In this document: positions 1 through 64,000 of the stretch, in pieces
Layout: every line of letters begins with the position of its first letter
How positions within the stretch are numbered: position 1 is the stretch's first letter
NCBI GenBank assembly: GCA_018812715.1
Contig: JAHJCT010000030.1
Location: 23,318 to 87,317, forward strand
Origin: Candidatus Micrarchaeota archaeon
GTDB lineage: Archaea > Micrarchaeota > Micrarchaeia > Anstonellales > Bilamarchaeaceae
Length of the DNA: 64,000 bases
Reading direction: 5' to 3'
Notes under the pieces: generated by a model
The model's database searches: none
The model's input: the letters and a program-made list of their open reading frames with translations, nothing else
Told to the model about the DNA's origin: nothing
Position numbers and translations under genes: made by a program

Positions 1-5
1 TTGTA

Positions 6-539
6 ATGAGTATATTATTCATAATTGCACCAGAAAAGTTTAGGGATGAGGAGCTATTACATACGCAGCAAGTTCTTGAAAATTACGGGAAAAATACGGT
101 AGTAGCAAGTACAAAAAAAGGAACATGTACTGGCGTACTGGGAGCAAAGATTGAATCTACACTTAACTTATCAGAAGTAAATGTTGACGAATATGATGCA
201 ATAGTATTTGTTGGGGGTCAGGGGACGCCAATAATAAGGAACAGCGATGAAGCTACTAGGATTACAAAGGAAGCAGATCAAAAAGGTAAGATTGTTGCTG
301 CTATATGCTGGGCACCTACCATCCTTGCAAAAGCAGGCATTCTAAAGGAGAGAAAAGCAACGGTGTGGGTTGGAAATGACGCTGAATATGGAAAAACTAC
401 TGACAAAGTACTTGAGGATTATGGAGCAAAATATGTTGCAAAAGCAGTAGTTGTTGATGGGAATATAGTAACTGCTGATGGTCCGGGATCTGCACGACAA
501 TTTGGAGAGGAAATTGCAAAATTATTGAATTCCAAATAA
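6..539 (+). CDS. DJ-1/PfpI family protein
   Basis: 177-aa ORF; VFVGGQG and nucleophile-elbow AAICWAP motifs typical of the DJ-1/PfpI fold. Confidence 0.8.
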   Translation: MSILFIIAPEKFRDEELLHTQQVLENYGKNTVVASTKKGTCTGVLGAKIESTLNLSEVNVDEYDAIVFVGGQGTPIIRNSDEATRITKEADQKGKIVAAICWAPTILAKAGILKERKATVWVGNDAEYGKTTDKVLEDYGAKYVAKAVVVDGNIVTADGPGSARQFGEEIAKLLNSK

Positions 540-1796
540 AGAACCATGATTTGCATCGGCTATTTTAACAGTAACAAAATCGCCTAATTTTCCTTTAAAA
601 TTACGTACTACGACTTGCTGATAATTGATGTTTCTCCCCTTAAAATCAGGAGATTTTTCTGTTATAAGAACCTCGTATTCCTTTCCTATATACATTTTTC
701 TTCTTTTTTCACTTATTTTTCTGACTAGTTCGCTGGTTTCTTTGCTTCTTCTCTTGATCTCATCGTTGTGGAGCTGGGTAAGTTCTTTTGCTTTTGTGCC
801 TGGCCGTGGACTGAATTTGGAAACATTTGTAGTATCCGGTTCTATTTCTTTAAGGAGGTTCAATGTTTGCTGAAAATCCTCTTCAGTTTCTGTAGGATAG
901 CCAACAATTATATCAGTAGCAATACTAACTTCTGGAATATTTAGCCTCAGTACTTTCACAATATCTATAAAATCCTTAATTGTATGATCACGATTCATTT
1001 CCTTGCATACCTTTTCGCTACCTGTTTGGACAGGAATGTGGAGGAATTTGTAGAATCTCCCGTGTTTTAACTTCGATATTATGTCTGGCAGCATTCTTTT
1101 TGCATGATCTGGATTTATCATCCCTAATCTTACTAAAAAGCGCTCATCTGTTTTTGTATCGCTTATTATTGCTTCGAGTAATTTGATTAGATTTGTTTTC
1201 AGATCAAGACCATAAGCACCAGAATCCATGCTCGTTAATTGTATTTCTCTTGCACCGTTGTTCACACTTTTATTTATCCATTTTACTATTGTTTTTGGAG
1301 AATAACTATGAAGAAAAGGCCGGGCAAATTTAGTTTGGCAGTAATGGCAGGAAGAAACGCAACCATCGTTTATTGGAATTCTCATAATAGGCGAACTGAA
1401 GGTTTTAGGCAGTAATTCTTTTGATTGAAAAACATTGTAAAAAGAAGGATTTTGTAATAGTGCATCATTCACTGCATCACATATTGATTTCAGCGAAGAA
1501 GGAGTAATTATTGGAGCCAATGGAGCAAATCTACGGATTTTTTTCTCATTTGCAGAGATGCAACCAGCTACAACAAATTTTTTGTTAGATTTCCTAAGAG
1601 TTTTGATATATTCAAAAATTTTGTTTTCTGTTGCTCCTTTGACAGTGCATGTGTTCAAAATGATGACATCGCTTTCTTCTTCATTATCAACTATCTGATA
1701 TTTTTCTTTGAGTAGTGCTCTCAGAATATCTGAATCAGCCTGGTTCAAAGTACAACCATAAGTTCTGATAAAGACCTTAGGCATATCATCAGCCAA
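522..1796 (-). CDS. Radical-SAM methylthiotransferase, MiaB/RimO family (archaeal CDKAL1-like tRNA modifier)
   Basis: N-terminal FIRTYGCTLNQADS, LNTCTV and AGC cysteines; radical-SAM CxxxCxxC (CVSSCHYC); C-terminal TRAM-like GDFVTVKI. Confidence 0.85.
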   Translation of the reverse strand: MADDMPKVFIRTYGCTLNQADSDILRALLKEKYQIVDNEEESDVIILNTCTVKGATENKIFEYIKTLRKSNKKFVVAGCISANEKKIRRFAPLAPIITPSSLKSICDAVNDALLQNPSFYNVFQSKELLPKTFSSPIMRIPINDGCVSSCHYCQTKFARPFLHSYSPKTIVKWINKSVNNGAREIQLTSMDSGAYGLDLKTNLIKLLEAIISDTKTDERFLVRLGMINPDHAKRMLPDIISKLKHGRFYKFLHIPVQTGSEKVCKEMNRDHTIKDFIDIVKVLRLNIPEVSIATDIIVGYPTETEEDFQQTLNLLKEIEPDTTNVSKFSPRPGTKAKELTQLHNDEIKRRSKETSELVRKISEKRRKMYIGKEYEVLITEKSPDFKGRNINYQQVVVRNFKGKLGDFVTVKIADANHGSLFGIQ

Positions 1797-3276
1797 GGAA
1801 ACCGCTTAAACTTGGGTACATATCAAATGCTTTCATTTGCTCGAGTTGTTCGTACATCCTATGTAGAATACCTACAGTAAGAAGGATACCGGTTCCAGTA
1901 CCAAGAGCGCCTGTAAGATCAGCAATACCTGCAAGAAGACCAACACAAAAGGAACCCATAACAGTGAGCGGGAATATGTGTTTATTGAGAATTGTTTCTA
2001 ACATTCTTGGATCTCTTCTGAAGCCAGGTATTTGAATACCTGATTCGCTAAGCTGGCCCGCTACACTCTTAGCGTCCATATTTGCTGTTTCCACCCAGAA
2101 CATACCAAACATTACAGAAACAAAAGAAAGCATGATTATATAGACGATGGCATGCATCCACTCTGGGATACCAAAAAGACTTGTAGATGCATTGGAAAGA
2201 AAATTCCAGTGCTCAACTGTGGTTCTTCCAGCACCGTAGACTGGAGTAAACATGTACAGAAGACCATCCCTAAGTTGACCTTGGGCATCAACATAGCCGA
2301 TTAATGGGAGGATTCCATGCGTTCCAAAGTCATAACCACCAGAAAAGTCAAGATAAGGATTGGTATTTTCATCGTAATATTGGCCAGTTAGAATGCCGCC
2401 AGAAAATAGCTGAATATTGATTATTAAGGCGCTTGCAAATATAACTGGGATATTGGAAACATAGAAGAATTTTAAGGGTAATTTTGGCACCATGCCACGA
2501 AAGCGCTGGAAGGCAATCGGTATCTCCACTTTAACTGATTCTGCATAAACAACTGTTAGAAAGACAAGAATAGTAAAGGCAAACGGAAGTATTGCAAGAA
2601 GACCATTAGGTAATGCCTCTGCACCACCTTCAGCCATTATGGCAATAAAACCTGTAGATGAGTTAAAGATAAGACTTACAACACCCATGAAGACGGCAAG
2701 TGATACACCGGCAGCTATGAACAGGCTTATACCACTCCCTATACCATATTTAGTAGTAAGCTCATCAAGGAAAAGTATGATAACAGAACCAACAGTTACC
2801 TGAAAGACTACGAGCAGCATTAAGATTAATGGATCAATGCCTGCAATTGAAGCTACTGGAACAATTTTAGCAACCATTACGAATACTACTGCTTCTACAA
2901 GTGCTAAAAGAATTGCAAGAACCTTCTGGGTTTCTAAGAATTTTGCTTTATCGTTTTTATTTTTTAGATCTAAATCGATAAGGCCAGCACCTGAGAAAAG
3001 TTGGAGAAATATACTTGACAGTACAATAGGGCCGATACCAGTAGTTAGAAGACTTCCTATTCTTGAAGCAGTTATTGTCTGAAGAAAATCAAGCCCGCCA
3101 GAGATATGTGGAACACCAAAGGCAGTAGTTTGATACAACATGAAGTAAAGTACGAGTACAACACCAGTCCAGATAAGCCTATCTTTTACTGCAAGGGGCT
3201 TATCCGGTGCTTTTATTTTAGGGAGATATTTCGAAAACGAATGAACCAAGTTAATTAAAGACATTAGAAAATCCAA
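1789..3276 (-). CDS. secY: Preprotein translocase subunit SecY
   Basis: 495-aa, about 10-TM protein directly downstream of L15, the conserved archaeal position; sequence is SecY/Sec61alpha-like. Confidence 0.92.
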   Translation of the reverse strand: MDFLMSLINLVHSFSKYLPKIKAPDKPLAVKDRLIWTGVVLVLYFMLYQTTAFGVPHISGGLDFLQTITASRIGSLLTTGIGPIVLSSIFLQLFSGAGLIDLDLKNKNDKAKFLETQKVLAILLALVEAVVFVMVAKIVPVASIAGIDPLILMLLVVFQVTVGSVIILFLDELTTKYGIGSGISLFIAAGVSLAVFMGVVSLIFNSSTGFIAIMAEGGAEALPNGLLAILPFAFTILVFLTVVYAESVKVEIPIAFQRFRGMVPKLPLKFFYVSNIPVIFASALIINIQLFSGGILTGQYYDENTNPYLDFSGGYDFGTHGILPLIGYVDAQGQLRDGLLYMFTPVYGAGRTTVEHWNFLSNASTSLFGIPEWMHAIVYIIMLSFVSVMFGMFWVETANMDAKSVAGQLSESGIQIPGFRRDPRMLETILNKHIFPLTVMGSFCVGLLAGIADLTGALGTGTGILLTVGILHRMYEQLEQMKAFDMYPSLSGFLG

Positions 3277-3311
3277 CCTCAGGTAGTATGCTTAAATCAT
3301 ATTTATAAAAG

Positions 3312-3725
3312 TCACGATTTAAGTTTGGAGATTTCTCCACCGACTTCTTTGAGCTTCTTTTCAACATTTTTACTCCAGGAAACCGCTTTTATGGAAAGAG
3401 GAACTGAAACAGAACCAGTAGCAAGAACTTTACCATCGAATTCGAAAAGATATTTGTCATCTTTTTTCTTTAATTCATGTGTTATTGCTCTTTGGTTTAT
3501 CTCAAAAAGATTGATCGCATTGACCCTTGTTTTGTTTGGTCTTGAAAAGCCATGTTTGCTGTAATAGTTTTTATCAACATTCATGGCCCAGCTCCATTTG
3601 TGTTTATCGATACCTGCTTTACCTGTACCACCACGGCAACCAGATCCACGTCTATTTTTTGTATTGCCTGCTCCGTGGCTTCTTGTACCTAAGTATTTCC
3701 TTGTTTTCTTTCCTTTTCTGGCCAT
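3312..3725 (-). CDS. rpl15: 50S ribosomal protein L15 (uL15)
   Basis: GTRSHGAGNTKNRRGSGCRGGTGKAG glycine-rich N-terminus; position between L30 and SecY. Confidence 0.9.
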   Translation of the reverse strand: MARKGKKTRKYLGTRSHGAGNTKNRRGSGCRGGTGKAGIDKHKWSWAMNVDKNYYSKHGFSRPNKTRVNAINLFEINQRAITHELKKKDDKYLFEFDGKVLATGSVSVPLSIKAVSWSKNVEKKLKEVGGEISKLKS

Positions 3726-4156
3726 CAGATCATCCTCCTCAGAAGTGAATCCATTTCTTGTCGTTTACCCAAATCGCCTTTGGGATAATGAGATTTAGTA
3801 TCTTTATAGCCTTTTGAAGGAGGCCTAAGCCTAAAGACTGGATTTACAAATTCTATTGCCTTTTTTCCAGAAGAGATTTCAGTTGCTACTTGTTTGATTT
3901 CTTCTTCTTTCATGACTGCACGCAGTAATTTTCGGCCTTTCTTGCCTCTCTTACACAGTAATTTGAATATGGTTACCTCTTCAACAGGTCCAAAAGTGAC
4001 ATAATCCTTTACAATATTCAACATACCTATGTTCTGGGCGCTATCGTCCAGTAGTATGCAGTGATTGGGCCTTTCAAGACGTAAAAGACCAAGTGTCTTT
4101 TCTATGTTGGGACTTATTTTTCTCCTGCCTCTAATGCGAATAACTGCTAATTTCAT
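3725..4156 (-). CDS. rpl30: 50S ribosomal protein L30 (uL30)
   Basis: MKLAVIRIRG start typical of L30; operon position between S5 and L15. Confidence 0.9.
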   Translation of the reverse strand: MKLAVIRIRGRRKISPNIEKTLGLLRLERPNHCILLDDSAQNIGMLNIVKDYVTFGPVEEVTIFKLLCKRGKKGRKLLRAVMKEEEIKQVATEISSGKKAIEFVNPVFRLRPPSKGYKDTKSHYPKGDLGKRQEMDSLLRRMI

Positions 4157-4166
4157 TATTATCTCC

Positions 4167-4805
4167 TCATTCCGCTCGTGGTTTTAACAAATTAATATTA
4201 TCAAGTGCATTTATTGTGGCTGCGGCCATGTTGTAAACATTTTTACCTCCATGACATGAACTCCAAACATCCTTTACGCCAGCCATGGTAAGTACTTTTT
4301 TCACAACATCATTACCAGCAAGACCAAGACCTCGTGGTGCAGGCTGTAGAGTAACTGTAGTGCTTCCCTCTTTTCCCTCTGTTTTAGAAGGAAGAGAATG
4401 TCCGACTGAACACTTACATTCCCAACTACCGCAACCGGTTTTTATGCTTACCATATTTTTCTTTGCATCTTTGATAGCATAATCCAAAGCAGGTTTGAGT
4501 TCTTCACTCTTTCCCACTCCAAGACCTACGTGGCCTTTTCTATCGCCAATAACAGTAACAACTCGGAATTTTACTCTTTTTCCTGAGTCTGTTACTCTCT
4601 GGGTAGTATTAATCTTGAGAGTTTCAGATTCTAGATCTGGAAACAACGCATCAATGATTTCTGGTTCAAGGATTGGTTTACCAATATTGACAATTTCTTC
4701 AAATGTTGTTATTTCTCCTGCTTTTACTTTTTTGCCTATCCTAGATTTTGGTTCCCAGGATTCCTTATCTACTGTTCTTACTTTTTCAGCCATAAAAATA
4801 ATCAC
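4167..4805 (-). CDS. rps5: 30S ribosomal protein S5 (uS5)
   Basis: RVKFRVVTVIGDRKGHVGLGVGKS motif; operon position. True start may be the internal MAEKV (4793). Confidence 0.9.
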   Translation of the reverse strand: MIIFMAEKVRTVDKESWEPKSRIGKKVKAGEITTFEEIVNIGKPILEPEIIDALFPDLESETLKINTTQRVTDSGKRVKFRVVTVIGDRKGHVGLGVGKSEELKPALDYAIKDAKKNMVSIKTGCGSWECKCSVGHSLPSKTEGKEGSTTVTLQPAPRGLGLAGNDVVKKVLTMAGVKDVWSSCHGGKNVYNMAAATINALDNINLLKPRAE

Positions 4806-5296
4806 CCTGCAATTTTACTCTTTAGATCATCAAATACTGTCTTGTATTTCTCTGGTGGATTGGAAAGCTTATTCTCAGGTATTTTTTCATTATCGCAATT
4901 TACTTTAATGCCAGAGTCCAAAGCACCCTTGAGAGCAGCAAAAACCAATGAACCTTTTGAAGGAACGTACATCCCCATATCAAACACAAAATCTTTGATG
5001 CCTTTTTCTTGTGCCAACTTACCTGCCATGAGGCCGACGAGATAAGCAGTCCAAACATTTCTCTTTGCAGGCCATTTATATTGCTTGGCAAGATGTCTTC
5101 CAGTAACTGTAATTAATGTTTTGTCTCCTTGTGGATCAAAATTGATGAATTGAACAATAATATTAGTATTACTCCTTCTTACTACCATTCTTGTCTTACC
5201 GCTCTTGATCAGAGCAAGTCTCTTGACATAATTGGTTTTGCCTTCTCTGCGTCTCCTAGGATAAAGTTTGAATTTTGGTCCTTTAGCTCTTGTCAT
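4802..5296 (-). CDS. rpl18: 50S ribosomal protein L18 (uL18)
   Basis: GKTNYVKRLALIKSGKTRMVVRRSNTNIIVQ motif; operon position. Confidence 0.9.
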   Translation of the reverse strand: MTRAKGPKFKLYPRRRREGKTNYVKRLALIKSGKTRMVVRRSNTNIIVQFINFDPQGDKTLITVTGRHLAKQYKWPAKRNVWTAYLVGLMAGKLAQEKGIKDFVFDMGMYVPSKGSLVFAALKGALDSGIKVNCDNEKIPENKLSNPPEKYKTVFDDLKSKIAG

Positions 5297-5777
5297 TTGC
5301 CTTCACCTTCTTTTTAATTACCGGCTTCGCCTTTTGTTCAATTGCCTGCTTCGGCAACTCATAATCTTCAGGAATCAGCTTGTTATCTTTTAGATATAGA
5401 AGCATTGCATTCTTGCTTCTGAAAATACCGCTTTTAATTTTTGCATAAAGCTGTCTTTTATTATCTATATTTAGTACATTTGTTCCGATAAGCAATCTAA
5501 GGAGTTTTCTTTGTGCGCGAACTTTTTGCATCCAGTAAGTTTTAGTATTCCTGATTCGTCCTTTTTTGCTACCTGGACCCCTGCGCTTCTTTTTCTTTTT
5601 GCCAAGTCTTCCTTTAGGCTTGATTTTTGATACAACACCTTTATCGATAAGACCTTTAACATCGGCCCTGGTTAAGGCTCCTTCAGCATCCTTTAATCCA
5701 TCAGGTGATATGCGAACCTTGTTTTTTCCAATACCGAATATATCAGCAGCGAGTCTTCTTACAGTTGAAATCGTCAT
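5283..5777 (-). CDS. rpl19e: 50S ribosomal protein L19e
   Basis: TVRRLAADIFGIGKNKVRISPD N-terminus is L19e-like; operon position. Confidence 0.9.
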   Translation of the reverse strand: MTISTVRRLAADIFGIGKNKVRISPDGLKDAEGALTRADVKGLIDKGVVSKIKPKGRLGKKKKKRRGPGSKKGRIRNTKTYWMQKVRAQRKLLRLLIGTNVLNIDNKRQLYAKIKSGIFRSKNAMLLYLKDNKLIPEDYELPKQAIEQKAKPVIKKKVKANDKS

Positions 5778-6142
5778 GATTTAGCACCTTTAAATTTCTT
5801 TTTCTGGCCCCGTATGTTTGCTATTTTGAGTTTCAATGATTTTGCCTTCTCTTCTATAAGTTTTCTTTTTTGTGCACCTACAGATGAAGATATACGAACA
5901 GTAACATCGTTGAGTCCATCAAGTTCCTTCACATTATGTACAAGCACTTCTTTGCTTCCATTGGGATGAAGTCCACGAATAGCTTTTGGATTGCGGTAAC
6001 CAATGCAGGGTAATGCACCAGTCCATGCAAATTTCATACGTTTTTTGTTGTGAGTACCTCTCGGTTTTCTCCAGCGGTCTTTTACTTTTTTAAAGAAACC
6101 GAGATTGAGAACATTAAACTTTGGTTTTTTCTTCTTTTCCAT
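5774..6142 (-). CDS. rpl32e: 50S ribosomal protein L32e
   Basis: WRKPRGTHNKKR and IGYRNPKAIRGLHPNG motifs; operon position. Confidence 0.9.
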   Translation of the reverse strand: MEKKKKPKFNVLNLGFFKKVKDRWRKPRGTHNKKRMKFAWTGALPCIGYRNPKAIRGLHPNGSKEVLVHNVKELDGLNDVTVRISSSVGAQKRKLIEEKAKSLKLKIANIRGQKKKFKGAKS

Positions 6143-6144
6143 AA

Positions 6145-6642
6145 TTATCCACCATCTTCGTATATACCATCTTGGAAAATTCTTGCATCCCTTTCCTTTA
6201 TCTTAAGGGCGATTCTCATATTAGCTACTGTTTGGCCCACTGCTTCTTTATCTAAACCAGAAACAGTAACATTTTGACCTTTTACCTCTATTTTAGTATT
6301 GCCCACTAAGGCTGCTTTACGGGGTTGTTTTTCCCCAAGGAAATTTTTGATTAATATTTGTGTTCCTTTTATTTCAATTGAAACGGGAAAATGTGCATAA
6401 AGCACCTTGAGTTTTTTTGTATAACCATCAGTAACGCCTTTCACCATGCTCGTAACAATTGATTCAATCGTACCTGCAAGAGCCGGACTTTTTGTAGAAA
6501 TTTTAACCTCATTAGCCTCAACAGTCAAAGCAACTCTTTTTGAAAATGATTTTTTGAGTTCGCCAATTGGCCCTTTGACAGTGACAACATGATTGTCAAC
6601 AGAGACATTTATTCCTTCGGGTATTTTTATCATTGAGAACAC
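6145..6642 (-). CDS. rpl6: 50S ribosomal protein L6 (uL6)
   Basis: IKIPEGINVSVDNHVVTVKGPIGELK duplicated-domain pattern; operon position. Confidence 0.9.
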   Translation of the reverse strand: MFSMIKIPEGINVSVDNHVVTVKGPIGELKKSFSKRVALTVEANEVKISTKSPALAGTIESIVTSMVKGVTDGYTKKLKVLYAHFPVSIEIKGTQILIKNFLGEKQPRKAALVGNTKIEVKGQNVTVSGLDKEAVGQTVANMRIALKIKERDARIFQDGIYEDGG

Positions 6643-7023
6643 CTAGTAAACATAGGCCAGAAGTCTTCCGCCCACGTGCTTTTTCTCAGCATCTGCATTA
6701 GTCATAATTCCATTGGATGTAGAAACTATGAGTAGACCAACACCAAACCCAGGAATAAATACCTGTTCTTTCTTGGCCCACTCGTGCCTTCGTACTGGCA
6801 TTCTTGGCTTAATGACACCACAATCATTTATTCTTCCATCAAGGTGAATTTCATAGAATCCACCACGTCCATTGTCTACAAAGTTATAATCTTTCAAATA
6901 TTTATGATCTTTCAGAAGCCTAAGAATTTCGGCTATAAGTTTTGATGCTTTAACTGTACAAACATTTTGTCCAACCAATTCATGTGTTTTGATTGTGTTA
7001 AGTGCATCTGCAAGATGATCCAT
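6643..7023 (-). CDS. rps8: 30S ribosomal protein S8 (uS8)
   Basis: S8-like sequence starts at the internal MDHLADALNTIK (ATG at 7023). The longer tracked ORF (to 7101) overlaps the S14 gene. Confidence 0.88.
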   Translation of the reverse strand: MDHLADALNTIKTHELVGQNVCTVKASKLIAEILRLLKDHKYLKDYNFVDNGRGGFYEIHLDGRINDCGVIKPRMPVRRHEWAKKEQVFIPGFGVGLLIVSTSNGIMTNADAEKKHVGGRLLAYVY

Positions 7024-7027
7024 AATA

Positions 7028-7189
7028 TCAACCTCCATATTTGCGGAACCCGATGTTCTCGGCCATTTCTCTAAAGCATCTTCTGCACACATAAAGACCA
7101 TATTTCCTAATAAGGCCTCTAGAAGTGCTGCAGTTACGGCAGACTCGTGTTCCTTTTCCTTTATATTTTTCTTCTGCTGGTATCTTCAT
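7028..7189 (-). CDS. rps14: 30S ribosomal protein S14 type Z (uS14), zinc-binding
   Basis: Not in the ORF track (53 aa). Manual minus-strand translation: [53 protein letters not shown]. It has CxxC...CxxC and sits exactly between L5 and S8. Confidence 0.9.
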
Positions 7190-7194
7190 AAAAA

Positions 7195-7695
7195 TCACTC
7201 AAATTTGACATCAAAATTGTTTTTCACAAACTCCATTGCTTCTTCTTTGCTTATCCTATGTTTTTTCCCTATTTTAGCACTTTTGAGTTTTCTAAGTGAA
7301 ACCCTTTTTCCAGGCCTAACAAGTGATACGCAAACATCAAAACCATACATTTCCATAGCTGGATCGTATTTTACTCCTGGAAAATCGATGTATTCATGCA
7401 CACCAAAAGAAAGATTACCTTGCTTATCAAAATTTCTCGTATTTAAGATTTTTCTCTTTGCTATTAGGGCTTTTTCAAGGAAAGTTTTTGCTTCTTCTCC
7501 TCTGAGCGTTATCATAGTTCCTATGGCTAGTCCTTTTCTGAGTTTGAATGAAGGTTGTCGTTTTTTTGCATGTGTTTCAACAGGAACTCTATCATCAGTA
7601 AGTTTGCTCAGCAGATTTTTAGCATTATCTAGCCTTTCTCCAGGCTCTCCAACGCCAATATTCACAACAACCTTTTCTATCATTATGTCTCTCAT
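7195..7695 (-). CDS. rpl5: 50S ribosomal protein L5 (uL5)
   Basis: [14 protein letters not shown] motif; operon position. Confidence 0.9.
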
Positions 7696-8411
7696 GAAGC
7701 TTCACCTTTGAAATCTGCATCAACCACAAAGAGGTAGTCTGCTATAGTGATGAACTCGCCGCCATTTTCTTCTTGCACTAAAGCCTCTGGCGGTTTTCCT
7801 CCTGCACGATTTATTATTTCTTTTAATTTGACCAAAATGCCAGCGTGTTTTCCTTCAATTACCAGGCAACGTGCACCAATTTCTCTTTTAAGATGATTTT
7901 TTATTTTTGCAACAGGCAGAGAAACAAGAACACTGTCACCAACTCTAAGGTGATTATCTGCTATCATGTTTTTTCCATCATGGAACATAACATTGATTTT
8001 TGCACCTTTGAGAGTATGTTTTTTTACGATTTTGAGCAATTTTGTTGAAGATGCTTCTTTCCCTATTTCAAGAGGGAATAATCTTCCTTTACGATCGACC
8101 ATTATACGATAATTAGAATCGCTTTTAGGGATAGAAACAACATCCATCAAACCAACAGGGAACTTTTCGCTGATTCTAATTCTTCCATCTACTTGCACCA
8201 GTCTGTTTGAAAGAATCTTTTTTACTTCTTTTTGCGTTTTTGCTATTTTTATTATGTCTCTCATAAAAACAGCCAAGGGCATAGAATACTTTTTAGGATG
8301 TGGTCCTGGTGAAGATTTGACAATCCAAGTATATGCCTTTTTATCATGCACAGGAATAGCTTTTGGAGTAGCTATTCTTTTCATGTGTTTTTTTCCTCCT
8401 CGTTTTCCCAT
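7692..8411 (-). CDS. rps4e: 30S ribosomal protein S4e
   Basis: GKRGGKKHMKRIATPK N-terminus and KOW-like region; operon position. Confidence 0.9.
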   Translation of the reverse strand: MGKRGGKKHMKRIATPKAIPVHDKKAYTWIVKSSPGPHPKKYSMPLAVFMRDIIKIAKTQKEVKKILSNRLVQVDGRIRISEKFPVGLMDVVSIPKSDSNYRIMVDRKGRLFPLEIGKEASSTKLLKIVKKHTLKGAKINVMFHDGKNMIADNHLRVGDSVLVSLPVAKIKNHLKREIGARCLVIEGKHAGILVKLKEIINRAGGKPPEALVQEENGGEFITIADYLFVVDADFKGEAS

Positions 8412-8418
8412 ACAAATA

Positions 8419-8847
8419 TCACCTTTCTACTTTTTCTTTGGATTCGGTTTTTTCCTCCGTAACCTTTTCTGGTTCAGTTTTTGGTTTTTCTAGCTTGAAA
8501 ACATCTGCAGCAAACATTTTCTTGCGTTCAGGCGTTGCTTCAAGCCCTGTAAGAAGAAGATTAGAAGGGTCGAGTGGGATGAAAACCTCACGGGCACGGG
8601 CATTTGTAACTGTAATACCTTCAAGATAAACTTTTCGTTTCACAACATTTACCTTGCTGATTTTAGCTTCCTTGCCCTTTCTTGGGCCGCGCATTATTTT
8701 TACTGTGTCTCCCTTGCGCACCTGCAATGATCTCTTTTTATTTTTGAGTTTAGCCCTCAACTCCTTTGAGAGGTGGGCACAGATTCGCTTTTTCCTCTTG
8801 TGAAGCTTTTCAGAATAATACTTTTTTCTTTCAGTATCAGATTTCAT
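8419..8847 (-). CDS. rpl24: 50S ribosomal protein L24 (uL24)
   Basis: KOW motif RKGDTVKIMRGPRKGKEAKI; operon position. Confidence 0.9.
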   Translation of the reverse strand: MKSDTERKKYYSEKLHKRKKRICAHLSKELRAKLKNKKRSLQVRKGDTVKIMRGPRKGKEAKISKVNVVKRKVYLEGITVTNARAREVFIPLDPSNLLLTGLEATPERKKMFAADVFKLEKPKTEPEKVTEEKTESKEKVER

Positions 8848-9246
8848 TTATACAACACCTGCAGAGATTGCTGCAACCTTTGGAAATCTTTCTGCTATTT
8901 CTCTAGCAACGACACCTTTGATTTCAGTGCCCAGCGGTAAAAAGTCATCAGTTACAAGAACAACAGCATTGTCTTCAAAAAAGATTCTTGTGCCATTTGC
9001 ACGTCGAAAGTCTTTCTTCTGACGAACAATCAGGGCCTTAACAACCTTTTTGATCATATCTGGTTTGCCTTTTCGCACTGATGCTAATACTATATCCCCC
9101 ACACCAACTTGAGGGTTCCTGCCGCGTGTTCCACGATAACCAAGAGCACCGACAACATAGACTAGTTTTGCCCCACTGTTATCTGAACAGGGAATAACAG
9201 AACCTAAAGTTAGAGTTTTACAAATATTACTTGTGAGCCCTTTCAT
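8848..9246 (-). CDS. rpl14: 50S ribosomal protein L14 (uL14)
   Basis: 132 aa; CSDNSGAK and FEDNAVVL motifs; operon position. Confidence 0.9.
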   Translation of the reverse strand: MKGLTSNICKTLTLGSVIPCSDNSGAKLVYVVGALGYRGTRGRNPQVGVGDIVLASVRKGKPDMIKKVVKALIVRQKKDFRRANGTRIFFEDNAVVLVTDDFLPLGTEIKGVVAREIAERFPKVAAISAGVV

Positions 9247-9527
9247 TTTGTTTCACCTTCAATAAAACCAATGATAGTCCATGATTTTGTTTTGCTTATT
9301 TTTCTCGTTTCTGCAATAGTAACGAGATCACCAACCTTTGCACTTAATGAATCTGGATTATGAACAATAATTCTTGAACGTGTCTTGGCCCATTTACCGT
9401 ATTTTGAAAGATATTTTGTAATATCCCTCTCAACTACTGCTGTTTTTTTACTTTTAGTGCTTATTACACGGCCAGTAAGGGTTTCTCCCCTGATTTTAAG
9501 GCCATCGAATTTTGTGTCTTTTTTCAT
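9243..9527 (-). CDS. rps17: 30S ribosomal protein S17 (uS17)
   Basis: GRVISTKSKKTAVVE and HNPDSLSAKVGDLV motifs; operon position. Confidence 0.9.
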   Translation of the reverse strand: MKKDTKFDGLKIRGETLTGRVISTKSKKTAVVERDITKYLSKYGKWAKTRSRIIVHNPDSLSAKVGDLVTIAETRKISKTKSWTIIGFIEGETK

Positions 9528-9702
9528 TAAACATCACCTTTATTCTATTAAACAACAGATGAATCTTCCCGCAGAACAGAAAGGTGTTCAACTGCTCGGA
9601 CCCCAATGTAGAATCCTATAAGTGTATCCATAAAACGGACTAACCCTATTTTAGGTACAAAGATTTAAAAATGATTAGAGGAGGAAATGAGGGAGTTCAA
9701 TC

Positions 9703-9972
9703 TCAGACTTTTTTTGGCCTTTCATGTGGACGGAAGGTTATATTCTTCCCTTCGACCTCCACAGTTTCGCCCGAGTCGAGGATAAAATTAAAGGTTGATG
9801 ATATTTTTGGAATTTTTATTTCTTTCCCATTTTTTTCTATTACAATGAGATTCTTGGTTTCATCGACAATCTTTCCTTTAAGCCCAATAATATGCCTTTG
9901 GCTGCTATTGACTATTTCTACATCCAGGCCAATAAAAGTAGAATAAAGAAGATTTTTTTTGGTAATTGTCAT
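9703..9972 (-). CDS. rnp1: RNase P protein component 1 (Rpp29/Pop4)
   Basis: 89 aa; FIGLDVEIVNSSQRHIIGLKGKIVDETKNLIVI Sm-like pattern; conserved archaeal position between SUI1/L29 and S17. Confidence 0.8.
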   Translation of the reverse strand: MTITKKNLLYSTFIGLDVEIVNSSQRHIIGLKGKIVDETKNLIVIEKNGKEIKIPKISSTFNFILDSGETVEVEGKNITFRPHERPKKV

Positions 9973-10283
9973 GAAACCTCAATGCTTTCTTCTGGATAAC
10001 CAAGCTTCATCAGAATGCCTGCCACTTTGTTTTTATGGTTTCCCTGAAGTATAATAATGCCTTCTTTGGCTGTTCCGCCACAAGCAAGTTTATTTTTCAG
10101 TTCTTTGGCAGTTGAGGAAAGCTGAGCCTTATCAATTCCTTCAACAATAGTAACAAGCTTTTTGAATTTTTTCTTGGTCGAGTATATCTTTATTTTCGCT
10201 GTTCCTTGTTTGTCAAGAATTTCGCATACGCAAAGATCCTTGAGCATTCCACATTTGGGACATTTATCCATTAACGTATTCAC
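9969..10283 (-). CDS. Translation initiation factor SUI1 (aIF1)
   Basis: N-terminal CPKCG...CVC zinc knuckle; VTIVEGI and KLACGGTAKEGIIILQG core typical of SUI1/eIF1. Confidence 0.85.
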   Translation of the reverse strand: MNTLMDKCPKCGMLKDLCVCEILDKQGTAKIKIYSTKKKFKKLVTIVEGIDKAQLSSTAKELKNKLACGGTAKEGIIILQGNHKNKVAGILMKLGYPEESIEVS

Positions 10284-10300
10284 CTAGTACAAATTAGCAA

Positions 10301-10483
10301 TTAGCTCTTTTTAACCCTTTTGGACGTGGGGGTTTTGAGCCTTGCTATGGTTTTTCTGATTGGTTTGACTTTATCCTTTCTTCCTTCGCCATGTAATTCA
10401 AGTATAACACGTTCAAGCTCTGCTATTTTTGCTTCTTTTTCTTTATCGCTCATGCGTTCAATATCGCTTTTTTTGATTACCAT
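10301..10483 (-). CDS. rpl29: 50S ribosomal protein L29 (uL29)
   Basis: 60-aa helical protein; KIAELERVILEL pattern; directly downstream of S3. Confidence 0.85.
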   Translation of the reverse strand: MVIKKSDIERMSDKEKEAKIAELERVILELHGEGRKDKVKPIRKTIARLKTPTSKRVKKS

Positions 10484-11208
10484 TAGCGTCTACCTCTTCT
10501 TGGTGGTTGTCTTCTTGGTGCTGATCTTTTTGGTGCTGAGTTTGTATTACCTTCATTTCGTGTTTTGTCAACACTGCTTGCTGAATCAATCACTTTTGGA
10601 AGCACAACATTTTCTGTTTTTTTATCAGGGAAAACAGTACCAGGAGGAACAATGCGAACAAGCACACCAATAATTCCAGAACGTGTATTCGCATGGATAT
10701 GGGCACTTCTTGCCAATCGTGCTGGTTCGCCAGCCTTCGGAATATAACCTGCAGATACACGAAGGCTTTTTGCCCGTGCACCCTTTGCTCCAATTTTTCC
10801 TGCAGCAACTATTTCAGCACCGAGTGCACCTGCTCTGATTATTTCTCTTAATGTATAATGAAGTACTGCACGAACTTTTTTGCCCATCTCTATATAACGA
10901 GCTGCTCTTCTTGCAACTAATCTTGGTTCAAGAAAAGGTTCCTGCACTTCAACAACACTTATCTGAGGATTTTCAATATCAAATGATTGTTTTATCGTAT
11001 CAGTAAGTTCGTTTATGAGCCTGCCTTTTTTTCCGATAATCCTTGCAGGATTAGTAACTTCAAGCGTTATTCTTGTAACTAACGGCGTTCTTTGAATATC
11101 CACATTAGCAAGCCCAGCTCTGTCCAACTTTTTTTCAAGGAATTTCATAAGCTGATATTTGCTGAATGGCTCCTCGATCAATTTTTCTTGATAAATCATT
11201 ATTATCAC
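10483..11208 (-). CDS. rps3: 30S ribosomal protein S3 (uS3)
   Basis: KH-domain IIGKKGRLINEL and GAEIVAAGKIGAKGARAKS motifs; basic C-terminal tail. Confidence 0.9.
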   Translation of the reverse strand: MIIMIYQEKLIEEPFSKYQLMKFLEKKLDRAGLANVDIQRTPLVTRITLEVTNPARIIGKKGRLINELTDTIKQSFDIENPQISVVEVQEPFLEPRLVARRAARYIEMGKKVRAVLHYTLREIIRAGALGAEIVAAGKIGAKGARAKSLRVSAGYIPKAGEPARLARSAHIHANTRSGIIGVLVRIVPPGTVFPDKKTENVVLPKVIDSASSVDKTRNEGNTNSAPKRSAPRRQPPRRGRR

Positions 11209-11894
11209 CTTTTGTCATATTCCCCGTGTTGATGGGGCATTTCTTTTTTCTCATGATCTTTTTCTTTGTGAATATGTGTTTCCATATCTTTTTTCAAAAG
11301 CTCTGGTTGTTTTTCTTCTTCAACCTTTTTTTCTTCTGGTTTCTTTTCCTTGGGTTCTTTTTCATCTTTTTTAGGTTTTTCTTCTGATTTCTTTTTCTTG
11401 TCTTCCTTAGGTTTTTTAGGCGGAGTTATAGTAACACCTTTTGGTATCTCTTCGCCTTTAAGCACTATTTCTACTCTGGCCGTTTCAAGATTGGATCTGG
11501 CCCAACGACCTTTTGATGCAATACGTGGATACATTTCCTTCTTATTTGCTGATGCCAACAGAATTGTGTAGGTATCACCCAGGCCTTTTACTTTTCCGTT
11601 TGCAATGGCACTTTTTAGAAGTTTTAAAACAACTGCTGCTGCTTTTTTAGGGTACCTCCCTTTCCTCCCGCGAAGCTCTCTCCTATGGCCAAGTCGTTTA
11701 TTGTGCGTCCTATAAAGAATTGGGATTTCTCCTTTTGATGCCTTTTCCAAAAAGCCAAGTGCCCAGATTGTTTTTTTATTTTTCAATCTGCCACAAACTT
11801 CTGCAAGGTCTTTGTAGGAAGCATTTACGCCCTCGATACGAGCGGTTGCACAATTTTCCGATATAGTTGAAGAATAACCTTTCATAAACATCAC
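11205..11894 (-). CDS. rpl22: 50S ribosomal protein L22 (uL22) with about 75-aa Lys/Glu-rich C-terminal extension
   Basis: L22 core (ARIEGVNASYKDLAEVCGRL...RVEIVL) followed by a KKPKEDKKKKSEEKPKKDEKEPKEKKPEEKK tail. Confidence 0.88.
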   Translation of the reverse strand: MMFMKGYSSTISENCATARIEGVNASYKDLAEVCGRLKNKKTIWALGFLEKASKGEIPILYRTHNKRLGHRRELRGRKGRYPKKAAAVVLKLLKSAIANGKVKGLGDTYTILLASANKKEMYPRIASKGRWARSNLETARVEIVLKGEEIPKGVTITPPKKPKEDKKKKSEEKPKKDEKEPKEKKPEEKKVEEEKQPELLKKDMETHIHKEKDHEKKEMPHQHGEYDKR

Positions 11895-12295
11895 TTAAGT
11901 GGCACGAACTTGGAACCTCTTGTAGCACCCACACCGGGTCCAGAGTGAATAACCCTTCCTACCGAATGTGAATAATCGCCAAGCCTTTTGCCTATTTTGT
12001 GTAGTGTTATTTCCACTTTCTTGAATTCTTTTCCGTTATGAACTGCAAACGTCAAACCAATCCATTCAGGGAGGATGACCGCTTCTCTAATATGTGTTTT
12101 GATTAGTTTTTTTGGATTTTTCGCTTTAACTAATCGTACCTTTTCCATAAAAGTCCTTAATGGAGGATTGCTCTTGACTTTGAGTAGAGTTCTTCTTTCC
12201 CTTGAACCAATTTTTTTCATAAACTCATCAAAGCTGAGTTTTTCAATTTCATCCTCGTTAACTCCTTTCCATGTGTTTTTCTTCATAATCATCAC
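11891..12295 (-). CDS. rps19: 30S ribosomal protein S19 (uS19)
   Basis: AVHNGKEFKKVEI and HSGPGVGATRGSKFVPLK motifs; operon position. Confidence 0.9.
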   Translation of the reverse strand: MMIMKKNTWKGVNEDEIEKLSFDEFMKKIGSRERRTLLKVKSNPPLRTFMEKVRLVKAKNPKKLIKTHIREAVILPEWIGLTFAVHNGKEFKKVEITLHKIGKRLGDYSHSVGRVIHSGPGVGATRGSKFVPLK

Positions 12296-13047
12296 TTCTG
12301 ACCTGTTTCAGCAGTCCTTTTTCCTTTTCTACGACCTGTTTGTCTAGCAGCTATATGTCCAACCTTTGATCCAGGTGGAGAACTTCTTGCAACAGTTGTA
12401 GGCTTACCAGCATGGTGTTGCTTTCCTCCATGTGGGTGGTTATAAGCTGATTGGTGGACACCCCTAACTGATGGCCATAATCTGTTTCTTGCTTTTCTTA
12501 ATTTGTAATAATTAGCACTTGCTTTGAGTAATGGCTTTTCAAGTCTACCGCCGCCTGCAAGTACGCCTAATTGTGCCCTGCACTCATTTGAAAGTAGCAG
12601 TGTTACCTTGCTAGGTAGCTTGACATAGACAATTTTACCTTCTTTTGAAATGATATTAGCATAAGAACCAGCGGCTTTGACAAGTGTGCCACCGTCTCCA
12701 GGATTGCGCTCTATATTGAATATATATGCACCATCTGGAATGCGGTAGAGTGGTAAAACACTACCAAGAACAAGTTTGCCTTGAGCACCTACATGGATCT
12801 TATCGCCTACTGCAATGCCTTCAGGAGCAAGTAGAAAACCGCTCTCATTATTTTCATATTTTATTTTCATTAAAGGGGCTGTTCTTCCAGGATCATCAAC
12901 AAATGAAAGTACCTTTCCAGTTAAAACACCTGTTTTTTCCATATCATCATAACGGCGGTATTGTAGATCTGTCTTATAACGATGGCTTGGAGCAAGATAT
13001 CTCGGGGAACCTGATCCTCTTTTTTGTTGTTTTAGTCTTTTTCCCAT
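12292..13047 (-). CDS. rpl2: 50S ribosomal protein L2 (uL2)
   Basis: MGKRLKQQKRGSGSP start (ATG 13047; tracked ORF extends to 13065); HPHGGKQHHAGKPTTV motif. Confidence 0.9.
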   Translation of the reverse strand: MGKRLKQQKRGSGSPRYLAPSHRYKTDLQYRRYDDMEKTGVLTGKVLSFVDDPGRTAPLMKIKYENNESGFLLAPEGIAVGDKIHVGAQGKLVLGSVLPLYRIPDGAYIFNIERNPGDGGTLVKAAGSYANIISKEGKIVYVKLPSKVTLLLSNECRAQLGVLAGGGRLEKPLLKASANYYKLRKARNRLWPSVRGVHQSAYNHPHGGKQHHAGKPTTVARSSPPGSKVGHIAARQTGRRKGKRTAETGQK

Positions 13048-13057
13048 AAATATGACC

Positions 13058-13309
13058 TCATGCAATCATTTTCAGTTTAGTAGCAATGTCATCTGCCTTG
13101 AATTCTTTTGTAAGTTTTACCAAGGCATGTTTTTCACCTTTTGCTGTTACAAAAGTTCTTACGGATGCCACTTTCACATTGAAAAGTTTTTCAACTTCCT
13201 CTTTTACTTGTGGCTTGCTAGCATCAAGCGTTATGTGGAATGTTAGAGTATTTTCATACTCGATTTTACTAATAGCCTTTTCTGTTTTTACAGGTTCTAT
13301 AAGTATCAT
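13058..13309 (-). CDS. rpl23: 50S ribosomal protein L23 (uL23)
   Basis: 83 aa; EKAISKIEYENTLTF and KVASVRT motifs; operon position. Confidence 0.9.
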   Translation of the reverse strand: MILIEPVKTEKAISKIEYENTLTFHITLDASKPQVKEEVEKLFNVKVASVRTFVTAKGEKHALVKLTKEFKADDIATKLKMIA

Positions 13310-14055
13310 GCTTCAAACCTCTTTGCGATCTCAGGAAGTGCATCCTCAGAAAAGAGAGTAAGCCGTCCTGGATGTGTTCCTGGAGCGAGGTGTCTTACCT
13401 TTAGTTCAGACACACTAACTAAATCAACGCCAGGGATATTTGAGGCAGCCTTTGCTGTGCTGCCGTTAGAAACAACTATAAGCATGGATTTTGTTCCGGT
13501 TTTTTTAGCCTTTTCCACAAACTTAATAAGCTTCAGGCTCTTGAGAACATTCATCACATCCTTTGTTTTTTTAAGGCCCTCAAATTGTTTTTCTATTATG
13601 ATTGGGATTGATGGGCCAATCTCAGTGTTGGCACGGCCACAAACAACCTCACGATTAGTGCTAAAGGCCAGTGCACTGGCCAGGGCGATTTTATACTCTC
13701 TTTTATTTATGAGTTCAACAATTTTCTTGGTTACTTTAGGTGGATGTGCGCGTCTTCCTTTTACTGCAAGTGGTATACGCTTAACTTTACCAAGCTGACC
13801 ACCAGGAAGTACTTCGTGTGGAAGGTGAGGAATACCTTTGTTCTTGACTGTACCAAAGTCTTCTTTTCTACCCCTGTATCGAGCACTGGTTTCAAGACCA
13901 GCGAATGGATAGGCTCCTTTAGGCTGATAAGTTTCACTTTCCTCGCTAAGAACAGCTCTTTTTACCAAGTCTCCTCTTTGGGGGGATTCGAAAACATGTG
14001 GAAGATCTATCTGTTTGAGAGCTTTTCCTTCAATTGAGTATACTGTTGCTTTCAT
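13306..14055 (-). CDS. rpl4: 50S ribosomal protein L4 (uL4)
   Basis: 249 aa; archaeal L4/L1e-like (RYRGRKEDFG, GRRAHPPK); operon position. Confidence 0.9.
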   Translation of the reverse strand: MKATVYSIEGKALKQIDLPHVFESPQRGDLVKRAVLSEESETYQPKGAYPFAGLETSARYRGRKEDFGTVKNKGIPHLPHEVLPGGQLGKVKRIPLAVKGRRAHPPKVTKKIVELINKREYKIALASALAFSTNREVVCGRANTEIGPSIPIIIEKQFEGLKKTKDVMNVLKSLKLIKFVEKAKKTGTKSMLIVVSNGSTAKAASNIPGVDLVSVSELKVRHLAPGTHPGRLTLFSEDALPEIAKRFEA

Positions 14056-14059
14056 TCAA

Positions 14060-15010
14060 TCACCTGAGAAAAGTGAGCTGAGGCTCCTTTGCTGCTGATG
14101 CGCGAACCGCTAATCTAAGCTTCACTAGTCTTTTTGCTGGCCCTGGAATAGACCCTTTAAGCATAACGTAGTTTCCCTTGACAAAACCATAATGTGGAAA
14201 CCCACAAGAAGGGTTTATTTCTTCGGGTTTGTCACTTATCTTCATGATCATCTTATTGATTTCTGTTCGCTTATGATAACCAGTTTGACCTGCTTGAGGA
14301 ACTGTATACATAACATAAGCAGGGGTGAATGGGCCTAATGTACCTACGTGACGTCTTTTACCAGTAGCTTTTCTTCTTTGGATATTTACTCCAAACCTTT
14401 TTACTGGACCTTGCCATCCTTTGCCTTTAGTGACGCCGATTACATCAACAAAATCTCCACTCTTGAAAACATCACTTATTGGGAGTTCTTTGCCAAGAAG
14501 ACTCTTACAAAACTCAAGTTTTTCTTTCGCATCCTTGCCGCCACAGCCCAATTCCATTTTTTCAATATGTTTTTTACCAATGGCTGTTTTTGAAGGCGTT
14601 ACAAAAACAAGGAGTCTTGCATCATCAATTTCATCGAATTCTTTTGGTTCCTTTGGTTTCTTTACTCCGGATAATTTGAGTAATTTATCATCTTGTGTAA
14701 GTATATCTCCTATTGAATTCTTTGATTTGTAACAACGTATACCATATACGACTAAGGGCGGAACCTCTAGGACTGTAGCCGCGCTGACAATTTCTTGACC
14801 TTTTGATGGAGATTCACTCTCGTCAACATAGGCAATGTGCATCATGCCTGCTTTGTAGCCTGCATAACCAAGTACTCTTTTTTCTTCTGAGTTCTGCCAA
14901 TAGACTTGTGCATTCTGTTTTGATGCTCTTTTCCTGGGCCTATAGGCCATTGATCCCTTCCTGGGTTTCTGTATATCTGACAATTCAACACCTTCTATAA
15001 TTCCCGCCAA
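14060..15010 (-). CDS. rpl3: 50S ribosomal protein L3 (uL3)
   Basis: KPRKGSMAYRPRKRA N-terminal motif and VTKGKGWQGPVKRFGV. Start uncertain: TTG at 15010, or TTG at 14983 preceded by GGTG. Confidence 0.88.
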   Translation of the reverse strand: MAGIIEGVELSDIQKPRKGSMAYRPRKRASKQNAQVYWQNSEEKRVLGYAGYKAGMMHIAYVDESESPSKGQEIVSAATVLEVPPLVVYGIRCYKSKNSIGDILTQDDKLLKLSGVKKPKEPKEFDEIDDARLLVFVTPSKTAIGKKHIEKMELGCGGKDAKEKLEFCKSLLGKELPISDVFKSGDFVDVIGVTKGKGWQGPVKRFGVNIQRRKATGKRRHVGTLGPFTPAYVMYTVPQAGQTGYHKRTEINKMIMKISDKPEEINPSCGFPHYGFVKGNYVMLKGSIPGPAKRLVKLRLAVRASAAKEPQLTFLR

Positions 15011-15029
15011 TACGACAGCTAATTTTTGG

Positions 15030-15117
15030 CCGCTTTTCCTAAAAAGCGGATCGTGTTGCCCTTAAGATTCCAGGGAAATACCCCTTCTCATACGGGATCT
15101 TGGAAATGCTCCAAGAT
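15030..15117 (-). promoter_or_regulatory. Structured, GC-richer 5' leader or ncRNA candidate upstream of rpl3
   Basis: 8-bp hairpin ccgctttt/aaaagcgg (15030-15049) and 7-bp hairpin atcttgg/ccaagat (15097-15117) in a visibly GC-richer patch of an AT-rich intergenic region. Confidence 0.3.
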
Positions 15118-15368
15118 GCAAGTGTGACACTTACCACGCCGGAAATAATTAAGTAGAAAAACTATACTAAGAAAGATTTATAAAGTAAACTTTTCTTTCG
15201 ACGAAAAGAGGCAGTAATAAAAGAATTTGGTTGATAAATAGGTAAAAGGCTAGACCCAGCATTAAAAACAGAGATGATTGTTGGAATTAGTGAAAAAGCA
15301 TGTATTTATAAAGGTTAAGTGTGTAAAATAATATAAAGAAAGGATAGTGAAACCACCATAAATTCAAA

Positions 15369-17045
15369 ATGATCAGTATGACTTCTAAAAGACTCAGAGG
15401 ACCGGGTGAAGATACGCCTGAGGCACGTAATGCACAGATGTTAGACCGTCTAAAAAAGAGACAGTTGAGATTGGCTATCAAAAAAGCCCATGAAAAAGGT
15501 ACCCAACCACCGAAACTTGTTACTTGTAATCCACAGGCAAACGGTGATAGAACAAATGGCAGAACACTTGATGAACATTTGAAAGTTATCGTAGGCCCTT
15601 ATCTTATCGACGAAGCAATGCAAGAAGAATTAAATGGGAATACTTTTAGTGCAATTGTATGTTTAATTGATAAATCCCGACAAAACCCAGTCAATAAATT
15701 AGGGGGTAAAAATGGTGGGGATAGAGCTATGGAAGCTTACTGGGATGTTGGAGCAACAACAACCATGCTTTTAGGCTCGATAAATGGAAGCAACCGAGTT
15801 GGCATGCATCTCACAAGAGTATCACCAACATCAGATGAGGGCATATTGGTTATAGGTGGAACCGGATTACCAACAAGTACTCACGAACAATTCAAGCAAT
15901 GCTGGGCATACGCAAGAGAGCATCTTGATTTGAGTAAATATAAATATAATATTACTATAGGTGGGGAAGTATTTGAACTTGATCTTAAAGCATTCTCAAG
16001 GATTCTGAAACATCCAGATATGGTGGTGGCATGCAGTTACACTATTTCAAGTCCTATTTCTGTAAATCCATTGGCAGATCCAAGATTTTTGATGGATGAA
16101 ATAAGAAAACTCGAGAATAGTGAAATTAATTTTTATGATTACTTACCAGTTAGTTTGAGAGGCAATGGGGGCCTTGCCGAAGTTAAAACTCCATTTGAGC
16201 GTAACCTTTTTGCAGATGGGATAAAAAGCAAACCAAATGGTTGTTATATTGAAATAAAACTTGACATAGGTGAGATTGCACCAGAACTTCTTCCACTTAC
16301 AAAAGATGGAGAATGGGGCAATGGAACAAGAAAAGGATTTGCAGAACTATTTTCAGGGAAAGGGGGGATGCGTTTACTTAACACATTCATTGGAAAGGCA
16401 CGTGCAAATCGCATACTCACTCCAATAGCACAAGCATTGGGTGATTTGAAAGCCATGGGTATAGATGTGGTTCCTGTAAGCGGAAATCATCTTCAGTATT
16501 GGGCCGATCTTCCCCCCAGTAGAAGAACAAAAGAAAGAATCAGGGAGGCAATAACTAGAAGAATACATACAAAGGTTGAAGATGTCGGTTATTTGGATTT
16601 AGAATTTGATCCTGTAGTTACATTAGTCAAGGCAGAAGGATTAAATGTGGAAGATGTAAGGGCAAGATTTATACTCGATTCTTTAGGACGATATGAAGAG
16701 GATGTTGCGGTTTTAGATAAGGCGGATTTTCTGCTTAATTTTGTAGAGAATGTGCATCAGCATGTACAACGAGAGCTATATAAAGAACTTAGCAAGAATG
16801 GCGGAAAAGGAATAACAAAAGAAGATAGAGAAAACATAGAATTTGTAAGATATGTATGCGCTAGTAGGAGAACCATAAGAGATGTTGAAGATTTTGTTTG
16901 GACAATTCGTAATGATCAGGAATTGGAACATGTAAGAGATAAAAGAGACAGGCTTGAGAATTGGATATTTGATTTTGCTAAAGAAAGATTTGATAGGATG
17001 TTTTATCTACTTGCACAAAAGATAAGAAGACAAGTTGGAAGATAA
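15369..17045 (+). CDS. Hypothetical protein (558 aa orphan)
   Basis: Long uninterrupted ORF with a basic N-terminus; no family recognised by eye. Confidence 0.6.
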   Translation: MISMTSKRLRGPGEDTPEARNAQMLDRLKKRQLRLAIKKAHEKGTQPPKLVTCNPQANGDRTNGRTLDEHLKVIVGPYLIDEAMQEELNGNTFSAIVCLIDKSRQNPVNKLGGKNGGDRAMEAYWDVGATTTMLLGSINGSNRVGMHLTRVSPTSDEGILVIGGTGLPTSTHEQFKQCWAYAREHLDLSKYKYNITIGGEVFELDLKAFSRILKHPDMVVACSYTISSPISVNPLADPRFLMDEIRKLENSEINFYDYLPVSLRGNGGLAEVKTPFERNLFADGIKSKPNGCYIEIKLDIGEIAPELLPLTKDGEWGNGTRKGFAELFSGKGGMRLLNTFIGKARANRILTPIAQALGDLKAMGIDVVPVSGNHLQYWADLPPSRRTKERIREAITRRIHTKVEDVGYLDLEFDPVVTLVKAEGLNVEDVRARFILDSLGRYEEDVAVLDKADFLLNFVENVHQHVQRELYKELSKNGGKGITKEDRENIEFVRYVCASRRTIRDVEDFVWTIRNDQELEHVRDKRDRLENWIFDFAKERFDRMFYLLAQKIRRQVGR

Positions 17046-17603
17046 TTAATGCAATGCTGGGAATGCAGGTGGTTCAACGCCAAGTGATTGATGTGTATTA
17101 TCAAGTGCACCCAACACATCCCTATAGAGTGTTTGTGCCTTTCCTATCACTGTTTTTGCATCAGACTTTCTATCCTCGGTATTTTTTGCATATGTTCTCT
17201 CGCGTAAGAGGCCATCATTTAATGTGGTTTGTAGAATACTTGCTGCGATGCCCACACGACTAATAGTATATACATCAGCACTATTGCGTGATCTTTCGTA
17301 CATTGTTTCAAGCATTCTAAATAAAGATAAAACAACTGTTGCGGGGATTTGTTCTGCTGGAGCAGCAATTAGATCCAACTCACCACTTTGTGTTTTTTCT
17401 TGAGCTACCATCAATGTTCTTTTTGCATCTGCTATTTGTGGGCGGAGATTATCTAGTCTTTTTTGTACAATGGTCGCATATCGATTAGCTGCTTCACGAG
17501 GATTGGCAAAGGATCTTTCTCTGGCTCTTTCTTGCATTGAAGTAACAAAACCAGTAGCAACGACGGCATTTCTGCGTGCAGCCAATTGTTGAAGAACAGC
17601 CAT
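17046..17603 (-). CDS. Hypothetical all-alpha protein (185 aa from MAVLQQLAARR)
   Basis: ORF with ATG at 17603. Convergent with, and abutting, the 558-aa gene through palindromic stops TAATTA. Confidence 0.5.
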   Translation of the reverse strand: MAVLQQLAARRNAVVATGFVTSMQERARERSFANPREAANRYATIVQKRLDNLRPQIADAKRTLMVAQEKTQSGELDLIAAPAEQIPATVVLSLFRMLETMYERSRNSADVYTISRVGIAASILQTTLNDGLLRERTYAKNTEDRKSDAKTVIGKAQTLYRDVLGALDNTHQSLGVEPPAFPALH

Positions 17604-17670
17604 ACATAAACCTCCATTTATATTCGTGTATAGAAATATATTAAAAGTAGAACTAAACACGCATACAAAA

Positions 17671-17696
17671 ATCCATTTTCTTCAACTAAAATGGAT
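17671..17696 (-). terminator. Hairpin plus T-run, terminator-like
   Basis: 9-bp stem atccatttt/aaaatggat. On the minus strand it is followed by TTTTTG, just downstream of the 17777..18352 gene. Confidence 0.4.
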
Positions 17697-17776
17697 CAAA
17701 AATAAACATCTATTAACACAATTTTATTAAAAATAACATTGAAATAAAAAAATTCAAGTGATTTTCTACAAGATAA

Positions 17777-18352
17777 TTACTCTTCTTCATAACTTTCATA
17801 TACTAGATCATTAAAAGAATATGCCGGTGGATCATCTGCAAAAACTTTTAATGCATCATCACCCATGAGAAAAGAACCACTTTCAGGAACAAAAAGATAT
17901 TGGTGGTTTTCCCATGAAAACTTAACAAAAGATTTGCCTTTTTTTGTTACAATTATACGAACATCGTCAGATTCAAGAGAACGAAGTAAAGTAGTTAACA
18001 TTATGGCCTTGTTCATTGCAGTGCCGATCTTTAATTTATCCATTTCTTCAAAATCCATCCAAAAGCTAAAGGCAAATTCGCAGGTTTTTATATCACGAAT
18101 ATAGGAAATCGCTCGTTGTGTTGCATCAAAGAATTGAAGTTTATAATTATAAGGAATCATATCTTTAGTAAAATCATCGCGAAGTTTCCTTATTGTATCG
18201 TTGTATGGCGAAACTTTTTGGCGCATTTCTGAAATAGTGAGAGATTCTTTTTCATTTATTATATCTTTATACCTATTCAATACAAGACGATATATCTCAA
18301 GTTTTGTTGCAACATTCAGCTCGTCTACCATATAACGATAAACAATTGCCAA
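17777..18352 (-). CDS. Hypothetical protein (191 aa)
   Basis: ORF only; acidic C-terminus; no confident family. Confidence 0.5.
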   Translation of the reverse strand: MAIVYRYMVDELNVATKLEIYRLVLNRYKDIINEKESLTISEMRQKVSPYNDTIRKLRDDFTKDMIPYNYKLQFFDATQRAISYIRDIKTCEFAFSFWMDFEEMDKLKIGTAMNKAIMLTTLLRSLESDDVRIIVTKKGKSFVKFSWENHQYLFVPESGSFLMGDDALKVFADDPPAYSFNDLVYESYEEE

Positions 18353-18386
18353 AGATTATTTAACCTTTTTTAATGAATGACTAATC

Positions 18387-19184
18387 ATGACTTTTGAGAT
18401 ATTTACAGCATTAGTTGCATTTTTGGCATTGATTTATGCAGGAATGGCTAAATTCATACAAAATAAATTAGTCAATAGGGAAGAGTTAGAAGCAATGCAA
18501 GCAGAATCAAAAAAATTAAATGAAGAAGTAAAAAAAGCTCAGGAAAGTAAGAACCAGAAAAAGATAGACGAAGCAATGAAAAAACAAATGGACTTTCTTC
18601 CCAAGATGAGTAAGACCATGATGAGCCAATTCAAACCAATGATTGTTATTATGGCTCTTTTCTTTGCATTTACTTGGGCGGTTGGATATATCAATCCATT
18701 AGTAGAGGATGATATAACCATTGTAATGAATGATGATGGGGAGGGTTGTGATGAATTAGCAGGCGATGGAATATATTCAGCTTGTTATGAACTTGAAGAT
18801 ATGAATTATGGAAAATGGATGTACAACGCAAAGGCATTTAATCAAGATAATGAGATTGGAAGTAATTACACATATTTCAATTATAATTCAGAAGAGGTAG
18901 ATAATTTCACTGAAATGCCACATGGAGAACCGGTGTACTTAAGCACGGATAAAAAAGAGTATTCTGCCGGTGAAACAGTAAAGCTTTATGCAGAAAATGG
19001 AAATGCTGATAGGATGGAGGCAGTATTAGATAATGGAACATATTTCAGTGTTGTTTTGCCGCTTGCAATACCAATACTGAATGTCAAAACAATATACCAA
19101 CCTTACTGGTGGTTCATACTAATATCACTTATTGCAAATTTGAGCATATCATTCGCCATGGGAAAATTGAGGAAGAAAAAATGA
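18387..19184 (+). CDS. DUF106 / EMC3-TMCO1-like (archaeal YidC/Oxa1-like) membrane protein with large loop insertion
   Basis: TM1, then a charged coiled segment (ELEAMQAESKKLNEEVKKAQ...KKQMDF...SQFKPM), then TM2, as in M. jannaschii MJ0480-type proteins. Sits directly upstream of cmk as in many archaea. Confidence 0.55.
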   Translation: MTFEIFTALVAFLALIYAGMAKFIQNKLVNREELEAMQAESKKLNEEVKKAQESKNQKKIDEAMKKQMDFLPKMSKTMMSQFKPMIVIMALFFAFTWAVGYINPLVEDDITIVMNDDGEGCDELAGDGIYSACYELEDMNYGKWMYNAKAFNQDNEIGSNYTYFNYNSEEVDNFTEMPHGEPVYLSTDKKEYSAGETVKLYAENGNADRMEAVLDNGTYFSVVLPLAIPILNVKTIYQPYWWFILISLIANLSISFAMGKLRKKK

Positions 19185-19681
19185 TTATTGCAATTTCAGG
19201 TCTTACTGGAAGTGGAAAAAATACGCTTGGTGAATTAATTGCAGAAGAATTGAATTACAAACTTGTTTGTCCTACATTCAAAGATCTTGCTAAAAAAGAG
19301 GGCGTCCCATTGATGGAATTTCAAAAAATGGCTGAAAAAGATCCGAACATAGACAAGAAATTTGATGAACTTCTCAAAGAACAGGCAAAAGGAAATTGTG
19401 TTGTGACAACCTGGCTTGGTCCTTGGATGGTTGACGCCAATTTGAAAATTAAACTTACAGCTTCAATTGAAACAAGAGCAAAGAGAATTGCTGAGAGAGA
19501 TGGAATGGATCTCAAAGATGCGATTAAACATGTTAAAGAAAGAGACGAACGCAATAGAAAAAGATACATGAAATTATATAATATTGATATTTATGATGAG
19601 AGCATCTATGACATGGTGCTCGATAGTGACAGATACAACCCAGAAGAACTTCTTAAGATAGTGGTTGAGAAAATTTGCTAA
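19181..19681 (+). CDS. cmk: Cytidylate kinase (archaeal type)
   Basis: MIIAISGLTGSGKNT P-loop at ATG 19181 (ATGA overlap with the upstream stop); rest resembles archaeal CMP kinase. Confidence 0.85.
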   Translation: MIIAISGLTGSGKNTLGELIAEELNYKLVCPTFKDLAKKEGVPLMEFQKMAEKDPNIDKKFDELLKEQAKGNCVVTTWLGPWMVDANLKIKLTASIETRAKRIAERDGMDLKDAIKHVKERDERNRKRYMKLYNIDIYDESIYDMVLDSDRYNPEELLKIVVEKIC

Positions 19682-19688
19682 AGATAGA

Positions 19689-20300
19689 TTACCATCTATG
19701 GTCGGGGAAACACTCTCTCAAGATTTTTACATCTAAAATGCTGAAACTGCTGGCTTCATATTGTTTTACAAGAGTTTCTTGGTGTGTCAGTATGTAATTT
19801 TCTATTTTAGTTATATCGCCAAGAACACCATTAAATAGTTCACGATATTTGATTCTAAATCCGTTGTAAAGCGAGCCATCAAGGTTGTCCAGGATCTTTC
19901 TTGAAATGTGTTTTGCCAATGTTTCTGCATAGAGTTTCATTAACGTCCTTGCATTGTCCGCATTACTATCTATCCAAGTGTCTACAGTGAAAACATAGCT
20001 TGACCAATCCGAAGTTTTTTGCCATTCCGGAACATCCTCTAATTTGCATGCGTTTGGTTTTGACATTTTTACTCTAAGAGTTACCACTACTGCACATTCA
20101 TTGTCAGCATCGCGATCATTTAGATGGTTTTCTGGGTCTCTTGACCGAGTTTTAAGTACTACTGAAATGCCTGTATCCTTCAGCCCTATACATTTAACTT
20201 CCTTCTCGACAAATCTGAGCAAATTACTTTTCAATGTAGGCGCTCTAGTTGTTGGTTTTGGTTGCACTGCTCCATCTGCCCCAGTTCTTTTTGTTAACAT
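19689..20300 (-). CDS. Hypothetical protein (203 aa)
   Basis: ORF only; inserted on the opposite strand between cmk and cbf5. Confidence 0.45.
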   Translation of the reverse strand: MLTKRTGADGAVQPKPTTRAPTLKSNLLRFVEKEVKCIGLKDTGISVVLKTRSRDPENHLNDRDADNECAVVVTLRVKMSKPNACKLEDVPEWQKTSDWSSYVFTVDTWIDSNADNARTLMKLYAETLAKHISRKILDNLDGSLYNGFRIKYRELFNGVLGDITKIENYILTHQETLVKQYEASSFSILDVKILRECFPDHRW

Positions 20301-20378
20301 ATTATTACAAGTAGTACAACGTTATTTTAAATGTTAACATAATAAACTAGCTGGTAAGTCTAATTAAATATAAATAAT

Positions 20379-21218
20379 ATGGGGAATGGCATGGACAAGA
20401 TTATAATTATTGACAAACCACCTGGAATAACCAGTCATGAGATAACCACTTCTGTGAAGAAAATAATGAAAGTGAATAGAGCAGGTCATGCGGGAACACT
20501 TGATCCAAATGTTTCAGGAGTGTTGCCAGTAGCCCTTGGAAAAGCAACAAAGCTCTTACGATATATTGCTGGAAAAGATAAAACATATGTAGGCATAATT
20601 AAATTCAAAAAAATAATTGAAACAGAGGAAATAGAGAAATTGTTTTTAGAGTTCACAGGAGAGATAACTCAAACGCCTCCAAAAATAAGTGCTGTAAGAA
20701 AAGTTCCAAGAAAACGCCGCATTTATTACATTAAATTACTTGAGAAGCAAGATCGACTTGCTTTGTTTGAAACCAAAGTAGATGCAGGGACATATATACG
20801 AACACTATGTGAAGATATTGGAAAGAAATGTGGCGGAGCGCGTATGGAAGAGTTGCGTAGGATAGCTGTTGGTAGTATTAGTGAAAAAGAATCAGTTACA
20901 ATGCAGGAATTAGTTGATGCAGTTTGGTTCAAGAATAAAGATCCAAGTATGTTAGAGGGCATGTTAACAAAACCAGAAACACTGATAGATTTACCTAAAG
21001 TTTTTATCAAAGAAAGTTCCTTGAAATCTATCTTTTCTGGGGCACAAATTATGGCTCCTGCAATTGAAAAAGTAGATGATGTAGAAAAAGGTGAAAGAGT
21101 AGCCATATATTGTCAAGAACTGTTCATCGGGATTGGTATTGCAGAGATTGCAAGTAAGGAGATTTCTGAGAAAAAGAAGGGATTAATAGTAAAACTTGAG
21201 AGAATACAAAAATTATAA
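20379..21218 (+). CDS. cbf5: tRNA/rRNA pseudouridine synthase TruB/Cbf5 with PUA domain
   Basis: IIIDKPPGITSHE and AGHAGTLDPNVSGVLPVALGKATK catalytic-Asp motif; C-terminal PUA-like GERVAIY...IGIGIAE. Confidence 0.88.
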   Translation: MGNGMDKIIIIDKPPGITSHEITTSVKKIMKVNRAGHAGTLDPNVSGVLPVALGKATKLLRYIAGKDKTYVGIIKFKKIIETEEIEKLFLEFTGEITQTPPKISAVRKVPRKRRIYYIKLLEKQDRLALFETKVDAGTYIRTLCEDIGKKCGGARMEELRRIAVGSISEKESVTMQELVDAVWFKNKDPSMLEGMLTKPETLIDLPKVFIKESSLKSIFSGAQIMAPAIEKVDDVEKGERVAIYCQELFIGIGIAEIASKEISEKKKGLIVKLERIQKL

Positions 21219-21241
21219 AACCACACTGGAATAATCATTAC

Positions 21242-21574
21242 ATGGAAGAAATTGGCCAGTCTGAAGAAAAGGTAATCAATTTATATCCAAAAAGGCTTGA
21301 AAAAGAGCTAATCCTCAGAGATGAACTTGCGATAGAAAGAACAAGACTTGCACAAGAAAGAACCCATCTAGCATACATAAGGACAGGAATCAGTTTGTTA
21401 TTAGGGGGCGTGTTTTTCGTAGGTTACTTCCAAGAAGGCTCACCATTTTTATATATAGGTTATGCTGCCATTGTTGTTGCATGCTTATTTGGGATATATG
21501 GATTTTATCACCATAAGAAAACAAAACGATTTGTTGATACAATAGTTAATGAGCTTCTTATTGGAGGAGATTAA
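21242..21574 (+). CDS. DUF202 (YidH-like) membrane protein
   Basis: LAIERTRLAQERTHLAYIRTGISL signature followed by TM helices. Confidence 0.7.
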   Translation: MEEIGQSEEKVINLYPKRLEKELILRDELAIERTRLAQERTHLAYIRTGISLLLGGVFFVGYFQEGSPFLYIGYAAIVVACLFGIYGFYHHKKTKRFVDTIVNELLIGGD

Positions 21575-22677
21575 ATTTCAATGAGTTCACAAAGCTCAAT
21601 GCTTTTTTCTACTAATTCATCAATGTTCAGTTGTTCTTCAAGTTTTTTAGCAGCATCAAGTGTGACATTTGTTGTAGGGCGACTTGCTACCAGAGAACAA
21701 CAATCTTGATATCTCTCTATAGAAAGATCATATGTGTCAATTTTAATTGCCAAATCAATGATTTCAGACTTATTAAAGCCTATAAGAGGACGAAAAACAG
21801 GAAGTTTGGATGCTTGGGTGGTGGTCATAAGATTGTCTAAGGTTTGCGAAGCTACTTGGCCCACACTATCTCCAGTAACAAATGCTTTGTACTTGCGTTT
21901 TGCAAGTTTGTTTGCCAATTTTATAATAAATCTTCTGAAAACTACTAATTCATTTTGTGAACCTAAAGTCAGGGTTTTTTTATAAAATTCTGTGTATGGA
22001 ATCAAAAAAAGCCGCATGGGTCGTGGGGAATATTCACGAAGTTTTTTTACAATCTTGATCATTTTGGAGTTTTTTGGATCTGTGCTGTGAACATGAAGAA
22101 AATCAACAGTACATCCTCTTTTCATCATAAGCCATGAGGCAACAGGAGAATCAATACCGCCAGAAAGAAGTGATAGAACCTTGCCGCTGGTACCAACAGG
22201 AAGTCCGCCAAGACCCTTGACTTTTTCAAAAGAAACCAAAGCAGAATCTTCAAGAAGATCTACAAAGACAGTTGCTTCTGGATTTTTGAGATTAACAGTA
22301 CATCCAGCATCCACAAGAGCTTTTCCAAGAACCTCATTCACTTGTTGTGAAGTCATTGGAAATTTTTTATTAGATCTTCGTGTATCCACTTTTATTGACT
22401 TGTTGGTTAATCCAGACTTAAGAACTTCTTGTTTTATTGCCTCAAGATCTAAAGCAACTGGATTGCTGAAAGAGATGGTATCTAGGCCAAAGATTTTCTG
22501 GAGTCTATCTTTAACAGTTTCTTTATCCATATCTGTAGAGATCAAAAAGCGGCTTGTTCCACTTTTTGTAATCTGCGCAGTTAAGACTGCAGCCATATTT
22601 CTCTTTAAAGCACTCTCGAAGAATTTCCGGTTTTTGCCTTTCAGAGTAATTTCTGAAGAAGTAACACTAACAAGCAT
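21571..22677 (-). CDS. thiI: tRNA 4-thiouridine synthase ThiI
   Basis: THUMP-like N-terminal half; PP-loop LSGGIDSPVA; DSVGQVASQT motif. Confidence 0.88.
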   Translation of the reverse strand: MLVSVTSSEITLKGKNRKFFESALKRNMAAVLTAQITKSGTSRFLISTDMDKETVKDRLQKIFGLDTISFSNPVALDLEAIKQEVLKSGLTNKSIKVDTRRSNKKFPMTSQQVNEVLGKALVDAGCTVNLKNPEATVFVDLLEDSALVSFEKVKGLGGLPVGTSGKVLSLLSGGIDSPVASWLMMKRGCTVDFLHVHSTDPKNSKMIKIVKKLREYSPRPMRLFLIPYTEFYKKTLTLGSQNELVVFRRFIIKLANKLAKRKYKAFVTGDSVGQVASQTLDNLMTTTQASKLPVFRPLIGFNKSEIIDLAIKIDTYDLSIERYQDCCSLVASRPTTNVTLDAAKKLEEQLNIDELVEKSIELCELIEI

Positions 22678-22703
22678 TTAAGCACCAAAGAAATAAATAA
22701 AGT

Positions 22704-23333
22704 TTATTCGCATACTTCAACTTCAACGAGCTTAGTTGTTGTGACATTTGTGCATTCAGTCTCAATTCGGGTCTCTTGATGGCAATCATCAACAATTGGT
22801 GCACTTGTTACAGGCAGATCACATGATGCTGCCTGGATTGGACTTCCTACAACATATATTTGATAGAAATCAAAATTGAATGACTCATTAGGAGCTATGG
22901 TTTTAGTTATTGGTTCTTTTATGAAGCCAGACTGATCAACAGAAAAGGTTGCACTAACCGTCCATGTACCAGAGTATTCTTCATCTTCATTTGTCACAAC
23001 TAGGATGCATCTGGACATTGCTTTAGAACAAGTTGGACAGCTAGCTAAAGGTTGACCAACACATGGTCCATCTTGTATACAAAGATGAGTTTTTGGTAAA
23101 AGAATAGCGCTATATTCTAATTGTTTCTTTCCGCAGATTTCATCTGTATAAGAGAAATTCTCGCAAACTTCTTCTGTTGCTGGAACTTCTTCGGTAAATG
23201 TTGTACACGTTACAACGGGCGGTTCCACCGGGGTTTCATTTTCAAGAGGAGGAATAATAGGAGGTTCAATACAACCTGCCATAAATATTGCCAGAACCAG
23301 CCCAAATAATATGAAATATCTCAAATAAGTCAC
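22704..23333 (-). CDS. Cysteine-rich secreted protein / putative lipoprotein
   Basis: Signal-like N-terminus ending in a lipobox-like FMAGC; many Cys residues; no family recognised. Confidence 0.5.
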   Translation of the reverse strand: MTYLRYFILFGLVLAIFMAGCIEPPIIPPLENETPVEPPVVTCTTFTEEVPATEEVCENFSYTDEICGKKQLEYSAILLPKTHLCIQDGPCVGQPLASCPTCSKAMSRCILVVTNEDEEYSGTWTVSATFSVDQSGFIKEPITKTIAPNESFNFDFYQIYVVGSPIQAASCDLPVTSAPIVDDCHQETRIETECTNVTTTKLVEVEVCE

Positions 23334-23444
23334 CTTGCAGTAACTAATATTGATATATTTATATTAGTTTCTAGAAGGTGGATCCTAAGTAAAAGTTTCA
23401 GAACGAGAACAAGTTTTTGTTCACTTTTCCCATAAAAAGTTGAA

Positions 23445-23618
23445 CGCCGAGAGGGAGATTTGAACTCCCAATCCCAGAGGGACACGCTTACGCCTTTTAG
23501 TAAAAGGCGTCCCAAAACTGGGAGTCGTTCTACTAAAATTTCCAGGCGTGCGCACTACCGGATTTCACACCTTGTGTGACAATCTTGAACATCGTTCAAG
23601 GTTTTATGCGATCTCGGC
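23445..23618 (-). tRNA. tRNA-Ser(GGA) with two introns (about 40 nt in the D-loop, about 51 nt at 37/38)
   Basis: Minus strand: acceptor GCCGAGA/TCTCGGC, discriminator G. 3-bp D-stem GCA/TGC, anticodon stem CACGC/GCGTG with loop CTGGAAA. Long variable arm TCCCTCTGGGATT, T-arm GGGAG-TTCAAAT-CTCCC. Confidence 0.7.
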
Positions 23619-23735
23619 ATGAAATGCTGAGAAACATGAAAAATCATTTCATGTAAATCTCGGCATATGTAGGATAAACCTAAGTCCACCTAGGTTTTTA
23701 AGACTTATCAGTAAACTAATTGCGGGGAGGTCACA

Positions 23736-24962
23736 ATGTCTCTTAAAGAAACGGATAGCTTAGTCTATGGACTCGTGGAAAAGGAATTAGAATATCAGAA
23801 GAAAACACTCAGGTTAATAGCATCTGAGAACTATGCCAGCAAAGCGGTTATGGAAGCAACAGGCTCGATTTTGACAAATAAATATGCTGAAGGCTACCCT
23901 AACAAAAGATATTATGCTGGAAATAGGTATGTAGATGAAATAGAATTGCTGGCTATCGAGAGGGCTAAAAAGCTCTTCAAAGTAGGCCATGCAAATGTGC
24001 AGCCTCATTCTGGCTCATCTGCAAATATAGCTGCTTTTTTCGCCTTTCTAGAGGTAGGAGACAAATTTATGGGGCTTGATCTTCCGCATGGGGGGCATCT
24101 CACGCATGGTTCATCAGTAAACTTCTCTGGTAAATGGTTCAATGCCACTTCGTATAGTGTAAGTAAAGAAACAGAAGCATTGGATTATGATGAGATAAGA
24201 AAAAAAGCAATTGAAGAAAAGCCAAAACTCATAATATGTGGATATACTGCATACCCACTGATAATTGATTTCAAAGCATTCAGAGAAATATGTGATGAAG
24301 TTGGCGCAGTGATGATGGCAGACATAAGTCATATTGCAGGTTTGATAGCTGGAGGGGCATATCCTTCTCCTGCAATGGCAGATGTAATAACAACAACTAC
24401 CCACAAGACATTGCGAGGACCAAGAGGTGCAATGATATTAGGACCTGAAGAAAATGCTAAAAGAATAGATAAAGCTGTTTTTCCAGGAACGCAAGGAGGG
24501 CCTTTGGAAAATGTGATATGCGCTAAAGCAGTATGTTTTCATGAAGCAATGCAACCAGAATTCAAAGGATATGCAGCACAAATAGTAAAAAATGCAAAAG
24601 TGCTTGCAGATGAGCTTGTTGCAAGTGGTTTGCGTCTTGTTGCAGGAAAAACAGAAACCCATCTTGTACTTTTGGATCTTACACCAAAAGGCATAACTGG
24701 AAAAGATGCACAAATGGCATTGGAAGAAGCAGGAATAATTACTAACAGAAATACAATACCGTTTGATACTAGAAGCCCGTTTATAACAAGTGGATTAAGA
24801 ATAGGAACAGCAGCAACCACAACAAGAGGAATGAAAGAAAGTGAGATGAAAGAGATAGCATCAATGATAGTAAAAGTCATAGAAAATCCAAATGACAGCG
24901 AATTAAAATTAAAGACAAGAAGCAATGTAGAAGAACTTTGCAAAAGATTTCAGGTATATTAA
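23736..24962 (+). CDS. glyA: Serine hydroxymethyltransferase
   Basis: [20 protein letters not shown] and [13 protein letters not shown] (PLP-lysine) motifs. Confidence 0.95.
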
Positions 24963-25012
24963 AGAAAAAAAGATACGGGAATAAAAAAATAAGAAGACTT
25001 TATTGAAAAAGA

Positions 25013-25108
25013 TTACCTCTTCCTCTTTTTCTTTGAAGATTTCTTTTTCGCAGAAGCCTTCTTCTTTCCCTTTACCTTTTTCTTTGTTCCCTTTCTTTTT
25101 ACGGGCAT
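25013..25108 (-). CDS. Possible 31-aa lysine-rich micro-protein
   Basis: Manual translation: MPVKRKGTKKKVKGKKKASAKKKSSKKKRKR. ORF only, no SD checked; could be chance in an A-rich spacer. Confidence 0.2.
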   Translation of the reverse strand: MPVKRKGTKKKVKGKKKASAKKKSSKKKRKR

Positions 25109-25246
25109 TTTTTCATACACCTCAATATTTTTTATATTTGGAGATACAAAAAGAACACTTATAAATGTATGTGTCATTTTGTTAAAAAAATGTACAATAA
25201 AATCAAAATTAAAAAATTTTTTGGAAAAATGTAAACTTTGAAAAAA

Positions 25247-25747
25247 TTATTTTTTAAATAATTTTTCTGCAGAACAACCAAGTTCTCTTTGCTTGCAATA
25301 TTTGCAAGCTAAGGAACCGCGAACAAAACCATTGCCAACAGAAGTCAAGAGAATCAACAAAATGATCGAGGATAAAATCAAAAAATTAAAGTTGAATATC
25401 AAAAGTGCAAGCCCTATCAACAATGGAATTATGGAAACTAGAAAATCTGGGAGAATGTCTTTCCAGGTTATTTTATCTTGAGCAAAAGTTTTTGCACTCC
25501 CTTTTCTGAAAAGTATCGCACAAAGTTTTCCCTTACCAAAAGCACATAACTTTCCATAATAATAACAGTTAGTGCAGCTTTTTTTCATTAATCTAACTTC
25601 TAACAACACGATGTAGACTAAATATATGGCTAACCAAATAAGCCCTAGTTGATAGAGTATATATCCTCCAATTGCATATATTGCAATTGAAACAAGATTG
25701 GAGAGGAAAACTATCCACAGGGGATATTGTTCATAGCATTTTGCCAT
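25247..25747 (-). CDS. Hypothetical multi-pass membrane protein with CxxC motifs
   Basis: 4 predicted TM helices plus CTNCYYYGKLC and CKYCKQRELGC. Confidence 0.5.
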   Translation of the reverse strand: MAKCYEQYPLWIVFLSNLVSIAIYAIGGYILYQLGLIWLAIYLVYIVLLEVRLMKKSCTNCYYYGKLCAFGKGKLCAILFRKGSAKTFAQDKITWKDILPDFLVSIIPLLIGLALLIFNFNFLILSSIILLILLTSVGNGFVRGSLACKYCKQRELGCSAEKLFKK

Positions 25748-25829
25748 ATTTAGATACTTGAGCTAATTAATTTAATAATTGCAGTCCACTGAAAGTCGTA
25801 CTTTCATGGCTCTTTGAACATTGTTCAAA

Positions 25830-26018
25830 TGCGGCTGCCGGGATTGACAGCTTTGCTGGCACGATAGGGAACAGTGTTCCCTACGCCCATTGAAAGGAGA
25901 TGTCCTTTCAATAGGGAATTTTGAAAAGCGCCAGTTTTTCAAAGCTTTTGAACCCGGGTCGCGAGCTTGGGAAGCTCGAATCCTACCATTGTCCAGAAAA
26001 TTACTAGACTACAGCCGC
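25830..26018 (-). tRNA. tRNA-Gly(CCC) with two non-canonical introns (15 nt in the D-loop, about 103 nt in the T-loop)
   Basis: Minus strand: acceptor GCGGCTG/CAGCCGC plus A73. D-arm GTCT..ATGGTA..GGAT. Anticodon arm CGAGC-TTCCCAA-GCTCG. T-arm CCGGG-TTCAAA[intron]T-CCCGG. Exons assemble to a canonical 71-nt tRNA. Confidence 0.8.
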
Positions 26019-26070
26019 TTCATAAAAGAATTCATGAATGCTTTTTAAATTTTGACTAATTGTATCTTGC

Positions 26071-27147
26071 ATGAATTTTGGTATAACCTTACCGTATATG
26101 GATGAATTATTTTCACTTCCGGGCGGACAGATTGTTTCTTTTATAGCATTACTTATATTACTAACACTGATTTTCGATGTTGCTTTGCTAATCATATTCA
26201 AAGTTATCAGATTTATGGTTAAAAAAACAAAAACAACGCTTGATGACAGAATAGTAAAAACAATCAAAGCATATCTCCCAATAATAGCATTTGTTACCGC
26301 ATTGTGGATATCACTTGAAACAGTATATGCAGATATGATTGTTTTTGGACAATACAGCGAATTCGACCTTTATGTGGTTATAATGCTTGCATTAGGTGCA
26401 ATTATACTCAGTTCTGTAATTGATGTACTGATAATTTGGTACGGTATTGAGATAAGACCAACTAAAAAAGGAATCAAGGAAAAAGAGGTTTATCCTTTTG
26501 TACGTGCTGTAATCAAATTAACGATTATTCTATTATTCTTAGTATTTATACTGCAAAAGCTTGGTTTTGATACAACTGCTCTGATAACAGGTTTAGGTAT
26601 AGGAGGCCTTGCAGTAGCACTTGCTCTTCAGGATACATTGGCCAATTTCTTTGCAGGTATCCATATTTACATGGACAGACCATTCAAACAAGATGATTAT
26701 GTAAAACTTGAAACAGGTATTGAAGGAACAGTAAGAGAGATAGGATGGAGGACTACAAGGTTAATGACACCCACGAAAAATGAGATAGTTGTCCCAAATT
26801 CCAAAATGGCAGGCTCGATATTGGAGAATTATTCGTCAACACCAGAGCTTGGAGTATCTTATACTCTTGGTGTTTCTCATCATGAGGATGTGAATAAAGT
26901 TGAAAAATTAATAGAAAAAGCCCTTCACAAAGTTGCAAAACAAAGTGAATTTTTTGTGGAAGACAAAATATGGGTGAGGTTTGACTCTTTTGGTGAATAT
27001 GCACTTAATTTCAAATTTGGATACCAGGTAATTGGAGAGAAGAACAGGTGGCAGATTTTAAAAGAAGTAAATAAAGAGATTTTCTACCAGTTCAAGAAAA
27101 ATAAAATTAGTATGCCACTCCCTGCAAGAGTGGTATACCAAAAGTAA
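26071..27147 (+). CDS. Mechanosensitive ion channel, MscS family
   Basis: TM helices followed by GLGIGGLAVALALQDTLANFFAG and a beta-domain (GTVREIGWRTTRL). Confidence 0.85.
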   Translation: MNFGITLPYMDELFSLPGGQIVSFIALLILLTLIFDVALLIIFKVIRFMVKKTKTTLDDRIVKTIKAYLPIIAFVTALWISLETVYADMIVFGQYSEFDLYVVIMLALGAIILSSVIDVLIIWYGIEIRPTKKGIKEKEVYPFVRAVIKLTIILLFLVFILQKLGFDTTALITGLGIGGLAVALALQDTLANFFAGIHIYMDRPFKQDDYVKLETGIEGTVREIGWRTTRLMTPTKNEIVVPNSKMAGSILENYSSTPELGVSYTLGVSHHEDVNKVEKLIEKALHKVAKQSEFFVEDKIWVRFDSFGEYALNFKFGYQVIGEKNRWQILKEVNKEIFYQFKKNKISMPLPARVVYQK

Positions 27148-27600
27148 TTACTCTTCCTGCCCTCTTTTTTGGAAGAGTTTTAGCATTTTACTTTTGACAG
27201 TTACTGGTATTGGAACGGCAACTTCAACTAATTCAACAGTAATTTCATCTTTTGCTTCATCTATTTTCAATACCTTAGCACGTTCTCCTTTGAATGGGCC
27301 TGAAGACATTTCGACTGTATCGCCGGTTTCTATAGTTAAAGCTGGTTGCGTTTCTGCCTGTAAAAGATTTTTTATTTCAGATACCTCAATCGATTTTCTA
27401 AGGAAACCTTTGACATGCTTAACCTTTTGGATAAGTTTTACAAGGCTGTTTTCATCAAGTGTTTCAACGAAAAGATATCCTTTAACATTTTCAGCATGAA
27501 CTATGGAATAGATTGGAAGTTGTTCTGCTTTTGCCTTTTTCATTAATATTTCAGCAATGATTTTTTCCTGACCTGAAGTTACTCTTATAGTATGTATCAT
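27148..27600 (-). CDS. spt5: Transcription elongation factor Spt5 (NusG)
   Basis: NGN domain (IRVTSGQEK) and KOW motif GDTVEMSSGPFKGERAKVLKID; downstream of secE. Confidence 0.88.
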   Translation of the reverse strand: MIHTIRVTSGQEKIIAEILMKKAKAEQLPIYSIVHAENVKGYLFVETLDENSLVKLIQKVKHVKGFLRKSIEVSEIKNLLQAETQPALTIETGDTVEMSSGPFKGERAKVLKIDEAKDEITVELVEVAVPIPVTVKSKMLKLFQKRGQEE

Positions 27601-27604
27601 TATT

Positions 27605-27769
27605 TCACCCTATAACCCCGAAAATTATGGTAATAACAAATCCTATAAAACCGAATAAAAGCATGCCCAAGGCAGTTACCCTGGCCACTTTAGTATATTC
27701 TTCATTTGTTGGTTTTCTTGAGATGTGAAGAATCCGAATACATCTTTTTATCAATTCATTAATTTCCAA
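27605..27769 (-). CDS. secE: Protein translocase subunit SecE / Sec61-gamma
   Basis: Not in the ORF track (54 aa, TTG start). Manual translation: (M)EINELIKRCIRILHISRKPTNEEYTKVARVTALGMLLFGFIGFVITIIFGVIG. Classic ftsZ-secE-spt5 position. Confidence 0.8.
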   Translation of the reverse strand: MEINELIKRCIRILHISRKPTNEEYTKVARVTALGMLLFGFIGFVITIIFGVIG

Positions 27770-27777
27770 AATATCAC

Positions 27778-28920
27778 CTAACCAATGATATCTAAATCAA
27801 GTGCATCTGCATCAGTAGCTGTTTGCATTGTTAATTCTTGTTTAGCGAATTTAACACCAGCAAGTACAACCAATACGCGCATTGATGATTTTTTTATTTG
27901 ACTATCAACTCTGGCTCCCCAGATTATATGGGAATCCTGACTAATGCGAGCAGATGTTTCTGCAACAACAAATTCTGCTTCTTTTAGACTCATGTCTTCT
28001 CCACCAATAACATTGATAAGAGCACGTTTAGAAGCGCTTATATCCGCATCAAGAAGCGGTGAATTTAATGCTGTTTCTACTGCTACACGAACGCGATCCT
28101 CTTTCTTTGCATCTAATGAAGCTTCACCGAGTCCTATAACAGCAAATCCACCATCTGTAAGTATAGTTCTAAGATCTGCAAAATCAACATTGACTAACCC
28201 GGCCTTTGTTACAAGTTCTGCAATCCCTTTCACTGAACCTGCAAGAACTTCATCACAGACTTTAAATGCTGTATTTAGAGGTAGATCAGGAACAAGGTTC
28301 AGAAGTTTATCGTTTTTTATTACTATAATAGTATCAGTATGCTTTTTGAGTTTCTCAAGGCCAGTAATAGCATTGCCCATTCTTACTCTTCCTTCTGATG
28401 TAAATGGTAATGTTACTACAGCAACAGTTAAAGCACCAAGGCTTTTTGCAGTTTCTGCTATGATTGGAGCACTACCAGTGCCAGTGCCACCACCAAGACC
28501 ACAGGTTATGAAAACTAAGGATGGGTTAGTGATTGCCCCTTGGATATCTTCAGCTGATTCTTTTGCTGATTCTTCGCCGACGAGAGGATTGCTGCCTGCC
28601 CCACGGCCTTTGCTTGTTTTCTTACCAAGAAGAACTTTTCTGTTAGCGTGAACATGTAATAAATGTCTTGCATCAGTATTCATTCCCACTAGAGTTACGC
28701 CTTCTACACCCATTTGAAAGAGCCTATCAAGTGTGTTGCCCCCACTACCGCCAGCCCCTACAATATAGATATTAGGACGGCTTTCTTCTATAAATTTTAA
28801 GATCTCTTCATCATCTTGGGATTTTGGGGCTATGTCTTGTAGAATTTTCTTTTCCGTTCGTTCTTGTGTTACTCTTTCTTCTGCTGGTTCATGAGTTTGA
28901 ACCGGTATCTCGCCATCCAC
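27778..28920 (-). CDS. ftsZ: Cell division GTPase FtsZ
   Basis: GAGGSGGN and tubulin signature GGGTGTGSAP; GTG start. Confidence 0.95.
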   Translation of the reverse strand: MDGEIPVQTHEPAEERVTQERTEKKILQDIAPKSQDDEEILKFIEESRPNIYIVGAGGSGGNTLDRLFQMGVEGVTLVGMNTDARHLLHVHANRKVLLGKKTSKGRGAGSNPLVGEESAKESAEDIQGAITNPSLVFITCGLGGGTGTGSAPIIAETAKSLGALTVAVVTLPFTSEGRVRMGNAITGLEKLKKHTDTIIVIKNDKLLNLVPDLPLNTAFKVCDEVLAGSVKGIAELVTKAGLVNVDFADLRTILTDGGFAVIGLGEASLDAKKEDRVRVAVETALNSPLLDADISASKRALINVIGGEDMSLKEAEFVVAETSARISQDSHIIWGARVDSQIKKSSMRVLVVLAGVKFAKQELTMQTATDADALDLDIIG

Positions 28921-28991
28921 ATAACCACCTTATAATTTATAAGAATTTGATAAGATAAAATTGAATCAAAACATATATAATAGGTGAGGAC

Positions 28992-29582
28992 TTATTGAGA
29001 GGTCCAAGGATCCATATAGATATCAGTAGCTTTATTCTTAAGATACCATGCATAACCAAGACCAAACACTAAACCACCTAAATGAGCTGCACTTGCTATA
29101 CCAGAGCTTATATCAAATGTCCCAAGAAGTTCAATGACTAACCAGAATAAAGCTGCCTGTCGCATCGTCATTGGAATGAACCAGATAAAAATCCTCATAT
29201 TAGGAAGAAGCATGGCTACAGCACCAAGAATGCCAAAAATAGCTCCGCTTGCACCTAGAGCAGGGATTGGCGGGATTATGCCAAAGAGATAGGTTGCATA
29301 ATACAAAAATCCTCCAATAAGGCCAGCACCAAAGAAGATAATTAGATAGTCTTTTTTGCTTATTTTTCTTTCAAGGATACTGCCAAATAGGAAAAGGGCA
29401 TAACCATTGAAGAACAAATGCATAAGACTGCCGTGAAGAAACATGCTGGATATGAATCTCCATGGCTCTGAAATTGCAAGAAGTGGATGGAAGATGAATA
29501 ATTCTGTAACACTGTTTGAAAGTAATTGTGAAATGAAAACTATTCCAATGAACATAAGGAGAGAAGTGGACAGATTAGCCAT
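28992..29582 (-). CDS. Rhomboid family intramembrane serine protease
   Basis: HGSLMHLFFN, GASGAIFG (catalytic Ser) and AHLGG (catalytic His) in a 6-TM protein. Confidence 0.85.
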   Translation of the reverse strand: MANLSTSLLMFIGIVFISQLLSNSVTELFIFHPLLAISEPWRFISSMFLHGSLMHLFFNGYALFLFGSILERKISKKDYLIIFFGAGLIGGFLYYATYLFGIIPPIPALGASGAIFGILGAVAMLLPNMRIFIWFIPMTMRQAALFWLVIELLGTFDISSGIASAAHLGGLVFGLGYAWYLKNKATDIYMDPWTSQ

Positions 29583-29602
29583 AGTTATACCTCAACAAGA
29601 AT

Positions 29603-30403
29603 TCATTTAAACCTGAATGCAATGATAGCAAGATCATCCTCTTTTGGGACATACATGCGATCATCTAATTGCACCTTTCCATTTTTGATTCTTTTTTTGA
29701 TTTCTTTTACTAGTTTTTCAACTATTAATTTGGGTTTTTTTGTTTTGCCGATTATGTTTTTTAGATCTTCTGTGCCCGAACAATCAGTGAGATACCCCTC
29801 ACGTATTTTAACATAAAGATTATCATTAAGACAATCAGTTGCCAAGATAAGCAAATCGCCTTTTTTGAGTTTTCCTTCCCTTGTATGTATATGTATATCT
29901 GAACCCAATGGACCAAGCACAGAAGTAACAATGTTTCTAAAATAAAAATACTTGAATATGGAGTGTTGATCTTCCACAATTCTACCTAATGGAAGTTCGA
30001 GAACTACGTTGTCATTTATCCCATAAATAGGTGAATCCCCCACGCCAGCAACTATTGTAGAACCATCTTTTGAGATAAAACAGATTGTTGCTGTAGTATA
30101 TCCATGTTTTATTTTTTTATTCACATCGGAAAATGCTTTTTGAATAAGCTTTTCATCAGCCTTATCATATTTTTTGAGATAGGTGAGGAGAGTAGATGCT
30201 GCAAGAGATGACGCTGAGGCAGCACCAGGTTCTCCGCTTACACCATCGAAGACCCCTAGAATGGCTTTTTTATCATCCATATAAACAAATGCTGAATCTC
30301 CGCATTCTTCATGTCCTCTTTGTACTAAACAAAAACATTCGCCAATCTTTGTGTTAGAAGCAAAAGTTGCAGTGTTTTTGACCTTTGTTCCAAGTATCAG
30401 CAT
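29603..30403 (-). CDS. PP2C-like serine/threonine phosphatase
   Basis: GVFDGVSG, VAGVGDSPIY and LILATDCLNDNL motifs resemble PP2C/SpoIIE metal-binding motifs. Confidence 0.6.
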   Translation of the reverse strand: MLILGTKVKNTATFASNTKIGECFCLVQRGHEECGDSAFVYMDDKKAILGVFDGVSGEPGAASASSLAASTLLTYLKKYDKADEKLIQKAFSDVNKKIKHGYTTATICFISKDGSTIVAGVGDSPIYGINDNVVLELPLGRIVEDQHSIFKYFYFRNIVTSVLGPLGSDIHIHTREGKLKKGDLLILATDCLNDNLYVKIREGYLTDCSGTEDLKNIIGKTKKPKLIVEKLVKEIKKRIKNGKVQLDDRMYVPKEDDLAIIAFRFK

Positions 30404-31482
30404 TCCATGGCCTCCAGAATTTTATCATATGGAGCATTTGTTTTTATAGAAATATTAGAAAAGTGTGTTCTAGTTGCCTTGAAATCTTTTTGTAATCTGG
30501 AGATTATTGTATCAATTTTAGGTATTTGGCCACGTCTCAGGAATTTTGAAAGCACATGGATATTATAGTAATAAGGAGGCATGCCAACCTCGTTTTCCAT
30601 TAAAGAGAGCATATGGGAGATCTCATCTTTCTCAGAATAATTTCTTTTGGAATTTAGAGTTTTCATGGTTTTTAGGAAAGATGGATTGTGAAGCTCTCCA
30701 AGCCACAATGGCCCTGCAAAATCTGTTTCTTTGTTGCATTTGGTACAGGGTTGGGGAAATTGTGAAAATCCACGAAAACCGCATGTATTACAATAATAAA
30801 CATGGCCGAGTTCTTTCATACTCTTATGGACCAAATCTGCGCTTCTGCTCACTTTTAGAATAGTTTTCAGATAGTGTTTATCAGAAAATGAGATTAATGG
30901 TTCTATTCCCATGTTGAATTCTGCTGCAACTTCTGCTATTCTTTTGATCAAGATGCGTAAACCAGTTTCATGTGTAAATTCATTGTTCAATGGTTTTGCA
31001 TGGTAGTTCTTCAGGCATGGGGCCATTCTTGCTCCGCAAAGCACAGCCACATCTGTTGCAGTAATGGAAAGATAGGCAGTTTTTTTAGGATTGAAAAATC
31101 TGAATGCATCAACTAAATAAGGACTGGGAGTACCAAACGGATCAATCTCAAGGAAATCGGCTGTTAATTCAAAGGCAAGTTTTGAGATATTCCCATATTT
31201 TGCATCAAATTTGAGATTGTTGGTTTTTGCATTCTTTTTGGCTGCTGTAATAGCTGTTTTTTCAATGTCCAGAAAAGTTATGTGGGTTACATTTTTGTTT
31301 TCTTTCACATATCTAATGCCTCGTATGCCGGTTGCACAGAAGGCATCTACTAGTTCAAGATCTTGTTTTACTGCTCCAACTGCCAAAGAAGAGATGCTTC
31401 TGCATAATGTCATCTGCGGATTATAGAAAACATTTTTTGGAACTGTAAATGTTATTTCTTCTTCCAGTGAATCACCAAGCAT
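30397..31482 (-). CDS. trm1: tRNA (guanine26-N2)-dimethyltransferase Trm1
   Basis: FYNPQMTLCRS and DAFCATGIRGIRY motifs; Cys-cluster CNTCG...CTKC. Confidence 0.85.
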   Translation of the reverse strand: MLGDSLEEEITFTVPKNVFYNPQMTLCRSISSLAVGAVKQDLELVDAFCATGIRGIRYVKENKNVTHITFLDIEKTAITAAKKNAKTNNLKFDAKYGNISKLAFELTADFLEIDPFGTPSPYLVDAFRFFNPKKTAYLSITATDVAVLCGARMAPCLKNYHAKPLNNEFTHETGLRILIKRIAEVAAEFNMGIEPLISFSDKHYLKTILKVSRSADLVHKSMKELGHVYYCNTCGFRGFSQFPQPCTKCNKETDFAGPLWLGELHNPSFLKTMKTLNSKRNYSEKDEISHMLSLMENEVGMPPYYYNIHVLSKFLRRGQIPKIDTIISRLQKDFKATRTHFSNISIKTNAPYDKILEAMEC

Positions 31483-32476
31483 CTATTTTTGATATATATC
31501 TCATTTTTTCTTCTTTGGATAAGAAAGAAGCATTGAATGAATTTTTAGCTAATTTGATTATGTCATCTCTGTTTAATGTTAGGGCATGTGAAATAGCCAA
31601 GTAATTTTCATTTAAGTAACCTCCAAAATAGGCTGGATCATCAGAATTAATTGTCACAAATAACCCTTTTTCCATCATTAGTTTCAATGGATGTTTTTTG
31701 AGATCTTTTACGACTGCCAATTTCAGATTAGATAACGGACAAACTGTAAGGGGCATCTTTCTTTTGACTAATTCATTAACCAAATTTTCATCATCCAAAG
31801 CATGATTGCCGTGATCTATGCGTGAGACATGTAACAGACCAAGAGCTTCCCGGATATAACTTGCCGGCCCTTCCTCACCAGCGTGGGCTACAGTCAAAAA
31901 TCCTTCTTTTCTTGCTTTGTCAAAAACATGCTTAAATTTGGATGGGGGATTGCCAACTTCAGAAGAATCCAAACCAACAGCGATTATCTTATCTTTATAT
32001 GGTAAAGCTTCTTCTAAAGTTTTCATTGCTGAATCAGCATCAAGATGCCTAAGAAAACACATGATTAACTTTGTTGAAATCTTGGAATCTTCAAGCGCAT
32101 TATAAATTCCATTGATAACTGTCTTGAATTTGATACCGCGTTCAGTATGTGTTTGAGGATCAAAAAATATCTCAGTGTGTAAGATGTTTTGTTGTTGTGC
32201 TTTTTCAAGATAGGCAGTTGTTAAATCATAAAAATCCTTTTCCTTGATTAGAACCTTTGCACCCTCATAATAAAGATCTAAAAAATCCTGCAGATTGCTA
32301 AAATTGTAGGCTGCTTTCAGTTCTTCTATTGAGTTATACTTTAGCTCAATTGAATTGCGTTGCGCAATTTTGAACATTAAATCCGGCTCAAAAGTACCTT
32401 CAATATGTAAATGTAGTTCTGATTTTGGTATTCCAGTTATGAATTGATCTAAATCATTTTTCATCAAGAAATTCAC
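31472..32476 (-). CDS. add: Adenosine/adenine deaminase family protein
   Basis: PKSELHLHIEGT metal-binding motif, HAGE and SINSDDPAYFG-like (TINSDDPAYFG) motif. Confidence 0.88.
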   Translation of the reverse strand: MNFLMKNDLDQFITGIPKSELHLHIEGTFEPDLMFKIAQRNSIELKYNSIEELKAAYNFSNLQDFLDLYYEGAKVLIKEKDFYDLTTAYLEKAQQQNILHTEIFFDPQTHTERGIKFKTVINGIYNALEDSKISTKLIMCFLRHLDADSAMKTLEEALPYKDKIIAVGLDSSEVGNPPSKFKHVFDKARKEGFLTVAHAGEEGPASYIREALGLLHVSRIDHGNHALDDENLVNELVKRKMPLTVCPLSNLKLAVVKDLKKHPLKLMMEKGLFVTINSDDPAYFGGYLNENYLAISHALTLNRDDIIKLAKNSFNASFLSKEEKMRYISKIDAW

Positions 32477-33653
32477 CCATTAACACAGTTGCATAAGAAC
32501 CTGCAGGAAGTGTAAACCTGAATGTATTTGAATTGAAATTAAAATCTTTTATAGGGGCCAGTAATGTGCGGTAAGTACCTTTTGAGGCAATTTCAGGCAT
32601 TTCATTCATTCTAAAATCATCTTTTTCTATGCCTAATTCTTCAAGAAGTGTTTTTTCTTGCTCATTTAGCGGGGTTTCATAGCCTATGAGTTTTCCTACA
32701 ACCCAGCCAGAATCCTGGAACTTTTTTATATCTGGAAAGCCATTTTTTTCTCCACAATAATATTCTCCTTTTGCTGGTTCTAGTGAATTATTCTCAATAC
32801 GATTTGAAAGAAGCTGATTGAAAATATGTGATTGAAGGGCATGGATGAACATCAATAGGATTGGCCTTGGAAGCCTTTTGAGTGCTTCTACATAATTTTC
32901 CTGAGATTCCATAAGATAAGAAATAAGTTTTCTTTCAAGTTGAAGGTGTTTTGGAAAATCGATCAAAGCTTGTTTGTAATTTTTTGTTTGCTTTAGAGCA
33001 TTTCTTGCCGCTTGTGCTTGGGGATTTTGTTCTTTATCTGAATCACAAAGAAATATTTCTACTGCTTCATCAAATTTCCCTTGAAGCATTTTCAAACCAA
33101 TTAAGTGTGTATTTCTTCTTGTTGAACCAAATCTTTGTTCTCCAAAGTAATTTGGGAATCTGCCATCCAATTCGGATGAGATTTGTTTTACTTTTTCCAC
33201 GTTTTCTGCTCCTTCTACTCTTATTGTGAAACGATTGCCTAGAAGCTGTCCAAGCCTCACTTTATCCTTTGCATACCATGCTCCGTTTATCTGCATGTCT
33301 TTGATTTTCAGATCCAACACTCTTTCTTTAGGAATATCAAAAACAGAAACGCGTTGAGTGGAAACTGCTGTTTTATCTTTTGTCCCTGCAAAACTAATTC
33401 TTTTTTGTCCTATTGCAAGCCTTTTTGCAATTTCATAAAGCGCTGAAGAAGTAGACCAATCTTTTTTTTGGAGAATAAAATGTGTAAACTTGCCCTCTTC
33501 ATCTTTGATAGAGCATTGTTTATCTATTTCAAGAAGAGTTCCGTCTGGCATTATCTCCTCTACCAGGAAATCTTCAGGTTTTGATTTTATAGTGCCTCCA
33601 ATCCCAGGAGTCTTAGAAAGATAATTCATTATTAGTAATATTGCCGGAAACAT
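32454..33653 (-). CDS. truD: tRNA pseudouridine synthase TruD (Pus7-like)
   Basis: GIGGTIKSKPEDFLVEE and FAGTKDKTAVSTQ (catalytic Asp) motifs. Confidence 0.88.
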   Translation of the reverse strand: MFPAILLIMNYLSKTPGIGGTIKSKPEDFLVEEIMPDGTLLEIDKQCSIKDEEGKFTHFILQKKDWSTSSALYEIAKRLAIGQKRISFAGTKDKTAVSTQRVSVFDIPKERVLDLKIKDMQINGAWYAKDKVRLGQLLGNRFTIRVEGAENVEKVKQISSELDGRFPNYFGEQRFGSTRRNTHLIGLKMLQGKFDEAVEIFLCDSDKEQNPQAQAARNALKQTKNYKQALIDFPKHLQLERKLISYLMESQENYVEALKRLPRPILLMFIHALQSHIFNQLLSNRIENNSLEPAKGEYYCGEKNGFPDIKKFQDSGWVVGKLIGYETPLNEQEKTLLEELGIEKDDFRMNEMPEIASKGTYRTLLAPIKDFNFNSNTFRFTLPAGSYATVLMGEFLDEK

Positions 33654-33737
33654 TTTAAGAGTGCAGAATATGTTAGTAAAAATGTAAAAAAGAGTTCTTT
33701 ATAAAGATTTCTCAATAAGAATGTTTGGAGGGGTTAG

Positions 33738-34301
33738 ATGACTGTTAAAAAAACAATACAAAGAGAAGCAACAAAACCGAGTTTAAAATCATTGGAACCA
33801 AAACTTGATGTTGATTTTCATAAGCAGAGAGTTGAGGCAATTTTAAGAAGGCATGAAAGCCTAGATTCTGCAAGAGAATTGCTGGGTTATGATATTGTAG
33901 CTGCAACATCTGATGGAGTGAAAAGAGTTAGAATTAGTAAAACACGCTCATTCAATGGTATTAGCGGGAGAACAACAAACAGAGAAGGAATAGAGCAGGA
34001 TGCTGGAATGATTTATATTATGAAATTCAGATCGACAAAATTCCTTAATATTACGACTGGAAGAGCTGGAAATCCAACATGTGTATGGATAGAAGAAGCA
34101 ATTGATGTTGATACTGGTGAGAAATTAAAAAGCAACAAATTATTGAGACATTTGGAGCTAGAAGGATCTGATCGACAGCCAATTTTTTCTGACAGAACGG
34201 CTATTGTTGCTGGTGAGACCCCAAGTAAGATTGAACGGCTTAATCCTGCCAAGAATGGTGCTTCAGAAAATACTACTGGCGTATTCCAAGCGCACTTCTG
34301 A
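33738..34301 (+). CDS. Hypothetical protein (187 aa), same strand and immediately upstream of the repeat island
   Basis: ORF only; no recognised motif. Confidence 0.45.
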   Translation: MTVKKTIQREATKPSLKSLEPKLDVDFHKQRVEAILRRHESLDSARELLGYDIVAATSDGVKRVRISKTRSFNGISGRTTNREGIEQDAGMIYIMKFRSTKFLNITTGRAGNPTCVWIEEAIDVDTGEKLKSNKLLRHLELEGSDRQPIFSDRTAIVAGETPSKIERLNPAKNGASENTTGVFQAHF

Positions 34302-34331
34302 CTTATGAGCGACTGTGCCCCTTTGGAAGGG

Positions 34332-34338
34332 TTTTTAA
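34332..34338 (+). promoter_or_regulatory. TATA-like box (TTTTTAA) for repeat-island unit 1
   Basis: Lies 25-31 nt upstream of ATG 34363 (leaderless-type spacing). The 33 nt before the ATG align position-for-position with those before ATG 37238. Confidence 0.5.
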
Positions 34339-34362
34339 GTGTTTATAGGTATATATTTGTGT

Positions 34363-35202
34363 ATGGCTAGAGGTAAACAGGTAGAATTATTGCCACCAGG
34401 AAGAGAGAGCCCTAGAACTTCAAGGAGAGAACCACTAGCTGAAGCGATTCAAAAAAGACCGCATGGATTTTTCACAAAGATGAGTGATAAAGAACTCGTT
34501 GGATATGCAAAGAGAATCATTGAAGAAAAAAAGATAAGTGGAAGGAAGGAATTACAGGAAGTTGATGGAAGTTTGTATAATGTTTTGTTGAAGAGAAATT
34601 TGCTAGATACATTTGGATTTGGAAGAAAAAAAGAGGGCAGGAATTGGAAAGCAATGACTGATGAAGAGATTGTTAGATATGCAAAGACGTTTATGAGGGA
34701 AAGAGAGATAACTGGAAGAGCTGAGGTGTACCGGGCAGATAAAGCATTGTATGAAGTTTTGAGAAGAAGAAAATTGCTGGATGAAGTAGGGTTTGAAGAA
34801 AAACAACGTGATTGGAGTTCAATGAGTGATGAGGAGATTGTTAGATATGTAAGGAAGTTTATTGAAGAAAGTGGAATAACCCGACCGAGAGAACTGCAAG
34901 ATACTAATTCTTGGTTATATGGAGTTTTGTGGAGAAGAGGGTTACTAAGAAGTATTAATTTCGATAGAAAAAGAGTTGATTGGAGTTCAATGAGTGATGA
35001 GGAGATTATTGATCATGCTAGGATGGTTATAAGAGAAAGGGAGATAACTGGGAGAGCACAATTATCAAAAGAGATTAGTGGATTGTACCACGCTTTGAAT
35101 AAAAGAAAATTGTTAGACCAAGTCTTTGCTGACATAGAACAATCAAGAAGAAAAGAAGCAATCCTGCAGGTTGTTGAGGCAATGGAGGAATTTGCATGCT
35201 AG
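34363..35202 (+). CDS. 56-aa-repeat protein A1 (4 repeats)
   Basis: Starts MARGKQVE (tracked GTG at 34339 is probably too early). Has 4 copies of W-x2-M-[ST]-DEE-[IL]-V-x-Y-A..F..E.GI.GR.EL...D.GLY.VL.RR.LLD.VGFE. Tail is IEQSRRKEAILQVVEAMEEFAC. Confidence 0.8.
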   Translation: MARGKQVELLPPGRESPRTSRREPLAEAIQKRPHGFFTKMSDKELVGYAKRIIEEKKISGRKELQEVDGSLYNVLLKRNLLDTFGFGRKKEGRNWKAMTDEEIVRYAKTFMREREITGRAEVYRADKALYEVLRRRKLLDEVGFEEKQRDWSSMSDEEIVRYVRKFIEESGITRPRELQDTNSWLYGVLWRRGLLRSINFDRKRVDWSSMSDEEIIDHARMVIREREITGRAQLSKEISGLYHALNKRKLLDQVFADIEQSRRKEAILQVVEAMEEFAC

Positions 35203-36194
35203 CTTCAAAGCAGAGAATACTTTGGACTATTCCTAAAGATCCAAAGTTTAGCTGGATTCTTCCTTTAGATAGTGCAAACAGAAGATCTTGGAGTGTAATG
35301 AGAGATCATGAACTAGTAAAATTTGCAAGGAAGTTTATGGAAGAGGAAGGGATAAACGGGAGGCATGAATTGGAGAAAGCTGATAAAGGTGTATATGGCA
35401 TTTTGTGGAAAAGGAAACTACTTGGTGAGATTGGATTTGAGAATAACCAACGAGATTGGAATTCTATGAATGATGAAGAGATTGTTGAATATACTGAAGA
35501 GTTTATGAGAGAGGGCATAAGAGAACGGGAAGAATTACGAAAAGCGGATGAAGGACTGTATGCTGCTCTATTTAGAAGGAAATTATTGGACAAGGTGGGA
35601 TTTGAGGAGAAAAGAGAAGAACGTGGTTGGACTTCAATGAGTGATGAAGAAATTGTTGGGTATGCTAAGAAGTTTATGGAAGAAAATGGAATAAGCAGAA
35701 GAGGAAAACTGCAGAAGGCTGATGGGGGGTTGTATAGAATTTTGAGAAAAAGAAGATTGCTTGATGAAATAAGATTTGAAGAGAGAAGACGGGATTGGAA
35801 AGCAATGAGTGATGAGAAACTTATTGGATATGCTAAGGGATTTATTGAAAAAGAAGAGATTGGCGGGACAAGAGAATTGATGAATGCTGATAAAGGATTA
35901 TACAGTGTTTTGAGGAGAAGGAAATTGTTGGATAAGGTGGGATTTGAAACAAAGAAAAGAGAGATGCGTAACTGGAAGGCAATGACTGATGATGAGATTA
36001 TTAAATATGCTAGAAAGACCATGGAAGAAGAAGGAATAAGTGGACGGGAAGAATTGAGGAAGGTTGATAGTGGATTGTGTAGTGTTTTGAGGAGAAGAAA
36101 ACTTCTAGATCGAGTTTTTTCTTCTATAGATCAATCAAGAAGAAGAGAAGCAATCTTGCAGGTTGTTGAAGCAATGGAGGAATTTGCATGTTAG
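35196..36194 (+). CDS. 56-aa-repeat protein A2 (5 repeats)
   Basis: ATG embedded in GCATGCTAG of the upstream stop; GGAGG 7 nt upstream. Leader MLASKQRILWTIPKDPKFSW, 5 repeats, conserved ...EEFAC tail. Confidence 0.85.
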   Translation: MLASKQRILWTIPKDPKFSWILPLDSANRRSWSVMRDHELVKFARKFMEEEGINGRHELEKADKGVYGILWKRKLLGEIGFENNQRDWNSMNDEEIVEYTEEFMREGIREREELRKADEGLYAALFRRKLLDKVGFEEKREERGWTSMSDEEIVGYAKKFMEENGISRRGKLQKADGGLYRILRKRRLLDEIRFEERRRDWKAMSDEKLIGYAKGFIEKEEIGGTRELMNADKGLYSVLRRRKLLDKVGFETKKREMRNWKAMTDDEIIKYARKTMEEEGISGREELRKVDSGLCSVLRRRKLLDRVFSSIDQSRRREAILQVVEAMEEFAC

Positions 36195-37192
36195 CTTCAA
36201 GACAGCAATTTATTTGGACTATTCCTAAAGATCCAAAGTTTAGTTGGATTGTTCCCTTAACTTCTAGCAATAATAGAGCCTGGAGGGTGATGAGTGATGA
36301 TGAGTTAGTGAAATATGCTAGAAAGTTTATAGAAGAGGAAGGGATAAAAAGAGTTGGAGAATTAAGAAGAGTCGATAAAGGATTGTATCTGATTTTGAGA
36401 AGGAGAGGGTTGATAAATGAAATCAAGTTTGAAGAGAAAATGCAGAAGAAACGTAATTGGAATTCTATGAGTGATGAAGAATTGGTTGAATATACTAAGA
36501 AGTTTGTGGAAGAGAGAAGGATAAGTGGGAGATATGAATTGGAGAAGACAGATAAAGGATTGTATCAGGTTTTAATGAAAAGAGGATTGTTGGATGAAAT
36601 AGAACTTGAGAATAAAAACCATGGAAAACGTAATTGGAAAGCAATGACTAATGATGAAGTTGTTGAACATACTAAGAAGTTTGTGGAAGAGAAGAAGATG
36701 AGTGGGAGATTTGAATTGGAGAAGGCAGATACTGGATTGTATGATGTGTTGAGAAAAAGAGGACTATTGGATGAAGTTGGATTTGAAGAAAAATATCGTG
36801 ATTGGGCTTCTATGAGTGATGAAGAGATTGTTGGATATGTAAGGAAGTTGATGGAAGAAAAAGGGATAAATGGAAGGAGAGAATTGAATAAAGCTGATTC
36901 TGGATTGTATTCTATTTTGAAGAGGAGAAAGTTATTGAATGATATAGGGTTTGAAGAGAAACAACGTAATTGGGCTTCTATGAGCAATGATGAGATTGTT
37001 GAATATGCTAAAGGATTTATGAGGGAGGAGAGAATAAAAAAGCGAAGAAAATTACGAAATGCGAACAATGGATTGTATAGTGCTTTGTGGAGAAGAAAAC
37101 TTCTAGATCGAGTTTTTTCTTCTATAGATCAATCAAGAAGAAGAGAAGCAATCTTGCAGGTTGTTGAGGCAATGGAGGAATTCTCAAATTAA
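36188..37192 (+). CDS. 56-aa-repeat protein A3 (5 repeats)
   Basis: Same junction architecture (GCATGTTAG); leader MLASRQQFIW; 5 repeats; tail variant ...EEFSN ends unit 1. Confidence 0.85.
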   Translation: MLASRQQFIWTIPKDPKFSWIVPLTSSNNRAWRVMSDDELVKYARKFIEEEGIKRVGELRRVDKGLYLILRRRGLINEIKFEEKMQKKRNWNSMSDEELVEYTKKFVEERRISGRYELEKTDKGLYQVLMKRGLLDEIELENKNHGKRNWKAMTNDEVVEHTKKFVEEKKMSGRFELEKADTGLYDVLRKRGLLDEVGFEEKYRDWASMSDEEIVGYVRKLMEEKGINGRRELNKADSGLYSILKRRKLLNDIGFEEKQRNWASMSNDEIVEYAKGFMREERIKKRRKLRNANNGLYSALWRRKLLDRVFSSIDQSRRREAILQVVEAMEEFSN

Positions 37193-37206
37193 CACTAAAA
37201 GTAACC

Positions 37207-37213
37207 TTTATAA
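37207..37213 (+). promoter_or_regulatory. TATA-like box (TTTATAA) for repeat-island unit 2
   Basis: Same distance from ATG 37238 as the unit-1 box; shared taagtgtttat...tgtATGGCTAGAGGTAAACAGGTAGAA. Confidence 0.5.
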
Positions 37214-37237
37214 GTGTTTATTTATATATAAATATGT

Positions 37238-40200
37238 ATGGCTAGAGGTAAACAGGTAGAAACACCCCTATCAAGAAACAAATTCGAAGCATTCCTCAGA
37301 GAGAACAAGCCGTTAGGATATCAAGAATATATAAAAGTAAAGAAAATTGCATTGGAGAACGGCGAAGATCCCATAAGAGAATTCCGAAAGGTCATAACCG
37401 AGACTGAAGGCCTTGGAAAAACAGTTGCCATGAATTTTTGGCTTATGGCAATAGGTAAAAGACTGGCCATACCTGAAAATGATGATGTTGTATTTCTTCG
37501 TGAGATACTGGCAAGTAATAAAATTGATCTTGATATGCTTATTGATCTTCTTGGAGGGGATCAGAGAAGAATTGCAGACGTTATATGTGCCCTGCATCTT
37601 GACAAGCTTGAAAACGCAGGGTATTCCTCAGTTTACATGATAGTAGACAAAATTATCAAAGGAAAAGCAGGAAGAAAAGGAACTCCTCCGCCCCCAGGAA
37701 AGACATTTTTTGATGATATTCCTGATGAATTGCTTGTAGGTAATATTGATGCGCTTGAGATACTGAAGGCCTATGGTATTGAGGAATACCAGAGGATGTA
37801 TCAAAATAATTATGAAGCAGCAGAACGACAACTTGAAGAAAAAATAAGAAACTGTAAAGAGCCAGGCAAAAAGATAATTCTTCAGAGTATTTATGATTAT
37901 TACAGTGAACTCAAAAAACTCAATATTCCAGGCATAGTTGATGAGACAATAGACAAAGAAACTGGTGGATTAGTTGGATTTCCGGCAGTCCATCAAAAGA
38001 TTGGGGCAAGATTTATTGCAGAAAAAAAACGGACCCTCATTGCTGATGAAATGGGGCTCGGTAAAACAGCACTGGCAGTTATTGCAAAAAATCTTATTGA
38101 AAGTGAAGAAGGAAGGAAAACAGCTGTTGCAGTTGTTCCTAATAATGTTCTTGCACAGTGGGAAGAACAAATTAATCTGTGGAATACGGAAAGAAGATCA
38201 GTAGTTGTAATAACAAGCAAGAACAAGACAGAAGCGTTAGAACAAATCGAGAGGGAGCGACCAGATTTTGTACTTGTTTCATATGATATGATTTTTAGAA
38301 AGCACAACGGAGGGACAGTGGCAAATAAATTAGAAACAATATGCGATTACCTCATCCTTGATGAAGTCCATAACACAAAAGAGGCAAAAAGTCTGAGAAG
38401 TAAAGGCGTTGTTGGACTTTCAAGAAGGGCCGAATATGTTACTTTGCTCAGTGGCACACCAGTACCAAATAGAGTAGAAGATCTAGGAGTCATTGCAAGT
38501 ATACTATGGAACCATGAATTTACTGCAAAAGATTTTAACAAAAAATTCAAACACAATCCAAGAGTAGTTAGGGAAAGAATACTTCCGAGAATGTTGAGAA
38601 GAAGGAAAAGAGATACTTTTGGGGAAGGGCAATGCACAAGACATGTCGTTGCTGTTCCAATGACGAAGCAACAAGAACAAGAACACAAAAGACTTGAATT
38701 GAACCCTGATGGAGTAGGATCTTTGGAACTCATAGCACAGCTTCGGAGATGTGCTCTTGATCCTCAATTAGTAGGAATTAGTGAAGAATCACCAAAATAT
38801 CAAAGACTTGTAGAAATGCTAGTAGACCATCATGATGATAGTCCTGCTGTTGTTTTCAGCAGTGAGCTTAAGGAAGGCGTTTTGGATAAACTTGTTGGAG
38901 AAATAGAAGGATATGGTCTTCGGGTTGCAAGAATTGATGGTGATCCAGAAAGAAGTGGAAAACACAGAGATAGAATTCTAACGGAATTTAATGAAGAAAA
39001 ATATGATGTTGTTGTAGCAACACTGGCAACCCTTGGGGAAGGAATAGACAAACTAACTGTTTCTCACCGGGGCTATTTCATAGATATTCCATTTACAGAA
39101 GCCAAACTTGCACAAGGAATAACAAGATTAGATAGAAAAGGGCAGAAGAATCCTGTTGATATCTACTTGATGGTATCGGAAAATAGTATTGACGAATTAC
39201 TATTAAGACTGATAGATCAAAAGAGAATATTGGGGGAATTTCTTATTGATGGAATGGAACTTACAGACTTTGAAAAAAGAATAATAGAAGAAGGGGAAAG
39301 GCTTGTTGAATGCGGAACAGATCCATTGAGAAAGCTTTACCGTTTCTTTGGTGCAACTTACAACAGAACTACAGAATCAGTAATAAGATTACTTGGGGAT
39401 CCGGTAATTGGAAGATTTGTTGCAGAAGAATACTGGAACAACTTTGAAGGATCATTCTATGGAAATATGAATAATCTTGTTGCCAGTGTAATCCGAGGAT
39501 TAGAGGGGGAGTTCGGTAAAATTCTAGATTTGGCATCCGGACCATGTTGTCTTGCCAGGGCTTTAGAACGACCAGTCGTATCATTAGATGCTAATGCAGT
39601 AGCGCTGGAAGTTGGAAAAAGGATGCTTGGTGAAAAAGCAGGGGAAACAGTTGTTGGAAGCTTTACAAAGTTGCCATTTAAGGAGGAAACATTTGATTGT
39701 ATAGCCTTTTCACTTGGTTTATTGCATTCTGCTGTGGATGAACGGGAAGGAATAATCAGGCAGATCAACAGGGCAATGAGAAAAGATGGGGTAGTTATAA
39801 TTACAATGCCAAGCGGGGAAGGGCGTTATGATAAATTAGCAAAAATCTTACCAATGCTTGGATTCAGGGTATTGCCAGATATGACAGGAACTGCTCAAGG
39901 AATTGACAGAACGGATTTTGAATGTACAATTATTTCTGCTGTAAAAGTAAGTGACCCTATTGTTGATAGCGTGCCGCTTGAACTTTTTGATTTCCAAAAA
40001 GATAAAATGGAAAGTGAGGACTGGGAGGCCAGTGTATCAAAAAAAGTGAAAAGAGAAGAATGTCATCAGTTTGAGATAGATGGCGTTTCAGTTGAAGATG
40101 CAAGGGTGACTATAACTCCTCCGAAAAATGAATCACAAACAGCAAGAAAAGAATTTCGTAAGCTTAAACCAAGTGAGCGTTTGGGCTTCCTTATTGATAG

Positions 40201-40399
40201 ATACAAATCGCTCACACATGTACCTCAAAAAGATTTGGATGAACTTGGAATAGAAGTTGTTAGTGTTGGAAGAGGGAATAGACAGTATTGGACTGTAGTA
40301 TTGAAAGAAGAAGCTGGAATGAACGCAGATCATAAGGCATTTGTAAATGGTAGGCCGTCTAGTGAGATAGAGAAAAGACAAAGGAGGGCGGTTAGATGA
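37238..40399 (+). CDS. SNF2-family helicase fused to a class-I SAM-dependent methyltransferase (1053 aa)
   Basis: Helicase motifs: I LIADEMGLGKT, II LILDEVHN, III LSGTPVPNRVEDL, VI QGITRLDRKGQ. Then MTase motif I ILDLASGPCCL, FDCIAFSLGLLH and MRKDGVVIITMP. N-terminal 250 aa and C-terminal 190 aa are unassigned. Confidence 0.85.
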   Translation: MARGKQVETPLSRNKFEAFLRENKPLGYQEYIKVKKIALENGEDPIREFRKVITETEGLGKTVAMNFWLMAIGKRLAIPENDDVVFLREILASNKIDLDMLIDLLGGDQRRIADVICALHLDKLENAGYSSVYMIVDKIIKGKAGRKGTPPPPGKTFFDDIPDELLVGNIDALEILKAYGIEEYQRMYQNNYEAAERQLEEKIRNCKEPGKKIILQSIYDYYSELKKLNIPGIVDETIDKETGGLVGFPAVHQKIGARFIAEKKRTLIADEMGLGKTALAVIAKNLIESEEGRKTAVAVVPNNVLAQWEEQINLWNTERRSVVVITSKNKTEALEQIERERPDFVLVSYDMIFRKHNGGTVANKLETICDYLILDEVHNTKEAKSLRSKGVVGLSRRAEYVTLLSGTPVPNRVEDLGVIASILWNHEFTAKDFNKKFKHNPRVVRERILPRMLRRRKRDTFGEGQCTRHVVAVPMTKQQEQEHKRLELNPDGVGSLELIAQLRRCALDPQLVGISEESPKYQRLVEMLVDHHDDSPAVVFSSELKEGVLDKLVGEIEGYGLRVARIDGDPERSGKHRDRILTEFNEEKYDVVVATLATLGEGIDKLTVSHRGYFIDIPFTEAKLAQGITRLDRKGQKNPVDIYLMVSENSIDELLLRLIDQKRILGEFLIDGMELTDFEKRIIEEGERLVECGTDPLRKLYRFFGATYNRTTESVIRLLGDPVIGRFVAEEYWNNFEGSFYGNMNNLVASVIRGLEGEFGKILDLASGPCCLARALERPVVSLDANAVALEVGKRMLGEKAGETVVGSFTKLPFKEETFDCIAFSLGLLHSAVDEREGIIRQINRAMRKDGVVIITMPSGEGRYDKLAKILPMLGFRVLPDMTGTAQGIDRTDFECTIISAVKVSDPIVDSVPLELFDFQKDKMESEDWEASVSKKVKREECHQFEIDGVSVEDARVTITPPKNESQTARKEFRKLKPSERLGFLIDRYKSLTHVPQKDLDELGIEVVSVGRGNRQYWTVVLKEEAGMNADHKAFVNGRPSSEIEKRQRRAVR

Positions 40400-41226
40400 G
40401 GCAGCTTCAGAAACAGAAAATTGGAAGAGATGTAAGAGCTGCAGCGAAAGGGCCATTAATTGAAGGGATAGTTCAGTTGGATAGTAGAGGAAGAAGAAAA
40501 TGGAGTCCAATGAGTGATGAAGAGATTGTTGAATATGCAAGGAAGTTTATGGAAGAGAAAGGAATAAGTGGAAGAACAGAATTGAGTATGGTTGATAGAG
40601 GATTGCATAATGTTTTGAAAAGAAGAGGATTGTTGGATGAAGTAGGATTTGAAGATAAAAGAAAAGATTGGAAAGTAATGAGTGATGAAGAGATTGTTAG
40701 ATATGCTAGAGAGTTTATGAGAGAGGAAAGGATAAGAAGGAAGGGAGAATTGTATGAAGTTGATCCTGGATTGTATTATGTTTTGAAGAAAAGAAGATTG
40801 TTGGATGAAGTGGGGTTTGAAGATAAATATCGTGATTGGAAAGAAGTAAGTGATGGTGGACTAGTTGAATATGCAAGGAAGTTTATGGAAGAGAAGGGGA
40901 TAAGTGGGAGGAAGGAATTGAAGAGAATAGATTCTGGATTGTATGAGATTTTAAGAACGAGAAAGTTATTGGATGCTATAGAATTTGAGGAGAGACAACG
41001 TGATTGGAGCTCAATGAGTGATGAAGAAATTGTTAGATATGCTAAGGAATTTGTGGAGGAGAAGGGAATAAGTAGGAGGAAGGAATTGGAGAAGGCTGAT
41101 GGAGGATTGTATGATGTTTTGAGGAGAAGGAGATTATTAGATCAAGCTTTTTCTTCTATAGATCAATCAAGAAGAAAAGAAGCAATCTTGCAGGTTGTTG
41201 AGGCAATGGAGGAATTTGCATGCTAG
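40396..41226 (+). CDS. 56-aa-repeat protein B1 (4 repeats)
   Basis: ATGA overlap with the SNF2 stop; AGGAGGG upstream. Leader MRQLQKQKIGRD...LDSRGRRKW; 4 repeats; EEFAC tail. Confidence 0.85.
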   Translation: MRQLQKQKIGRDVRAAAKGPLIEGIVQLDSRGRRKWSPMSDEEIVEYARKFMEEKGISGRTELSMVDRGLHNVLKRRGLLDEVGFEDKRKDWKVMSDEEIVRYAREFMREERIRRKGELYEVDPGLYYVLKKRRLLDEVGFEDKYRDWKEVSDGGLVEYARKFMEEKGISGRKELKRIDSGLYEILRTRKLLDAIEFEERQRDWSSMSDEEIVRYAKEFVEEKGISRRKELEKADGGLYDVLRRRRLLDQAFSSIDQSRRKEAILQVVEAMEEFAC

Positions 41227-42056
41227 CTTCTAGGCAGAGAATACTTTGGGAGATTCCTAGAAATCCAAAGTTCAGTTGGATTGTTCCCTTAACTTCTAGC
41301 AATAATAGAGCCTGGAGGGTGATGAGTGATGATGAGTTAGTGAAATATGCTAGAAAGTTTATAGAAGAAGAAGGGATAAGTGGGCTGTGGAAATTGAGTA
41401 AAGCTGATTCTGGATTATATTATGTTTTGTGGAAAAGAAAATTACTTGATAGGATAGGACTTGAAGATAAGAAACGTGATTGGAATTCAATGAATGATGA
41501 AGAACTTGTTGAGTATGCTAAGAGGTTTATGGAAGAAAATGAGATAAGTGAGAGAAGGGAATTGGAGAAGACTGACTCTGGGTTATATGGTGTTTTGAAG
41601 AGAAGAAGATTGCTGGATAGAGTAGGATTTGAAGATAAGATGCAGAAGAAACGTAATTGGAAATCAATGAGCGATGAAGAACTTGTTGAGTATGCTAAGA
41701 GGTTTATGGAAGAGAAGGAAATAAATGGGAGAAAGGACTTGTGGAAAGCTGATTCTGGATTGTATACTGTTTTGTGGAAAAGAAAATTGCTGGATAGAGT
41801 AGGATTTGAAGAAAAGAGACAGAGACAACGTGATTGGAATTCTATGAATGATGATGAGATTGTTGAGTATGCTAAGAAGTTTATAGAAGAGAATGGGATA
41901 AGTGAACGGGAGGAATTGAAGAAAGCTGATAGAGGGCTGCATCAAGTTTTGAAGATAAGAAAGCTCCTAGATACAGTTTTTGCTTCTATAGATCAGTCAA
42001 GAAGAAAAGAAGGAATCCTGCAGGTTGTTGAAGCAATGGAGGAATTTGCATGCTAG
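41220..42056 (+). CDS. 56-aa-repeat protein B2 (4 repeats)
   Basis: GCATGCTAG junction; leader MLASRQRILWEIPRNPKFSW; 4 repeats; EEFAC tail. Confidence 0.85.
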   Translation: MLASRQRILWEIPRNPKFSWIVPLTSSNNRAWRVMSDDELVKYARKFIEEEGISGLWKLSKADSGLYYVLWKRKLLDRIGLEDKKRDWNSMNDEELVEYAKRFMEENEISERRELEKTDSGLYGVLKRRRLLDRVGFEDKMQKKRNWKSMSDEELVEYAKRFMEEKEINGRKDLWKADSGLYTVLWKRKLLDRVGFEEKRQRQRDWNSMNDDEIVEYAKKFIEENGISEREELKKADRGLHQVLKIRKLLDTVFASIDQSRRKEGILQVVEAMEEFAC

Positions 42057-42877
42057 CTTCAAAGCAGAGAATACTTTGGACTATTCCTAAAGATCCAAAG
42101 TTCAGTTGGATTGTTCCTTTAGATAGTAGAAATAGAAGATCTTGGAGTGTAATGAGAGATCATGAGTTACTAAGATTTGCAAGAAAGTTTATGGAAGAAG
42201 AAGGAATACGTGGAAGGAAGGAATTGGAAAAGAGTGATAGTGTGTTGTATCAGACTTTGAAGAAAAGAAGATTGTTAGATGAGATAATATTTGAGAGAAA
42301 ACAAAGGAATTGGGAATCTATGAGTGATGAAGAATTGGTGAGATATGTTAGAAAGTTTATGGAAGAAGAAGGAATAACTGGAAAGGGAGAATTGAAGAAG
42401 GCCGATAATGGAGTGTATATAGTTTTGAGGAAAAGAGGATTGTTAGATAAATTATGGTTTGAAGAGAAACGCCGTGATTGGAATTTTGTGAGTGATGAAG
42501 AATTGGTGAGATATGCTAAGAAGTTTATGGAAGAGAGGGGGATAAGTGGAAGAAGTGAATTGAAGAAGACTGATTCTGGGTTGTATAATGTTTTGAGAAA
42601 AAGAAAATTGTCGGATGAAGTAGGATTTGAAGAAAAATGGCAGAAACGCCGTAATTGGAAATCTATAAGTGATAAGAGACTACTTAGATATACTAAGGAA
42701 TTTATAGAAGAGAGGGGGATAATCGGACGGACTGAATTGAAGAAGAGCGATGGAGGGTTGTATGAAGTTTTAAGAATAAGAAAATTATTAGATGCTGTTT
42801 TTGCTCCTATAGATCAATCAAGAAGAAAAGAAGCAATTTTGCAGGTTGTTGAGGCAATGGAGGAATTTGCATGCTAG
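42050..42877 (+). CDS. 56-aa-repeat protein B3 (4 repeats)
   Basis: GCATGCTAG junction; leader MLASKQRILWTIPKDPKFSW; 4 repeats; EEFAC tail. Confidence 0.85.
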   Translation: MLASKQRILWTIPKDPKFSWIVPLDSRNRRSWSVMRDHELLRFARKFMEEEGIRGRKELEKSDSVLYQTLKKRRLLDEIIFERKQRNWESMSDEELVRYVRKFMEEEGITGKGELKKADNGVYIVLRKRGLLDKLWFEEKRRDWNFVSDEELVRYAKKFMEERGISGRSELKKTDSGLYNVLRKRKLSDEVGFEEKWQKRRNWKSISDKRLLRYTKEFIEERGIIGRTELKKSDGGLYEVLRIRKLLDAVFAPIDQSRRKEAILQVVEAMEEFAC

Positions 42878-43530
42878 CTTCAAAGCAGAGAATACTTTGG
42901 ACTATTCCTAGAGATCCTAAGTTTAGTTGGATTGTTCCTTTAGATAGTAGAAACAGAAGATCTTGGGGTGTGATGAGAGATCATGAACTAGTTAGATTTG
43001 CAAGGAAGTTTTTGGAAGAGGAAGGGATAGGTAGTAGAGGAAAATTGGTGAAAGTGGATCCTAATTTGTATCAGGTTTTGAAGAAAAAGAAATTGTTAGA
43101 TAAAGTAGAATTTGAAGATAAGAAACGTGATTGGAAATCAATGAGTGATGAAGAGATTGTTGAGTATGTTAAGAGGTTTATGGAAGAGAAGGAAATAAAT
43201 GGGAGAAAGGACTTGTGGAAAGCTGATTCTGGATCGTATACTGTTTTGTGGAAAAGAAAATTATTGGATAGGATTGAATTTGAAAGAAAAAGAAGGAAAA
43301 CTCGGAATTGGAAGACAGTAAGTGATAATGAACTTGTTGAATATGTTAAGGAATTTATTGAAAAGGAGGGGATAAGTAAACGCGAAGAATTGAAGAAGCT
43401 TGATTATGGATTGTATAGTGCTTTGTGGAGAAGAAAATTGTTAGATCAAGCTTTTGCCCCTATAGAACAATCAGGAAGAAAAGAAGCCATTTTGCAGGTT
43501 GTTGAAGCAATGGAGGAATTTGCATGCTAG
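42871..43530 (+). CDS. 56-aa-repeat protein B4 (3 repeats)
   Basis: GCATGCTAG junction; same leader; 3 repeats; EEFAC tail. Confidence 0.85.
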   Translation: MLASKQRILWTIPRDPKFSWIVPLDSRNRRSWGVMRDHELVRFARKFLEEEGIGSRGKLVKVDPNLYQVLKKKKLLDKVEFEDKKRDWKSMSDEEIVEYVKRFMEEKEINGRKDLWKADSGSYTVLWKRKLLDRIEFERKRRKTRNWKTVSDNELVEYVKEFIEKEGISKREELKKLDYGLYSALWRRKLLDQAFAPIEQSGRKEAILQVVEAMEEFAC

Positions 43531-44516
43531 CTTCAAAGCAGAGAATACTTTGGACTATTCCTAAAGATCCAAAGTTCAGTTGGATTCTTCCTTTAGATAG
43601 TAGAAACAGAAGATCTTGGAGTGTGATGAGAGATCAGGAACTAGTTGAACTTGCAAGGAAATTCATGGAAGAAGAGAGGATATGTGGAAGGAAGCAACTG
43701 TCAAAGGCTGATATAGGATTGTACAGTATTTTGATCAGAAGAAAATTGTTGAATAAGGTTGAGTTTGAGGGAAAACAGAGAGATTGGAAAACAATGAGTG
43801 ATGCTGAACTGGTAGAATTTACAAGAAAATTTATGGAAGGAAGAAAGATATATGAGCGAAAAAAACTACAGAAACTTGATGGAGGATTGTATGAAGTTTT
43901 GAGAAAGAGAGGATTGTTGGATCAATTAGAATTTGAGGAGAAATACCGTGATTGGAAAGAAGTAAGTGATGATGGACTAGTTAAACATGCAAGGAAGTTT
44001 ATGGAAGAGAAGGGGATAAGTGAGAGAACTGAATTGAGAAAGGTAGATCTCGGATTGTACCAGGTTTTGAGAAAAAGAAAATTACTGGACAAAATAGGAT
44101 TTGAAGATAAAAGACAGAAACATCGCAATTGGAATTCAATGAGTGATGAAGAACTTGTTGCTTATGGTAAAGAGTTTATGAGGAAGAGAGGAATAACTGG
44201 ACGGCATGAATTAGAGAAGGCTGATTCTGGATTGTATCGCGTTTTGATGATTAGGGAAATTATGAATCAATTAGAATTTGAGGGGAAGCACCGTGATTGG
44301 GCTTCTATGAGTGATGAGGAGATTGTTGAGTATGCTAAGAAGTTTATGGAAGAAAGGGAGATAAGCAGAAGAGGAAAACTGCAGAAGGCTGATAGGGGGC
44401 TATATGAGATTTTGAGAAAGAAAAGATTGCTTGAAGATGTTTTTGTTGACCTGGACCAATCAAGAAGAAGAGAAGCAATCTTGCAGGTTGTTGAAGCGAT
44501 GGAGGAATTTGCATGA
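43524..44516 (+). CDS. 56-aa-repeat protein B5 (5 repeats)
   Basis: GCATGCTAG junction; same leader; 5 repeats; tail ...EEFA ending in an ATGA overlap with the next gene. Confidence 0.85.
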   Translation: MLASKQRILWTIPKDPKFSWILPLDSRNRRSWSVMRDQELVELARKFMEEERICGRKQLSKADIGLYSILIRRKLLNKVEFEGKQRDWKTMSDAELVEFTRKFMEGRKIYERKKLQKLDGGLYEVLRKRGLLDQLEFEEKYRDWKEVSDDGLVKHARKFMEEKGISERTELRKVDLGLYQVLRKRKLLDKIGFEDKRQKHRNWNSMSDEELVAYGKEFMRKRGITGRHELEKADSGLYRVLMIREIMNQLEFEGKHRDWASMSDEEIVEYAKKFMEEREISRRGKLQKADRGLYEILRKKRLLEDVFVDLDQSRRREAILQVVEAMEEFA

Positions 44517-45331
44517 GACAACTGCATGCTACTAAAATTGGAAATCCTAGAACTTCAAGAAAAGAACCTCTAGCTGAGAGAATACTTAAAAGAAGGAATT
44601 TTACTGATGAAGAAATAGGAACAATTATACAAAGAAGAACTGAACTTATTCAGCAAATGACAGACTGGAAAATAGCAACTATAATTGCACGGGAATTGAA
44701 TAGAAGCCCAAGATCAGTAGAAACTAAGATTAAAGAATTAATTAAAGACGGCACATTAGAGGAAAATCCAAACAAAAAGAAGAAACATCCTTTCAATGCT
44801 GAAGAAAATAGACAGATAGCTGAAGAACTTACAGCTTCTGGTTTATGTGATGGTGCAATAGCAAAAGTTATTGCAGAAAAAACAGGAAGAAGAGTAAGTT
44901 CTGTAAAAACAAGCATATGTGCAGACAGAAACAAAAAACGTCTTGGAAAAAATCCAAACAATCAAAGAACAATGAGATCAGAAGAAAGCAAGTGGATAAT
45001 GCGCAGAAGAAGAGAATTGATGGATCTAGGATTGAATGACACTTCAATATCAAGAGTGCTTGAATCAAAAACAAGAAATGCCAGTGCAATAAGAAGAACA
45101 ATCTGGGAGCTTAAAAAAGTAGGAATGATAATGGAAAATTATAACGATATGAAGGAAAGTAAAGAAATTGAAAGAATGATATTGAGAAGAGAAGAACTCA
45201 TGGCAGAAGGAAAAAATGATGATGAAATTGCAAAGCAAATAGCAGAGGAAATGAAAAGACAGATTAGAACTATATCATTTATGATCTGGAGAATAGTAAG
45301 AATTGGAAAATGCAGAATTAATAAAAATTAG
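44513..45331 (+). CDS. Protein with four tandem Myb/SANT-like (HTH) repeats
   Basis: 4 modules of about 60 aa, e.g. FTDEEIGTIIQRRTELIQQMTDWKIATIIARELNRSPRSVETKIKEL. Pattern [FW]-T-x-EE...W/I-x-x-IA..L.R....V resembles Myb/SANT. N-terminal PRTSRKEPLAERILKR is shared with A1. Confidence 0.6.
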   Translation: MRQLHATKIGNPRTSRKEPLAERILKRRNFTDEEIGTIIQRRTELIQQMTDWKIATIIARELNRSPRSVETKIKELIKDGTLEENPNKKKKHPFNAEENRQIAEELTASGLCDGAIAKVIAEKTGRRVSSVKTSICADRNKKRLGKNPNNQRTMRSEESKWIMRRRRELMDLGLNDTSISRVLESKTRNASAIRRTIWELKKVGMIMENYNDMKESKEIERMILRREELMAEGKNDDEIAKQIAEEMKRQIRTISFMIWRIVRIGKCRINKN

Positions 45332-45867
45332 ATTGCCTTGAGAAGATCTGCTTTAGTTACAATACCAACGAGCCTTCCTTTATTCTCAATAAGAACCGCA
45401 GAGTAATAGCATAAAAGATCTGCAATAGCATCTACTAAAGAATTGGCCGGGACTGTCGGGAAGCTGCTGCGCATAACATCTTCAACTAATGTTGATTTGA
45501 AATTACGATCACCATCAGATACTAGTTCAACGACCATGCTCTCTGATATACTGCCAATGCATTTTCCATCTTCAAGAACAGGAAGCTGGGAAATGTCTTT
45601 TGTTCTCATAAGTTTTACTGCTTTTTCAAGAGTATCCCCGGGTTTTACTGAAATGATGTTCAATGACATCACTTCTCTGACCATTTTCTTTTCTTTATTC
45701 TGCTCTTTTTCAAGTGCCTGAAAGATCTGCACTACCTTGGAATAAGCAGGATCGATTTTTCCTGATTCAATCTTGGCTATTAATGACTGGGATACTCCAG
45801 CTAAATCAGCGAGCTGCTTCTGTGTGAGTCCAAGATTCTTCCGCATTTTGGGGATTTTTTTAATCAT
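45328..45867 (-). CDS. XRE-type HTH plus CBS-pair transcriptional regulator
   Basis: LGLTQKQLADLAGVSQSLIAKIESGKIDP HTH followed by two CBS-like modules; 4-nt convergent overlap with the island's last gene. Confidence 0.8.
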   Translation of the reverse strand: MIKKIPKMRKNLGLTQKQLADLAGVSQSLIAKIESGKIDPAYSKVVQIFQALEKEQNKEKKMVREVMSLNIISVKPGDTLEKAVKLMRTKDISQLPVLEDGKCIGSISESMVVELVSDGDRNFKSTLVEDVMRSSFPTVPANSLVDAIADLLCYYSAVLIENKGRLVGIVTKADLLKAI

Positions 45868-45900
45868 AAATTATTCTTTTAGGAATATAAAAATAAAAAG

Positions 45901-46704
45901 CTATACTGAAGCTGCATGATCAATAAAATTGATAAGTACCTTCTCATCATGGCGTTGCTGGGCTTTTATTTTTATTCTTGATATGTCCATCATTTTGGAG
46001 AGCCAGCGTTTTCTTTCATTTACTAGTTCACTTATATTATGAGGCAAATAATCAGGATGGAATTGTACGCCCCAAGTAGATTCTCCAATCCTATATGCCT
46101 GGACCATGCCGGGAATATCACCATAGGCAAGTACTCTAGTGCCTCTTGGTGGATGGGGCAGGTAACAAAAATGAGAGAAAAGCCCTTCAAAATCATTCGG
46201 CAGATCTTTGAAAAGAACATCATACTTACCATATTCAGTTTTGTAAACCGGTGCAAAGCCTATCTCTGCATTATGGGGTTTTGGTATTTTTCTTACAAAT
46301 GCCCCATGAGCTGCTGCAATGGCCTGATGCCCAAAACAAATGCCAAGCATGGAAGTGGAAGAAGGAACATCACGTATGAATTCTAGAAGATTTTCCATCC
46401 AGGGGTGTTTTTGTATACCCCCAACATCGATATGAAGTTTTGAACCGGGTATAATAATAGTATCATATTTTTCAATATCAGGATAGTCGTGTTTTCTCCC
46501 TGCTGGCCAGTAGAGTCTTGGTTTGATTGTAACATTGCGCCAGTGTGCAAATGCCTGAACCCTTCTGCTGACTAGCTCACTAATCGTCCATTTGGCGCCT
46601 CCATAAGACATCATCTCCTGATCTCTGGGGCTGCAATCTATGATTGCTACTTTCAAAGGCTCTGCATCACATACATAACCCATAACTGTCACCATTGGGT
46701 CCAT
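45901..46704 (-). CDS. Class-I glutamine amidotransferase-like protein
   Basis: MLGICFGHQ nucleophile motif and downstream QFHPD(Y) His motif. Confidence 0.7.
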   Translation of the reverse strand: MDPMVTVMGYVCDAEPLKVAIIDCSPRDQEMMSYGGAKWTISELVSRRVQAFAHWRNVTIKPRLYWPAGRKHDYPDIEKYDTIIIPGSKLHIDVGGIQKHPWMENLLEFIRDVPSSTSMLGICFGHQAIAAAHGAFVRKIPKPHNAEIGFAPVYKTEYGKYDVLFKDLPNDFEGLFSHFCYLPHPPRGTRVLAYGDIPGMVQAYRIGESTWGVQFHPDYLPHNISELVNERKRWLSKMMDISRIKIKAQQRHDEKVLINFIDHAASV

Positions 46705-46827
46705 TATTTACATGGGGATGTAAACTCACAAAAAAGGTTTTAATAAGTGTTGTAACTTTTTGCAAGTGCCAGAGGAACTGGCATTCATAAGCCCTTAAAA
46801 ATACAACGTCATATTTGTCAATAAATT

Positions 46828-49011
46828 TTGGTGATACTCGTGAAAATCCTGATAACTTCAGCATTACCTTATGTGAATAATGTACCGCATTTAGGCAATA
46901 TTATAGGATGTGTTTTATCTGCAGATGTTTTTGCAAGATATTGTAGGTCTAAAGGCTATGAATGCCTGTACATATGCGGAACAGATGAATATGGAACTGC
47001 AACTGAGATAAAGGCATTAGAAGAGGGAGTTACACCAAGAGAAATATGTGACAAATATTACAAAATACACAAAGATATCTACGAATGGTTTGGGATCAAG
47101 TTTGATATTTTTGGAAGAACATCAACAGAGAAGCATACGAAGATAACCCAGGATATTTTTCTTAAGCTTCATGAAAATGGATATATTATTGAGGATGATG
47201 TAGAACAATTTTATGATGAAAAAGCAGCTATGTTTCTTGCAGACAGATACATAGAGGGCATATGTAGTTATTGTAATTATGATGGAGCAAGATCGGACCA
47301 GTGTGATAAATGCGGGAGATTGTTACAACATGGAGAACTAAAAAATCCGATAAGTAAGATAACAAAAACAACTCCAGTTCTAAAGAAAACAAAACACTTG
47401 TTCATTAATCTTCCAGGAATAGAAAAAGAGTTAGGCGAATGGATAGAAAAGAGCTCTAGAGATGGATTCTGGTCTGAGAATTCAATAAATATAGCAAAAT
47501 CCTGGCTTCGTGAAGGACTGAAAAAAAGGGCAATAACAAGAGATTTGAAATGGGGGGTTCCTGTTCCGCTGAGGGGGTGGGAAAATAAGGTATTTTATGT
47601 CTGGTTTGAGGCCCCGATAGGGTATCCATCTATTACTGCAAATCTTACTGAAAAATGGGAAGGGTGGTGGATGAATCCAAACGAAGTAAAGCTATACCAA
47701 TTCATGGGAAAGGACAATGTACCATTTCATACTGTAATATTCCCTTCAACACTTATAGGAACAAAGCAGCCATGGACATTGCTCCATCACATAAGCACTA
47801 CAGAATTCCTTAATTATGAAGATGGAAAATTCTCAAAATCAAGGCATGTGGGAGTATTTGGTGATGATGCGATGAAATCCGGCATCCCAAGTGATGTCTG
47901 GAGATATTATCTTCTTGTAAACCGTCCTGAAAAAGCAGACACTGTATTTACGTGGGAGGATTTTGCTGATAAGACAAATAATGAATTGCTTGCTAATCTT
48001 GGAAATCTTGTGAACAGGACACTTATATTTTTGAAAAATAATTTCGATGGGAAGATTCAGGGTGGAGAAAATGAAACAGATAAACAATTCCTTGAACAAC
48101 AACAAAAGATTGTAAACGAAATTACTGAAGATCTGGAAAAGGTCAAACTCAAAGACGCTCTTCACAAAATAATGCACTATTCCAAAAATGCAAACAAATA
48201 TTTCCAGGATAATAAACCATGGGAAAGTGTAAAGAATGATAAAGAACGTGCAGGAGTAGTCTTAACCGTACTTACAAATCAGGTAAAGGATCTTGCAATA
48301 ATGATAGAACCATATCTTCCGGATACGAGCAAGAAAATATTTGAACAGTTGGATGTAGAACCGGGCAAATGGAAAGACATTGGAAAACCATTGGCTGAAG
48401 GACATGAAATAGGTTCTCCAAAACCACTTTTCAAAAAAGTTGAAGAAAAAGAACTCAGTGAATTAAGAAAGAAATTTGCGGGTAAAGAAAAGGAGGAAAT
48501 AAAGTTCTCAGACCTTGATCTCGAAGTTGGAGAGATTATTAGTGCAGAAAGGCATCCGAATGCAGACAAATTGTTCATTGAAAAAGTGAGATTAAGTGAT
48601 GGGGAAAGGCAGATAGTTTCTGGCCTTGCTGACCATTATTTTCCTGAAAATTTGGTTGGAAAGAAAGTTGTGATTGTAAAAAATCTTGCCACAGCAAAGC
48701 TTAGAGGAGTAGAGTCTCATGGCATGCTTTTGGCTGCAGAAGGAAGAGAAATGGCCCCAATGCACGACGGAAAATCTGCTATGGAAAAAGAAGTGGTAGA
48801 AGTAATTTTCTGTGAAAATAGTAAAGTTGGCAATAAAGTTTTCCTTAAAGGCGAGAAACAAAAACCAAAAGAAACAGTAACATTCAAAGAATTCCAGAAA
48901 ATAAAGATTGAAGTACTTGATTATTATATTTTATCGGAAGGCAAATCTATCATAACTGAAAGTAATGAAGAGCTTAAGATGAAAAATGTGAAAAAGGGAA
49001 TTGTTACATGA
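46828..49011 (+). CDS. metG: Methionyl-tRNA synthetase with C-terminal tRNA-binding (EMAP-like) domain
   Basis: SALPYVNNVPHLGN (HIGH), zinc knuckles CSYC...CDKCG, KFSKSRH (KMSKS). C-terminal LEVGEIISAERHPNADKL OB-fold. Start may be GTG 46840. Confidence 0.95.
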   Translation: MVILVKILITSALPYVNNVPHLGNIIGCVLSADVFARYCRSKGYECLYICGTDEYGTATEIKALEEGVTPREICDKYYKIHKDIYEWFGIKFDIFGRTSTEKHTKITQDIFLKLHENGYIIEDDVEQFYDEKAAMFLADRYIEGICSYCNYDGARSDQCDKCGRLLQHGELKNPISKITKTTPVLKKTKHLFINLPGIEKELGEWIEKSSRDGFWSENSINIAKSWLREGLKKRAITRDLKWGVPVPLRGWENKVFYVWFEAPIGYPSITANLTEKWEGWWMNPNEVKLYQFMGKDNVPFHTVIFPSTLIGTKQPWTLLHHISTTEFLNYEDGKFSKSRHVGVFGDDAMKSGIPSDVWRYYLLVNRPEKADTVFTWEDFADKTNNELLANLGNLVNRTLIFLKNNFDGKIQGGENETDKQFLEQQQKIVNEITEDLEKVKLKDALHKIMHYSKNANKYFQDNKPWESVKNDKERAGVVLTVLTNQVKDLAIMIEPYLPDTSKKIFEQLDVEPGKWKDIGKPLAEGHEIGSPKPLFKKVEEKELSELRKKFAGKEKEEIKFSDLDLEVGEIISAERHPNADKLFIEKVRLSDGERQIVSGLADHYFPENLVGKKVVIVKNLATAKLRGVESHGMLLAAEGREMAPMHDGKSAMEKEVVEVIFCENSKVGNKVFLKGEKQKPKETVTFKEFQKIKIEVLDYYILSEGKSIITESNEELKMKNVKKGIVT

Positions 49012-49637
49012 ATGCTGTTGTAGCTGTATTGTTCTTCATAATCGGAACAGTAGCAATGGTTACCTTTTACACAAACGAGATTTTGCTTTTTGTAGTAATG
49101 GGAAGTGCAGTTATTGTAATTCTGGCAATAGACAAATGGAAAAGAACAAATCATTTTCTTATTGCAATGTTGGTAGGCGGGGCATGTGAAAACATTGCTG
49201 TTTTCCTAGGAGCATGGAATTATACTAATGCCAATTATCTTTTTGCTCCAATATGGCTGCCAGTTGGTTGGGGAATGGCAGTTGTACTTTTAGAAGAGGC
49301 ATTTTCTACAAATGTTCCAGTAGTTTTTTCCAAAAGGTCCATAGCATTGGCCTTTGGAGGAACAGTATTAGTTGGCCTGAATTTTTCTTATGAATTGGGA
49401 ATTTTGATGGCCTTTGCAATAATTACTATAATTCTTTTTACTTTTGGTTATTACAAACGCTCGGAAGTTAAGATAGGAATATTTGCTGCTGTTTTTGGAA
49501 CAGTGATGGAAACAAGCTGCATAATTGCCGGGAATTGGCATTACAGTGCAGCAATGCTTGGAACACCCCTATGGCTTCCGCTCTGCTGGTTTAATGCTTT
49601 TTTAATAATGAGAAGAGTAATAAGGTTAGGCAACTAA
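49008..49637 (+). CDS. Hypothetical integral membrane protein
   Basis: About 6 hydrophobic helices; ATGA overlap with the metG stop. Confidence 0.5.
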   Translation: MNAVVAVLFFIIGTVAMVTFYTNEILLFVVMGSAVIVILAIDKWKRTNHFLIAMLVGGACENIAVFLGAWNYTNANYLFAPIWLPVGWGMAVVLLEEAFSTNVPVVFSKRSIALAFGGTVLVGLNFSYELGILMAFAIITIILFTFGYYKRSEVKIGIFAAVFGTVMETSCIIAGNWHYSAAMLGTPLWLPLCWFNAFLIMRRVIRLGN

Positions 49638-50009
49638 AACTCCATTGATTATGCCATCCTGGCCCACACGATTAGTAACGCGGACTTTGCCAAGATTGGT
49701 TTCAAGTACTGCACCTTTTGTGATGATGTTCATTCTGACGTATTCAGGATTGTGGCTCTCAACAACTTTGGTAATTTTTGCTTTTTTTGTCCCTTCTTTT
49801 GTTACGACATTCACAGAAACAGCTTTTTTGATTTTTAAACCTGAGTTTCCGCCTCGTGTGCGTTTTTTTACATGAACGTCTTTGTCAGAAACTTTGGTTG
49901 CAGTAAAAACTCCACCCATGTGAGCGAGTTTCTTATCTCTAAACTTACGTCTCCTGCCACCTGTACCGGCATTTACTTTCTTAGTATGAGATCTGTGATA
50001 TTGATCCAT
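49626..50009 (-). CDS. rps8e: 30S ribosomal protein S8e
   Basis: HRSHTKKVNAGTGGRRRKFRDKK N-terminus typical of S8e. Confidence 0.88.
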   Translation of the reverse strand: MDQYHRSHTKKVNAGTGGRRRKFRDKKLAHMGGVFTATKVSDKDVHVKKRTRGGNSGLKIKKAVSVNVVTKEGTKKAKITKVVESHNPEYVRMNIITKGAVLETNLGKVRVTNRVGQDGIINGVLVA

Positions 50010-50069
50010 TTGAAAACCTCTATAGAAGTATAAAAAAGATATAACGAGACGGCTTTTAAAATATATCCA

Positions 50070-50501
50070 TTAGGCCGAAGGACATATTTCACGTAATGTT
50101 GTTACATCTTTGGCTTTTATTGCTGCTATAGCTGCGCCATAATTCTCCCTAAACTCATGAAGGTCAACAGAGGCTGTAAATACTCGGTTCAGACGACTGA
50201 TTCTCTCAGCTGCAATGCCTATTTCGCCAAAGCTTTGACTTGGTTTTAGCGGTAATTCTCTAAGCTGAGAATGGTCATCAGGAATCATAGGACCATAAAG
50301 TTTGAGAAAAAGAACTGTCGGCACTGGAAAATGCTTAACAGTTACTTGTGCCTGGACAAAAACCTCACCCCTCTCTGTTAATATTACTGTTATTGGAAAT
50401 GATTTTCTCAGTTTATCCTGGCCTGGGAGGGTAGCGACAGTAGGGATTTTTCCGGTTGGTCTTGTATCACTACCTCTAAGTGTTTTTGAACTAAAAGTCA
50501 T
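50070..50501 (-). CDS. Hypothetical protein (143 aa)
   Basis: ORF only. Confidence 0.4.
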   Translation of the reverse strand: MTFSSKTLRGSDTRPTGKIPTVATLPGQDKLRKSFPITVILTERGEVFVQAQVTVKHFPVPTVLFLKLYGPMIPDDHSQLRELPLKPSQSFGEIGIAAERISRLNRVFTASVDLHEFRENYGAAIAAIKAKDVTTLREICPSA

Positions 50502-50552
50502 ATTACAATAATTAGTGGTAATGATTTTAAATTAGCGGGTTAAGACAATAAT

Positions 50553-50897
50553 ATGCAGGTTTTTAGTTTAGCTAGGCCACCTGAAATCGAAAAGTTTGAT
50601 GCAGTGATAATAAGAAGAGATGCAGTTGAATCAATGGAAGAAATAGAACTTGCATATTACCTTGCAAAAAAAGCATTTGAAAACAAACAAAATATTGCCA
50701 AGCAATTCAAATATGAATTCTTATTATGGCTCTCTGGAACAAGAGATATAAAGAATGCATTAAAGAAAACAGTACCAAAAGATGAATGTTTACTTATTTT
50801 GTTTAGTGGCTCAAAACCAAAGGAGGGTAAAGAAATACAACTTAAAAAGACAGGAGATCCACTTAGATTAGAGGCGATAGCACTCAGCAGAATTTAA
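50553..50897 (+). CDS. cgi121: KEOPS complex subunit Cgi121-like
   Basis: IAKQFKYEFLLWLSGTRDIKNALKKT closely resembles the archaeal Cgi121 core as I recall it from M. jannaschii (IAKSFWMEILVRASGQRQIHEAIK). Confidence 0.6.
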   Translation: MQVFSLARPPEIEKFDAVIIRRDAVESMEEIELAYYLAKKAFENKQNIAKQFKYEFLLWLSGTRDIKNALKKTVPKDECLLILFSGSKPKEGKEIQLKKTGDPLRLEAIALSRI

Positions 50898-50944
50898 CTC
50901 TTCGTACCAAGAAGTCCATATCCTGAACCGCAGTTATGGTATGT

Positions 50945-50968
50945 CATGAACGGCAAGCCGTTCATGAG
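50945..50968 (+). repeat. Perfect 11-bp-stem palindrome (putative IS left-end hairpin)
   Basis: tcatgaacggc-aa-gccgttcatga. A second hairpin ggtcga-atcg-tcgacc lies about 12 nt downstream. Confidence 0.7.
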
Positions 50969-51098
50969 CATGATCAAGGTCGAATCGTCGACCGTGACAT
51001 GAATGAATTGGCACCATTTATTCCCATAATTTCCCCGATGTTACTCCGCGGAAATGAACCGTGTAAAGGTATATAAAAAAGCTAATGGAAAGAAAAAT

Positions 51099-52295
51099 AT
51101 GGTAATTAGAGCCTACAAATTCCGTCTGTATCCGAACAAAGAGCAACGAAAGGGGATGCAGACGCATCTATGGCTCTCCAAGAATCTTTGGAACGGCGGG
51201 TTAGAATTTGCAAAACAACTGTATAAAGATTATGAGAAGTTTCCAACAAGGCAGACGTATCAAGAGATAAGCAAGAACTCAGGACTGCATTCGCAGGTAG
51301 CCCAAGATGTTTTCATACGTCTCCATATGGCTCTCAAAGCAAAAATCAGGCGCAAGAAAGCAGGTCTCAAAGGAGGTTTTCCACGTTTCAAATCAATAGA
51401 CAGGGTGAAAAGCCTGCACTATCCTCAGTCAGGATTCTCTCTCAAAGAAAGGAAACTGAAAGTATCTCCATTCGGAGAAATCAACATCAAGAAACATGGG
51501 GAAGTTGAAGGAACGATCAAAACGCTGACGCTCAAAAGAGAATCGTCAGACAAATGGTATGCAATTCTGACGGCAGAAACAGAACCAATCAACGTGCCTA
51601 GGAAGGAAGGGGAACAGATAGGTATAGACCTCGGTTTGATGACTTTTGCAACCGTTTCCAATGGAGAGCAAATCAAGAAACCGAAGCACATGAAAATCTA
51701 TGAGGATAGACTGGCAGATGCTCAGAGAGACCTATCTAAGAAGAAACTCAGAAGCATGAATAGAAGGAAGGCAAAACTGAAAGTTGCAAGAGTCTACGCC
51801 AAAGTAGCTGATACAAGAAAGGACTGGTTGCATAAGACAGCCAATAGTCTCATCTCACGATACTCCGTGATAGTATTGGAAGACCTTGACGTGCAAGGCA
51901 TAGCAGAAGAACATGGGAAGGGAGTAAATGATGCAGGGTGGAGCATATTCACGAATATAATTTCCTACAAGGCTGAAAGTGCTGGTTGTGAAGTGGTATT
52001 TGTGAATCCGAAAAATACGTCTAAAGATTGTAGCAGATGTGGAATCTGTGTGCCAAAGGAGCTATGGGAAAGACAGCATGGTTGTCCTTTTTGTGGTCTG
52101 ATCATGGATAGAGATCTCAATGCTGCAATAAATATACTCAATAGATGTTTGAAAGCAAAGCTTTCAGACAGGCAGGAAACAAAGTTTCCTGGAGCTACCG
52201 TCGGGACGACGGAAAGTAACGCCTGTGAAGATGAAACGATAGTTTCGTCTATGAAACAGGAAGCTATAACTTCGGCGCAAGCCAAGTTATGGTAG
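51099..52295 (+). CDS. tnpB: TnpB (RuvC-like RNA-guided nuclease, IS605 OrfB family)
   Basis: AYKFRLYPNKEQ N-terminus. RuvC motifs IGIDLGL, VLEDL and DRDLNAAINI. Zinc finger CSRCG...CPFCG. Likely start MVIRAYKF at 51099 (tracked ORF from 51054). Confidence 0.9.
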   Translation: MVIRAYKFRLYPNKEQRKGMQTHLWLSKNLWNGGLEFAKQLYKDYEKFPTRQTYQEISKNSGLHSQVAQDVFIRLHMALKAKIRRKKAGLKGGFPRFKSIDRVKSLHYPQSGFSLKERKLKVSPFGEINIKKHGEVEGTIKTLTLKRESSDKWYAILTAETEPINVPRKEGEQIGIDLGLMTFATVSNGEQIKKPKHMKIYEDRLADAQRDLSKKKLRSMNRRKAKLKVARVYAKVADTRKDWLHKTANSLISRYSVIVLEDLDVQGIAEEHGKGVNDAGWSIFTNIISYKAESAGCEVVFVNPKNTSKDCSRCGICVPKELWERQHGCPFCGLIMDRDLNAAINILNRCLKAKLSDRQETKFPGATVGTTESNACEDETIVSSMKQEAITSAQAKLW

Positions 52296-52296
52296 T

Positions 52297-53685
52297 TCAC
52301 AGTTCAAGCTGCTTGGCTAGTATATCACGATCTATTGGAAGCTCTATTCCGAGCACTTGATGGATAAATATAAACATATCAATGATTTGAGAGCGGTCTT
52401 GGGTTATTTTATCTGCCATTTGTTTGATAGTAAGATCTTTTCCTATAAGCTCATAGAGCATAAGACCTTCTTTACCATATCTTTTGTACACTGAATAACC
52501 ATCATCTCCATACTTTTTGTGTACGTCTGATCTAGAAAGCGCTTTCATTATTATCATGCCATTTTCAAGTAAGAAATGAAGCATGGAAAAAACAGTGTAA
52601 AGAGGAATATTTAGTTTAAGAGCGATATCAATTGTATCATTCTTACCATCAATTAGTTCAAGTAATTTATTGCCCTTATCTCCAAGTTTAAGCATGACTT
52701 TGGCCTTCATTTGCACTGATTTGACAATATCAAGGGGTGCTTTTACAGGAATTTCTAGTGGAGAAGGTACTGCACGCGCTTCTTCCAATGATTCTTCACC
52801 TTCTATCATTGGAACGAAACCTGTGGCCTTTCTTGCAGATGCTGGTGGTGGAGCAGGTCCTCTTGTTGCATAGCCACGTGGCGGCGGGCCTCTCGGGGGA
52901 GGTGGGCCCCTGCCTTTCTTGCCTTTTGGATAGTCGAGTTTGATTATTCCTTGTTCATCCATAAAGTCAAGCATTTCAACAAGTTTTGCTTCTGTGAGGC
53001 CAGTTTCACTCATAATTTCCTCTGCAGTTCTTTGGCCATCTATAAGTGAGTAGACCTGTAATCCCAAATCCCCATATTTATTAGAGATTATTTTCTCCAC
53101 TGGACTAAGATTAGATTTTTCTTCTGGTTCTTCTTCATGAACCATTGTTATTTCTTCCTCTGGAGGTTCTGCTGGTTTTTCTTCTTCTGGTTCTTCCTCT
53201 TCTGGTTCTTCTTCAGGTTTTTCTTCAACAGGTTTCTCTTCATCTTCAAATTCTATGGGTTTTATCTCTTCAAAAGTAATTTCTTCTTGGGGCTCTTCTT
53301 CTAATGGGATTACTTCTTCCTCTTCTTCGGCAGGTAATTCCTCTAATGTTGGTTCTTCTTCAGTAGGTTCTTCTACAGGTTTTTCTTCTTCTGCTGGTTT
53401 TTCCCTAGGCAATTCTTTTGCAGGAGGCGCACCTTCCCCGGAAGGTTCAAGTTCAATCATTCCTGCATCTTGCATATAATTAATGACTTGATCAAAGACC
53501 TGTGGATCGACACCAAGGTCTTGCTTGAGTTCTTTAGTGGTTCTCTTGCCAGTAATTGATTTGTAGATATGAAGGCCTATTTCTCCGAATTTTTTGATAA
53601 GGAGATTCTGATTTTTGAATCTTTGAAGAGGGCCCTTCTCGACTTTTTTTATTCTATAATCTGAACCCTGTACCATTAATACCAC
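52297..53685 (-). CDS. Acidic protein with four winged-helix-like modules and Glu/Pro-rich linkers
   Basis: Four modules of about 50 aa (e.g. DLGLQVYSLIDGQRTAEEIMSETGLTEAKLVEMLDFMDEQGIIKL). They are separated by EEPEEEKP-type and PPPRGPPPRG linkers. Divergent from the pilus operon. Confidence 0.6.
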   Translation of the reverse strand: MVLMVQGSDYRIKKVEKGPLQRFKNQNLLIKKFGEIGLHIYKSITGKRTTKELKQDLGVDPQVFDQVINYMQDAGMIELEPSGEGAPPAKELPREKPAEEEKPVEEPTEEEPTLEELPAEEEEEVIPLEEEPQEEITFEEIKPIEFEDEEKPVEEKPEEEPEEEEPEEEKPAEPPEEEITMVHEEEPEEKSNLSPVEKIISNKYGDLGLQVYSLIDGQRTAEEIMSETGLTEAKLVEMLDFMDEQGIIKLDYPKGKKGRGPPPPRGPPPRGYATRGPAPPPASARKATGFVPMIEGEESLEEARAVPSPLEIPVKAPLDIVKSVQMKAKVMLKLGDKGNKLLELIDGKNDTIDIALKLNIPLYTVFSMLHFLLENGMIIMKALSRSDVHKKYGDDGYSVYKRYGKEGLMLYELIGKDLTIKQMADKITQDRSQIIDMFIFIHQVLGIELPIDRDILAKQLEL

Positions 53686-53745
53686 ATTTAGACTACTAAT
53701 GATATCAGCAAAATGTTTATTAAAATACGTAATTCATATTAGCGC

Positions 53746-55440
53746 ATGGAGTTCGACGAGCTACTTATCACCACCGGTGTTGACGCCTTGGTTAGACTTG
53801 TGAAGGAGAGGCAGAGGATCGAGCTTGACGAAGCGTCCTCGATTTTGAATATTCCTCTAGATACACTTGAAGATTGGTCACGTGTACTTGAAGAGGAGGG
53901 TATTCTGAGGATAGAATACCGATTAACTCACATATATCTAATATGGGTAACCCCTACTGAAGAACAAATAGAAGAGGAGAAACACTCTTTCTATGAAGAA
54001 AAAGAGGATATAGAGAAAGAAGTAGATGGGGTAAAGGAAAGAATAAATAAAGAAACATGCGGTCTTGAAGAATTGCAACGATCATTTACTGATTTTTACA
54101 CAAAAACGTCTAGAAAAATAGAAGACCTCGAAAAAACCGTGTCGCCATTACCTGCTGGTAAAACGATATCAGACAACATGTTTTCGAAATATCAAGGAGA
54201 ATTAAGTCAAATGGATAAAGAACTAACAACCACAAAAGCATCACTCGAACAAATACGTAATGAGATCAAAGGATTGGGTGTTGAAAAAGAAAGCCCAAGC
54301 AAAGGCGTCATAGACAGAATGGAACAAATGAAAGAAGAATTAATTCAGTTGGAACAAGAAATGCAGAATATAAGCAGCAAGGCATCAAAAGAAAAAATAT
54401 CTGAAGATGTAAAAATGCCATCAGTGGACGACATCAAGAAAAAGTTTGAGAGCATAAAAAAGGATTTTGCAGACATGCGTTCCAGAAATGCAAAATTAAG
54501 AGAAGAAATGATGGATCTTCATGAGAGTTCAGAAATACTTAGTACTGTTGCAGAATCCATAATGGGACAAGAAGAAAAAATTGGAGGCTTGCAGAATGAA
54601 GTGAATGAAACTGCTAAAGAGACGGAAAAATTAGTAGATAAAATAAAGAAATTAGATACCCAAATGAAGCAGAATGTCGATGTTGTAGAAAGACTTGGAG
54701 AATCAGTTACTGTCGCAAAAAATGTTCTCAAAAAATTCCCGAACCAAAAGAAAGTGCTTGGAGAACTCGATGAATTGAGTAAAGAAGAAAAGAAAGTACT
54801 TGAGCAAACAGAATCACTTGGAAAATTATTGGATGCAGTTGGAGGAAGACAAGTTACTGCAAAGCAATTTGCAGATATTTCTAAAAAAATGGAAACAAAA
54901 GTTTTCCAAATGAAAAAGGACATAGAAATTTTAGAATCTGCTCTTGAAGATGAAAAATCAACATATCTTACCTTCCAAAAAATAAAAGAGCGGATTGTAC
55001 CATCAATTGAATCATACCGCACAAAGCTTGAAGAGATGGATGCAAAAATAGCAAGCATACGGGGTGCAGCAGCTAGTGAAAAACAAAATCTGCAAATTGA
55101 TACCAAGAATCTTCAGGAACAATTGAAAGGAGGACAAATGCAGGGGATACTTAAGGTTGCAGAAGAAATAAGAGAAAAGAAAAAAATATTGGACGAGATA
55201 AAAAATTCTTTAGACGATCTTGTCGCAATGTCTGAAAATCTAAATAAAAGAGTAGTGCTCCTCTCAAGAGAAGCAAAACTTCTCCAGATAAGAAGTGGTA
55301 ATGGTACTCCTGAACCAGCAACAGAAGAAAAGAAGGAGGCAATTCGCCATGAACTTCAGTTGAGTAAAGAAGAGGAAATGGAATTTAGAATGAAGAGAGA
55401 AGAGCTCAAGAAATTGATAAAAACATTGTGGGAGTCTTAG
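53746..55440 (+). CDS. Coiled-coil protein with N-terminal winged-helix-like domain
   Basis: N-terminus resembles the modules of the 52297..53685 protein. The remaining roughly 480 aa are heptad-rich and E/K-rich. Confidence 0.6.
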   Translation: MEFDELLITTGVDALVRLVKERQRIELDEASSILNIPLDTLEDWSRVLEEEGILRIEYRLTHIYLIWVTPTEEQIEEEKHSFYEEKEDIEKEVDGVKERINKETCGLEELQRSFTDFYTKTSRKIEDLEKTVSPLPAGKTISDNMFSKYQGELSQMDKELTTTKASLEQIRNEIKGLGVEKESPSKGVIDRMEQMKEELIQLEQEMQNISSKASKEKISEDVKMPSVDDIKKKFESIKKDFADMRSRNAKLREEMMDLHESSEILSTVAESIMGQEEKIGGLQNEVNETAKETEKLVDKIKKLDTQMKQNVDVVERLGESVTVAKNVLKKFPNQKKVLGELDELSKEEKKVLEQTESLGKLLDAVGGRQVTAKQFADISKKMETKVFQMKKDIEILESALEDEKSTYLTFQKIKERIVPSIESYRTKLEEMDAKIASIRGAAASEKQNLQIDTKNLQEQLKGGQMQGILKVAEEIREKKKILDEIKNSLDDLVAMSENLNKRVVLLSREAKLLQIRSGNGTPEPATEEKKEAIRHELQLSKEEEMEFRMKREELKKLIKTLWES

Positions 55441-56970
55441 ATGGTGATAAATATGGCAAAAGAACAAGAAGAAAAGAAGGAAAGAATTTCACTCATTGCA
55501 GCATATGGATTTAACAGCGAAGGTCTTCCAGTTGAAGTTAAAATTTACAGAAGGCCGAATGATTTTGTGCCGGCTTATGAAGTAACTATTCCTGGAATAG
55601 CAGAAGGCACCAAACTCATGCTTGAAACGAAGCTTAAGGGAGAACTTGTCACAGAGGTAAAACTCGACATAAGTGAGATATTAGATCCGAAAAAATTCGA
55701 AGAAGTAAAGGCAAAATTCCTTGCTGCTGCAAATAGAATACTGCAACGCAACTTTCCATCTTTAACTGAAGACAAAAAAAATGTCTTGGCAGTTTATCTT
55801 CTCCAGAAAACACTTGGGCTCGGGGAAATGGAGGCCCTTTTAGCAGATGAACAGCTGGAAGAAGTAGTAGTAAACAATGCACAGGAACCAGTATGGATAT
55901 ATCATAAGAAATTTGGTTGGTGTAAAACAAATCTAAAGCTCAAGAATGAAAGTGTAGTATATGATTATGCATCTATGATAGCACGAAAGGTTGGTAGACA
56001 GATAAATGTTCTCACCCCAACACTTGATGCCCATCTGCCAAGTGGAGATCGTGTTAACGCAACATTATTTCCAATATCAGCCTTTGGTAATACTATTACT
56101 ATAAGAAAATTCTCCAGAAACCCATGGACAATGACGAGTTTCATTAAGTCAAAAACAGTATCAACAGATGTGGCAGCTTTGATATGGTTATGCATACAAA
56201 ATGAACTTTCATTACTAGTTACTGGTGGCACTGGAAGTGGAAAAACATCTTTCTTAAATGCAATGGCCGGATTAGTGCCAGCAAATCAGCGTATTGTAAG
56301 CATAGAAGATACAAGAGAGTTGACACTTCCATCATTTTTACATTGGGTGCCTACAGTAGTGCGAGAAGCAAACCCTGAGGGTAAGGGAGAAGTAACTATG
56401 CTTGATCTTATGGTAAATGCCCTTCGTCAGAGGCCAGACCGAATAATTGTAGGAGAAATAAGAAGGCAAAGGGAAGCAGAGGTTATGTTTGAGGCAATGC
56501 ACACTGGGCATAGTGTATATGCCACATTGCACGCAGACAATGCAGAGCAAACAATCTCAAGGCTTACAAACCCACCGATAAATATTCCCCATGAAATGTT
56601 GGATGCTCTTGCTGGCATAGTTGTTACATTTAGACATAGAAGATTCAATATAAGAAGAGTGCTCGAATTTGCCGAGATGACAAAAAAAGGTGAACCAAAT
56701 GTTCTTTATCGTTGGGATGTAAAAAGCGATAAAACAAAGGGCGTTGGTAAGATGTCTACACTTGCAGACACACTTTCACTTTATGCTGGTATGAGTCCAA
56801 AAGAAATAGACCAGGATGTAAGTGAAAAAACAGAAGTGCTTGAGTGGATGGTCAAAAAAGGATATAGTGAAGTAGATGAAGTAGGAAGAATAGTGGCACA
56901 TTATTATCTGAATGCAGAAGATGTAATAGATGCAGCAAAGAAAAATAAAGATTGGGAATTTAAGGTGTAG
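55441..56970 (+). CDS. Type II/IV secretion-system ATPase (FlaI/PilB/TadA-like)
   Basis: Walker A VTGGTGSGKTSFLN, Asp box IVSIEDTRELTLP, Walker B RPDRIIVGEIR, His box GHSVYATLHA. Confidence 0.88.
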   Translation: MVINMAKEQEEKKERISLIAAYGFNSEGLPVEVKIYRRPNDFVPAYEVTIPGIAEGTKLMLETKLKGELVTEVKLDISEILDPKKFEEVKAKFLAAANRILQRNFPSLTEDKKNVLAVYLLQKTLGLGEMEALLADEQLEEVVVNNAQEPVWIYHKKFGWCKTNLKLKNESVVYDYASMIARKVGRQINVLTPTLDAHLPSGDRVNATLFPISAFGNTITIRKFSRNPWTMTSFIKSKTVSTDVAALIWLCIQNELSLLVTGGTGSGKTSFLNAMAGLVPANQRIVSIEDTRELTLPSFLHWVPTVVREANPEGKGEVTMLDLMVNALRQRPDRIIVGEIRRQREAEVMFEAMHTGHSVYATLHADNAEQTISRLTNPPINIPHEMLDALAGIVVTFRHRRFNIRRVLEFAEMTKKGEPNVLYRWDVKSDKTKGVGKMSTLADTLSLYAGMSPKEIDQDVSEKTEVLEWMVKKGYSEVDEVGRIVAHYYLNAEDVIDAAKKNKDWEFKV

Positions 56971-56972
56971 GC

Positions 56973-58379
56973 ATGGCCAATGAGGGATTTGAAGCAGCAG
57001 TAACGGAAGCCAGGATACTGGAAAAAAAATTATTAGATTATAGTGCATATGATGGAGAGATAAATATAGAAAAATCCCTTGATCCGGAACCAGCCGAATA
57101 TATAGAACTTGATTATAATGGTTTAATTAATATATATCAGCGCACCCAAAAGATAATCAGTACAGCTGAATTAGGAATACTTGCAGAAAAAGGTGAAGAA
57201 GTAAAAGTAAGCGTCCAGAGTCAACAAGTAGAGATGAAGTTAAAGGAAATGACAACAGAAACACTCAAAGAAGCTGAAGAAATAGCAAAAGAACCAAGTA
57301 TAGAAGAAAGAGAGATCATTACACCTAAAGAAGAAATAGAAATCGAAACAATGGGAGCACCTGTGGAAAAAGAAGTAGAGATACCATTTAAGGAAGAGGA
57401 GAAGCCAGCAGAAGTAAAGGCACCAGCTCCAGAAAAGAAACCAATAGTGGTGCCGCCAACATTAGTAGAGAGCGCAGATGAGGCAGCTGAAAAGAGATAT
57501 CGAAGTATTGAAGAACAGATCGCAAGCACACTTGGGGAAGGGGCAGATGAACTAACCTTAAAGAAAAAGATGCTTGAACTCACAAAACAACTTTTCAAGG
57601 AGAAAACAGTAAGTAAACGAGAGGAGATAAAATTACAAGTAAAAGTTCTCAAAAATATGCTTATTGCAGCACGTGGAGGCGGAAAGAAAAGAAAAGAAGC
57701 AACCCAAACACAATTTGATGCTTTGTTAGCTGAACAGCAAGAAGATTTAGCACACACAAAAGGTAGAATGATAGATGATTATCATAAGGGAATGATAAAA
57801 ATCAAAGATCAGTTCTATGAAAAGATGTCAACAACTGAAGAACACGAAGAAAGAACAAAAATATTCGAAGAATTTTCTGAGTCAATTACTGCATTGATAG
57901 GGGAACTTCCAGCTAGCATTGAAAAAGAAAAAGAATATTTATCACAAAAGCATACAAGTGAGATGCAAAAATTATTAGACGTACTGGGTAGTAAAGAGAA
58001 AACTCTGCGCAAAAAAGTAGAAGAACGGATAGATTATATTAAGCAGGAATATGAAGAAGAATTCTCTATGGTGAAACATATTGTTGGCAGAGAAATAGAG
58101 AGTATGATAGAAGTGGCGGGAGCAGAAATAACACCAAAACCTGTAGAAAAAGGAAAAAAGAAAGCTGAGCCAACAGAGATAGTAAAGGAAATAAATGAAA
58201 CTGATGAGGGAACTATGTTGTATTTCCTTCATTCGAACGAACCCGAATATTATAAAAAGTATGAACGTAAGCAGATATCAAGAGCTGAAGCGATTTTCAA
58301 GGCAAAGGAGCTGATGGCAAAGGAGAAAGGATTAAGTGATAACATGATAAGAAAATACTTCAGCGGAAAGGAGGACTGA
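56973..58379 (+). CDS. Glu/Lys-rich coiled-coil protein
   Basis: ORF between the ATPase and platform genes; low-complexity helical composition. Confidence 0.55.
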   Translation: MANEGFEAAVTEARILEKKLLDYSAYDGEINIEKSLDPEPAEYIELDYNGLINIYQRTQKIISTAELGILAEKGEEVKVSVQSQQVEMKLKEMTTETLKEAEEIAKEPSIEEREIITPKEEIEIETMGAPVEKEVEIPFKEEEKPAEVKAPAPEKKPIVVPPTLVESADEAAEKRYRSIEEQIASTLGEGADELTLKKKMLELTKQLFKEKTVSKREEIKLQVKVLKNMLIAARGGGKKRKEATQTQFDALLAEQQEDLAHTKGRMIDDYHKGMIKIKDQFYEKMSTTEEHEERTKIFEEFSESITALIGELPASIEKEKEYLSQKHTSEMQKLLDVLGSKEKTLRKKVEERIDYIKQEYEEEFSMVKHIVGREIESMIEVAGAEITPKPVEKGKKKAEPTEIVKEINETDEGTMLYFLHSNEPEYYKKYERKQISRAEAIFKAKELMAKEKGLSDNMIRKYFSGKED

Positions 58380-58380
58380 A

Positions 58381-59262
58381 ATGGCCGTAAAAAAAGAAGG
58401 AAAAAAAGGAGGATTAACTTCAATTGCAGAGGTAGTAGGTTCCCATTTCCCAGACCTCAAAAAGAAACTCCTTCTTGCTGGAATGGAAGATAAGCCTATC
58501 GATTTTCTTGAAAAGGTAGTTTACTCGACATGCTTAATATCTGTTGGGCTACTCATTCTTGTATACCTCTTTCTGGCGGAAAGCCTGGCATTTAATTTGG
58601 ATAATGACTTGCTTCTTTTCGCCTTTATGGTGCTAGCACCACTTGTTTTTGTACCACTAATAATATTTTCATATTTAATGCTCTACCCAGATGCAATGCG
58701 TATGAGGAGACAAAGAGAACTTGATTATGAGATAGTTTTTGCAGGAAGGCATATTGTAATAGCACTAAAATCAGGAATGCCTCTCTTTGATACATTTGTT
58801 GGCGCATCAACTGGTTATGGTGCAGTTAGCTCTGAATTTGCTAAAATAGTAGACAGAGTAGTGCTTGGTGTTCCTATAACTCAGGCCATAAGAGAAGTTG
58901 TCTATTATAATCCATCAAAATATTTCACAAGAATGATGATGCAAATAGCAAATGCACTTGGCAGTGGAGCAGATGTTGGAGATTCTCTTGAAGGTGTGCT
59001 TGACCAGATATCAAAAGAACAGATGATTGCTTTGAAAGAGTATAGTCAAAAACTCACACCAATAGTTATGTTCTACATGGTGTTTGGCATAATAGTTCCC
59101 TCTCTTGGTATAGTGCTTGCAACAGTTATTTTCTCTGCTATAAGCGGCGGTACATACGGATTTTCTTCAGGGATTCTTGTAATAACTTTATTCATAATAG
59201 GTTTAGTACAGTTCTTGTTCCTGGGATTCGTAGAAAGCTCAAGACCAAAATATCTTATATAG
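58381..59262 (+). CDS. T2SS-F family pilus platform membrane protein (TadB/FlaJ-like)
   Basis: TM helices flanking a cytoplasmic T2SSF-like domain (ALKSGMPLFDTF...GVPITQAI...ALGSGADVGDSLEGV). Confidence 0.65.
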   Translation: MAVKKEGKKGGLTSIAEVVGSHFPDLKKKLLLAGMEDKPIDFLEKVVYSTCLISVGLLILVYLFLAESLAFNLDNDLLLFAFMVLAPLVFVPLIIFSYLMLYPDAMRMRRQRELDYEIVFAGRHIVIALKSGMPLFDTFVGASTGYGAVSSEFAKIVDRVVLGVPITQAIREVVYYNPSKYFTRMMMQIANALGSGADVGDSLEGVLDQISKEQMIALKEYSQKLTPIVMFYMVFGIIVPSLGIVLATVIFSAISGGTYGFSSGILVITLFIIGLVQFLFLGFVESSRPKYLI

Positions 59263-59271
59263 GTGGATGAA

Positions 59272-60333
59272 ATGGCAAATGATAATATGTTTGAAACTGT
59301 CGGAAGGCTTTTCTTCACAAGAGAAAGGATAAGAAATTTGGAGAAACAGCTAAACACGGCAGGCGTCAACATTCCAGCCGACTCCTTTGCAGGATATGTA
59401 GCAATGAATTTGATTGTTGTTACTATTTTCCTTACACTTTTCCTTGTGTTGTTCCAGCCTTTGAATGAAATAATTGAGAAATTCTTATCTGATTTCAATA
59501 TTCCAGTGCCATTAGTTATTCTATTAATATTAATCTTATCATTCATAGTAGTTTATTTAACAACCACGACGTTGATATCTGCATATTTGCTAATGAAAGC
59601 AGATGACCGTAGAAATAAACTTGAGGACACACTGCCCGACTTTCTTACTTTAGTAGCTTCAAACATAAAAGCTGGCATGACCCTTGATCAGGCAATGTGG
59701 TACTCAGCAAAACCAGAGTTTGGTCTTTTATCAACAGAAGTAAAAGCTAATATAAAGAGTTCATTTAGTGGTGAAAGTTTAGAGGATACGCTGGATGTAC
59801 TTGGATCAAGATTTGATTCAAAAGTTTTCAAAAGAACGATATTATTGCTTAAACAGGCTACTGCAACTGGTGGTGAACTAACAAATGTATTGGAACGCAC
59901 CGCCGATGACGTAAGAAACACAATAATAATGAAAAAGGAAATTGCAGCAACGCTGGTGCTATATGAAATATTTATTTTGTTTGCAGCAATAATTGGAACT
60001 CCATTCCTTTTTGCAGTTGCTTTAAAATTGATTGAAATTTTTGAAAGAATATCGCCACAAGCAGGTAGTGTACCTGGATCGGCAGGGGGAGTATTTACAA
60101 CTTTCTCAAATGTTCAGTTCTCAGGTCCAGTAATAACTTCAGCAGATTTCTTCTGGTTCAGTATTCCAACAATATTTGTAACCGCGCTTATCTCATCATT
60201 TATTGTTAGTATTATAAGGACTGGATCAAAAAGCCAAGGAATGAAGTATTTCCCAGTGGTCCTTGTGCTTTCATATTTAGTATATTGGTTTGTTATAAAT
60301 GCAGTAGAAACATTCTTTGCTACCATTGCGTAG
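59272..60333 (+). CDS. T2SS-F family pilus platform membrane protein (TadC/FlaJ-like)
   Basis: T2SSF-like domain (NIKAGMTLDQAM...SGESLEDTL...ATGGELTNVLERTADDV). ATG 59272 is preceded by GGTGG (tracked GTG start at 59263). Confidence 0.65.
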   Translation: MANDNMFETVGRLFFTRERIRNLEKQLNTAGVNIPADSFAGYVAMNLIVVTIFLTLFLVLFQPLNEIIEKFLSDFNIPVPLVILLILILSFIVVYLTTTTLISAYLLMKADDRRNKLEDTLPDFLTLVASNIKAGMTLDQAMWYSAKPEFGLLSTEVKANIKSSFSGESLEDTLDVLGSRFDSKVFKRTILLLKQATATGGELTNVLERTADDVRNTIIMKKEIAATLVLYEIFILFAAIIGTPFLFAVALKLIEIFERISPQAGSVPGSAGGVFTTFSNVQFSGPVITSADFFWFSIPTIFVTALISSFIVSIIRTGSKSQGMKYFPVVLVLSYLVYWFVINAVETFFATIA

Positions 60334-60342
60334 GGGATTTAT

Positions 60343-60897
60343 ATGAAAAAAGGATATAAGAAAGGACAAGCAGTTATGGAGTATTTAATCACCTATGGAC
60401 TAGCTCTTTTTGTCATATTGGTGGTGCTTGCAATTCTTGTTGCTGTAGTACTTCCATCTTTAAGAGCGCCAGAAACGTGTCAGTTTACCCAGCCAGGGTT
60501 TACATGCAATCAAAAAGCACATGTTATTGTTACTGATGCGTCCAATAATGTGAGGATATTACTTCAACTGGATAATGGACAAGGTAAGGCAATAACATTG
60601 ACAGGAATCTCTTGTGTGACGAGTTCAACTGGAAACGTAGAGAAAAGTAATGTTGAACCACTTGCTTCAGCAGTATTGATGGCTGCCGGAGAAAGTGTAA
60701 CTGTAGGTGACCCATTGGAATCTGATATCACTATCGAAGTTCCGTGTAAAAATGAGGATGGGACAACGACGGTTCTTTCAGCTAACTCCAATTACAAAGG
60801 AGCAATAGGCATAACCTACAGATACCAAGATGATGTTCCAGGAGCTCCAGAAAGGCTTGCAGTAGCGACAGTTACTGGAACAGTGCAAGCAGAATAA
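60343..60897 (+). CDS. Type IV pilin-like protein (class III signal peptide)
   Basis: MKKGYKKG|QAVMEYLITYGLALFVILVVLAIL: basic leader, Gly at -1, Glu at +5, hydrophobic helix; last gene of the pilus operon. Confidence 0.65.
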   Translation: MKKGYKKGQAVMEYLITYGLALFVILVVLAILVAVVLPSLRAPETCQFTQPGFTCNQKAHVIVTDASNNVRILLQLDNGQGKAITLTGISCVTSSTGNVEKSNVEPLASAVLMAAGESVTVGDPLESDITIEVPCKNEDGTTTVLSANSNYKGAIGITYRYQDDVPGAPERLAVATVTGTVQAE

Positions 60898-62085
60898 TTA
60901 ACTTCCATATTTTTCTGCACGTTCGGTAATATTGAGGATAAGGGGGATAACCTCTTTTCCTTTGATATGACCAAGTCCGCCACTGGCACAACTTATTTCA
61001 TCGAATTTTTTAACATGATCTTTTCTTTCGCCGCCATAAACAAGAATTGGTACTTCATGGCCAGTGTGTTGTTTTCTACTTACCGGTGTTGAATGGTCGC
61101 CAGTTATAACGATACATGCACCAGTTTTTTCCAGAATAGGGATAACCTTATCTATACGTTCGAGCATTTTCTTCTTTGCATCAAAGTTTCCATCATGACC
61201 AGCACTATCACAACCCTTCACATGCATAAAGACAAAATCATAATGATCAAGGGATTTTGCAGCTGTTTCTGCTTTGGCCTTAACATCTGATTTTAGATCT
61301 GCTGTAGCGCCAGGAACAATAGCAACATCCATTCTCAAATAAGCAGCAACTCCTTTGTAGAGTGCCCCACCAGCTATGCATATGCCATGAAGTCCAAATC
61401 GATCAAAGAAAGACGGTACTTGGCTATATGTCCCTGCACCGCGTAGAAGAAGAATATTTGCAGGTTTTTCTCGATCTTTATTTGTTGGAGCGCTTGCAAG
61501 CCATCCGCGAGCTACTTCTGTGAACTTATTGACTATATCTGCAGTTCTTTTAGCCTCCCGACTATCATCAAGAGGATAACAAAAATGTACTTCACCTGTG
61601 GAATGTGGATCAGTGTCTGATATGTTGCTACTAAGATTTGGTCCTCGCAGCACAAGAACACCACGATGTTCAACAGAATTTCTGAATATGGCTTCTACAT
61701 TCCCTATTCTTAATGAAAGACCTTTTGAAAGAATAGAAGCAGTTTCAGTGTCTATTCTGCCCGCACGCCTATCGATTATTTTGTTGCCTTTTACAGTGGC
61801 AAAATTAGCCCTAAATGCAACATCCCCTTCATTTAATTCAATTCCAACACCCAATGCCTCAAATGGCCCCCGACCGCAGTAAAATATGGTAGGATCATAA
61901 CCAAGAATGTTAAGATGAGAGGTATCGCTTCCGGGAACCAAATATCTCTTGACAGGACTAAGCATACCGGTTATGCCATTTTTTGCAAGCCTATCAAGAT
62001 TTGGTGTTTTTGCAGCTTGTAATGGCGTTTTAGGGGTAGGGAGATCACCAAGTCCGTCTATAATAAGAAGAATTGCTTTTCTCAT
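60898..62085 (-). CDS. apgM: 2,3-bisphosphoglycerate-independent phosphoglycerate mutase, archaeal ApgM type
   Basis: LLIIDGLGD, GSDTSHLNILGYDP and ITGDHSTP motifs. Confidence 0.88.
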   Translation of the reverse strand: MRKAILLIIDGLGDLPTPKTPLQAAKTPNLDRLAKNGITGMLSPVKRYLVPGSDTSHLNILGYDPTIFYCGRGPFEALGVGIELNEGDVAFRANFATVKGNKIIDRRAGRIDTETASILSKGLSLRIGNVEAIFRNSVEHRGVLVLRGPNLSSNISDTDPHSTGEVHFCYPLDDSREAKRTADIVNKFTEVARGWLASAPTNKDREKPANILLLRGAGTYSQVPSFFDRFGLHGICIAGGALYKGVAAYLRMDVAIVPGATADLKSDVKAKAETAAKSLDHYDFVFMHVKGCDSAGHDGNFDAKKKMLERIDKVIPILEKTGACIVITGDHSTPVSRKQHTGHEVPILVYGGERKDHVKKFDEISCASGGLGHIKGKEVIPLILNITERAEKYGS

Positions 62086-62236
62086 GCTTCACAGTAGTAA
62101 AAAAGATATAAAAGTCTTGGTGTTTCAGATTAGCAATATAAGTAAAATACTAATCTCAATTTTCCATTTTTCATAATAAATAGCTTTATTAATATCAAAG
62201 CAGAAAGGGAATTCCACTATTTTTGTCGTGGTTATT

Positions 62237-64000
62237 ATGGACGTCGACTTATCAGCACAGGTAGCTGCATTCACCGATTTTTTCACAAACATCTACAATG
62301 CAAAGATAGATGAATTATTGCAGAAATATCCAACAAAAAGAAGCTTATATCTAGATTATACTGATTTGGAGAAATTTGATCCAGAAATGGCAGATATGCT
62401 GATAAAAGCGCCAGATATTATGTTGGAGGCAGCAGAAGAGGCCATTAAGCAGCTTAATTTTACTGTTACTGCAGGAAAAAAGTTTGAACCACATATAAGG
62501 GTAATGACGATGCCTGCAGAAGAGGCATTTATTGAACAACTTGGATCCAAAAATATAAACGAACTCGTGGCTTTCAAATGTGTTGTAACCAAAAGAGCAG
62601 AGATAATGCACCGCGTTAAAATTGCGATGTACAAATGCCAGCTCTGTGATACTGAAATCAGACTTATCGTAGGAAAAAATTTTACTCCGCCAAAACGATG
62701 TGAACAATGTAAGAAATATTCATTAGTTCAAATAAACGAAGAAAGTACATTTACAGATATACAAAAAGCAGAAGTGCAGGAATTATTGGAGCGCGTAAGG
62801 GGCGGCGCACCTGCAGCACACATAGAACTGCTTATGGAAGATGATCTGGTTAATACCGTTTCTCCTGGAGATAACATTGAAGTTACTGGAATACTTCGTC
62901 TCAAACCACCAATAAAAATGAGGCAAAAACAAGAATTGATCTACAGCAGATATATTGATGTTAATAGTGTCAAAAGTTTGAAAAAAGATTTCGAAGAAGT
63001 TGAAATAACAAAAGAAGATGAACGAAGAATCAAAGATCTTTCTAAAAGGCCAGATATTAAGGAAATTATTATACAATCAGTTGCTCCTTCTATTTATGGG
63101 CATTTGGAAGTAAAGAAAGCCCTTGCACTACAGCTTTTTGGCGGAACTAGGGGTAAGGTGATGAAGGGGGGAGCAGTAGCAAGAGATGATATTCATATTC
63201 TGCTTATCGGCGATCCTGGCATCGCCAAAACTCGTTGTCTTCAAAGTGTCTCTGAAATTGCACCAAAAAGTATCTATGTTAGTGGAAAAAGTGTCAGTGG
63301 AGCTGGCCTCACCGTTTCGGCAGAAAAAGACGAGCTTGGTGAAGGAGGTTGGACATTAAAAGCTGGTGCACTTGTTCTTGCAAGCGGTGGATGTGCTCAA
63401 GTTGATGAGTTTGACAAGATACAGGAAGAGGATAGGGCTGCACTTCACGAAGCAATGGAATCAGGAAGCATCTCAGTAGCAAAAGCAGGCATTGTAGCCA
63501 AATTCAGAACAAAAACAGCAATTCTTGCAGCAGCTAATCCAAAGTATGGAAGATTTGACCAGACAAAAAATCTTGCTGACCAGTTTGAAGTTCCACCAAC
63601 ATTGCTTTCACGTTTTGATTTAATCTTTCCAATAGTAGACGTTCTTGATGAAGAAAAAGATGCAAAACTAGCAGAACATATATTATCAAGTCATATGGGT
63701 AGGGAACAAAAAGAAGAGATAGAAACAATGGAAAAAGAACTTTTAACAAAATACATAGCTTATGCTAGAAGGAAGATTTCACCAAAACTTCTTCAAGCTG
63801 CATCTGAAAAAATAAAGGACTTCTATGTCGAATTGAGAAGAAAGAGTAAAGATGCAGGTGCTGTTGCTATAACTCCCAGATATCTGGAAGGGCTTGTAAG
63901 ATTGGCTGAGGCACATTCTAAGATGCGACTCAGTAAAACAGTAGACGAAGAAGATGCAGAAGTTGCCATTGAACTGTTTAATTATGTGATGAGACAGATT
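62237..64000 (+). CDS. mcm: MCM replicative helicase (partial; continues beyond the window)
   Basis: Open frame from ATG 62237 to the window end (588 codons, absent from the ORF track because it has no stop). Zinc motif CQLCD...CEQC, Walker A GDPGIAKT, Walker B VDEFDKI, arginine finger SRFDLIF. Confidence 0.92.
   Translation, partial: MDVDLSAQVAAFTDFFTNIYNAKIDELLQKYPTKRSLYLDYTDLEKFDPEMADMLIKAPDIMLEAAEEAIKQLNFTVTAGKKFEPHIRVMTMPAEEAFIEQLGSKNINELVAFKCVVTKRAEIMHRVKIAMYKCQLCDTEIRLIVGKNFTPPKRCEQCKKYSLVQINEESTFTDIQKAEVQELLERVRGGAPAAHIELLMEDDLVNTVSPGDNIEVTGILRLKPPIKMRQKQELIYSRYIDVNSVKSLKKDFEEVEITKEDERRIKDLSKRPDIKEIIIQSVAPSIYGHLEVKKALALQLFGGTRGKVMKGGAVARDDIHILLIGDPGIAKTRCLQSVSEIAPKSIYVSGKSVSGAGLTVSAEKDELGEGGWTLKAGALVLASGGCAQVDEFDKIQEEDRAALHEAMESGSISVAKAGIVAKFRTKTAILAAANPKYGRFDQTKNLADQFEVPPTLLSRFDLIFPIVDVLDEEKDAKLAEHILSSHMGREQKEEIETMEKELLTKYIAYARRKISPKLLQAASEKIKDFYVELRRKSKDAGAVAITPRYLEGLVRLAEAHSKMRLSKTVDEEDAEVAIELFNYVMRQI

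Follow-up and report, generated by a model that had tools for sequence, protein, structure and literature searches.

A conserved gene cluster of Micrarchaeota with an SNF2 ATPase-methyltransferase fusion and coupled arrays of helical-repeat proteins

SNF2 helicases and methyltransferases are known to co-occur in defence systems such as DISARM, BREX-associated systems and Dpd; in DISARM, for example, DrmD is found alongside DrmA, DrmB and DrmMI/MII/DrmC. Here we describe a same-strand block of genes (positions 34330-45331) in a stretch of 64,000 nucleotides from a Micrarchaeota genome, the whole of which is referred to below as the window. The block shares an SNF2 helicase core with DISARM, Zorya, Dpd and BREX, and a methyltransferase with the DISARM and BREX systems. 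However, the DISARM model DrmD scored 49.8 bits against the cut-off of 610, ZorD of Zorya 26.3 bits against 1500, and DpdE of Dpd 41.1 bits against 500, while the alignments with all these models, and with BrxH of BREX, covered the generic SNF2 core only. The partners ZorA/B, DpdA-K and PglX/PglZ/BrxC are absent from the block, and its proteins other than the DrmD-matching one, the repeat proteins included, had no PADLOC match. Neither a nuclease nor another defence protein was found in the block with Pfam or PADLOC. The locus further differs from these systems in having no DNA N6-, N4- or C5-type methyltransferase and no DrmA/B/C, and in being syntenic among housekeeping genes. With scores so far under the curated cut-offs, the block is set apart from DISARM, BREX, Dnd/Dpd, Zorya and the type I/III R-M systems; the first-pass annotation had likewise not recognised it as DISARM, BREX, Dnd or type I/III R-M.

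According to the ORF listing, eight genes with repeats of one type (type A) flank the SNF2-methyltransferase gene on the + strand, and a gene with repeats of another type (type B) comes last (Table 1). By regular-expression and HMM count, the type-A genes comprise 34 units (4+5+5+4+4+4+3+5) of 56-59 aa (168-177 nt), the final unit of each protein continuing into the tail. These periods were also recovered by TRF and by repeat finding in the window, and a repeat HMM run over the whole window revealed no type-A copies outside the eight genes. The eight genes, the 34 copies and the three scales of repetition noted initially are confirmed.

Table 1. Features of the block, in window coordinates.
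Feature	Position	Strand	Description
Promoter-like block, unit 1	34332..34362	+	55-nt direct repeat with 37207-37261; from reading of the upstream sequence
R1	34363(34339)-35202	+	type-A, 4 repeats, leader MARGKQVE...REPLAEA, conserved tail
R2	35196-36194	+	type-A, 5 repeats, MLASKQ leader, 7-nt overlap with R1
R3	36188-37192	+	type-A, 5 repeats, tail end ...EEFSN, closes unit 1
Promoter-like block, unit 2	37207..37237	+	TTTATAAG at -31..-24 of ATG
SNF2-methyltransferase	37238-40399	+	1053 aa; SNF2 ATPase and class-I SAM methyltransferase fusion
R4	40396-41226	+	type-A, 4 repeats, leader MRQLQKQ...KGPLIEG; GGAGG upstream
R5	41220-42056	+	type-A, 4 repeats; protein used for AlphaFold2 model
R6	42050-42877	+	type-A, 4 repeats
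R7	42871-43530	+	type-A, 3 repeats
R8	43524-44516	+	type-A, 5 repeats
Type-B protein	44513-45331	+	four ~62-aa HTH-like repeats; pI 10.2; ends block

Successive repeat genes are joined by 7-nt overlaps (ATGCTAG), each gene being in the -1 frame relative to the previous one, and 4-nt overlaps (ATGA) are found at the junctions between the SNF2 gene and R4 and between R8 and the type-B gene. A 55-nt block with promoter and start is duplicated (34332-34386 vs 37207-37261, 87% identity), in line with the initial description of two units opening alike. In unit 1, an archaeal TATA-like element (TTTTTAAG/TATATA) is situated approximately 31-24 nt upstream of the ATG, a spacing that implies leaderless mRNA. 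The GTG listed for R1 (34339) is unlikely to be its true start, since the ATG at position 34363 corresponds to the start of the SNF2 gene in the duplicated block. The gene preceding the block ends in a terminator-like hairpin (34319-34331). Judged from the sequence, the module seems best explained as two leaderless transcription units.

The eight type-A genes had been described as sharing both a leader and a tail. The tail (...ID/EQSRRKEAILQVVEAMEEFAC) is indeed found in all eight, but the leader (MLASKQRILWTIPKDPKFSW...) is common to only six, those of R1 and R4 being different yet related. A basic N-terminal leader (…EPLAEG…) is common to type A and type B, and a C-terminal helix (…VVxAxEEF; amphipathic, with the consensus …VFAxIEQxRxxxAxxxVVxAxEEF) to type A and some type-B proteins. 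At one locus (L005), the type-B paralogues have a leader and a tail identical in kind to those of type-A proteins; in the window, the type-B protein possesses this leader (...RTSRKEPLAER...) and lacks the tail, and its gene repeats the R1 leader at the DNA level (34411-34458 vs 44546-44593, 79% identity). The tails are near-identical inside one genome and different across genomes, and in the window the DNA identity is 88% for the tail and 85% for the leader, against 67-70% for the repeats. Since the Shine-Dalgarno GGAGG and the following start codon fall within the tail codons, this conservation may partly reflect an RNA-level constraint; recent duplication or gene conversion could contribute further.

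The enzyme starts with a lineage-specific N-terminus (aa 1-~190), followed by the SNF2 core (~250-690), Methyltransf_11 (~750-880) and a conserved C-terminal domain. Both RecA-like lobes of an SNF2 family ATPase exceed the Pfam gathering thresholds (SNF2-rel_dom, 5.5e-26, 91.8 bits, cut-off 24.9; Helicase_C, 2e-09, 38.1 bits, cut-off 23.5) and have intact motifs, and the class-I SAM methyltransferase is recognised by Methyltransf_11 (1.2e-10, 42.4 bits, cut-off 21.2) together with the conserved SAM motif LDxASGP and SLDAN; the fusion proposed initially is supported by these scores. There are about 20 orthologues with 45-62% identity, and across 15 of them Walker A (DEMGLGKT), DEVH, SGTP, RLDRKGQ and the SAM-binding motifs are invariant, so that the enzyme, with both sites apparently intact, looks active. 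No Pfam N6_Mtase, N6_N4_Mtase or MethyltransfD12 match was obtained in the 1053-aa protein, and the (D/N/S)PP(Y/F) motif was absent on direct reading of aa 700-900 of the orthologue alignment; a DNA N6-adenine or N4-cytosine methylase was therefore rejected. By its sequence features the methyltransferase is of the Methyltransf_11/Methyltransf_8-type class I, atypical for a DNA methylase, and a small-molecule, protein or RNA methyltransferase would be the best explanation.

The best PDB sequence relatives of the ATPase are SRCAP, ISWI and CHD1, RapA also being among the matches. An analogy with ISWI had been offered as speculation and stays such: SRCAP and ISWI are indeed relatives, but by the generic SNF2 core, and Pfam detected no SANT, SLIDE, HAND, chromo, HSA or bromo domains in the 1053-aa protein, so that, lacking HAND-SANT-SLIDE and chromo, it was not assigned to the ISWI/CHD remodellers. 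Common to both is an SNF2 core with small three-helix HTH-like modules (fused in Patescibacteria, operon-coupled here), whereas here these modules make up proteins of their own, present in multiple copies and with 2-8 repeats apiece in the examined loci, the ATPase is fused to a SAM methyltransferase, and there is no known histone partner. The resemblance is one of domain logic and not demonstrated orthology.

In the model of a single type-A repeat (pLDDT 90.6, pTM 0.72), helices span positions 6-20, 25-31, 33-41 and 45-48, so that the predicted fold is a small domain of four helices, with helices 2-3 forming a hypervariable face. Among 1097 type-A repeats, the most variable columns of the helical core (26, 29, 33, 37, 40) map to the outward-facing sides of helices 2 and 3, and W1, L39, R42 and L44 are conserved in 93-95%. 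In the AlphaFold2 model of whole R5 (pLDDT 81.6, pTM 0.32) the domains fold separately, the linkers have low confidence, the leader is disordered, and a long C-terminal helix occupies residues 250-277; the low pTM and the linkers suggest separate beads rather than a solenoid. The hypervariable face would suit protein binding and DNA binding equally well.

Myb R1R2R3, TAL effectors and GcrA-like HTH proteins are likewise arrays of small helical modules, in which one face of a helix varies and aromatic and basic anchor residues are conserved. However, the Pfam Myb/HTH/GcrA models gave sub-threshold matches at best for type B and none for type A, and a TALE-like superhelix is not predicted. TAL-effector arrays are continuous superhelices of ~33-35-aa repeats, each with two specificity residues; with units of 56-59 aa, separately folding domains and no fold match, a TAL-effector-like array was rejected for type A. 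In profile and fold searches, type A had no significant match in Pfam, PDB sequences or Foldseek. The homing-endonuclease-associated helical repeat (Pfam HNH_repeat), considered as a candidate for type A, had no match at E<=1 either to the whole proteins or to any of the 34 repeats, and the BFVD fold matches, to 'endonuclease-like' and 'HNH endonuclease' proteins, all had E of 3 or more.

The type-B protein, initially termed a Myb/SANT-like HTH protein with four repeats, does contain four HTH-like repeats, but the Myb/SANT label is at most tentative, as the Pfam Myb model is absent among the type-B matches at E<=1. Weak profile matches to the DMP1 Myb-like and DnaJC1 SANT chains were observed (E 0.2-0.5), and the sub-threshold matches are HTH, GcrA (E 8e-4, under its cut-off), HVO_A0114, TrmB, Sigma70_r4 and HTH_11. 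A type-B relative from L005 is matched by phrog_323, a PHROG "transcriptional regulator" (E 1e-23), and hhalign aligned type B with the helix-turn-helix core of a Patescibacteria repeat (E 2e-4). Thus, type B looks HTH-like at the level of profiles. It is more basic than type A (pI 8.7-9.7 in the latter), and in pairwise comparison of the four repeat types homology was not detected, barring a weak B-C signal.

Homologues of the block proteins are named Candidatus Micrarchaeota, in agreement with the DPANN archaeon surmised initially, and in several divergent Micrarchaeota the block has the same position between TruD/Trm1 and MetRS, with HTH-CBS/GATase genes also flanking it. The search for co-occurrence of the repeat genes with the SNF2-methyltransferase, proposed at first pass, showed them to adjoin in all eight orthologous Micrarchaeota loci (the window, L001, L004, L005, L006, L007, L087 and L088): the gene directly downstream of the enzyme encodes a type-A or type-B repeat protein and generally overlaps the stop codon of the enzyme gene. 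At five loci, type-A genes are immediately upstream as well. Type-A arrays without a nearby SNF2 gene are found at L003 and L089, and such arrays may hence be independent of it. The copy number of repeat genes varies from 1 to 13 across related genomes, the proteins have 2-8 repeats in the examined loci (in the wider family, as many as 23 stretches are matched), and decayed repeat fragments at L089 point to birth-and-death evolution. In both Micrarchaeota and Patescibacteria the neighbours include housekeeping genes (MetRS, TruD, Trm1, FtsZ, pyruvate kinase, NrdR), and no close relatives were found in the searched viral contigs. The word "island", applied to the block initially, is thus a misfit, as the fixed syntenic position (Trm1/TruD ... 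HTH-CBS/GATase/MetRS) speaks against mobility, and the best explanation is a chromosomal module vertically inherited in Micrarchaeota (DPANN archaea). We found no published description of this gene cluster, which is conserved in Micrarchaeota yet undescribed.

Patescibacteria have giant 'SNF2-related proteins' (1458-1757 aa; handles P0088, P0089, which is GCA_029004215.1, and P0090) with helical arrays and the same core order of SNF2, Methyltransf_11/8 and C-terminal domain. The homology extends across all three domains (27% identity, E 2e-63), and in hhalign the archaeal and Patescibacteria enzymes are co-linear from aa 193 onward (E 3e-72). Tandem helical repeats fused at the N-terminus (~11 x 68 aa in P0088, at least 8 in P0090, 7 x 74 aa in P0089) occupy the site of the archaeal enzyme's own ~190-aa domain. 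These repeats, of the 68-aa GW…HPEWF or 74-aa LRAAHAIWKA type, are part of one polypeptide, whereas in Micrarchaeota each array is encoded by a paralogous gene of its own, complete with leader and tail, and the Patescibacteria repeat families have no detectable homology to type A. The fusion suggests joint action of enzyme and repeat arrays.

We infer, at about even odds, that the enzyme is an ATPase-methyltransferase translocating along DNA and that the repeat proteins serve it as modular DNA-binding partners or as substrates. The constant component would be an SNF2-family ATP-driven double-stranded-DNA translocase fused to a SAM methyltransferase. The variable one would consist of paralogues coupled in translation, each with a disordered basic leader and, in the examined loci, 2-8 independently folded helical domains, followed in type A and some type-B proteins by a C-terminal helix. 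The arrays would bind DNA as beads on a string via the hypervariable face of helices 2-3 beside the nearly invariant Arg, while the leader and the tail would serve as handles docking every paralogue to one partner, for which the enzyme's lineage-specific N-terminal domain is the likeliest candidate. The enzyme would spend ATP moving along DNA, loading, repositioning or stripping the repeat proteins, and would methylate these proteins or neighbouring nucleic acid; the paralogue set would widen the range of DNA targets. Of this picture, the gene anatomy, conservation, linkage, shared handles, Patescibacteria fusion and intact catalytic motifs are observed, whereas DNA binding, docking, remodelling and the methylation substrate belong to the proposed mechanism.

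Other explanations need to be considered. Mis-joined or expanded repeats in the assembly are extremely unlikely: the exact repeats at gene junctions, of which the longest in the block measures 95 nt, might permit short-read mis-joins between paralogues, but the copies have diverged (mean DNA identity 67%, maximum 93%), no gene has a broken reading frame, the 7-nt overlaps recur regularly, and the same architecture with 1-13 genes is present in independent assemblies from other samples. The repeat proteins could also be transcription factors or nucleoid proteins of an ordinary, lineage-specific kind that share an operon with the enzyme but have no physical or mechanistic coupling to it; the enzyme would then act elsewhere, for example on RNA polymerase, or on rRNA/tRNA by way of its methyltransferase. 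RapA is a precedent for an SNF2-type enzyme acting on RNA polymerase and is among the PDB matches, the methyltransferase is nearest to the generic Methyltransf_11 and Methyltransf_8 (Rrp8-like) families, and the arrays at L003 and L089 have no adjacent SNF2 gene. Yet the two adjoin in all eight loci, and the fact that a second phylum has repeat arrays fused to this core enzyme is hard to reconcile with lack of functional coupling; we consider this variant unlikely.

Anti-virus or anti-plasmid defence, with the SNF2-methyltransferase as conserved effector and the rapidly duplicating, hypervariable repeat proteins as sensors of foreign DNA or protein or as specificity subunits, would fit the variable copy number, the birth-and-death evolution, the hypervariable surface positions and the generic matches to systems combining helicases with methyltransferases. 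We hold it quite improbable, as the block has no nuclease, DNA-type methylase motif or other defence protein, DrmD, ZorD and DpdE score far under their cut-offs, the housekeeping position is fixed in Micrarchaeota and similar in Patescibacteria, and close relatives were not found in the searched viral contigs. Still lower we place effectors of an episymbiont acting on its host in analogy with TAL effectors, the leader being a delivery signal, the repeats binding host DNA or proteins, and the adjacency to SNF2 being incidental or regulatory. The family-wide plan of constant leader, variable tandem repeat number and constant tail agrees with such a role, as do the rapid paralogue diversification and the occurrence of the family so far in host-dependent Micrarchaeota, with analogous arrays in Patescibacteria. 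But the leader is not recognisable as a signal peptide, the repeat genes are translationally coupled to the SNF2 gene in all eight loci, and the Patescibacteria arrays are covalently part of a cytoplasmic ATPase-methyltransferase, which argues for an intracellular role with the enzyme.

Returning to the reading in which enzyme and arrays cooperate, a broader and rather doubtful extension is that DPANN and CPR/Patescibacteria share an unrecognised chromatin-type machine, in which the SNF2-methyltransferase acts on tandem arrays of small helical DNA-binding domains coating or marking the chromosome. The enzyme would load, slide, evict and/or methylate the arrays, which would be supplied in archaea by expandable paralogue families sharing their docking handles and in bacteria by fusion. 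Such a machine, if real, would parallel remodeller-plus-reader systems in a prokaryotic form that works without histones.

All long ORFs between 34.3 and 45.3 kb lie on the plus strand (ORF listing). Eight of the genes, R1-R3 upstream and R4-R8 downstream of a SNF2-methyltransferase gene (hereafter, the enzyme), carry 34 copies of a 56-59-aa unit (type A), distributed as 4+5+5+4+4+4+3+5; the same 34 copies in eight paralogues had been counted in the first-pass annotation, and this number is obtained with a regular expression as well as with a repeat-derived HMM, with no further copies elsewhere in the 64-kb window. The periods of 168/177 nt given by TRF for the block were matched by a separate direct-repeat search, and Rfam and tRNA scans detected no RNA genes in it. 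At 34000-46000, the repeat genes have an extreme GC skew on the coding strand (+0.42 to +0.60, vs about 0-0.15 elsewhere), due to the purine-rich K/E/R/G codons. This composition also gives rise to long antisense ORFs that are spurious, one of which is included in the table.

Features of the block and its neighbours in the window
Feature	Coordinates	Strand	Remarks
PP2C-like, Trm1-like, adenosine-deaminase-like, TruD-like genes (in order)	29603-33653	-	upstream neighbours
ORF, 187 aa	33738-34301	+	directly upstream of the block; weak similarity to 3-methyladenine/methylpurine DNA glycosylase
Terminator-like hairpin and T-run	34319-34331		downstream of the 187-aa ORF
55-nt promoter-like block, first copy	34332-34386		opens the first unit
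Spurious ORF, 238 aa	35306-36022	-	antisense to the repeat genes
55-nt promoter-like block, second copy	37207-37261		opens the second unit
SNF2-methyltransferase, 1053 aa	37238-40399	+	SNF2-rel_dom, Helicase_C and Methyltransf_11 above the Pfam threshold
Type-B protein, pI 10.2	44513-45331	+	four ~62-aa repeats; last gene of the block
HTH_3 + 2xCBS protein	45328-45867	-	converges on the block end; same position in L004 (E 7e-64)

A leader and a tail had been described earlier as common to all eight repeat genes. This is true for the tail, …ID/EQSRRKEAILQVVEAMEEFAC, present at the C-terminus of 8/8 proteins, while the leader MLASKQRILWTIPKDPKFSWIVPLDS… opens six of the eight, those of R1 (MARGKQVE…REPLAEA) and R4 (MRQLQKQ…GPLIEG) being different. 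In the window, DNA identity is 88% for the tail, 85% for the leader and 67-70% for the repeats; in related loci, tails are near-identical within one genome and differ between genomes. Thus a variable array is framed by constant ends, the handles.

Neighbouring repeat genes overlap by 7 nt (ATGCTAG) with a one-frame shift each, and ATGA overlaps link the SNF2 stop to the R4 start and the R8 stop to the type-B start. Programmed frameshifting producing one polyprotein was rejected, as every gene opens with a leader of its own that is homologous to the leaders of single-gene relatives, and as GGAGG, supplied by the tail codons ATG-GAG-GAA, is situated ~9 nt upstream of each next ATG. The two units had been noted to open with the same promoter and MARGKQVE codons, and indeed a 55-nt block is duplicated there with 87% identity, in which a TTTATAAG-type element, at -31..-24 relative to the ATG, is followed by the eight initial codons. 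By analogy with what is generally known of archaeal promoters, this would fit TATA-driven leaderless transcripts. In orthologues of the SNF2 protein, which have other starts and are alignable from ...RN+FEA... onward, its N-terminal MARGKQVE is not kept; hence R1 and the SNF2 gene seem to owe their common promoter and eight opening codons to a recent local duplication.

The enzyme gene encodes, in one ORF, the SNF2/SAM-methyltransferase fusion that had been proposed for it. It has about 20 orthologues with 45-62% identity, the named ones being assigned to "Candidatus Micrarchaeota". Across 15 aligned orthologues there is no variation in the ATPase and SAM-binding motifs, and the same alignment shows conservation of two domains, one N-terminal (~190 aa) and one C-terminal, neither of which matches Pfam. 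The methyltransferase resembles generic class-I enzymes, e.g. UbiE-like and Rrp8-like Methyltransf_8; it lacks the (D/N/S)PP(Y/F) motif and hence is not a typical DNA methylase. Against PADLOC and NCBIfam the enzyme aligns by the generic SNF2 core only, the scores for DrmD, ZorD and DpdE being far below the cut-offs, which agrees with the initial remark that this gene set was not recognised as a named system. In a scan of GTDB genomes with the SNF2 alignment, generic SNF2 genes dominated, as the ADEMGLGK pattern is generic, and only two loci (L007 and the distant L008) were relevant.

The type-A consensus is WxxMSDEELVxYAKKFMEExGIxGRxELxKADxGLYxVLxKRKLLDxVxFExKxxx. Neither whole proteins nor any of the 34 individual repeats match a consistent Pfam family, matches to DUF7026 being sporadic and below the threshold; in PDB, sequence and profile searches were limited to designed repeat proteins, matched spuriously through low complexity. 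The AlphaFold2 model of a single repeat (pLDDT 90.6, pTM 0.72; helices 6-20, 25-31, 33-41, 45-48) confidently predicts a small helical bundle, and that of the whole protein (pLDDT 81.6, pTM 0.32) shows well-folded beads joined by linkers of low confidence, with the leader disordered and a long helix at the C-terminus. Foldseek yielded nothing at E<0.6 for the full-length model vs PDB, and for the single repeat E-values were about 6 or more in PDB and 0.96 or more in BFVD; as all these matches are non-significant, no fold can be assigned. A search of 1.8 billion proteins with the repeat profile produced 646 clusters (50% identity), and the number of repeat stretches in a single protein reaches 23. 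Among 1097 repeats, W1, L39, R42 and L44 are 93-95% conserved, and the most variable columns of the helical core (26, 29, 33, 37, 40) map to exposed faces of helices 2 and 3. Type-A proteins are basic (pI 8.7-9.7). No relatives of R5 were found on viral contigs in a sequence scan.

The type-B protein has the repeat pattern xTxEEIxLIKRRYxELVxEGLNDxxIAxxIGxELGRSxxSVxxKI…ENPN. An indexed search with it returned only itself, and its relatives came from local phmmer. Its HTH-type matches (HVO_A0114, GcrA, TrmB, Sigma70_r4, Myb-like chain) are all sub-threshold; a relative from locus L005 matches the PHROG "transcriptional regulator" family (E 1e-23). In the window and in loci L004, L005 and L006, the (E)NPN motif of the inter-repeat linker closes nearly every type-B repeat, and in short type-B proteins a Cys-containing end, G(G)C(P/R)xNxN, replaces the shared tail. 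No homology was detected by hhalign between type A and type B or the Patescibacteria repeats of types C (68 aa) and D (74 aa).

Loci around the homologues were fetched and scanned with HMMs of the enzyme and of both repeat types. In all Micrarchaeota loci with the enzyme (8/8), the gene next after it encodes a repeat protein. The minimal set (L006) is the enzyme with one type-A and one type-B gene; L004 has 4 + 9 type-A genes and a type-B gene; in L005, type A is absent and the four type-B paralogues share the type-A leader (…KKVEPLEEG…) and tail (…ILGVVKALEEFGEEE). L003 and L089 contain type-A arrays without the enzyme. In L089, a run of short ORFs with 1-2 type-A repeats each in shifting frames (4295-6491), upstream of six intact type-A genes, looks like decayed paralogues, and these frameshifted fragments suggest birth-and-death turnover of the arrays. 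L003 and L089 come from one sample (ERZ25039514), where the arrays (one of 5 genes, the other of 6 or more) occupy separate long contigs, adjoin no SNF2 gene and have very similar tails (…ARDAVIDALxxFA…).

The block had been called an island. The flanks of L004 are as in the window (Trm1, TruD … HTH-CBS, MetRS), and L087 and L001 likewise adjoin MetRS; this is not a mobile island, and the block, which varies in copy number, is inherited vertically as a chromosomal locus. The PP2C-like gene is named from synteny with PP2C_2/SpoIIE matches in L004 and L087, and the Trm1-like (tRNA (guanine-N2)-dimethyltransferase), adenosine-deaminase-like and TruD-like genes from sequence and synteny with the same loci (PF02005 TRM, PF01142 TruD). 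The HTH_3 + 2xCBS protein, which could be a regulator, belongs to the conserved synteny, given its presence in L004. The 187-aa ORF (NCBIfam E 9e-6, 25 bits vs the cut-off of 249; Pfam Pur_DNA_glyco E 8e-4) was rejected as a member of the system because it is not conserved: in related loci its place is taken by another gene, of 190 aa and on the minus strand.

Distant homologues of the enzyme (1458-1757 aa; one named Patescibacteria in NCBI) are co-linear with all of it beyond aa ~193, C-terminus included (E 2e-63 by BLASTP, 3e-72 by hhalign), and their N-terminal 500-800 aa are tandem helical repeats: about 11 × 68 aa (GW…LA…HPEWF) in P0088, the same 68-aa repeat in P0090 and P0092, and 7 × 74 aa (LRAAHAIWKA) in P0089. 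Over the helix-turn-helix core, type B and the 68-aa repeat can be weakly aligned (hhalign E 2e-4, probability 45%). Patescibacteria are the bacterial counterpart of ultra-small archaeal symbionts, and there the enzyme genes likewise are situated among housekeeping genes.

That parts fused in one lineage are coupled in an operon in another is classical evidence of joint function, and hence the enzyme and the repeat arrays presumably work together. In the most likely reading, which has about an even chance, the repeat proteins are modular, bind nucleic acids and serve a DNA-translocating ATPase-methyltransferase as partners or substrates. The arrays would contact DNA, and the leader and tail handles would contact the enzyme, with its own N-terminal domain as the proposed docking site, since the fused arrays occupy that place in Patescibacteria; the enzyme would then perform remodelling and methylate a putative target. 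That this is a truly new chromatin-type system seems unlikely.

Absence of any mechanistic coupling between the repeat proteins and the enzyme is similarly doubtful, given that adjacency holds in 8/8 loci and that a second phylum has the fusion. Somewhat less probable is a defence system with variable sensors, as the housekeeping context is fixed and there is neither a nuclease nor a DNA methylase. That the repeat proteins are exported effectors of host interaction is improbable, the main point against it being fusion of the Patescibacteria arrays to a cytoplasmic enzyme. An assembly artefact is very improbable, since the copies have diverged (mean DNA identity of 67% among repeats; longest exact repeat within the block, 95 nt) and similar arrays occur in independent assemblies.

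A literature search found no published description of a SNF2-methyltransferase-repeat module in Micrarchaeota, DPANN or Patescibacteria. Each part belongs to a known kind (SNF2 ATPase, class-I methyltransferase, small helical repeats); what appears to be undescribed is the type-A domain, the leader and tail handles and their association with the enzyme in both DPANN and CPR. At least one new protein domain (the type-A repeat) is defined here, together with two short conserved handles. Prokaryotic SNF2 ATPases are known mostly from defence systems, RapA and repair, and to our knowledge their remodelling targets in archaea are largely unknown. Here, a conserved SNF2-methyltransferase is encoded alongside an obvious candidate partner or substrate, forming a large unannotated family, and this pairing recurs as a gene fusion in Patescibacteria. 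For two major lineages that are uncultivated, this offers a hypothesis on genome organisation or regulation that can be tested directly.

Follow-up and report, generated by a model that had tools for sequence, protein, structure and literature searches.

Conserved junctions between tandem repeat-protein genes of a Micrarchaeota archaeon probably reflect constrained protein termini and exchange between paralogs

Introduction

Repeat number in genes encoding tandem-repeat proteins, e.g., surface or adaptor proteins, is known to vary by unequal recombination, and Sawyer's GENECONV-type test is an established way of finding conversion tracts. Programmed -1 ribosomal frameshifting is known, e.g., from dnaX and IS elements; in some bacterial genes, frameshifting is enhanced by SD-like elements. 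In archaea, a stop/start overlap combined with an intragenic SD leads to termination-reinitiation (Huber et al. 2019, Nat Commun, PMC6728339), and the coupling signals established experimentally are a few to tens of nucleotides long (PMC6728339).

Here, we analyse an array of paralogous genes in a window (the whole stretch of DNA studied) of 64,000 nt from Candidatus Micrarchaeota archaeon, a DPANN archaeon (GCA_018812715.1, contig JAHJCT010000030.1, positions 23,318-87,317, forward strand). Its junctions resemble known coupled pairs in their co-directional stop/start overlaps and in having an SD in the 3' end of the upstream gene at normal spacing (Huber et al. 2019, PMC6728339; Front Microbiol 2023, PMC10666635). 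They differ from them in that six junctions have a 7-nt ATGCTAG overlap instead of the common 4-nt ATGA or 1-nt TGATG, and in that the genes are paralogs of one another and not subunits of a known complex; the coupling itself is predicted from the sequence. The genes leading each unit have no SD, which fits archaea with leaderless transcripts where the SD serves mainly for reinitiation (PMC6728339; PMC10666635). Prokaryotic paralogs under concerted evolution or gene conversion (e.g., Commun Biol 2018, PMC6053082) share with this array the within-genome similarity, the pair-specific tracts and the parallel reduction of pS and pN, but here homogenisation is limited to the terminal modules (the junction cassette), and the repeats inside these genes are saturated. 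The array is also like tandem-repeat protein genes that undergo unequal recombination: it has 3-5 repeats per gene and, among its relatives, near-identical repeats resulting from a recent expansion (L003) and truncated or chimeric copies (L005). In contrast to tandem-repeat surface or adaptor proteins, those of the window have no signal peptide, look cytoplasmic, are linked to a SNF2-methyltransferase gene and have no Pfam or PDB relative. The features of the array are of known kinds, and the mechanism proposed here for their conservation is ordinary.

Organisation of the array

Eight tandem paralogs of a repeat-protein gene (A1-A3 and B1-B5) are split over two operon-like units around the SNF2-methyltransferase gene, all on the + strand. 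The paralogs follow one plan: an N-module, then 3-5 repeats of ~56 aa each, then a C-terminal helix ending MEEFAC. TATA-like elements occur at 34332 and 37207 only and there is zero intergenic space between paralogs; each unit may be carried by one transcript. Since the source is a metagenome assembly, gene order and number in this repeat array could carry assembly errors.

The promoter-like TATA element of unit 1 (34332-34362; AAGTGTTTATAGGTATATAT...) belongs to a 55-nt direct repeat shared with 37207-37261 (87% identity) and abuts ATG 34363, upstream of which a sequence scan revealed no SD motif. In the first paralog, A1 (34363-35202), the canonical family N-terminus (..PRTSRREPLAEAIQKR) is followed by 4 repeats and by a C-module whose last residues are MEEFAC. 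A1 more likely starts at ATG 34363 (MARGKQVE) than at the earlier GTG 34339 in the same frame; that start and a TATA-like element are in common with the SNF2 gene. A2 (35196-36194) has an N-module of the type MLASKQRILW, 5 repeats and a C-module. A3 (36188-37192) is the last paralog of the unit; it ends MEEFSN* and has no coupled paralog downstream.

Unit 2 begins with a duplicate of the promoter-like element (37207-37237), followed by the gene encoding a SNF2-family helicase fused to a class I SAM methyltransferase (Methyltransf_11) according to Pfam matches (37238-40399), which begins MARGKQVE like A1. B1 (40396-41226) has a canonical-type N-terminus (MRQLQKQKIG...) and is followed by B2 (41220-42056), B3 (42050-42877), B4 (42871-43530) and B5 (43524-44516). 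B4 has 3 repeats, and its structure model consists of three 3-helix units and a long C-terminal helix; B5 ends MEEFA*, its stop lying inside the overlap with the next gene. The last gene of the unit (44513-45331), previously labelled HTH, has a canonical family N-terminus and 4 different repeats of ~60 aa, and lacks the C-module; in a Pfam-type search it gave a weak match to HVO_A0114, below the cut-off.

The paralogs are an uncharacterised helical-repeat protein family. In Pfam-A and NCBIfam, the repeat protein has sub-threshold matches only (e.g., DUF7026, with 22.6 bits where the cut-off is 28), a profile search of the PDB yielded nothing but a spurious match to a designed repeat protein, and Foldseek gave no match with E<1. 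At 50% identity, the family falls into about 800 clusters, and the homologues with a named source are all hypothetical proteins of Candidatus Micrarchaeota. The SNF2 gene is not assigned to DISARM DrmD, Zorya ZorD or Dpd DpdE, to which it has generic helicase-core matches only (NCBIfam scores of 49.8 bits against a cut-off of 610 for DrmD and of 26.3 against 1500 for ZorD), and no partner genes of SNF2-containing defence systems were found among the ORFs of the window. Its orthologues adjoin repeat genes in the syntenic relative L001 and in L003.

Anatomy of the junctions and translation

All eight downstream starts combine a co-directional stop/start overlap with a GGAGG within the 3' end of the upstream gene. 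According to ORF boundaries, six have a 7-nt overlap, ATGCTAG or ATGTTAG (ATGs 35196, 36188, 41220, 42050, 42871 and 43524), and two the 4-nt ATGA (40396 and 44513). The 19-mer GGAGGAATTTGCATG(C/T)TAG occurs exactly six times, at 35184, 36176, 41208, 42038, 42859 and 43512, whereas its chance expectation is 0 and 100 shuffles contained none. Both the association of this 19-mer with the 7-nt overlap at six ATGs and the presence of GGAGG ahead of the ATGA overlaps (SNF2/B1 and B5/last gene) agree with the original prediction. GGAGG precedes seven of the eight ATGs (the six with a 7-nt overlap and 44513) by 7 nt and the remaining one, 40396, by 8 nt. Its spacing, and the recurrence of SD-like tails in independent relatives, support the proposal that the MEEFAC codons double as SD motif and overlapping start. 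In these relatives, the tail codons upstream of ATGA junctions contain GGTGG and GGTGA (L001) or GGAGG and GGAG (L005), and the tail peptides differ.

The first gene of each unit would be translated from a leaderless or very short-leader transcript, as suggested by the TATA-like element directly upstream of the ATG and the lack of SD. Each internal gene would start inside the end of its predecessor, the ATG overlapping the upstream stop and the conserved C-terminal Met-Glu-Glu codons (ATG GAG GAA) providing the SD. With the SD in the tail codons and the stop/start overlap, SD-assisted termination-reinitiation (translational coupling) is the most likely mode of translation of the internal genes. 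Other internal genes of the window also carry SD motifs, and leader genes TATA-like boxes without SD; SD denotes here a match to the sequence motif.

Start coordinates modulo 3 run 1,0,2 in unit 1 and 2,1,0,2,1,0,2 in unit 2. The -1 step seen earlier at each junction is therefore real, but it carries no information beyond the lengths of the overlaps, because 7 and 4 both equal 1 modulo 3.

Synonymous sites and mosaic tracts

The six junctions with a 7-nt overlap lie in zones of low synonymous divergence, which extend from about 78 nt before the ATG to about 105 nt after it: J1 (35121-35301, with the SD GGAGG, ATG and TAG in the 19-mer 35184-35202), J2 (36113-36293; 19-mer 36176-36194, ATGTTAG), J3 (41145-41325; 41208-41226), J4 (41975-42155; 42038-42056), J5 (42796-42976; 42859-42877) and J6 (43449-43629; 43512-43530). 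The number of variable sites per 30 nt is 3-7 in -63..-4, 8-13 in -3..+146 and 16-23 elsewhere, which bears out the conservation of some 66 nt before and 160 nt after each junction described in the original prediction. The test of synonymous sites that it had called for gives lower divergence at the junctions than in the gene interiors, though not over quite the same span: from codon -26 to codon +35, pS is 0.24 and pN 0.09, against 0.57 and 0.26 outside, in a small sample of 6-8 mutually non-independent copies with ~35 synonymous sites each. When codon labels were permuted, 0/10000 permutations reached the observed difference in pS, and the contrast persists in codons with an invariant amino acid (pS of 0.26 at junctions and 0.65 outside). 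From ~+105 to +160, conservation is at the amino-acid level only (pN 0.06-0.15, pS 0.5-0.7). Because pN and pS drop together, pN/pS is unchanged at the junctions (0.30-0.51 in junction modules and 0.44 in repeats). The low-pS zone matches the two non-repeat modules almost exactly, which a functional nucleotide element would also predict.

The paralogs share exactly identical tracts of 95, 94, 79 and 71 nt, involving different junction pairs with different boundaries: J2 and J3 share 95 nt (36242-36336), J4 and J6 share 94 nt, and A3 and A2 share 79 nt. In a Sawyer-type permutation test, the concordant variable sites shared by J2/J3 form a run of 35 (global p<0.0005), and J4/J6 share 18 of them (p=0.01). 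The C-module of A3 has a pS of 0.07-0.13 to those of A2, B1 and B3, despite having no coupled paralog downstream. In almost every pair, the first and last repeats by position have reached saturation (pS 0.58-0.60), and the interior repeats B2r3 and B4r2 are recent copies (95% identity).

Across the genomes compared, the amino-acid identity of the C-module is 0.70-0.91 within and 0.29-0.55 between genomes; for the window, it is 0.86 within and 0.29-0.51 between. The repeats of the window lack this within-genome excess (0.52 within, 0.43-0.49 between). More broadly, repeat identity is 0.52 within against 0.41-0.49 between for the window, L001 and L005, the exception being L003 (0.82 within). Between genomes, pS is 0.51-0.79. 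Hence, similarity is higher within than between genomes, tracts are specific to pairs, and pS and pN are lowered jointly without long-term synonymous constraint between genomes, as in concerted evolution. In L001, the junctions are also of the ATGA type with SD, yet the C-module has a pN of 0.09 but a pS of 0.70, and the N-terminus a pS of 0.67, i.e., synonymous sites are saturated. This is the decisive control, and it counts against selection for coupling as the cause.

Alternative explanations of the conservation

We observe directly the anatomy of the junctions, the pattern at synonymous sites, the mosaic tracts and the differences from relatives. The conservation of the junctions is probably due to two causes other than selection for coupling. 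One would be strong purifying selection on both protein termini throughout the family, i.e., on the C-terminal helix (VF.I[DE]Q...QVVEAMEEF) and the N-terminal module. The other would be specific to this lineage: homologous exchange between paralogs, by gene conversion or unequal crossing-over, has homogenised the junction cassettes or made recent copies of them. The older internal repeats have diverged to saturation. Conversion is the mechanism we infer, and it is not cleanly separable from recent duplications containing the junction followed by replacement of the flanking repeats. The parallel fall of pN and pS, the mosaics, A3 and L001 thus favour constrained termini with conversion or duplication, and together with the lack of an RNA structure signal they speak against the original suggestion that the ~180-220 nt of conservation reflect selection for coupling or a dedicated recombination site. 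We find it quite unlikely that the ~180-nt junction is a functional nucleotide element, an mRNA structure or sequence enforcing coupling or setting the stoichiometry of the paralogs. Such an element would account for the 2.4-fold drop of synonymous divergence exactly over the junction, for the recurrence of the SD in tail codons in three lineages, and for a possible invariant 8-bp hairpin (UGCAGGUU/AAUUUGCA) directly 3' of the SD and reaching the first base of the AUG. It would not account for an unchanged pN/pS, for mosaics specific to pairs instead of the same sites being conserved in all copies, for a C-module of A3 equally conserved without a coupled partner, or for the L001 junctions; moreover, the junctions fold no more stably than shuffles (z = +0.48), show no covariation among the 6 copies, and exceed the length of experimentally known coupling signals (PMC6728339). 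Selection on the SD and start context may nevertheless add to the conservation, because the last 30 nt before the ATG are nearly invariant, with only 3 variable sites.

A different history, with no ongoing conversion, is unlikely: the 7-nt junction would have arisen once and spread by recent unequal crossing-over with breakpoints in the repeats, so that the cassettes are younger than the flanking repeats. The MLAS-type junction is indeed unique to this contig, the block shared by J2 and J3 runs from the N-module into repeat 1, some interior repeats are recent copies too (B2r3/B4r2), and an unchanged pN/pS fits a younger age. However, adjacent repeat halves should then have been co-duplicated, which the saturated first and last repeats contradict; A3 and B5 lack the derived junction, yet their C-modules are in the same homogeneous set; and the different tracts of each junction pair require several exchange events. 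This history differs from conversion between paralogs under constrained termini only in the timing and mechanism of homologous exchange. It is very improbable that assembly produced the array, or some of its regularity, by collapsing or wrongly joining reads from fewer real copies where the junction is repeated. The contig, of 113,779 nt, does come from a metagenome, and its junctions share exact tracts of up to 95 nt, but these are below 100 nt and shorter than typical reads, each of the eight genes is an intact ORF with its own repeat content and numerous private substitutions, and the same kind of array is found in independent assemblies (L001, L005). Scarcely credible, finally, is a functional -1 step, the junctions being programmed frameshift sites or the array being read through as one fused polyprotein. 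The -1 frame relation at every junction and the SD-like GGAGG upstream recall dnaX and IS elements, and elsewhere two neighbouring genes of the family are naturally fused in frame (P0072). Yet a TGA closes the downstream frame 7 codons ahead of each ATG, so that only 21 nt are open in both frames, and no slippery heptamer X_XXY_YYZ occurs there or in the sequence GAG GCA ATG GAG GAA TTT GCA TGC; no stimulatory RNA structure was found downstream, every junction has a canonical ATG with a correctly spaced SD, and the ATGA junctions of relatives yield the same step trivially.

Origin of the 7-nt overlap

The 7-nt junction appears to be a derived, lineage-specific form of the ATGA junction usual in the family. 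Small indels just after the ATG would have disrupted the TGA, the next TAG becoming the stop, and the resulting junction would then have been copied to six places. The MLAS-type N-module is confined to this contig among 64 homologues and is absent from JGI metagenome contigs. It has in common with the ATGAGGCAGCTTCAG of B1 the sequence AGCTTCA, read in another frame, and the remaining N-module is homologous in frame (KQKI/KQRI and IVQLDSRGRRKW/IVPLDSRNRRSW).

Genetic organisation of the array

All genes of the run lie on the same strand in the ORF table. Unit 1 consists of A1 (34339/34363-35202), A2 (35196-36194) and A3 (36188-37192), and unit 2 of a 1053-aa gene (37238-40399) followed by B1 (40396-41226), B2 (41220-42056), B3 (42050-42877), B4 (42871-43530), B5 (43524-44516) and a last gene at 44513-45331. 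The eight A and B genes are paralogs, each made of an N-module, three to five 56-59-aa repeats (pattern WxxMSDEEIVEYAKKFMEEKGISGRxELxKADSGLYxVLRKRKLLDEVGFEEK) and a C-module (VFxxIDQSRRKEAILQVVEAMEEFAC). The N-module is MLASKQRILWTIPKDPKFSWIVPLDSRNRRSW in the six internal genes, unlike the N-terminus of A1 and B1, which is of a canonical type. No family of Pfam, NCBIfam or PADLOC matched the repeat protein above its cut-off. The AlphaFold model of B4 (pLDDT 81.6, pTM 0.38) has three 3-helix units, with the C-module inside a long C-terminal helix and the N-module poorly predicted. A Foldseek search of this model against the PDB gave no match at E<1, and the sole match of a repeat-profile search of PDB sequences was a designed repeat protein, which we judged spurious. 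A likeness of the repeat to Pfam HNH_repeat, the 'homing endonuclease associated repeat' of haloarchaea, is backed by no tool result, and we do not claim it.

The 1053-aa gene encodes a SNF2-family helicase fused to a class I SAM methyltransferase (Methyltransf_11). Its matches to defence-system helicases are to the generic helicase core alone and far under the curated cut-offs. A1 and the SNF2 gene have in common a 55-nt element (34332-34386 and 37207-37261, 87% identity) that holds a TATA-like box directly 5' of an identical start, ATGGCTAGAGGTAAACAGGTAGAA (MARGKQVE, the first eight codons). Beyond these codons the two proteins are unrelated, and the common 5' end suggests a segmental duplication. 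No Shine-Dalgarno motif (SD) was found upstream of either gene; judged from sequence, both would fit leaderless first genes of the two units.

Other features lie in or beside the array. The last gene of unit 2 begins with a canonical family N-terminus (MRQL..PRTSRKEPLAERI, 79% nucleotide identity to A1 at 34411-34458), continues with four different repeats of ~60 aa, lacks a C-module and has a weak, sub-threshold match to HVO_A0114. Directly upstream of unit 1, a 187-aa ORF (33738-34301), its start preceded by GGAGG, has weak similarity to methylpurine/3-methyladenine DNA glycosylases that is below threshold (Pfam, 19.3 bits for a cut-off of 27; NCBIfam, 25.2 for 249). Long antisense ORFs cover the repeat genes, both in the window (35306-36022, 36565-37068, 40133-40540 and similar, all on the minus strand) and in L005, a contig with homologues (8043-8732 and 9946-10863, minus strand); most likely they result from the purine-rich, stop-poor repeat sequence and are not genes. 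Runs of T5-T6 (GTT TTT, Val-Phe) open the C-module in five of the eight copies (36115, 37113, 41148, 41977, 42798) and look like archaeal oligo-T terminators, but they are coding and not kept in all copies.

Overlapping junctions and translation

The original prediction described a six-fold junction motif and a GGAGG before each start, and both descriptions were borne out. The 64-kb window has exactly six copies of the motif GGAGGAATTTGCATG(C/T)TAG (at 35184, 36176, 41208, 42038, 42859 and 43512), none appeared in 100 dinucleotide-preserving shuffles, and GGAGG lies 7-8 nt 5' of the ATG at all eight junctions. Six junctions, here J1 to J6 (ATGs at 35196, 36188, 41220, 42050, 42871 and 43524), overlap by 7 nt (ATGCTAG or ATGTTAG) and two by 4 nt (ATGA). 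The start coordinates modulo 3 also follow the predicted series, but the '-1 step' read from them is the arithmetic of overlap lengths: it carries no extra information because 7 and 4 are both 1 mod 3, and ATGA-joined relatives have the same frame step.

Elsewhere in the window, a GGAG, GAGG or GGTG core lies 3-11 nt 5' of the start in 28 of 66 long ORFs, among them a ribosomal-protein-like operon with AGGTGA. The tail peptides of relatives differ, yet their codons spell SD-like motifs 4-11 nt ahead of ATGA: in L001, a contig syntenic with the window, the codons of ..KEFGGSE and ..KEFGEKK contain GGTGG and GGTGA, and in L005 those of ..SEKPEVGVA contain GGAGG and GGAG. Termination-reinitiation coupling from an overlap and an intragenic SD was demonstrated experimentally in Haloferax and E. 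coli, and in archaea that are rich in leaderless transcripts the SD serves mainly reinitiation (PMC6728339). Because the overlap and intragenic SD found here match that experimentally coupled architecture, coupling is most likely the mode of translation at the window junctions, by analogy. The predicted coupling is plausible as architecture, but neither coupling nor a dedicated recombination site best accounts for conservation over 180-220 nt.

Conservation at synonymous sites

We estimated synonymous (pS) and non-synonymous (pN) divergence between paralogs by Nei-Gojobori counts on gapless codon alignments. Values were low in the C-module (24 codons, 8 copies; pS 0.245, pN 0.074) and in the N-module (31 codons, 6 copies; pS 0.237, pN 0.121), and higher in the adjacent first repeat (pS 0.583, pN 0.227), in the adjacent last repeat (pS 0.599, pN 0.262) and among all repeats compared all-against-all (pS 0.587, pN 0.260). 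In a sliding window, the zone of low pS begins at codon -26 (upstream gene) and ends at codon +35 (downstream gene). At codons for invariant amino acids, pS is 0.26 within the zone (41 codons) vs 0.65 outside it (28 codons), a difference reached in 0 of 10000 permutations of the codon labels. As an internal control, pN is 0.06 and pS 0.72 at codons 45-52 of repeat 1 (FMEEEGI), against 0 and 0.24 over the final 16 codons of the C-module. The core of the original prediction, that junction nucleotides are conserved beyond the conservation of the amino acids, is therefore upheld by the synonymous-site comparison.

The cause then proposed, selection on coupling or on a recombination site, does not best account for the long conserved stretch. 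The C-module has a pN/pS of 0.30, the N-module one of 0.51 and the repeats one of 0.44, and such a parallel fall of pN and pS is expected from younger common ancestry, not from added silent-site constraint. The identity between junctions is a pair-specific mosaic in which every exact tract has different boundaries: 95 nt between A3 and B2 (from the N-module into repeat 1), 94 nt between J4 and J6, 79 nt between the ends of A2 and A3, and 70-71 nt between J1 and each of J4, J5 and J6. A Sawyer-type permutation on 212 variable sites was significant for J2/J3 (global p<0.0005) and for J4/J6 (p=0.01). A3 closes unit 1 with MEEFSN*, without a coupled paralog downstream, yet its C-module is one of those nearest to the rest (pS 0.07-0.13 against A2, B1 and B3). 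Finally, the L001 junctions combine ATGA and an SD with conserved termini (pN 0.09 in the C-module, 0.13 at the N-terminus) and have saturated synonymous sites (pS 0.70 and 0.67, respectively), so that silent-site conservation is not required at the putatively coupled junctions of this family. Only certain lineages have the low pS, L001 being the decisive control; L005 has an intermediate dip, and C-module pS between genomes is 0.51-0.79.

Within genomes the C-module evolves in concert, with an amino-acid identity of 0.70-0.91 vs 0.29-0.55 between genomes. The repeats differ about as much within genomes (identity 0.52) as between them (0.41-0.49; window, L001 and L005), with the exception of L003, a further contig with homologues (0.82 within). 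Selection on the immediate SD and start context (~-30 to +10) may contribute alongside conversion. RNA structure was rejected as an explanation, since RNAalifold found no covariation across the six junctions and the single-sequence fold does not exceed shuffles in stability (z=+0.48). A programmed -1 frameshift, or a polyprotein, is unlikely: the downstream frame has a TGA seven codons ahead of each ATG, and the 21 nt left open hold neither a slippery heptamer nor a stimulatory structure, although fusions can arise in evolution, as the C-module followed by an in-frame N-terminal-like segment in the homologous protein P0072 illustrates. It is also unlikely that the array is an assembly artefact, as every copy is intact and differs from the rest, and similar arrays occur in independent assemblies. 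The junctions are thus an ordinary case, in which stop/start overlaps assisted by an SD coincide with strong constraint on the protein ends and with concerted evolution among tandem paralogs. They display two well-known processes together, probable SD-assisted stop/start coupling and a concerted evolution that is limited to the paralog ends, and they call for caution: a local drop of synonymous divergence at gene boundaries need not denote a functional RNA element, and a syntenic relative served here as the control.

Probable derivation of the 7-nt junction

An in-frame alignment pairs the canonical B1 N-terminus with the MLAS-type N-module (KQKI/KQRI, K.P/KDP, IVQLDSRGRRKW/IVPLDSRNRRSW). The heptamer AGCTTCA is common to B1 (ATG AGG CAG CTT CAG) and the junctions (ATG CTA GCT TCA) directly after the ATG, in different frames. 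In the simplest reading, small indels directly after an ancestral ATGA would have removed the TGA, and the upstream ORF would thereby have become one codon longer, ending at TAG. Among 64 homologues the MLAS-type variant occurs in this contig only, and JGI metagenome contigs gave no match to the DNA pattern ATGGARGARTTYGCATGYTAG and no relative by the peptide patterns VEAMEEF and W[TE]IP[KR][DN]PK. The sequences would fit a young junction type copied to six places.

A recurrent neighbourhood in Micrarchaeota

New here are the gene family and the repeated linkage of its genes to the SNF2-methyltransferase in Micrarchaeota. The homologues with a named source are all hypothetical proteins of Candidatus Micrarchaeota (DPANN archaea); a profile search puts the family at ~800 clusters at 50% identity, with proteins of up to 1360 aa. 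Repeat genes are paired with the SNF2-methyltransferase in two further metagenomic contigs: L001 has three repeat genes, the SNF2-methyltransferase (6714-9899) and one repeat gene, in this order, and L003 has a similar arrangement (SNF2-methyltransferase at 11237-14416). MetRS is close by in the window (46828-49011) and in L001 (94-2250). The association is a conserved neighbourhood in three Micrarchaeota contigs and corresponds to no known defence system. In L005 at least seven paralogs stand in tandem without a SNF2 gene, and the junctions of the L001, L003 and L005 arrays are all ATGA overlaps. L006 and L007 each hold one homologue copy outside an array and are uninformative on junctions. 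A scan of GTDB genome contigs with the SNF2-methyltransferase alignment matched only an irrelevant Xanthobacter helicase.

The locus is biologically more interesting than the junction, as a Micrarchaeota-associated family of ~56-aa helical repeats with conserved N- and C-terminal modules, in recurrent, probably coupled tandem arrays beside a SNF2-methyltransferase fusion. If the paralogs were adaptors for this enzyme, the arrays could, speculatively, reveal how a remodeller/methyltransferase is targeted in genome-reduced DPANN archaea. We hold it very improbable that the junction cassette (C-terminal docking helix, overlap and N-module) is a portable homology block by which in-frame repeat genes are added, deleted and reshuffled to yield variable, equimolar, coupled SNF2-methyltransferase adaptors, making the locus a cassette-type system of diversification that serves a machine targeting chromatin or nucleic acids.

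The relatives also include unusual forms. In L001, a 223-aa protein without repeat units, encoded by a divergently transcribed gene (2896-3567, minus strand), ends in ..GVKQVVEAMNEFDSKK, the C-terminal motif of the repeat proteins, a hint that both have the C-terminal helix as a docking peptide; its homologue in L003 (9367-9933) lacks this motif. P0072 (846 aa) has a complete C-module (VFARIDNEGIKHAVNDVIGAVSDFGD) and, after the N-terminal-like segment, further repeats; two neighbouring array genes seem to have fused naturally here, or else a junction was called wrongly. The internal repeats of the L003 gene at 10001-11173 are ~82% identical in amino acids, several units being identical, which indicates very recent expansion or homogenisation, in contrast to the saturated repeats of the window. 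Truncated or interrupted copies within the ATGA-linked array of L005 (5989-6390 and 6660-7205) are probably decaying or recombined paralogs.

What the first reader, a model, noticed from the sequence alone, without database searches (positions are those of the whole stretch)
37238..40399. SNF2 helicase fused to a small-molecule/RNA-type class-I methyltransferase, with two unassigned domains
All SNF2 motifs are intact (GLGKT at about 38050, DEVH at 38360-38371, QGITRLDRKGQ).

The C-terminal MTase (about 39450-39830) has ILDLASGPCCL, FDCIAFSLGLLH and RKDGVVIITMP, which resembles the Methyltransf_11/25 type. I see no (D/N)PP(Y/F) motif, so it does not look like an N6-adenine or N4-cytosine DNA MTase.

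The first ~250 aa and last ~190 aa have no motif I recognise. Coupling a translocase to a non-DNA-type MTase is unusual and leaves the methylation substrate open.
Basis: partly seen in the sequence, partly recalled or inferred. Interest (0 to 1): 0.7.

Follow-up and report, generated by a model that had tools for sequence, protein, structure and literature searches.

The report
SNF2 motor fused to RNA-type methyltransferase
A real, conserved gene of tiny symbiotic archaea (with relatives in tiny symbiotic bacteria) joins a DNA-tracking motor to a methyltransferase of the kind that normally marks ribosomal RNA, and it always travels with arrays of repeat proteins that look like its targeting partners; what it methylates is still unknown.

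Summary
ORF 37238-40399 (+, 1053 aa) is uninterrupted. It has a complete SNF2 ATPase (aa 251-690), a class-I SAM methyltransferase (aa 762-905) and no DPPY motif. It is not an assembly artefact: about 20 Micrarchaeota orthologues and at least 218 cluster representatives, mostly CPR bacteria, share the fusion.

New findings:
1. The closest solved relative of the methyltransferase, by sequence and by fold, is RRP8/nucleomethylin, an rRNA m1A enzyme.
2. The C-terminal region contains a Topoisomerase-V-type helix-hairpin-helix DNA-binding motif.
3. The N-terminal 250 aa fold confidently into an all-helical domain with no match in PDB or Pfam.
4. The gene heads an operon, and a second operon lies upstream. 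Together they encode nine basic tandem-repeat proteins. Such repeat genes flank the fusion in all 13 archaeal loci examined. In CPR, arrays of other repeats are fused to its N-terminus.
5. Partner proteins of unrelated types (repeat proteins, a 190-aa family, an MPG/AAG-like protein) share lineage-specific C-terminal tails, which suggests docking to a common hub.

Best reading: a DNA-bound, adaptor-guided motor-methyltransferase complex. The substrate is unresolved (nucleic-acid base or partner proteins). It fails the membership tests for DISARM, Zorya, Dpd and RapA.

The parts
33738..34301 (+). 187-aa protein resembling methylpurine DNA glycosylase (MPG/AAG). A candidate accessory partner, tail-less in this genome.
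   Evidence: Pfam Pur_DNA_glyco E 7.9e-4, 19.3 bits, below the cutoff of 27. Homologous to L008_150, which passes the cutoff. Family profile against human AAG gives E 0.01; the catalytic Glu125 aligns to Arg or Gly. Homologues lie next to an SNF2-MTase in L094 and L008. In L094 and in P0379 they carry the partners' C-terminal tail.
34339..34386 (+). Promoter-like AT-rich element plus the first 8 codons (MARGKQVE). This is copy 1 of a duplicated 5' end.
   Evidence: GTGTTTAT..TATATA..ATGGCTAGAGGTAAACAGGTAGAA is present at 34339-34386 and again at 37214-37261. The likely true start of the first repeat gene is the ATG at 34363, not the GTG at 34339.
34363..35202 (+). Repeat protein 1: 4 units of the ~56-aa type-A repeat, basic head, conserved C-terminal tail.
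   Evidence: Repeat HMM E 1.1e-96, 4 units; tail ..KEAILQVVEAMEEFAC. pI 9.5.
35196..36194 (+). Repeat protein 2 (5 type-A units, tail).
   Evidence: Overlaps the previous gene by 7 nt.
36188..37192 (+). Repeat protein 3 (5 type-A units, tail).
37214..37237 (+). Promoter-like element directly upstream of the SNF2-MTase start. This is copy 2 of the duplicated 5' end.
   Evidence: A TATA-like box lies ~30 nt before the ATG, which suggests a leaderless or short-leader mRNA (inference).
37238..37987 (+). SNF2-MTase aa 1-250: conserved all-helical N-terminal domain of unknown fold.
   Evidence: AlphaFold2 pLDDT 86.8, pTM 0.78. No PDB fold match; best E 0.8. No PDB or Pfam hit with a sequence profile. 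Conserved across 16 orthologues.
37988..39307 (+). SNF2-MTase aa 251-690: SNF2 ATPase core, both RecA-like lobes.
   Evidence: Pfam SNF2-rel_dom and Helicase_C. Best PDB relatives are SRCAP, Rad5, ISWI, CHD1 and SSO1653, E 3.5e-20 to 1e-14.
39308..39952 (+). SNF2-MTase aa 691-905: helical extension plus RRP8-like class-I SAM methyltransferase.
   Evidence: Methyltransf_11 E 1.2e-10. The profile's best PDB hit is 2zfu (nucleomethylin/RRP8), E 2.4e-11. 2zfu is also the Foldseek top hit, TMt 0.76. The model has pLDDT ~90 over this part. SAM-binding positions D764 and D784 are invariant or nearly so.
39953..40162 (+). SNF2-MTase aa 906-975: conserved 'LFDF...FEIDG' segment followed by a variable linker.
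   Evidence: Conserved motifs are. Partly low pLDDT. No assignment.
40163..40396 (+). SNF2-MTase aa 976-1053: Topo-V-type helix-hairpin-helix motif (aa ~980-1008, 40175-40261), then a beta-hairpin and helix, then a basic tail (aa 1038-1053).
   Evidence: The C-domain profile against PDB hits Topoisomerase V with E 4.9e-19, matching five of its HhH repeats (first seen). Conserved between archaeal and CPR members. Tail pI 10.25. No Pfam hit.
40396..41226 (+). Repeat protein 4 (4 type-A units, tail). Its start overlaps the SNF2-MTase stop codon (ATGA).
41220..42056 (+). Repeat protein 5 (4 units, tail).
42050..42877 (+). Repeat protein 6 (4 units, tail).
42871..43530 (+). Repeat protein 7 (3 units, tail).
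43524..44516 (+). Repeat protein 8 (5 units, tail).
44513..45331 (+). Type-B repeat protein: 4 units of a ~62-aa repeat that looks like an HTH of the Myb/sigma-region-4 kind. It has no tail and is the last gene of the operon.
   Evidence: repB HMM E 8.6e-23, 4 units. Weak HTH hits only. The same gene type ends the array in L001 and L090 and makes up the whole array in L005/L100.

Best explanation
SHOWN.
- The 1053-aa protein has this domain order: novel helical N-domain, SNF2 ATPase, RRP8-like SAM methyltransferase, Topo-V-type HhH motif, basic tail.
- It is a vertically inherited chromosomal gene of a Micrarchaeota (DPANN) archaeon.
- It belongs to an uncharacterised family found in Micrarchaeota and, in a longer form, in CPR/Patescibacteria.
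- It is always encoded together with basic tandem-repeat proteins. In archaea these are separate, translationally coupled genes. In CPR, N-terminal repeat arrays are fused to the protein.
- Partner proteins of unrelated types share a lineage-specific C-terminal amphipathic tail.

INFERRED MECHANISM.
- The protein is the hub of a DNA-bound complex.
- The HTH-like repeat proteins bind DNA and dock on the hub through their tails. The likeliest docking site is the orphan N-domain, which sits where the fused repeats join in CPR.
- The SNF2 motor uses ATP to translocate along or distort duplex DNA. The HhH motif and basic tail hold the enzyme on DNA.
- The methyltransferase then methylates a target exposed by the motor.
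- My preferred target is a nucleic-acid base, with RRP8-type N-methylation of a purine in locally unwound DNA or in nascent RNA. The associated MPG/AAG-like protein, which lacks the catalytic Glu, would act as a binder of the modified purine.
For: Architecture and conservation:
- Domain hits.
- The fusion is conserved in 16 aligned orthologues over the full length.
- It is present in 218 cluster representatives at E<=1e-30. Their MTase plus C-domain is at the extreme C-terminus of proteins of 1100-2600 aa. Named examples are Levybacteria and Patescibacteria.

Chromosomal, syntenic setting:
- The order is FtsZ, rhomboid, PP2C, Trm1, TruD, [cluster], HTH-CBS, MetRS.
- A ribosomal-protein operon lies at 4-15 kb.

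Partnership with repeat proteins:
- Repeat genes abut the fusion in 13 of 13 archaeal loci.
- CPR members carry N-terminal arrays with a period of ~66-78 aa. This is a Rosetta-stone fusion.

Shared tails across unrelated partner types:
- Repeat types A and B.
- The 190-aa family in L003 and L097.
- The MPG-like protein in L094 and P0379.

DNA orientation:
- The SNF2 core is closest to dsDNA translocases.
- The HhH motif matches Topo V repeats, which bind DNA (PMC9489208).
- The partners are basic, pI 8.7-10.2, with weak HTH hits.

The methyltransferase is probably active: D764, S767, D784 and the FSLGLLHS motif IV are conserved and align with RRP8.
Against: - There is no experimental data of any kind.
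- The closest relatives of the methyltransferase act on RNA (RRP8 on m1A645, PMC6085284; Bud23). No enzyme of this type is known to methylate DNA.
- The methyltransferase domain and the whole protein are acidic (pI 5.4 and 6.1). This suits basic protein substrates better than nucleic acid.
- The MPG-like gene lies next to the fusion in only 3 of 14 fusion loci examined. L095 keeps that gene at the same syntenic site without the cluster.
- The docking of tails on the N-domain is untested.
- The repeat types show no detectable homology to one another or to known HTH families.
- Some large contigs with several repeat genes did not show a listed fusion gene, so strict co-occurrence is unproven.
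Confidence: 0.4

Rival explanations
1. The methyl acceptors are the partner proteins themselves. In this reading the system works like chromatin. The basic repeat proteins coat or mark DNA. The SNF2 motor moves or evicts them. The methyltransferase modifies their Lys/Arg-rich heads or repeats, by analogy with histone methylation coupled to remodelling.
For: - The partners are 21-24% Lys+Arg, have pI 9-10 and are multi-copy.
- They carry a conserved basic head ('..PR..RKEPLAEGI..KK') as well as the tail.
- The methyltransferase domain is acidic (pI 5.4).
- Methyltransf_11-type folds include protein methyltransferases; NTMT1 is among the fold hits.
- The SNF2 core is closest to eukaryotic remodellers such as ISWI, CHD1 and SRCAP. 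ISWI and CHD1 themselves use Myb-like SANT/SLIDE modules (established knowledge).
- Human RRP8/nucleomethylin acts on rDNA chromatin (established knowledge).
Against: - No sequence signature of a protein Lys/Arg methyltransferase was found.
- The nearest enzymes with known chemistry are RNA base methyltransferases.
- This reading does not explain the tail-bearing MPG-like partner.
Confidence: 0.25
2. The enzyme modifies RNA. It would be an rRNA or tRNA methyltransferase, or one acting on nascent RNA, recruited to transcribed DNA by the SNF2/HhH part. This would be a ribosome-biogenesis or RNA-polymerase-associated factor in the manner of RapA or CSB.
For: - The best sequence and fold match is RRP8, the 25S rRNA m1A645 methyltransferase (PMC6085284).
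- Methyltransf_8 passes the Pfam cutoff in the CPR members P0024 and P0025.
- Neighbouring genes include Trm1, TruD, MetRS and S8e.
- In L094 the gene follows rpoB-rpoA'-rpoA''-L7Ae-NusA on the same strand.
Against: - No SNF2-family ATPase is known to act on RNA, and RapA membership fails (51.9 bits against a cutoff of 576).
- The synteny with RNA genes is shared ancestry among close relatives and is not conserved in L005, L091 or CPR.
- Repeat-protein partners, the HhH motif and the MPG-like partner are not expected for an rRNA methyltransferase.
Confidence: 0.17
3. It is an anti-virus or anti-plasmid defence system of the motor-plus-methyltransferase kind, comparable to DISARM, BREX, Zorya or Dpd. 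The variable repeat proteins would act as sensors.
For: - PADLOC hits to ZorD (7.5e-25), DrmD (2.2e-21), DpdE (4e-21) and mad2 (3.3e-10).
- Array copy number varies from 1 to 15 between genomes.
- The cluster is an insertion/deletion relative to L095 and sits at other chromosomal sites in L094, L005 and L091.
- A ParE toxin gene lies nearby in L091.
Against: - All hits cover only the generic SNF2 or methyltransferase cores and are far below the curated cutoffs: DrmD 49.8 against 610, ZorD 26.3 against 1500, DpdE 41.1 against 500.
- There is no nuclease, no DNA-type methyltransferase and no DPPY motif.
- No other defence genes are in the neighbourhoods.
- Synteny among housekeeping genes is stable across orthologues of 51-59% identity.
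- The system is retained in highly reduced genomes.
Confidence: 0.12

Closest known systems
RRP8 / nucleomethylin (Pfam Methyltransf_8; PDB 2zfu), the 25S/28S rRNA m1A methyltransferase
   Same: Class-I Rossmann methyltransferase fold. It is the best PDB match by profile (E 2.4e-11) and by structure (TMt 0.76). Motif I/II acidic residues and the motif IV 'VF(S/C)L.L' align.
   Different: - RRP8 is a stand-alone eukaryotic nucleolar enzyme with no motor.
- Here motif I is 'ASGPCC' rather than 'GCGDC'.
- Methyltransf_8 is not detected by hmmscan in the window protein itself. It is detected only in some orthologues and CPR members.
- The substrate here is unknown.
Eukaryotic and archaeal SNF2 remodellers (ISWI, CHD1, SRCAP/SWR1, Rad5, Sulfolobus SSO1653)
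   Same: Complete two-lobe SNF2 ATPase with all motifs. These are its nearest solved relatives. ISWI and CHD1 also rely on helix-turn-helix (SANT/SLIDE) DNA-binding modules (established knowledge).
   Different: - None of them carries a methyltransferase.
- The N-domain here is of unknown fold.
- DNA-binding repeats are supplied in trans by up to ~15 paralogous genes, or fused N-terminally in CPR.
DISARM (DrmD SNF2 helicase plus DrmMI/MII DNA methyltransferase) and other motor-plus-methyltransferase defence systems (Zorya ZorD, Dpd DpdE, BREX)
   Same: They combine an SNF2-type ATPase with methylation. PADLOC and NCBIfam models of DrmD, ZorD and DpdE hit the ATPase core.
   Different: - Scores are 10-50 times below the family cutoffs.
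- The methyltransferase is not an N6A, N4C or C5 DNA methyltransferase.
- No DrmA/B/C, Zor, Dpd or PglZ partners and no nuclease are present.
- The genomic setting is core chromosome.
Topoisomerase V (HhH)2 repeats of Methanopyrus kandleri
   Same: The C-domain consensus 'L..KYGS....P.EEL.ELG' matches five Topo V repeats (E 4.9e-19). In Topo V these repeats bind DNA, and three carry AP-lyase sites (PMC4838376, PMC9489208).
   Different: - There is only one HhH motif here, followed by a beta-hairpin.
- There is no topoisomerase domain.
- AP-lyase lysines could not be assessed.
- No Pfam HhH family is hit.
RapA (bacterial RNA-polymerase-associated SNF2 ATPase)
   Same: A prokaryotic SNF2 ATPase with an N-terminal accessory region. 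It gives a weak NCBIfam hit (E 3.7e-14).
   Different: The score is 51.9 against a cutoff of 576. RapA has no methyltransferase, HhH motif or repeat partners.

Membership tests
SNF2 family ATPase (Pfam PF00176 + PF00271) | SNF2-related N-lobe and helicase C-lobe above the Pfam gathering scores. | tested here: met
   91.8 bits against 24.9, and 38.1 against 23.5.
SNF2 family ATPase | Intact motifs I (GxGKT), II (DExH) and VI (QxxGRxxRxGQ-like). | tested here: met
   DEMGLGKTA at 38045-38071, DEVH at 38360-38371, QGITRLDRKGQ at 39113-39145. Invariant in 16 orthologues.
Class-I SAM methyltransferase, Methyltransf_11/25 type | Pfam hit above cutoff with the standard (non-permuted) motif order. | tested here: met
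   PF08241 42.4 bits against 21.2; PF13649 37.2 against 27. The motifs run in the order I, II, III, IV.
RRP8 / Methyltransf_8 (PF05148) | Pfam PF05148 above the gathering score of 27. | tested here: inconclusive
   Not listed for the window protein at E<=0.1. It passes in the CPR homologues P0024 (31.9) and P0025 (27.5). It is precomputed for orthologues P0002, P0012, P0015 and P0018. 2zfu is the top PDB hit by sequence and by fold.
RRP8 / Methyltransf_8 | N1-adenine methylation of large-subunit rRNA. | not testable with these tools
   Needs biochemistry or modification mapping.
N6-adenine / N4-cytosine DNA methyltransferase | (D/N/S)PP(Y/F/W) catalytic motif, or a Pfam DNA-methylase family. 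| tested here: not met
   No such motif in 1053 aa. No N6_Mtase, N6_N4_Mtase, MethyltransfD12 or DNA_methylase hit.
DISARM (DrmD) | NCBIfam DrmD equivalog cutoff, and DrmA/DrmB/DrmC neighbours. | tested here: not met
   49.8 bits against 610, and 43.1 against 950. Neighbours are repeat proteins and housekeeping genes.
Zorya (ZorD) | ZorD equivalog cutoff, Mrr-like nuclease, ZorABC neighbours. | tested here: not met
   26.3 bits against 1500. The PADLOC hit covers the ATPase core only. No nuclease domain.
Dpd (DpdE) | DpdE equivalog cutoff and a dpdA-K cluster. | tested here: not met
   41.1 bits against 500. No dpd genes nearby.
RapA | RapA equivalog cutoff. | tested here: not met
   51.9 bits against 576.
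(HhH)2 DNA-binding domain, Topo V type | Sequence match to the HhH repeat consensus; two HhH motifs forming one domain. | tested here: inconclusive
   One motif matches strongly (E 4.9e-19 summed over five Topo V repeats). A second HhH is not evident in the model. No Pfam HhH hit.
MPG/AAG 3-methyladenine DNA glycosylase (neighbour gene 33738-34301) | Pfam PF02245 above cutoff, the full ~180-residue domain, and the catalytic Glu (human E125). | tested here: not met
   19.3 bits against 27, covering only profile positions 6-99. E125 aligns to Arg in Micrarchaeota and to Gly in L008. The alignment itself is weak (E 0.01).

The most novel reading that the evidence does not exclude
CPR bacteria and DPANN archaea would share a previously unrecognised motor-driven 'writer-reader' system for a non-canonical methylpurine mark on DNA. 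An RRP8-like methyltransferase would be carried along DNA by an SNF2 motor and aimed by an expandable library of tail-docked repeat-protein adaptors. A catalytically dead AAG-fold protein would read the mark. This would amount to a chromatin or epigenetic layer, or a way of handling imported DNA, specific to ultra-small symbionts.
Probability: 0.15. Interest if true: 0.9.

Novelty: new variant of a known kind. Interest (0 to 1): 0.66.

Why it matters
SNF2 motors are the engines of eukaryotic chromatin remodelling and of several prokaryotic defence systems. None described so far carries an RNA-type methyltransferase.

This family appears confined to the two great radiations of ultra-small symbionts, CPR bacteria and DPANN archaea. 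These organisms discard most non-essential genes, yet they keep a protein of 1000-2600 aa plus, in archaea, up to ~15 partner genes.

Working out its substrate could reveal one of three things:
- a new nucleic-acid modification;
- a prokaryotic analogue of remodelling coupled to protein marks;
- a new principle for targeting a motor through interchangeable repeat-protein adaptors with docking tails.

The system also offers an orphan, confidently folded domain and three or more unclassified repeat families for structural work.

Tried and rejected
1. Frameshift or assembly artefact. Rejected: the ORF is continuous and the fusion is conserved in orthologues and in at least 218 cluster representatives.

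2. DNA methyltransferase with permuted motifs. Rejected.

3. Fold assignment of the N-domain. The model is confident, but Foldseek against PDB gives E >= 0.8. Single-sequence and profile searches of PDB and Pfam found nothing.

4. Pfam assignment of the C-domain. Nothing was found. Only the PDB profile search revealed the Topo V HhH match.

5. Common ancestry of the archaeal 56-aa repeat with the CPR repeats (P0025) or the L008 repeats. hhalign probability is below 5%, so this is not supported. The PDB profile search with the repeat unit gave only a designed repeat protein at E 1.3e-3.

6. The idea that the archaeal tail corresponds to a linker helix between repeats and N-domain in the fused CPR proteins. 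A tail HMM gives scores <= 0.4 bits at scattered positions. Rejected.

7. Taxonomic survey of GTDB species genomes. It was swamped by the generic SNF2 Walker-A pattern, and only one true family member (L010) was recovered. A2 was too diverse for the pattern search. The metagenome scan added 4 new loci.

8. Search for the 190-aa partner family in the window. Absent.

9. Literature searches (SNF2 + methyltransferase + DPANN, Patescibacteria or Rrp8). No description of this family was found.

10. Rfam and tRNA scans of the window. Nothing was found.

Full report
**1. The observation**

The window has one uninterrupted ORF at 37238-40399 on the + strand, 1053 aa long. Pfam finds four domains above their cutoffs:
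- SNF2-rel_dom, aa 252-485, E 5.5e-26;
- Helicase_C, aa 520-635, E 2e-9;
- Methyltransf_11, aa 763-855, E 1.2e-10;
- Methyltransf_25, E 4.8e-9.

- DEMGLGKTA at 38045-38071;
- DEVH at 38360-38371;
- QGITRLDRKGQ at 39113-39145;
- ILDLASGPCCL at 39521-39553;
- FDCIAFSLGLLH at 39692-39727;
- RKDGVVIITMP at 39779-39811.

No (D/N/S)PP(Y/F/W) motif exists in the protein, and no DNA-methylase family is hit.

**2. The fusion is real and belongs to a family**

A word-indexed search found about 20 full-length relatives at 45-63% identity with the same architecture. Those that carry a name are 'Candidatus Micrarchaeota archaeon', a DPANN phylum now listed as Microcaldota. More distant fusions, at 26-30% identity, occur in Patescibacteria.

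Sixteen orthologues align over their whole length. Conserved blocks lie in every region, including the first 250 and last 150 residues.

An exhaustive profile search with the methyltransferase plus C-domain found 218 representatives of 50%-identity clusters at E<=1e-30. Most are 1100-2600 aa long with the match at the extreme C-terminus. Named examples are Candidatus Levybacteria and 'Patescibacteria group'. The fusion is therefore ancient and not an assembly artefact.

**3. Domain anatomy**

- **SNF2 core (aa 251-690).** It is closest to dsDNA-translocating remodellers: SRCAP, Rad5, ISWI, CHD1 and SSO1653, with E from 3.5e-20 to 1e-14.
- **Methyltransferase and its helical N-extension (aa ~691-905).** This part was modelled with pLDDT ~90. 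Its best solved relative is 2zfu, the methyltransferase domain of nucleomethylin/RRP8. This holds both by profile (E 2.4e-11) and by fold (Foldseek rank 1, TM-score 0.76 on the target). Generic class-I enzymes and Bud23 follow. RRP8 makes m1A645 in yeast 25S rRNA (PMC6085284). The acidic residues that end beta-1 (D764) and beta-2 (D784) are invariant or nearly so, as is motif IV 'VFSLGLLHS', and they align with RRP8. SAM binding is therefore probably retained.
- **C-domain.** Its profile matches five helix-hairpin-helix repeats of Methanopyrus Topoisomerase V. The family consensus is 'L..KYGS....P.EEL.ELG', against Topo V 'LKRKYGSASAVRRLPVEELRELGFS' (E 4.9e-19). These repeats bind DNA, and three of them carry AP-lyase sites (PMC4838376, PMC9489208). 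In the model the motif is followed by a beta-hairpin, a helix and a basic tail. Pfam sees nothing here.
- **N-domain (aa 1-250).** It folds confidently (pLDDT 86.8, pTM 0.78) into 12 long helices and one short one, followed by a short hairpin. It has no structural or sequence match; the best Foldseek E is 0.8.

**4.

The gene lies inside an array of paralogous + strand genes at 34363-37192 and 40396-44516. Eight proteins consist of 3-5 copies of a ~56-aa unit, 'W.SMSDEEIVEYAKKF.EE.GI.GR.EL.KAD.GLY.VL.RRKLLD.VGFE'.

- Each has a basic head.
- Each ends with the same tail, '..SRRKEAILQVVEAMEEF'.
- Neighbouring genes overlap by 4 or 7 nt.

A ninth gene (44513-45331) has four units of a different ~62-aa repeat resembling an HTH of the Myb or sigma-region-4 kind. 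All nine proteins are basic, with pI 8.7-10.2 and 21-24% Lys+Arg.

A promoter-like element plus the first eight codons (MARGKQVE) is duplicated at 34339-34386 and 37214-37261. This defines two operons, and the SNF2-MTase is the first gene of the second.

The purine-rich coding strand is 64.6% purine. This explains the extreme GC skew of 0.26-0.60 over 34-44 kb.

**5. The association is conserved**

In every one of 13 Micrarchaeota-type loci carrying the fusion, at least one repeat-protein gene abuts it, usually overlapping its stop codon. The loci are the window, L001, L003, L005, L009, L010, L090, L091, L093, L094, L096, L097 and L098. Copy number ranges from 1 to 15.

In Patescibacteria there are no separate repeat genes. 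Instead the protein itself carries N-terminal arrays of ~66-78-aa units with weak HTH hits. This is a Rosetta-stone fusion.

The repeat types are not detectably homologous to one another. The constant feature is a tandem helical-repeat array, not one repeat family.

**6. Tails**

The C-terminal tail differs between lineages:
- window: 'ILQVVEAMEEF';
- L001: 'VDGVLDALESF';
- L097: 'VQEVLDELEEF';
- L094: 'LLSDIRECFDAYT'.

Within a genome, however, it is shared by all partners, including proteins of unrelated type:
- type-A and type-B repeat proteins;
- a conserved 190-aa protein in L003 and L097;
- an MPG/AAG-like protein in L094 and P0379.

A modular tail that changes in step within each lineage points to docking on a common partner. 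The only invariant non-repeat protein in the cluster is the SNF2-MTase. This step is inference, and concerted evolution within arrays would also keep the tails alike. The junctions are ~90% identical at the DNA level.

**7. The MPG-like neighbour**

Gene 33738-34301 encodes a 187-aa protein with a sub-threshold Pur_DNA_glyco hit. Its small family of 8 proteins lies next to an SNF2-MTase in three different settings: the window, L094 beside the RNA-polymerase operon, and the marine L008.

L095 keeps this gene at the same syntenic site without the cluster. The cluster is therefore an insertion/deletion between related genomes, and the adjacency in the window could be historical.

In the weak alignment to human AAG (E 0.01), the catalytic Glu125 is replaced by Arg or Gly. 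If the protein does belong to the system, it is more likely a base binder than a glycosylase.

**8. Genomic setting**

The window is ordinary chromosome:
- a ribosomal-protein operon at 4-15 kb;
- FtsZ, rhomboid, PP2C, Trm1, adenosine deaminase and TruD upstream;
- HTH-CBS, GATase and MetRS downstream.

The same gene order is found in L001, L009 and L093. No nuclease or known defence gene is nearby.

**9. Interpretation**

The best-supported model is a DNA-bound complex with these roles:
- repeat proteins act as DNA-binding adaptors, docking through their tails or fused directly;
- the SNF2 ATPase acts as the motor;
- the HhH motif and basic tail act as a DNA clamp;
- the RRP8-like domain acts as the effector.

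The methyl acceptor is unresolved.
- I favour a nucleic-acid base. The reasons are the RRP8-type chemistry, the DNA-handling modules and the AAG-like partner.
- Partner-protein methylation is a serious rival, given the acidic enzyme and the very basic partners with conserved heads.
- A purely RNA-directed role is less likely.
- A defence role is also less likely, because all DISARM, Zorya, Dpd and RapA cutoffs are missed by 10-50 fold.

**10. Novelty**

No paper in the searchable library describes the family. It is a new variant of the motor-plus-methyltransferase theme. Its novel features are an RNA-type methyltransferase, an orphan N-domain, a Topo-V-like HhH motif and adaptor arrays with docking tails. 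It appears restricted to CPR and DPANN.

**Limitations**
- Taxonomy rests on named best hits.
- Co-occurrence was tested only on contigs that could be fetched.
- Nothing here is experimental.

Noticed in passing
window 34000-44000: GC skew is extreme, 0.26-0.60 per 2-kb window. This is caused by the purine-rich (64.6% A+G) coding strand of the repeat genes, not by a replication feature. Long antisense ORFs here, such as 35306-36022 (-) at 238 aa and rich in Ser/Leu/Phe, are by-products of this composition.
   Followed up: partly
window 34339-34386 and 37214-37261: A promoter-like element plus the first eight codons (MARGKQVE) is duplicated in front of the first repeat gene and of the SNF2-MTase. 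The same 'MFI(G/S)IYLCM' in-frame upstream translation appears before the orthologue in L005. This suggests a conserved 5' element and leaderless transcripts.
   Followed up: partly
window 35128-35312, 36120-36304, 41152-41336, 41982-42166, 42803-42987, 43456-43640: The tail-plus-head junctions between repeat genes (~170 nt, overlap 'ATGCTAG' or 'ATGTTAG') are ~90% identical at the DNA level, while the repeats between them diverge. This is a sign of unequal crossing-over or gene conversion. Internal genes use a head ('MLASKQRILWTIPKDPKFSW') different from that of first-in-operon genes ('MRQL...EPLAE..').
   Followed up: partly
L095 10001-10567 and flanks: A related genome has the same TruD, MPG-like, HTH-CBS synteny but lacks the whole SNF2-MTase/repeat cluster at that site. 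Tail-bearing repeat genes occur elsewhere on the contig (1409-2440, 5768-6103).
   Followed up: partly
L094 1-13173: A divergent 1316-aa SNF2-MTase follows rpoB-rpoA'-rpoA''-L7Ae-NusA on the same strand. After it come an MPG-like protein and two repeat proteins. All three share one tail, '..LLSDIRECFDAYT'.
   Followed up: partly
L001 9262-9834(-), L003 6183-6854(-), L005 7404-7964(+), L009 8439-9011(-), L091 8131-8697(-), L093 7900-8475(-), L097 1945-2637(-): A conserved ~190-aa protein family with no Pfam match lies just upstream of the cluster in 7 loci and carries the partner tail in L003 and L097. It is absent from the window.
   Followed up: partly
window 37409-37423: A second 'GLGKT' string lies in the N-terminal domain (aa 58-62). 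It is not a Walker A motif and is not conserved in the orthologues.
   Followed up: yes
window 31472-32476 (-): An adenosine deaminase gene sits between Trm1 and TruD here. It is absent at that position in L001, L009, L093 and L095.
   Followed up: no
window 4167-15010 (-): A typical archaeal ribosomal-protein operon (L3, L4, L2 ... S5) on the minus strand accounts for the strongly negative AT skew there. No tRNA or Rfam family was found anywhere in the 64 kb.
   Followed up: partly
L008 2478-3905: In the marine ~780-aa form of the family, the upstream partner is a 475-aa protein with HTH_23/HTH_28 hits and three ~64-aa repeats ('YWQDWSNVEGELREII..G.FP'). These resemble homing-endonuclease-associated repeats by eye only; no test was made.
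   Followed up: no
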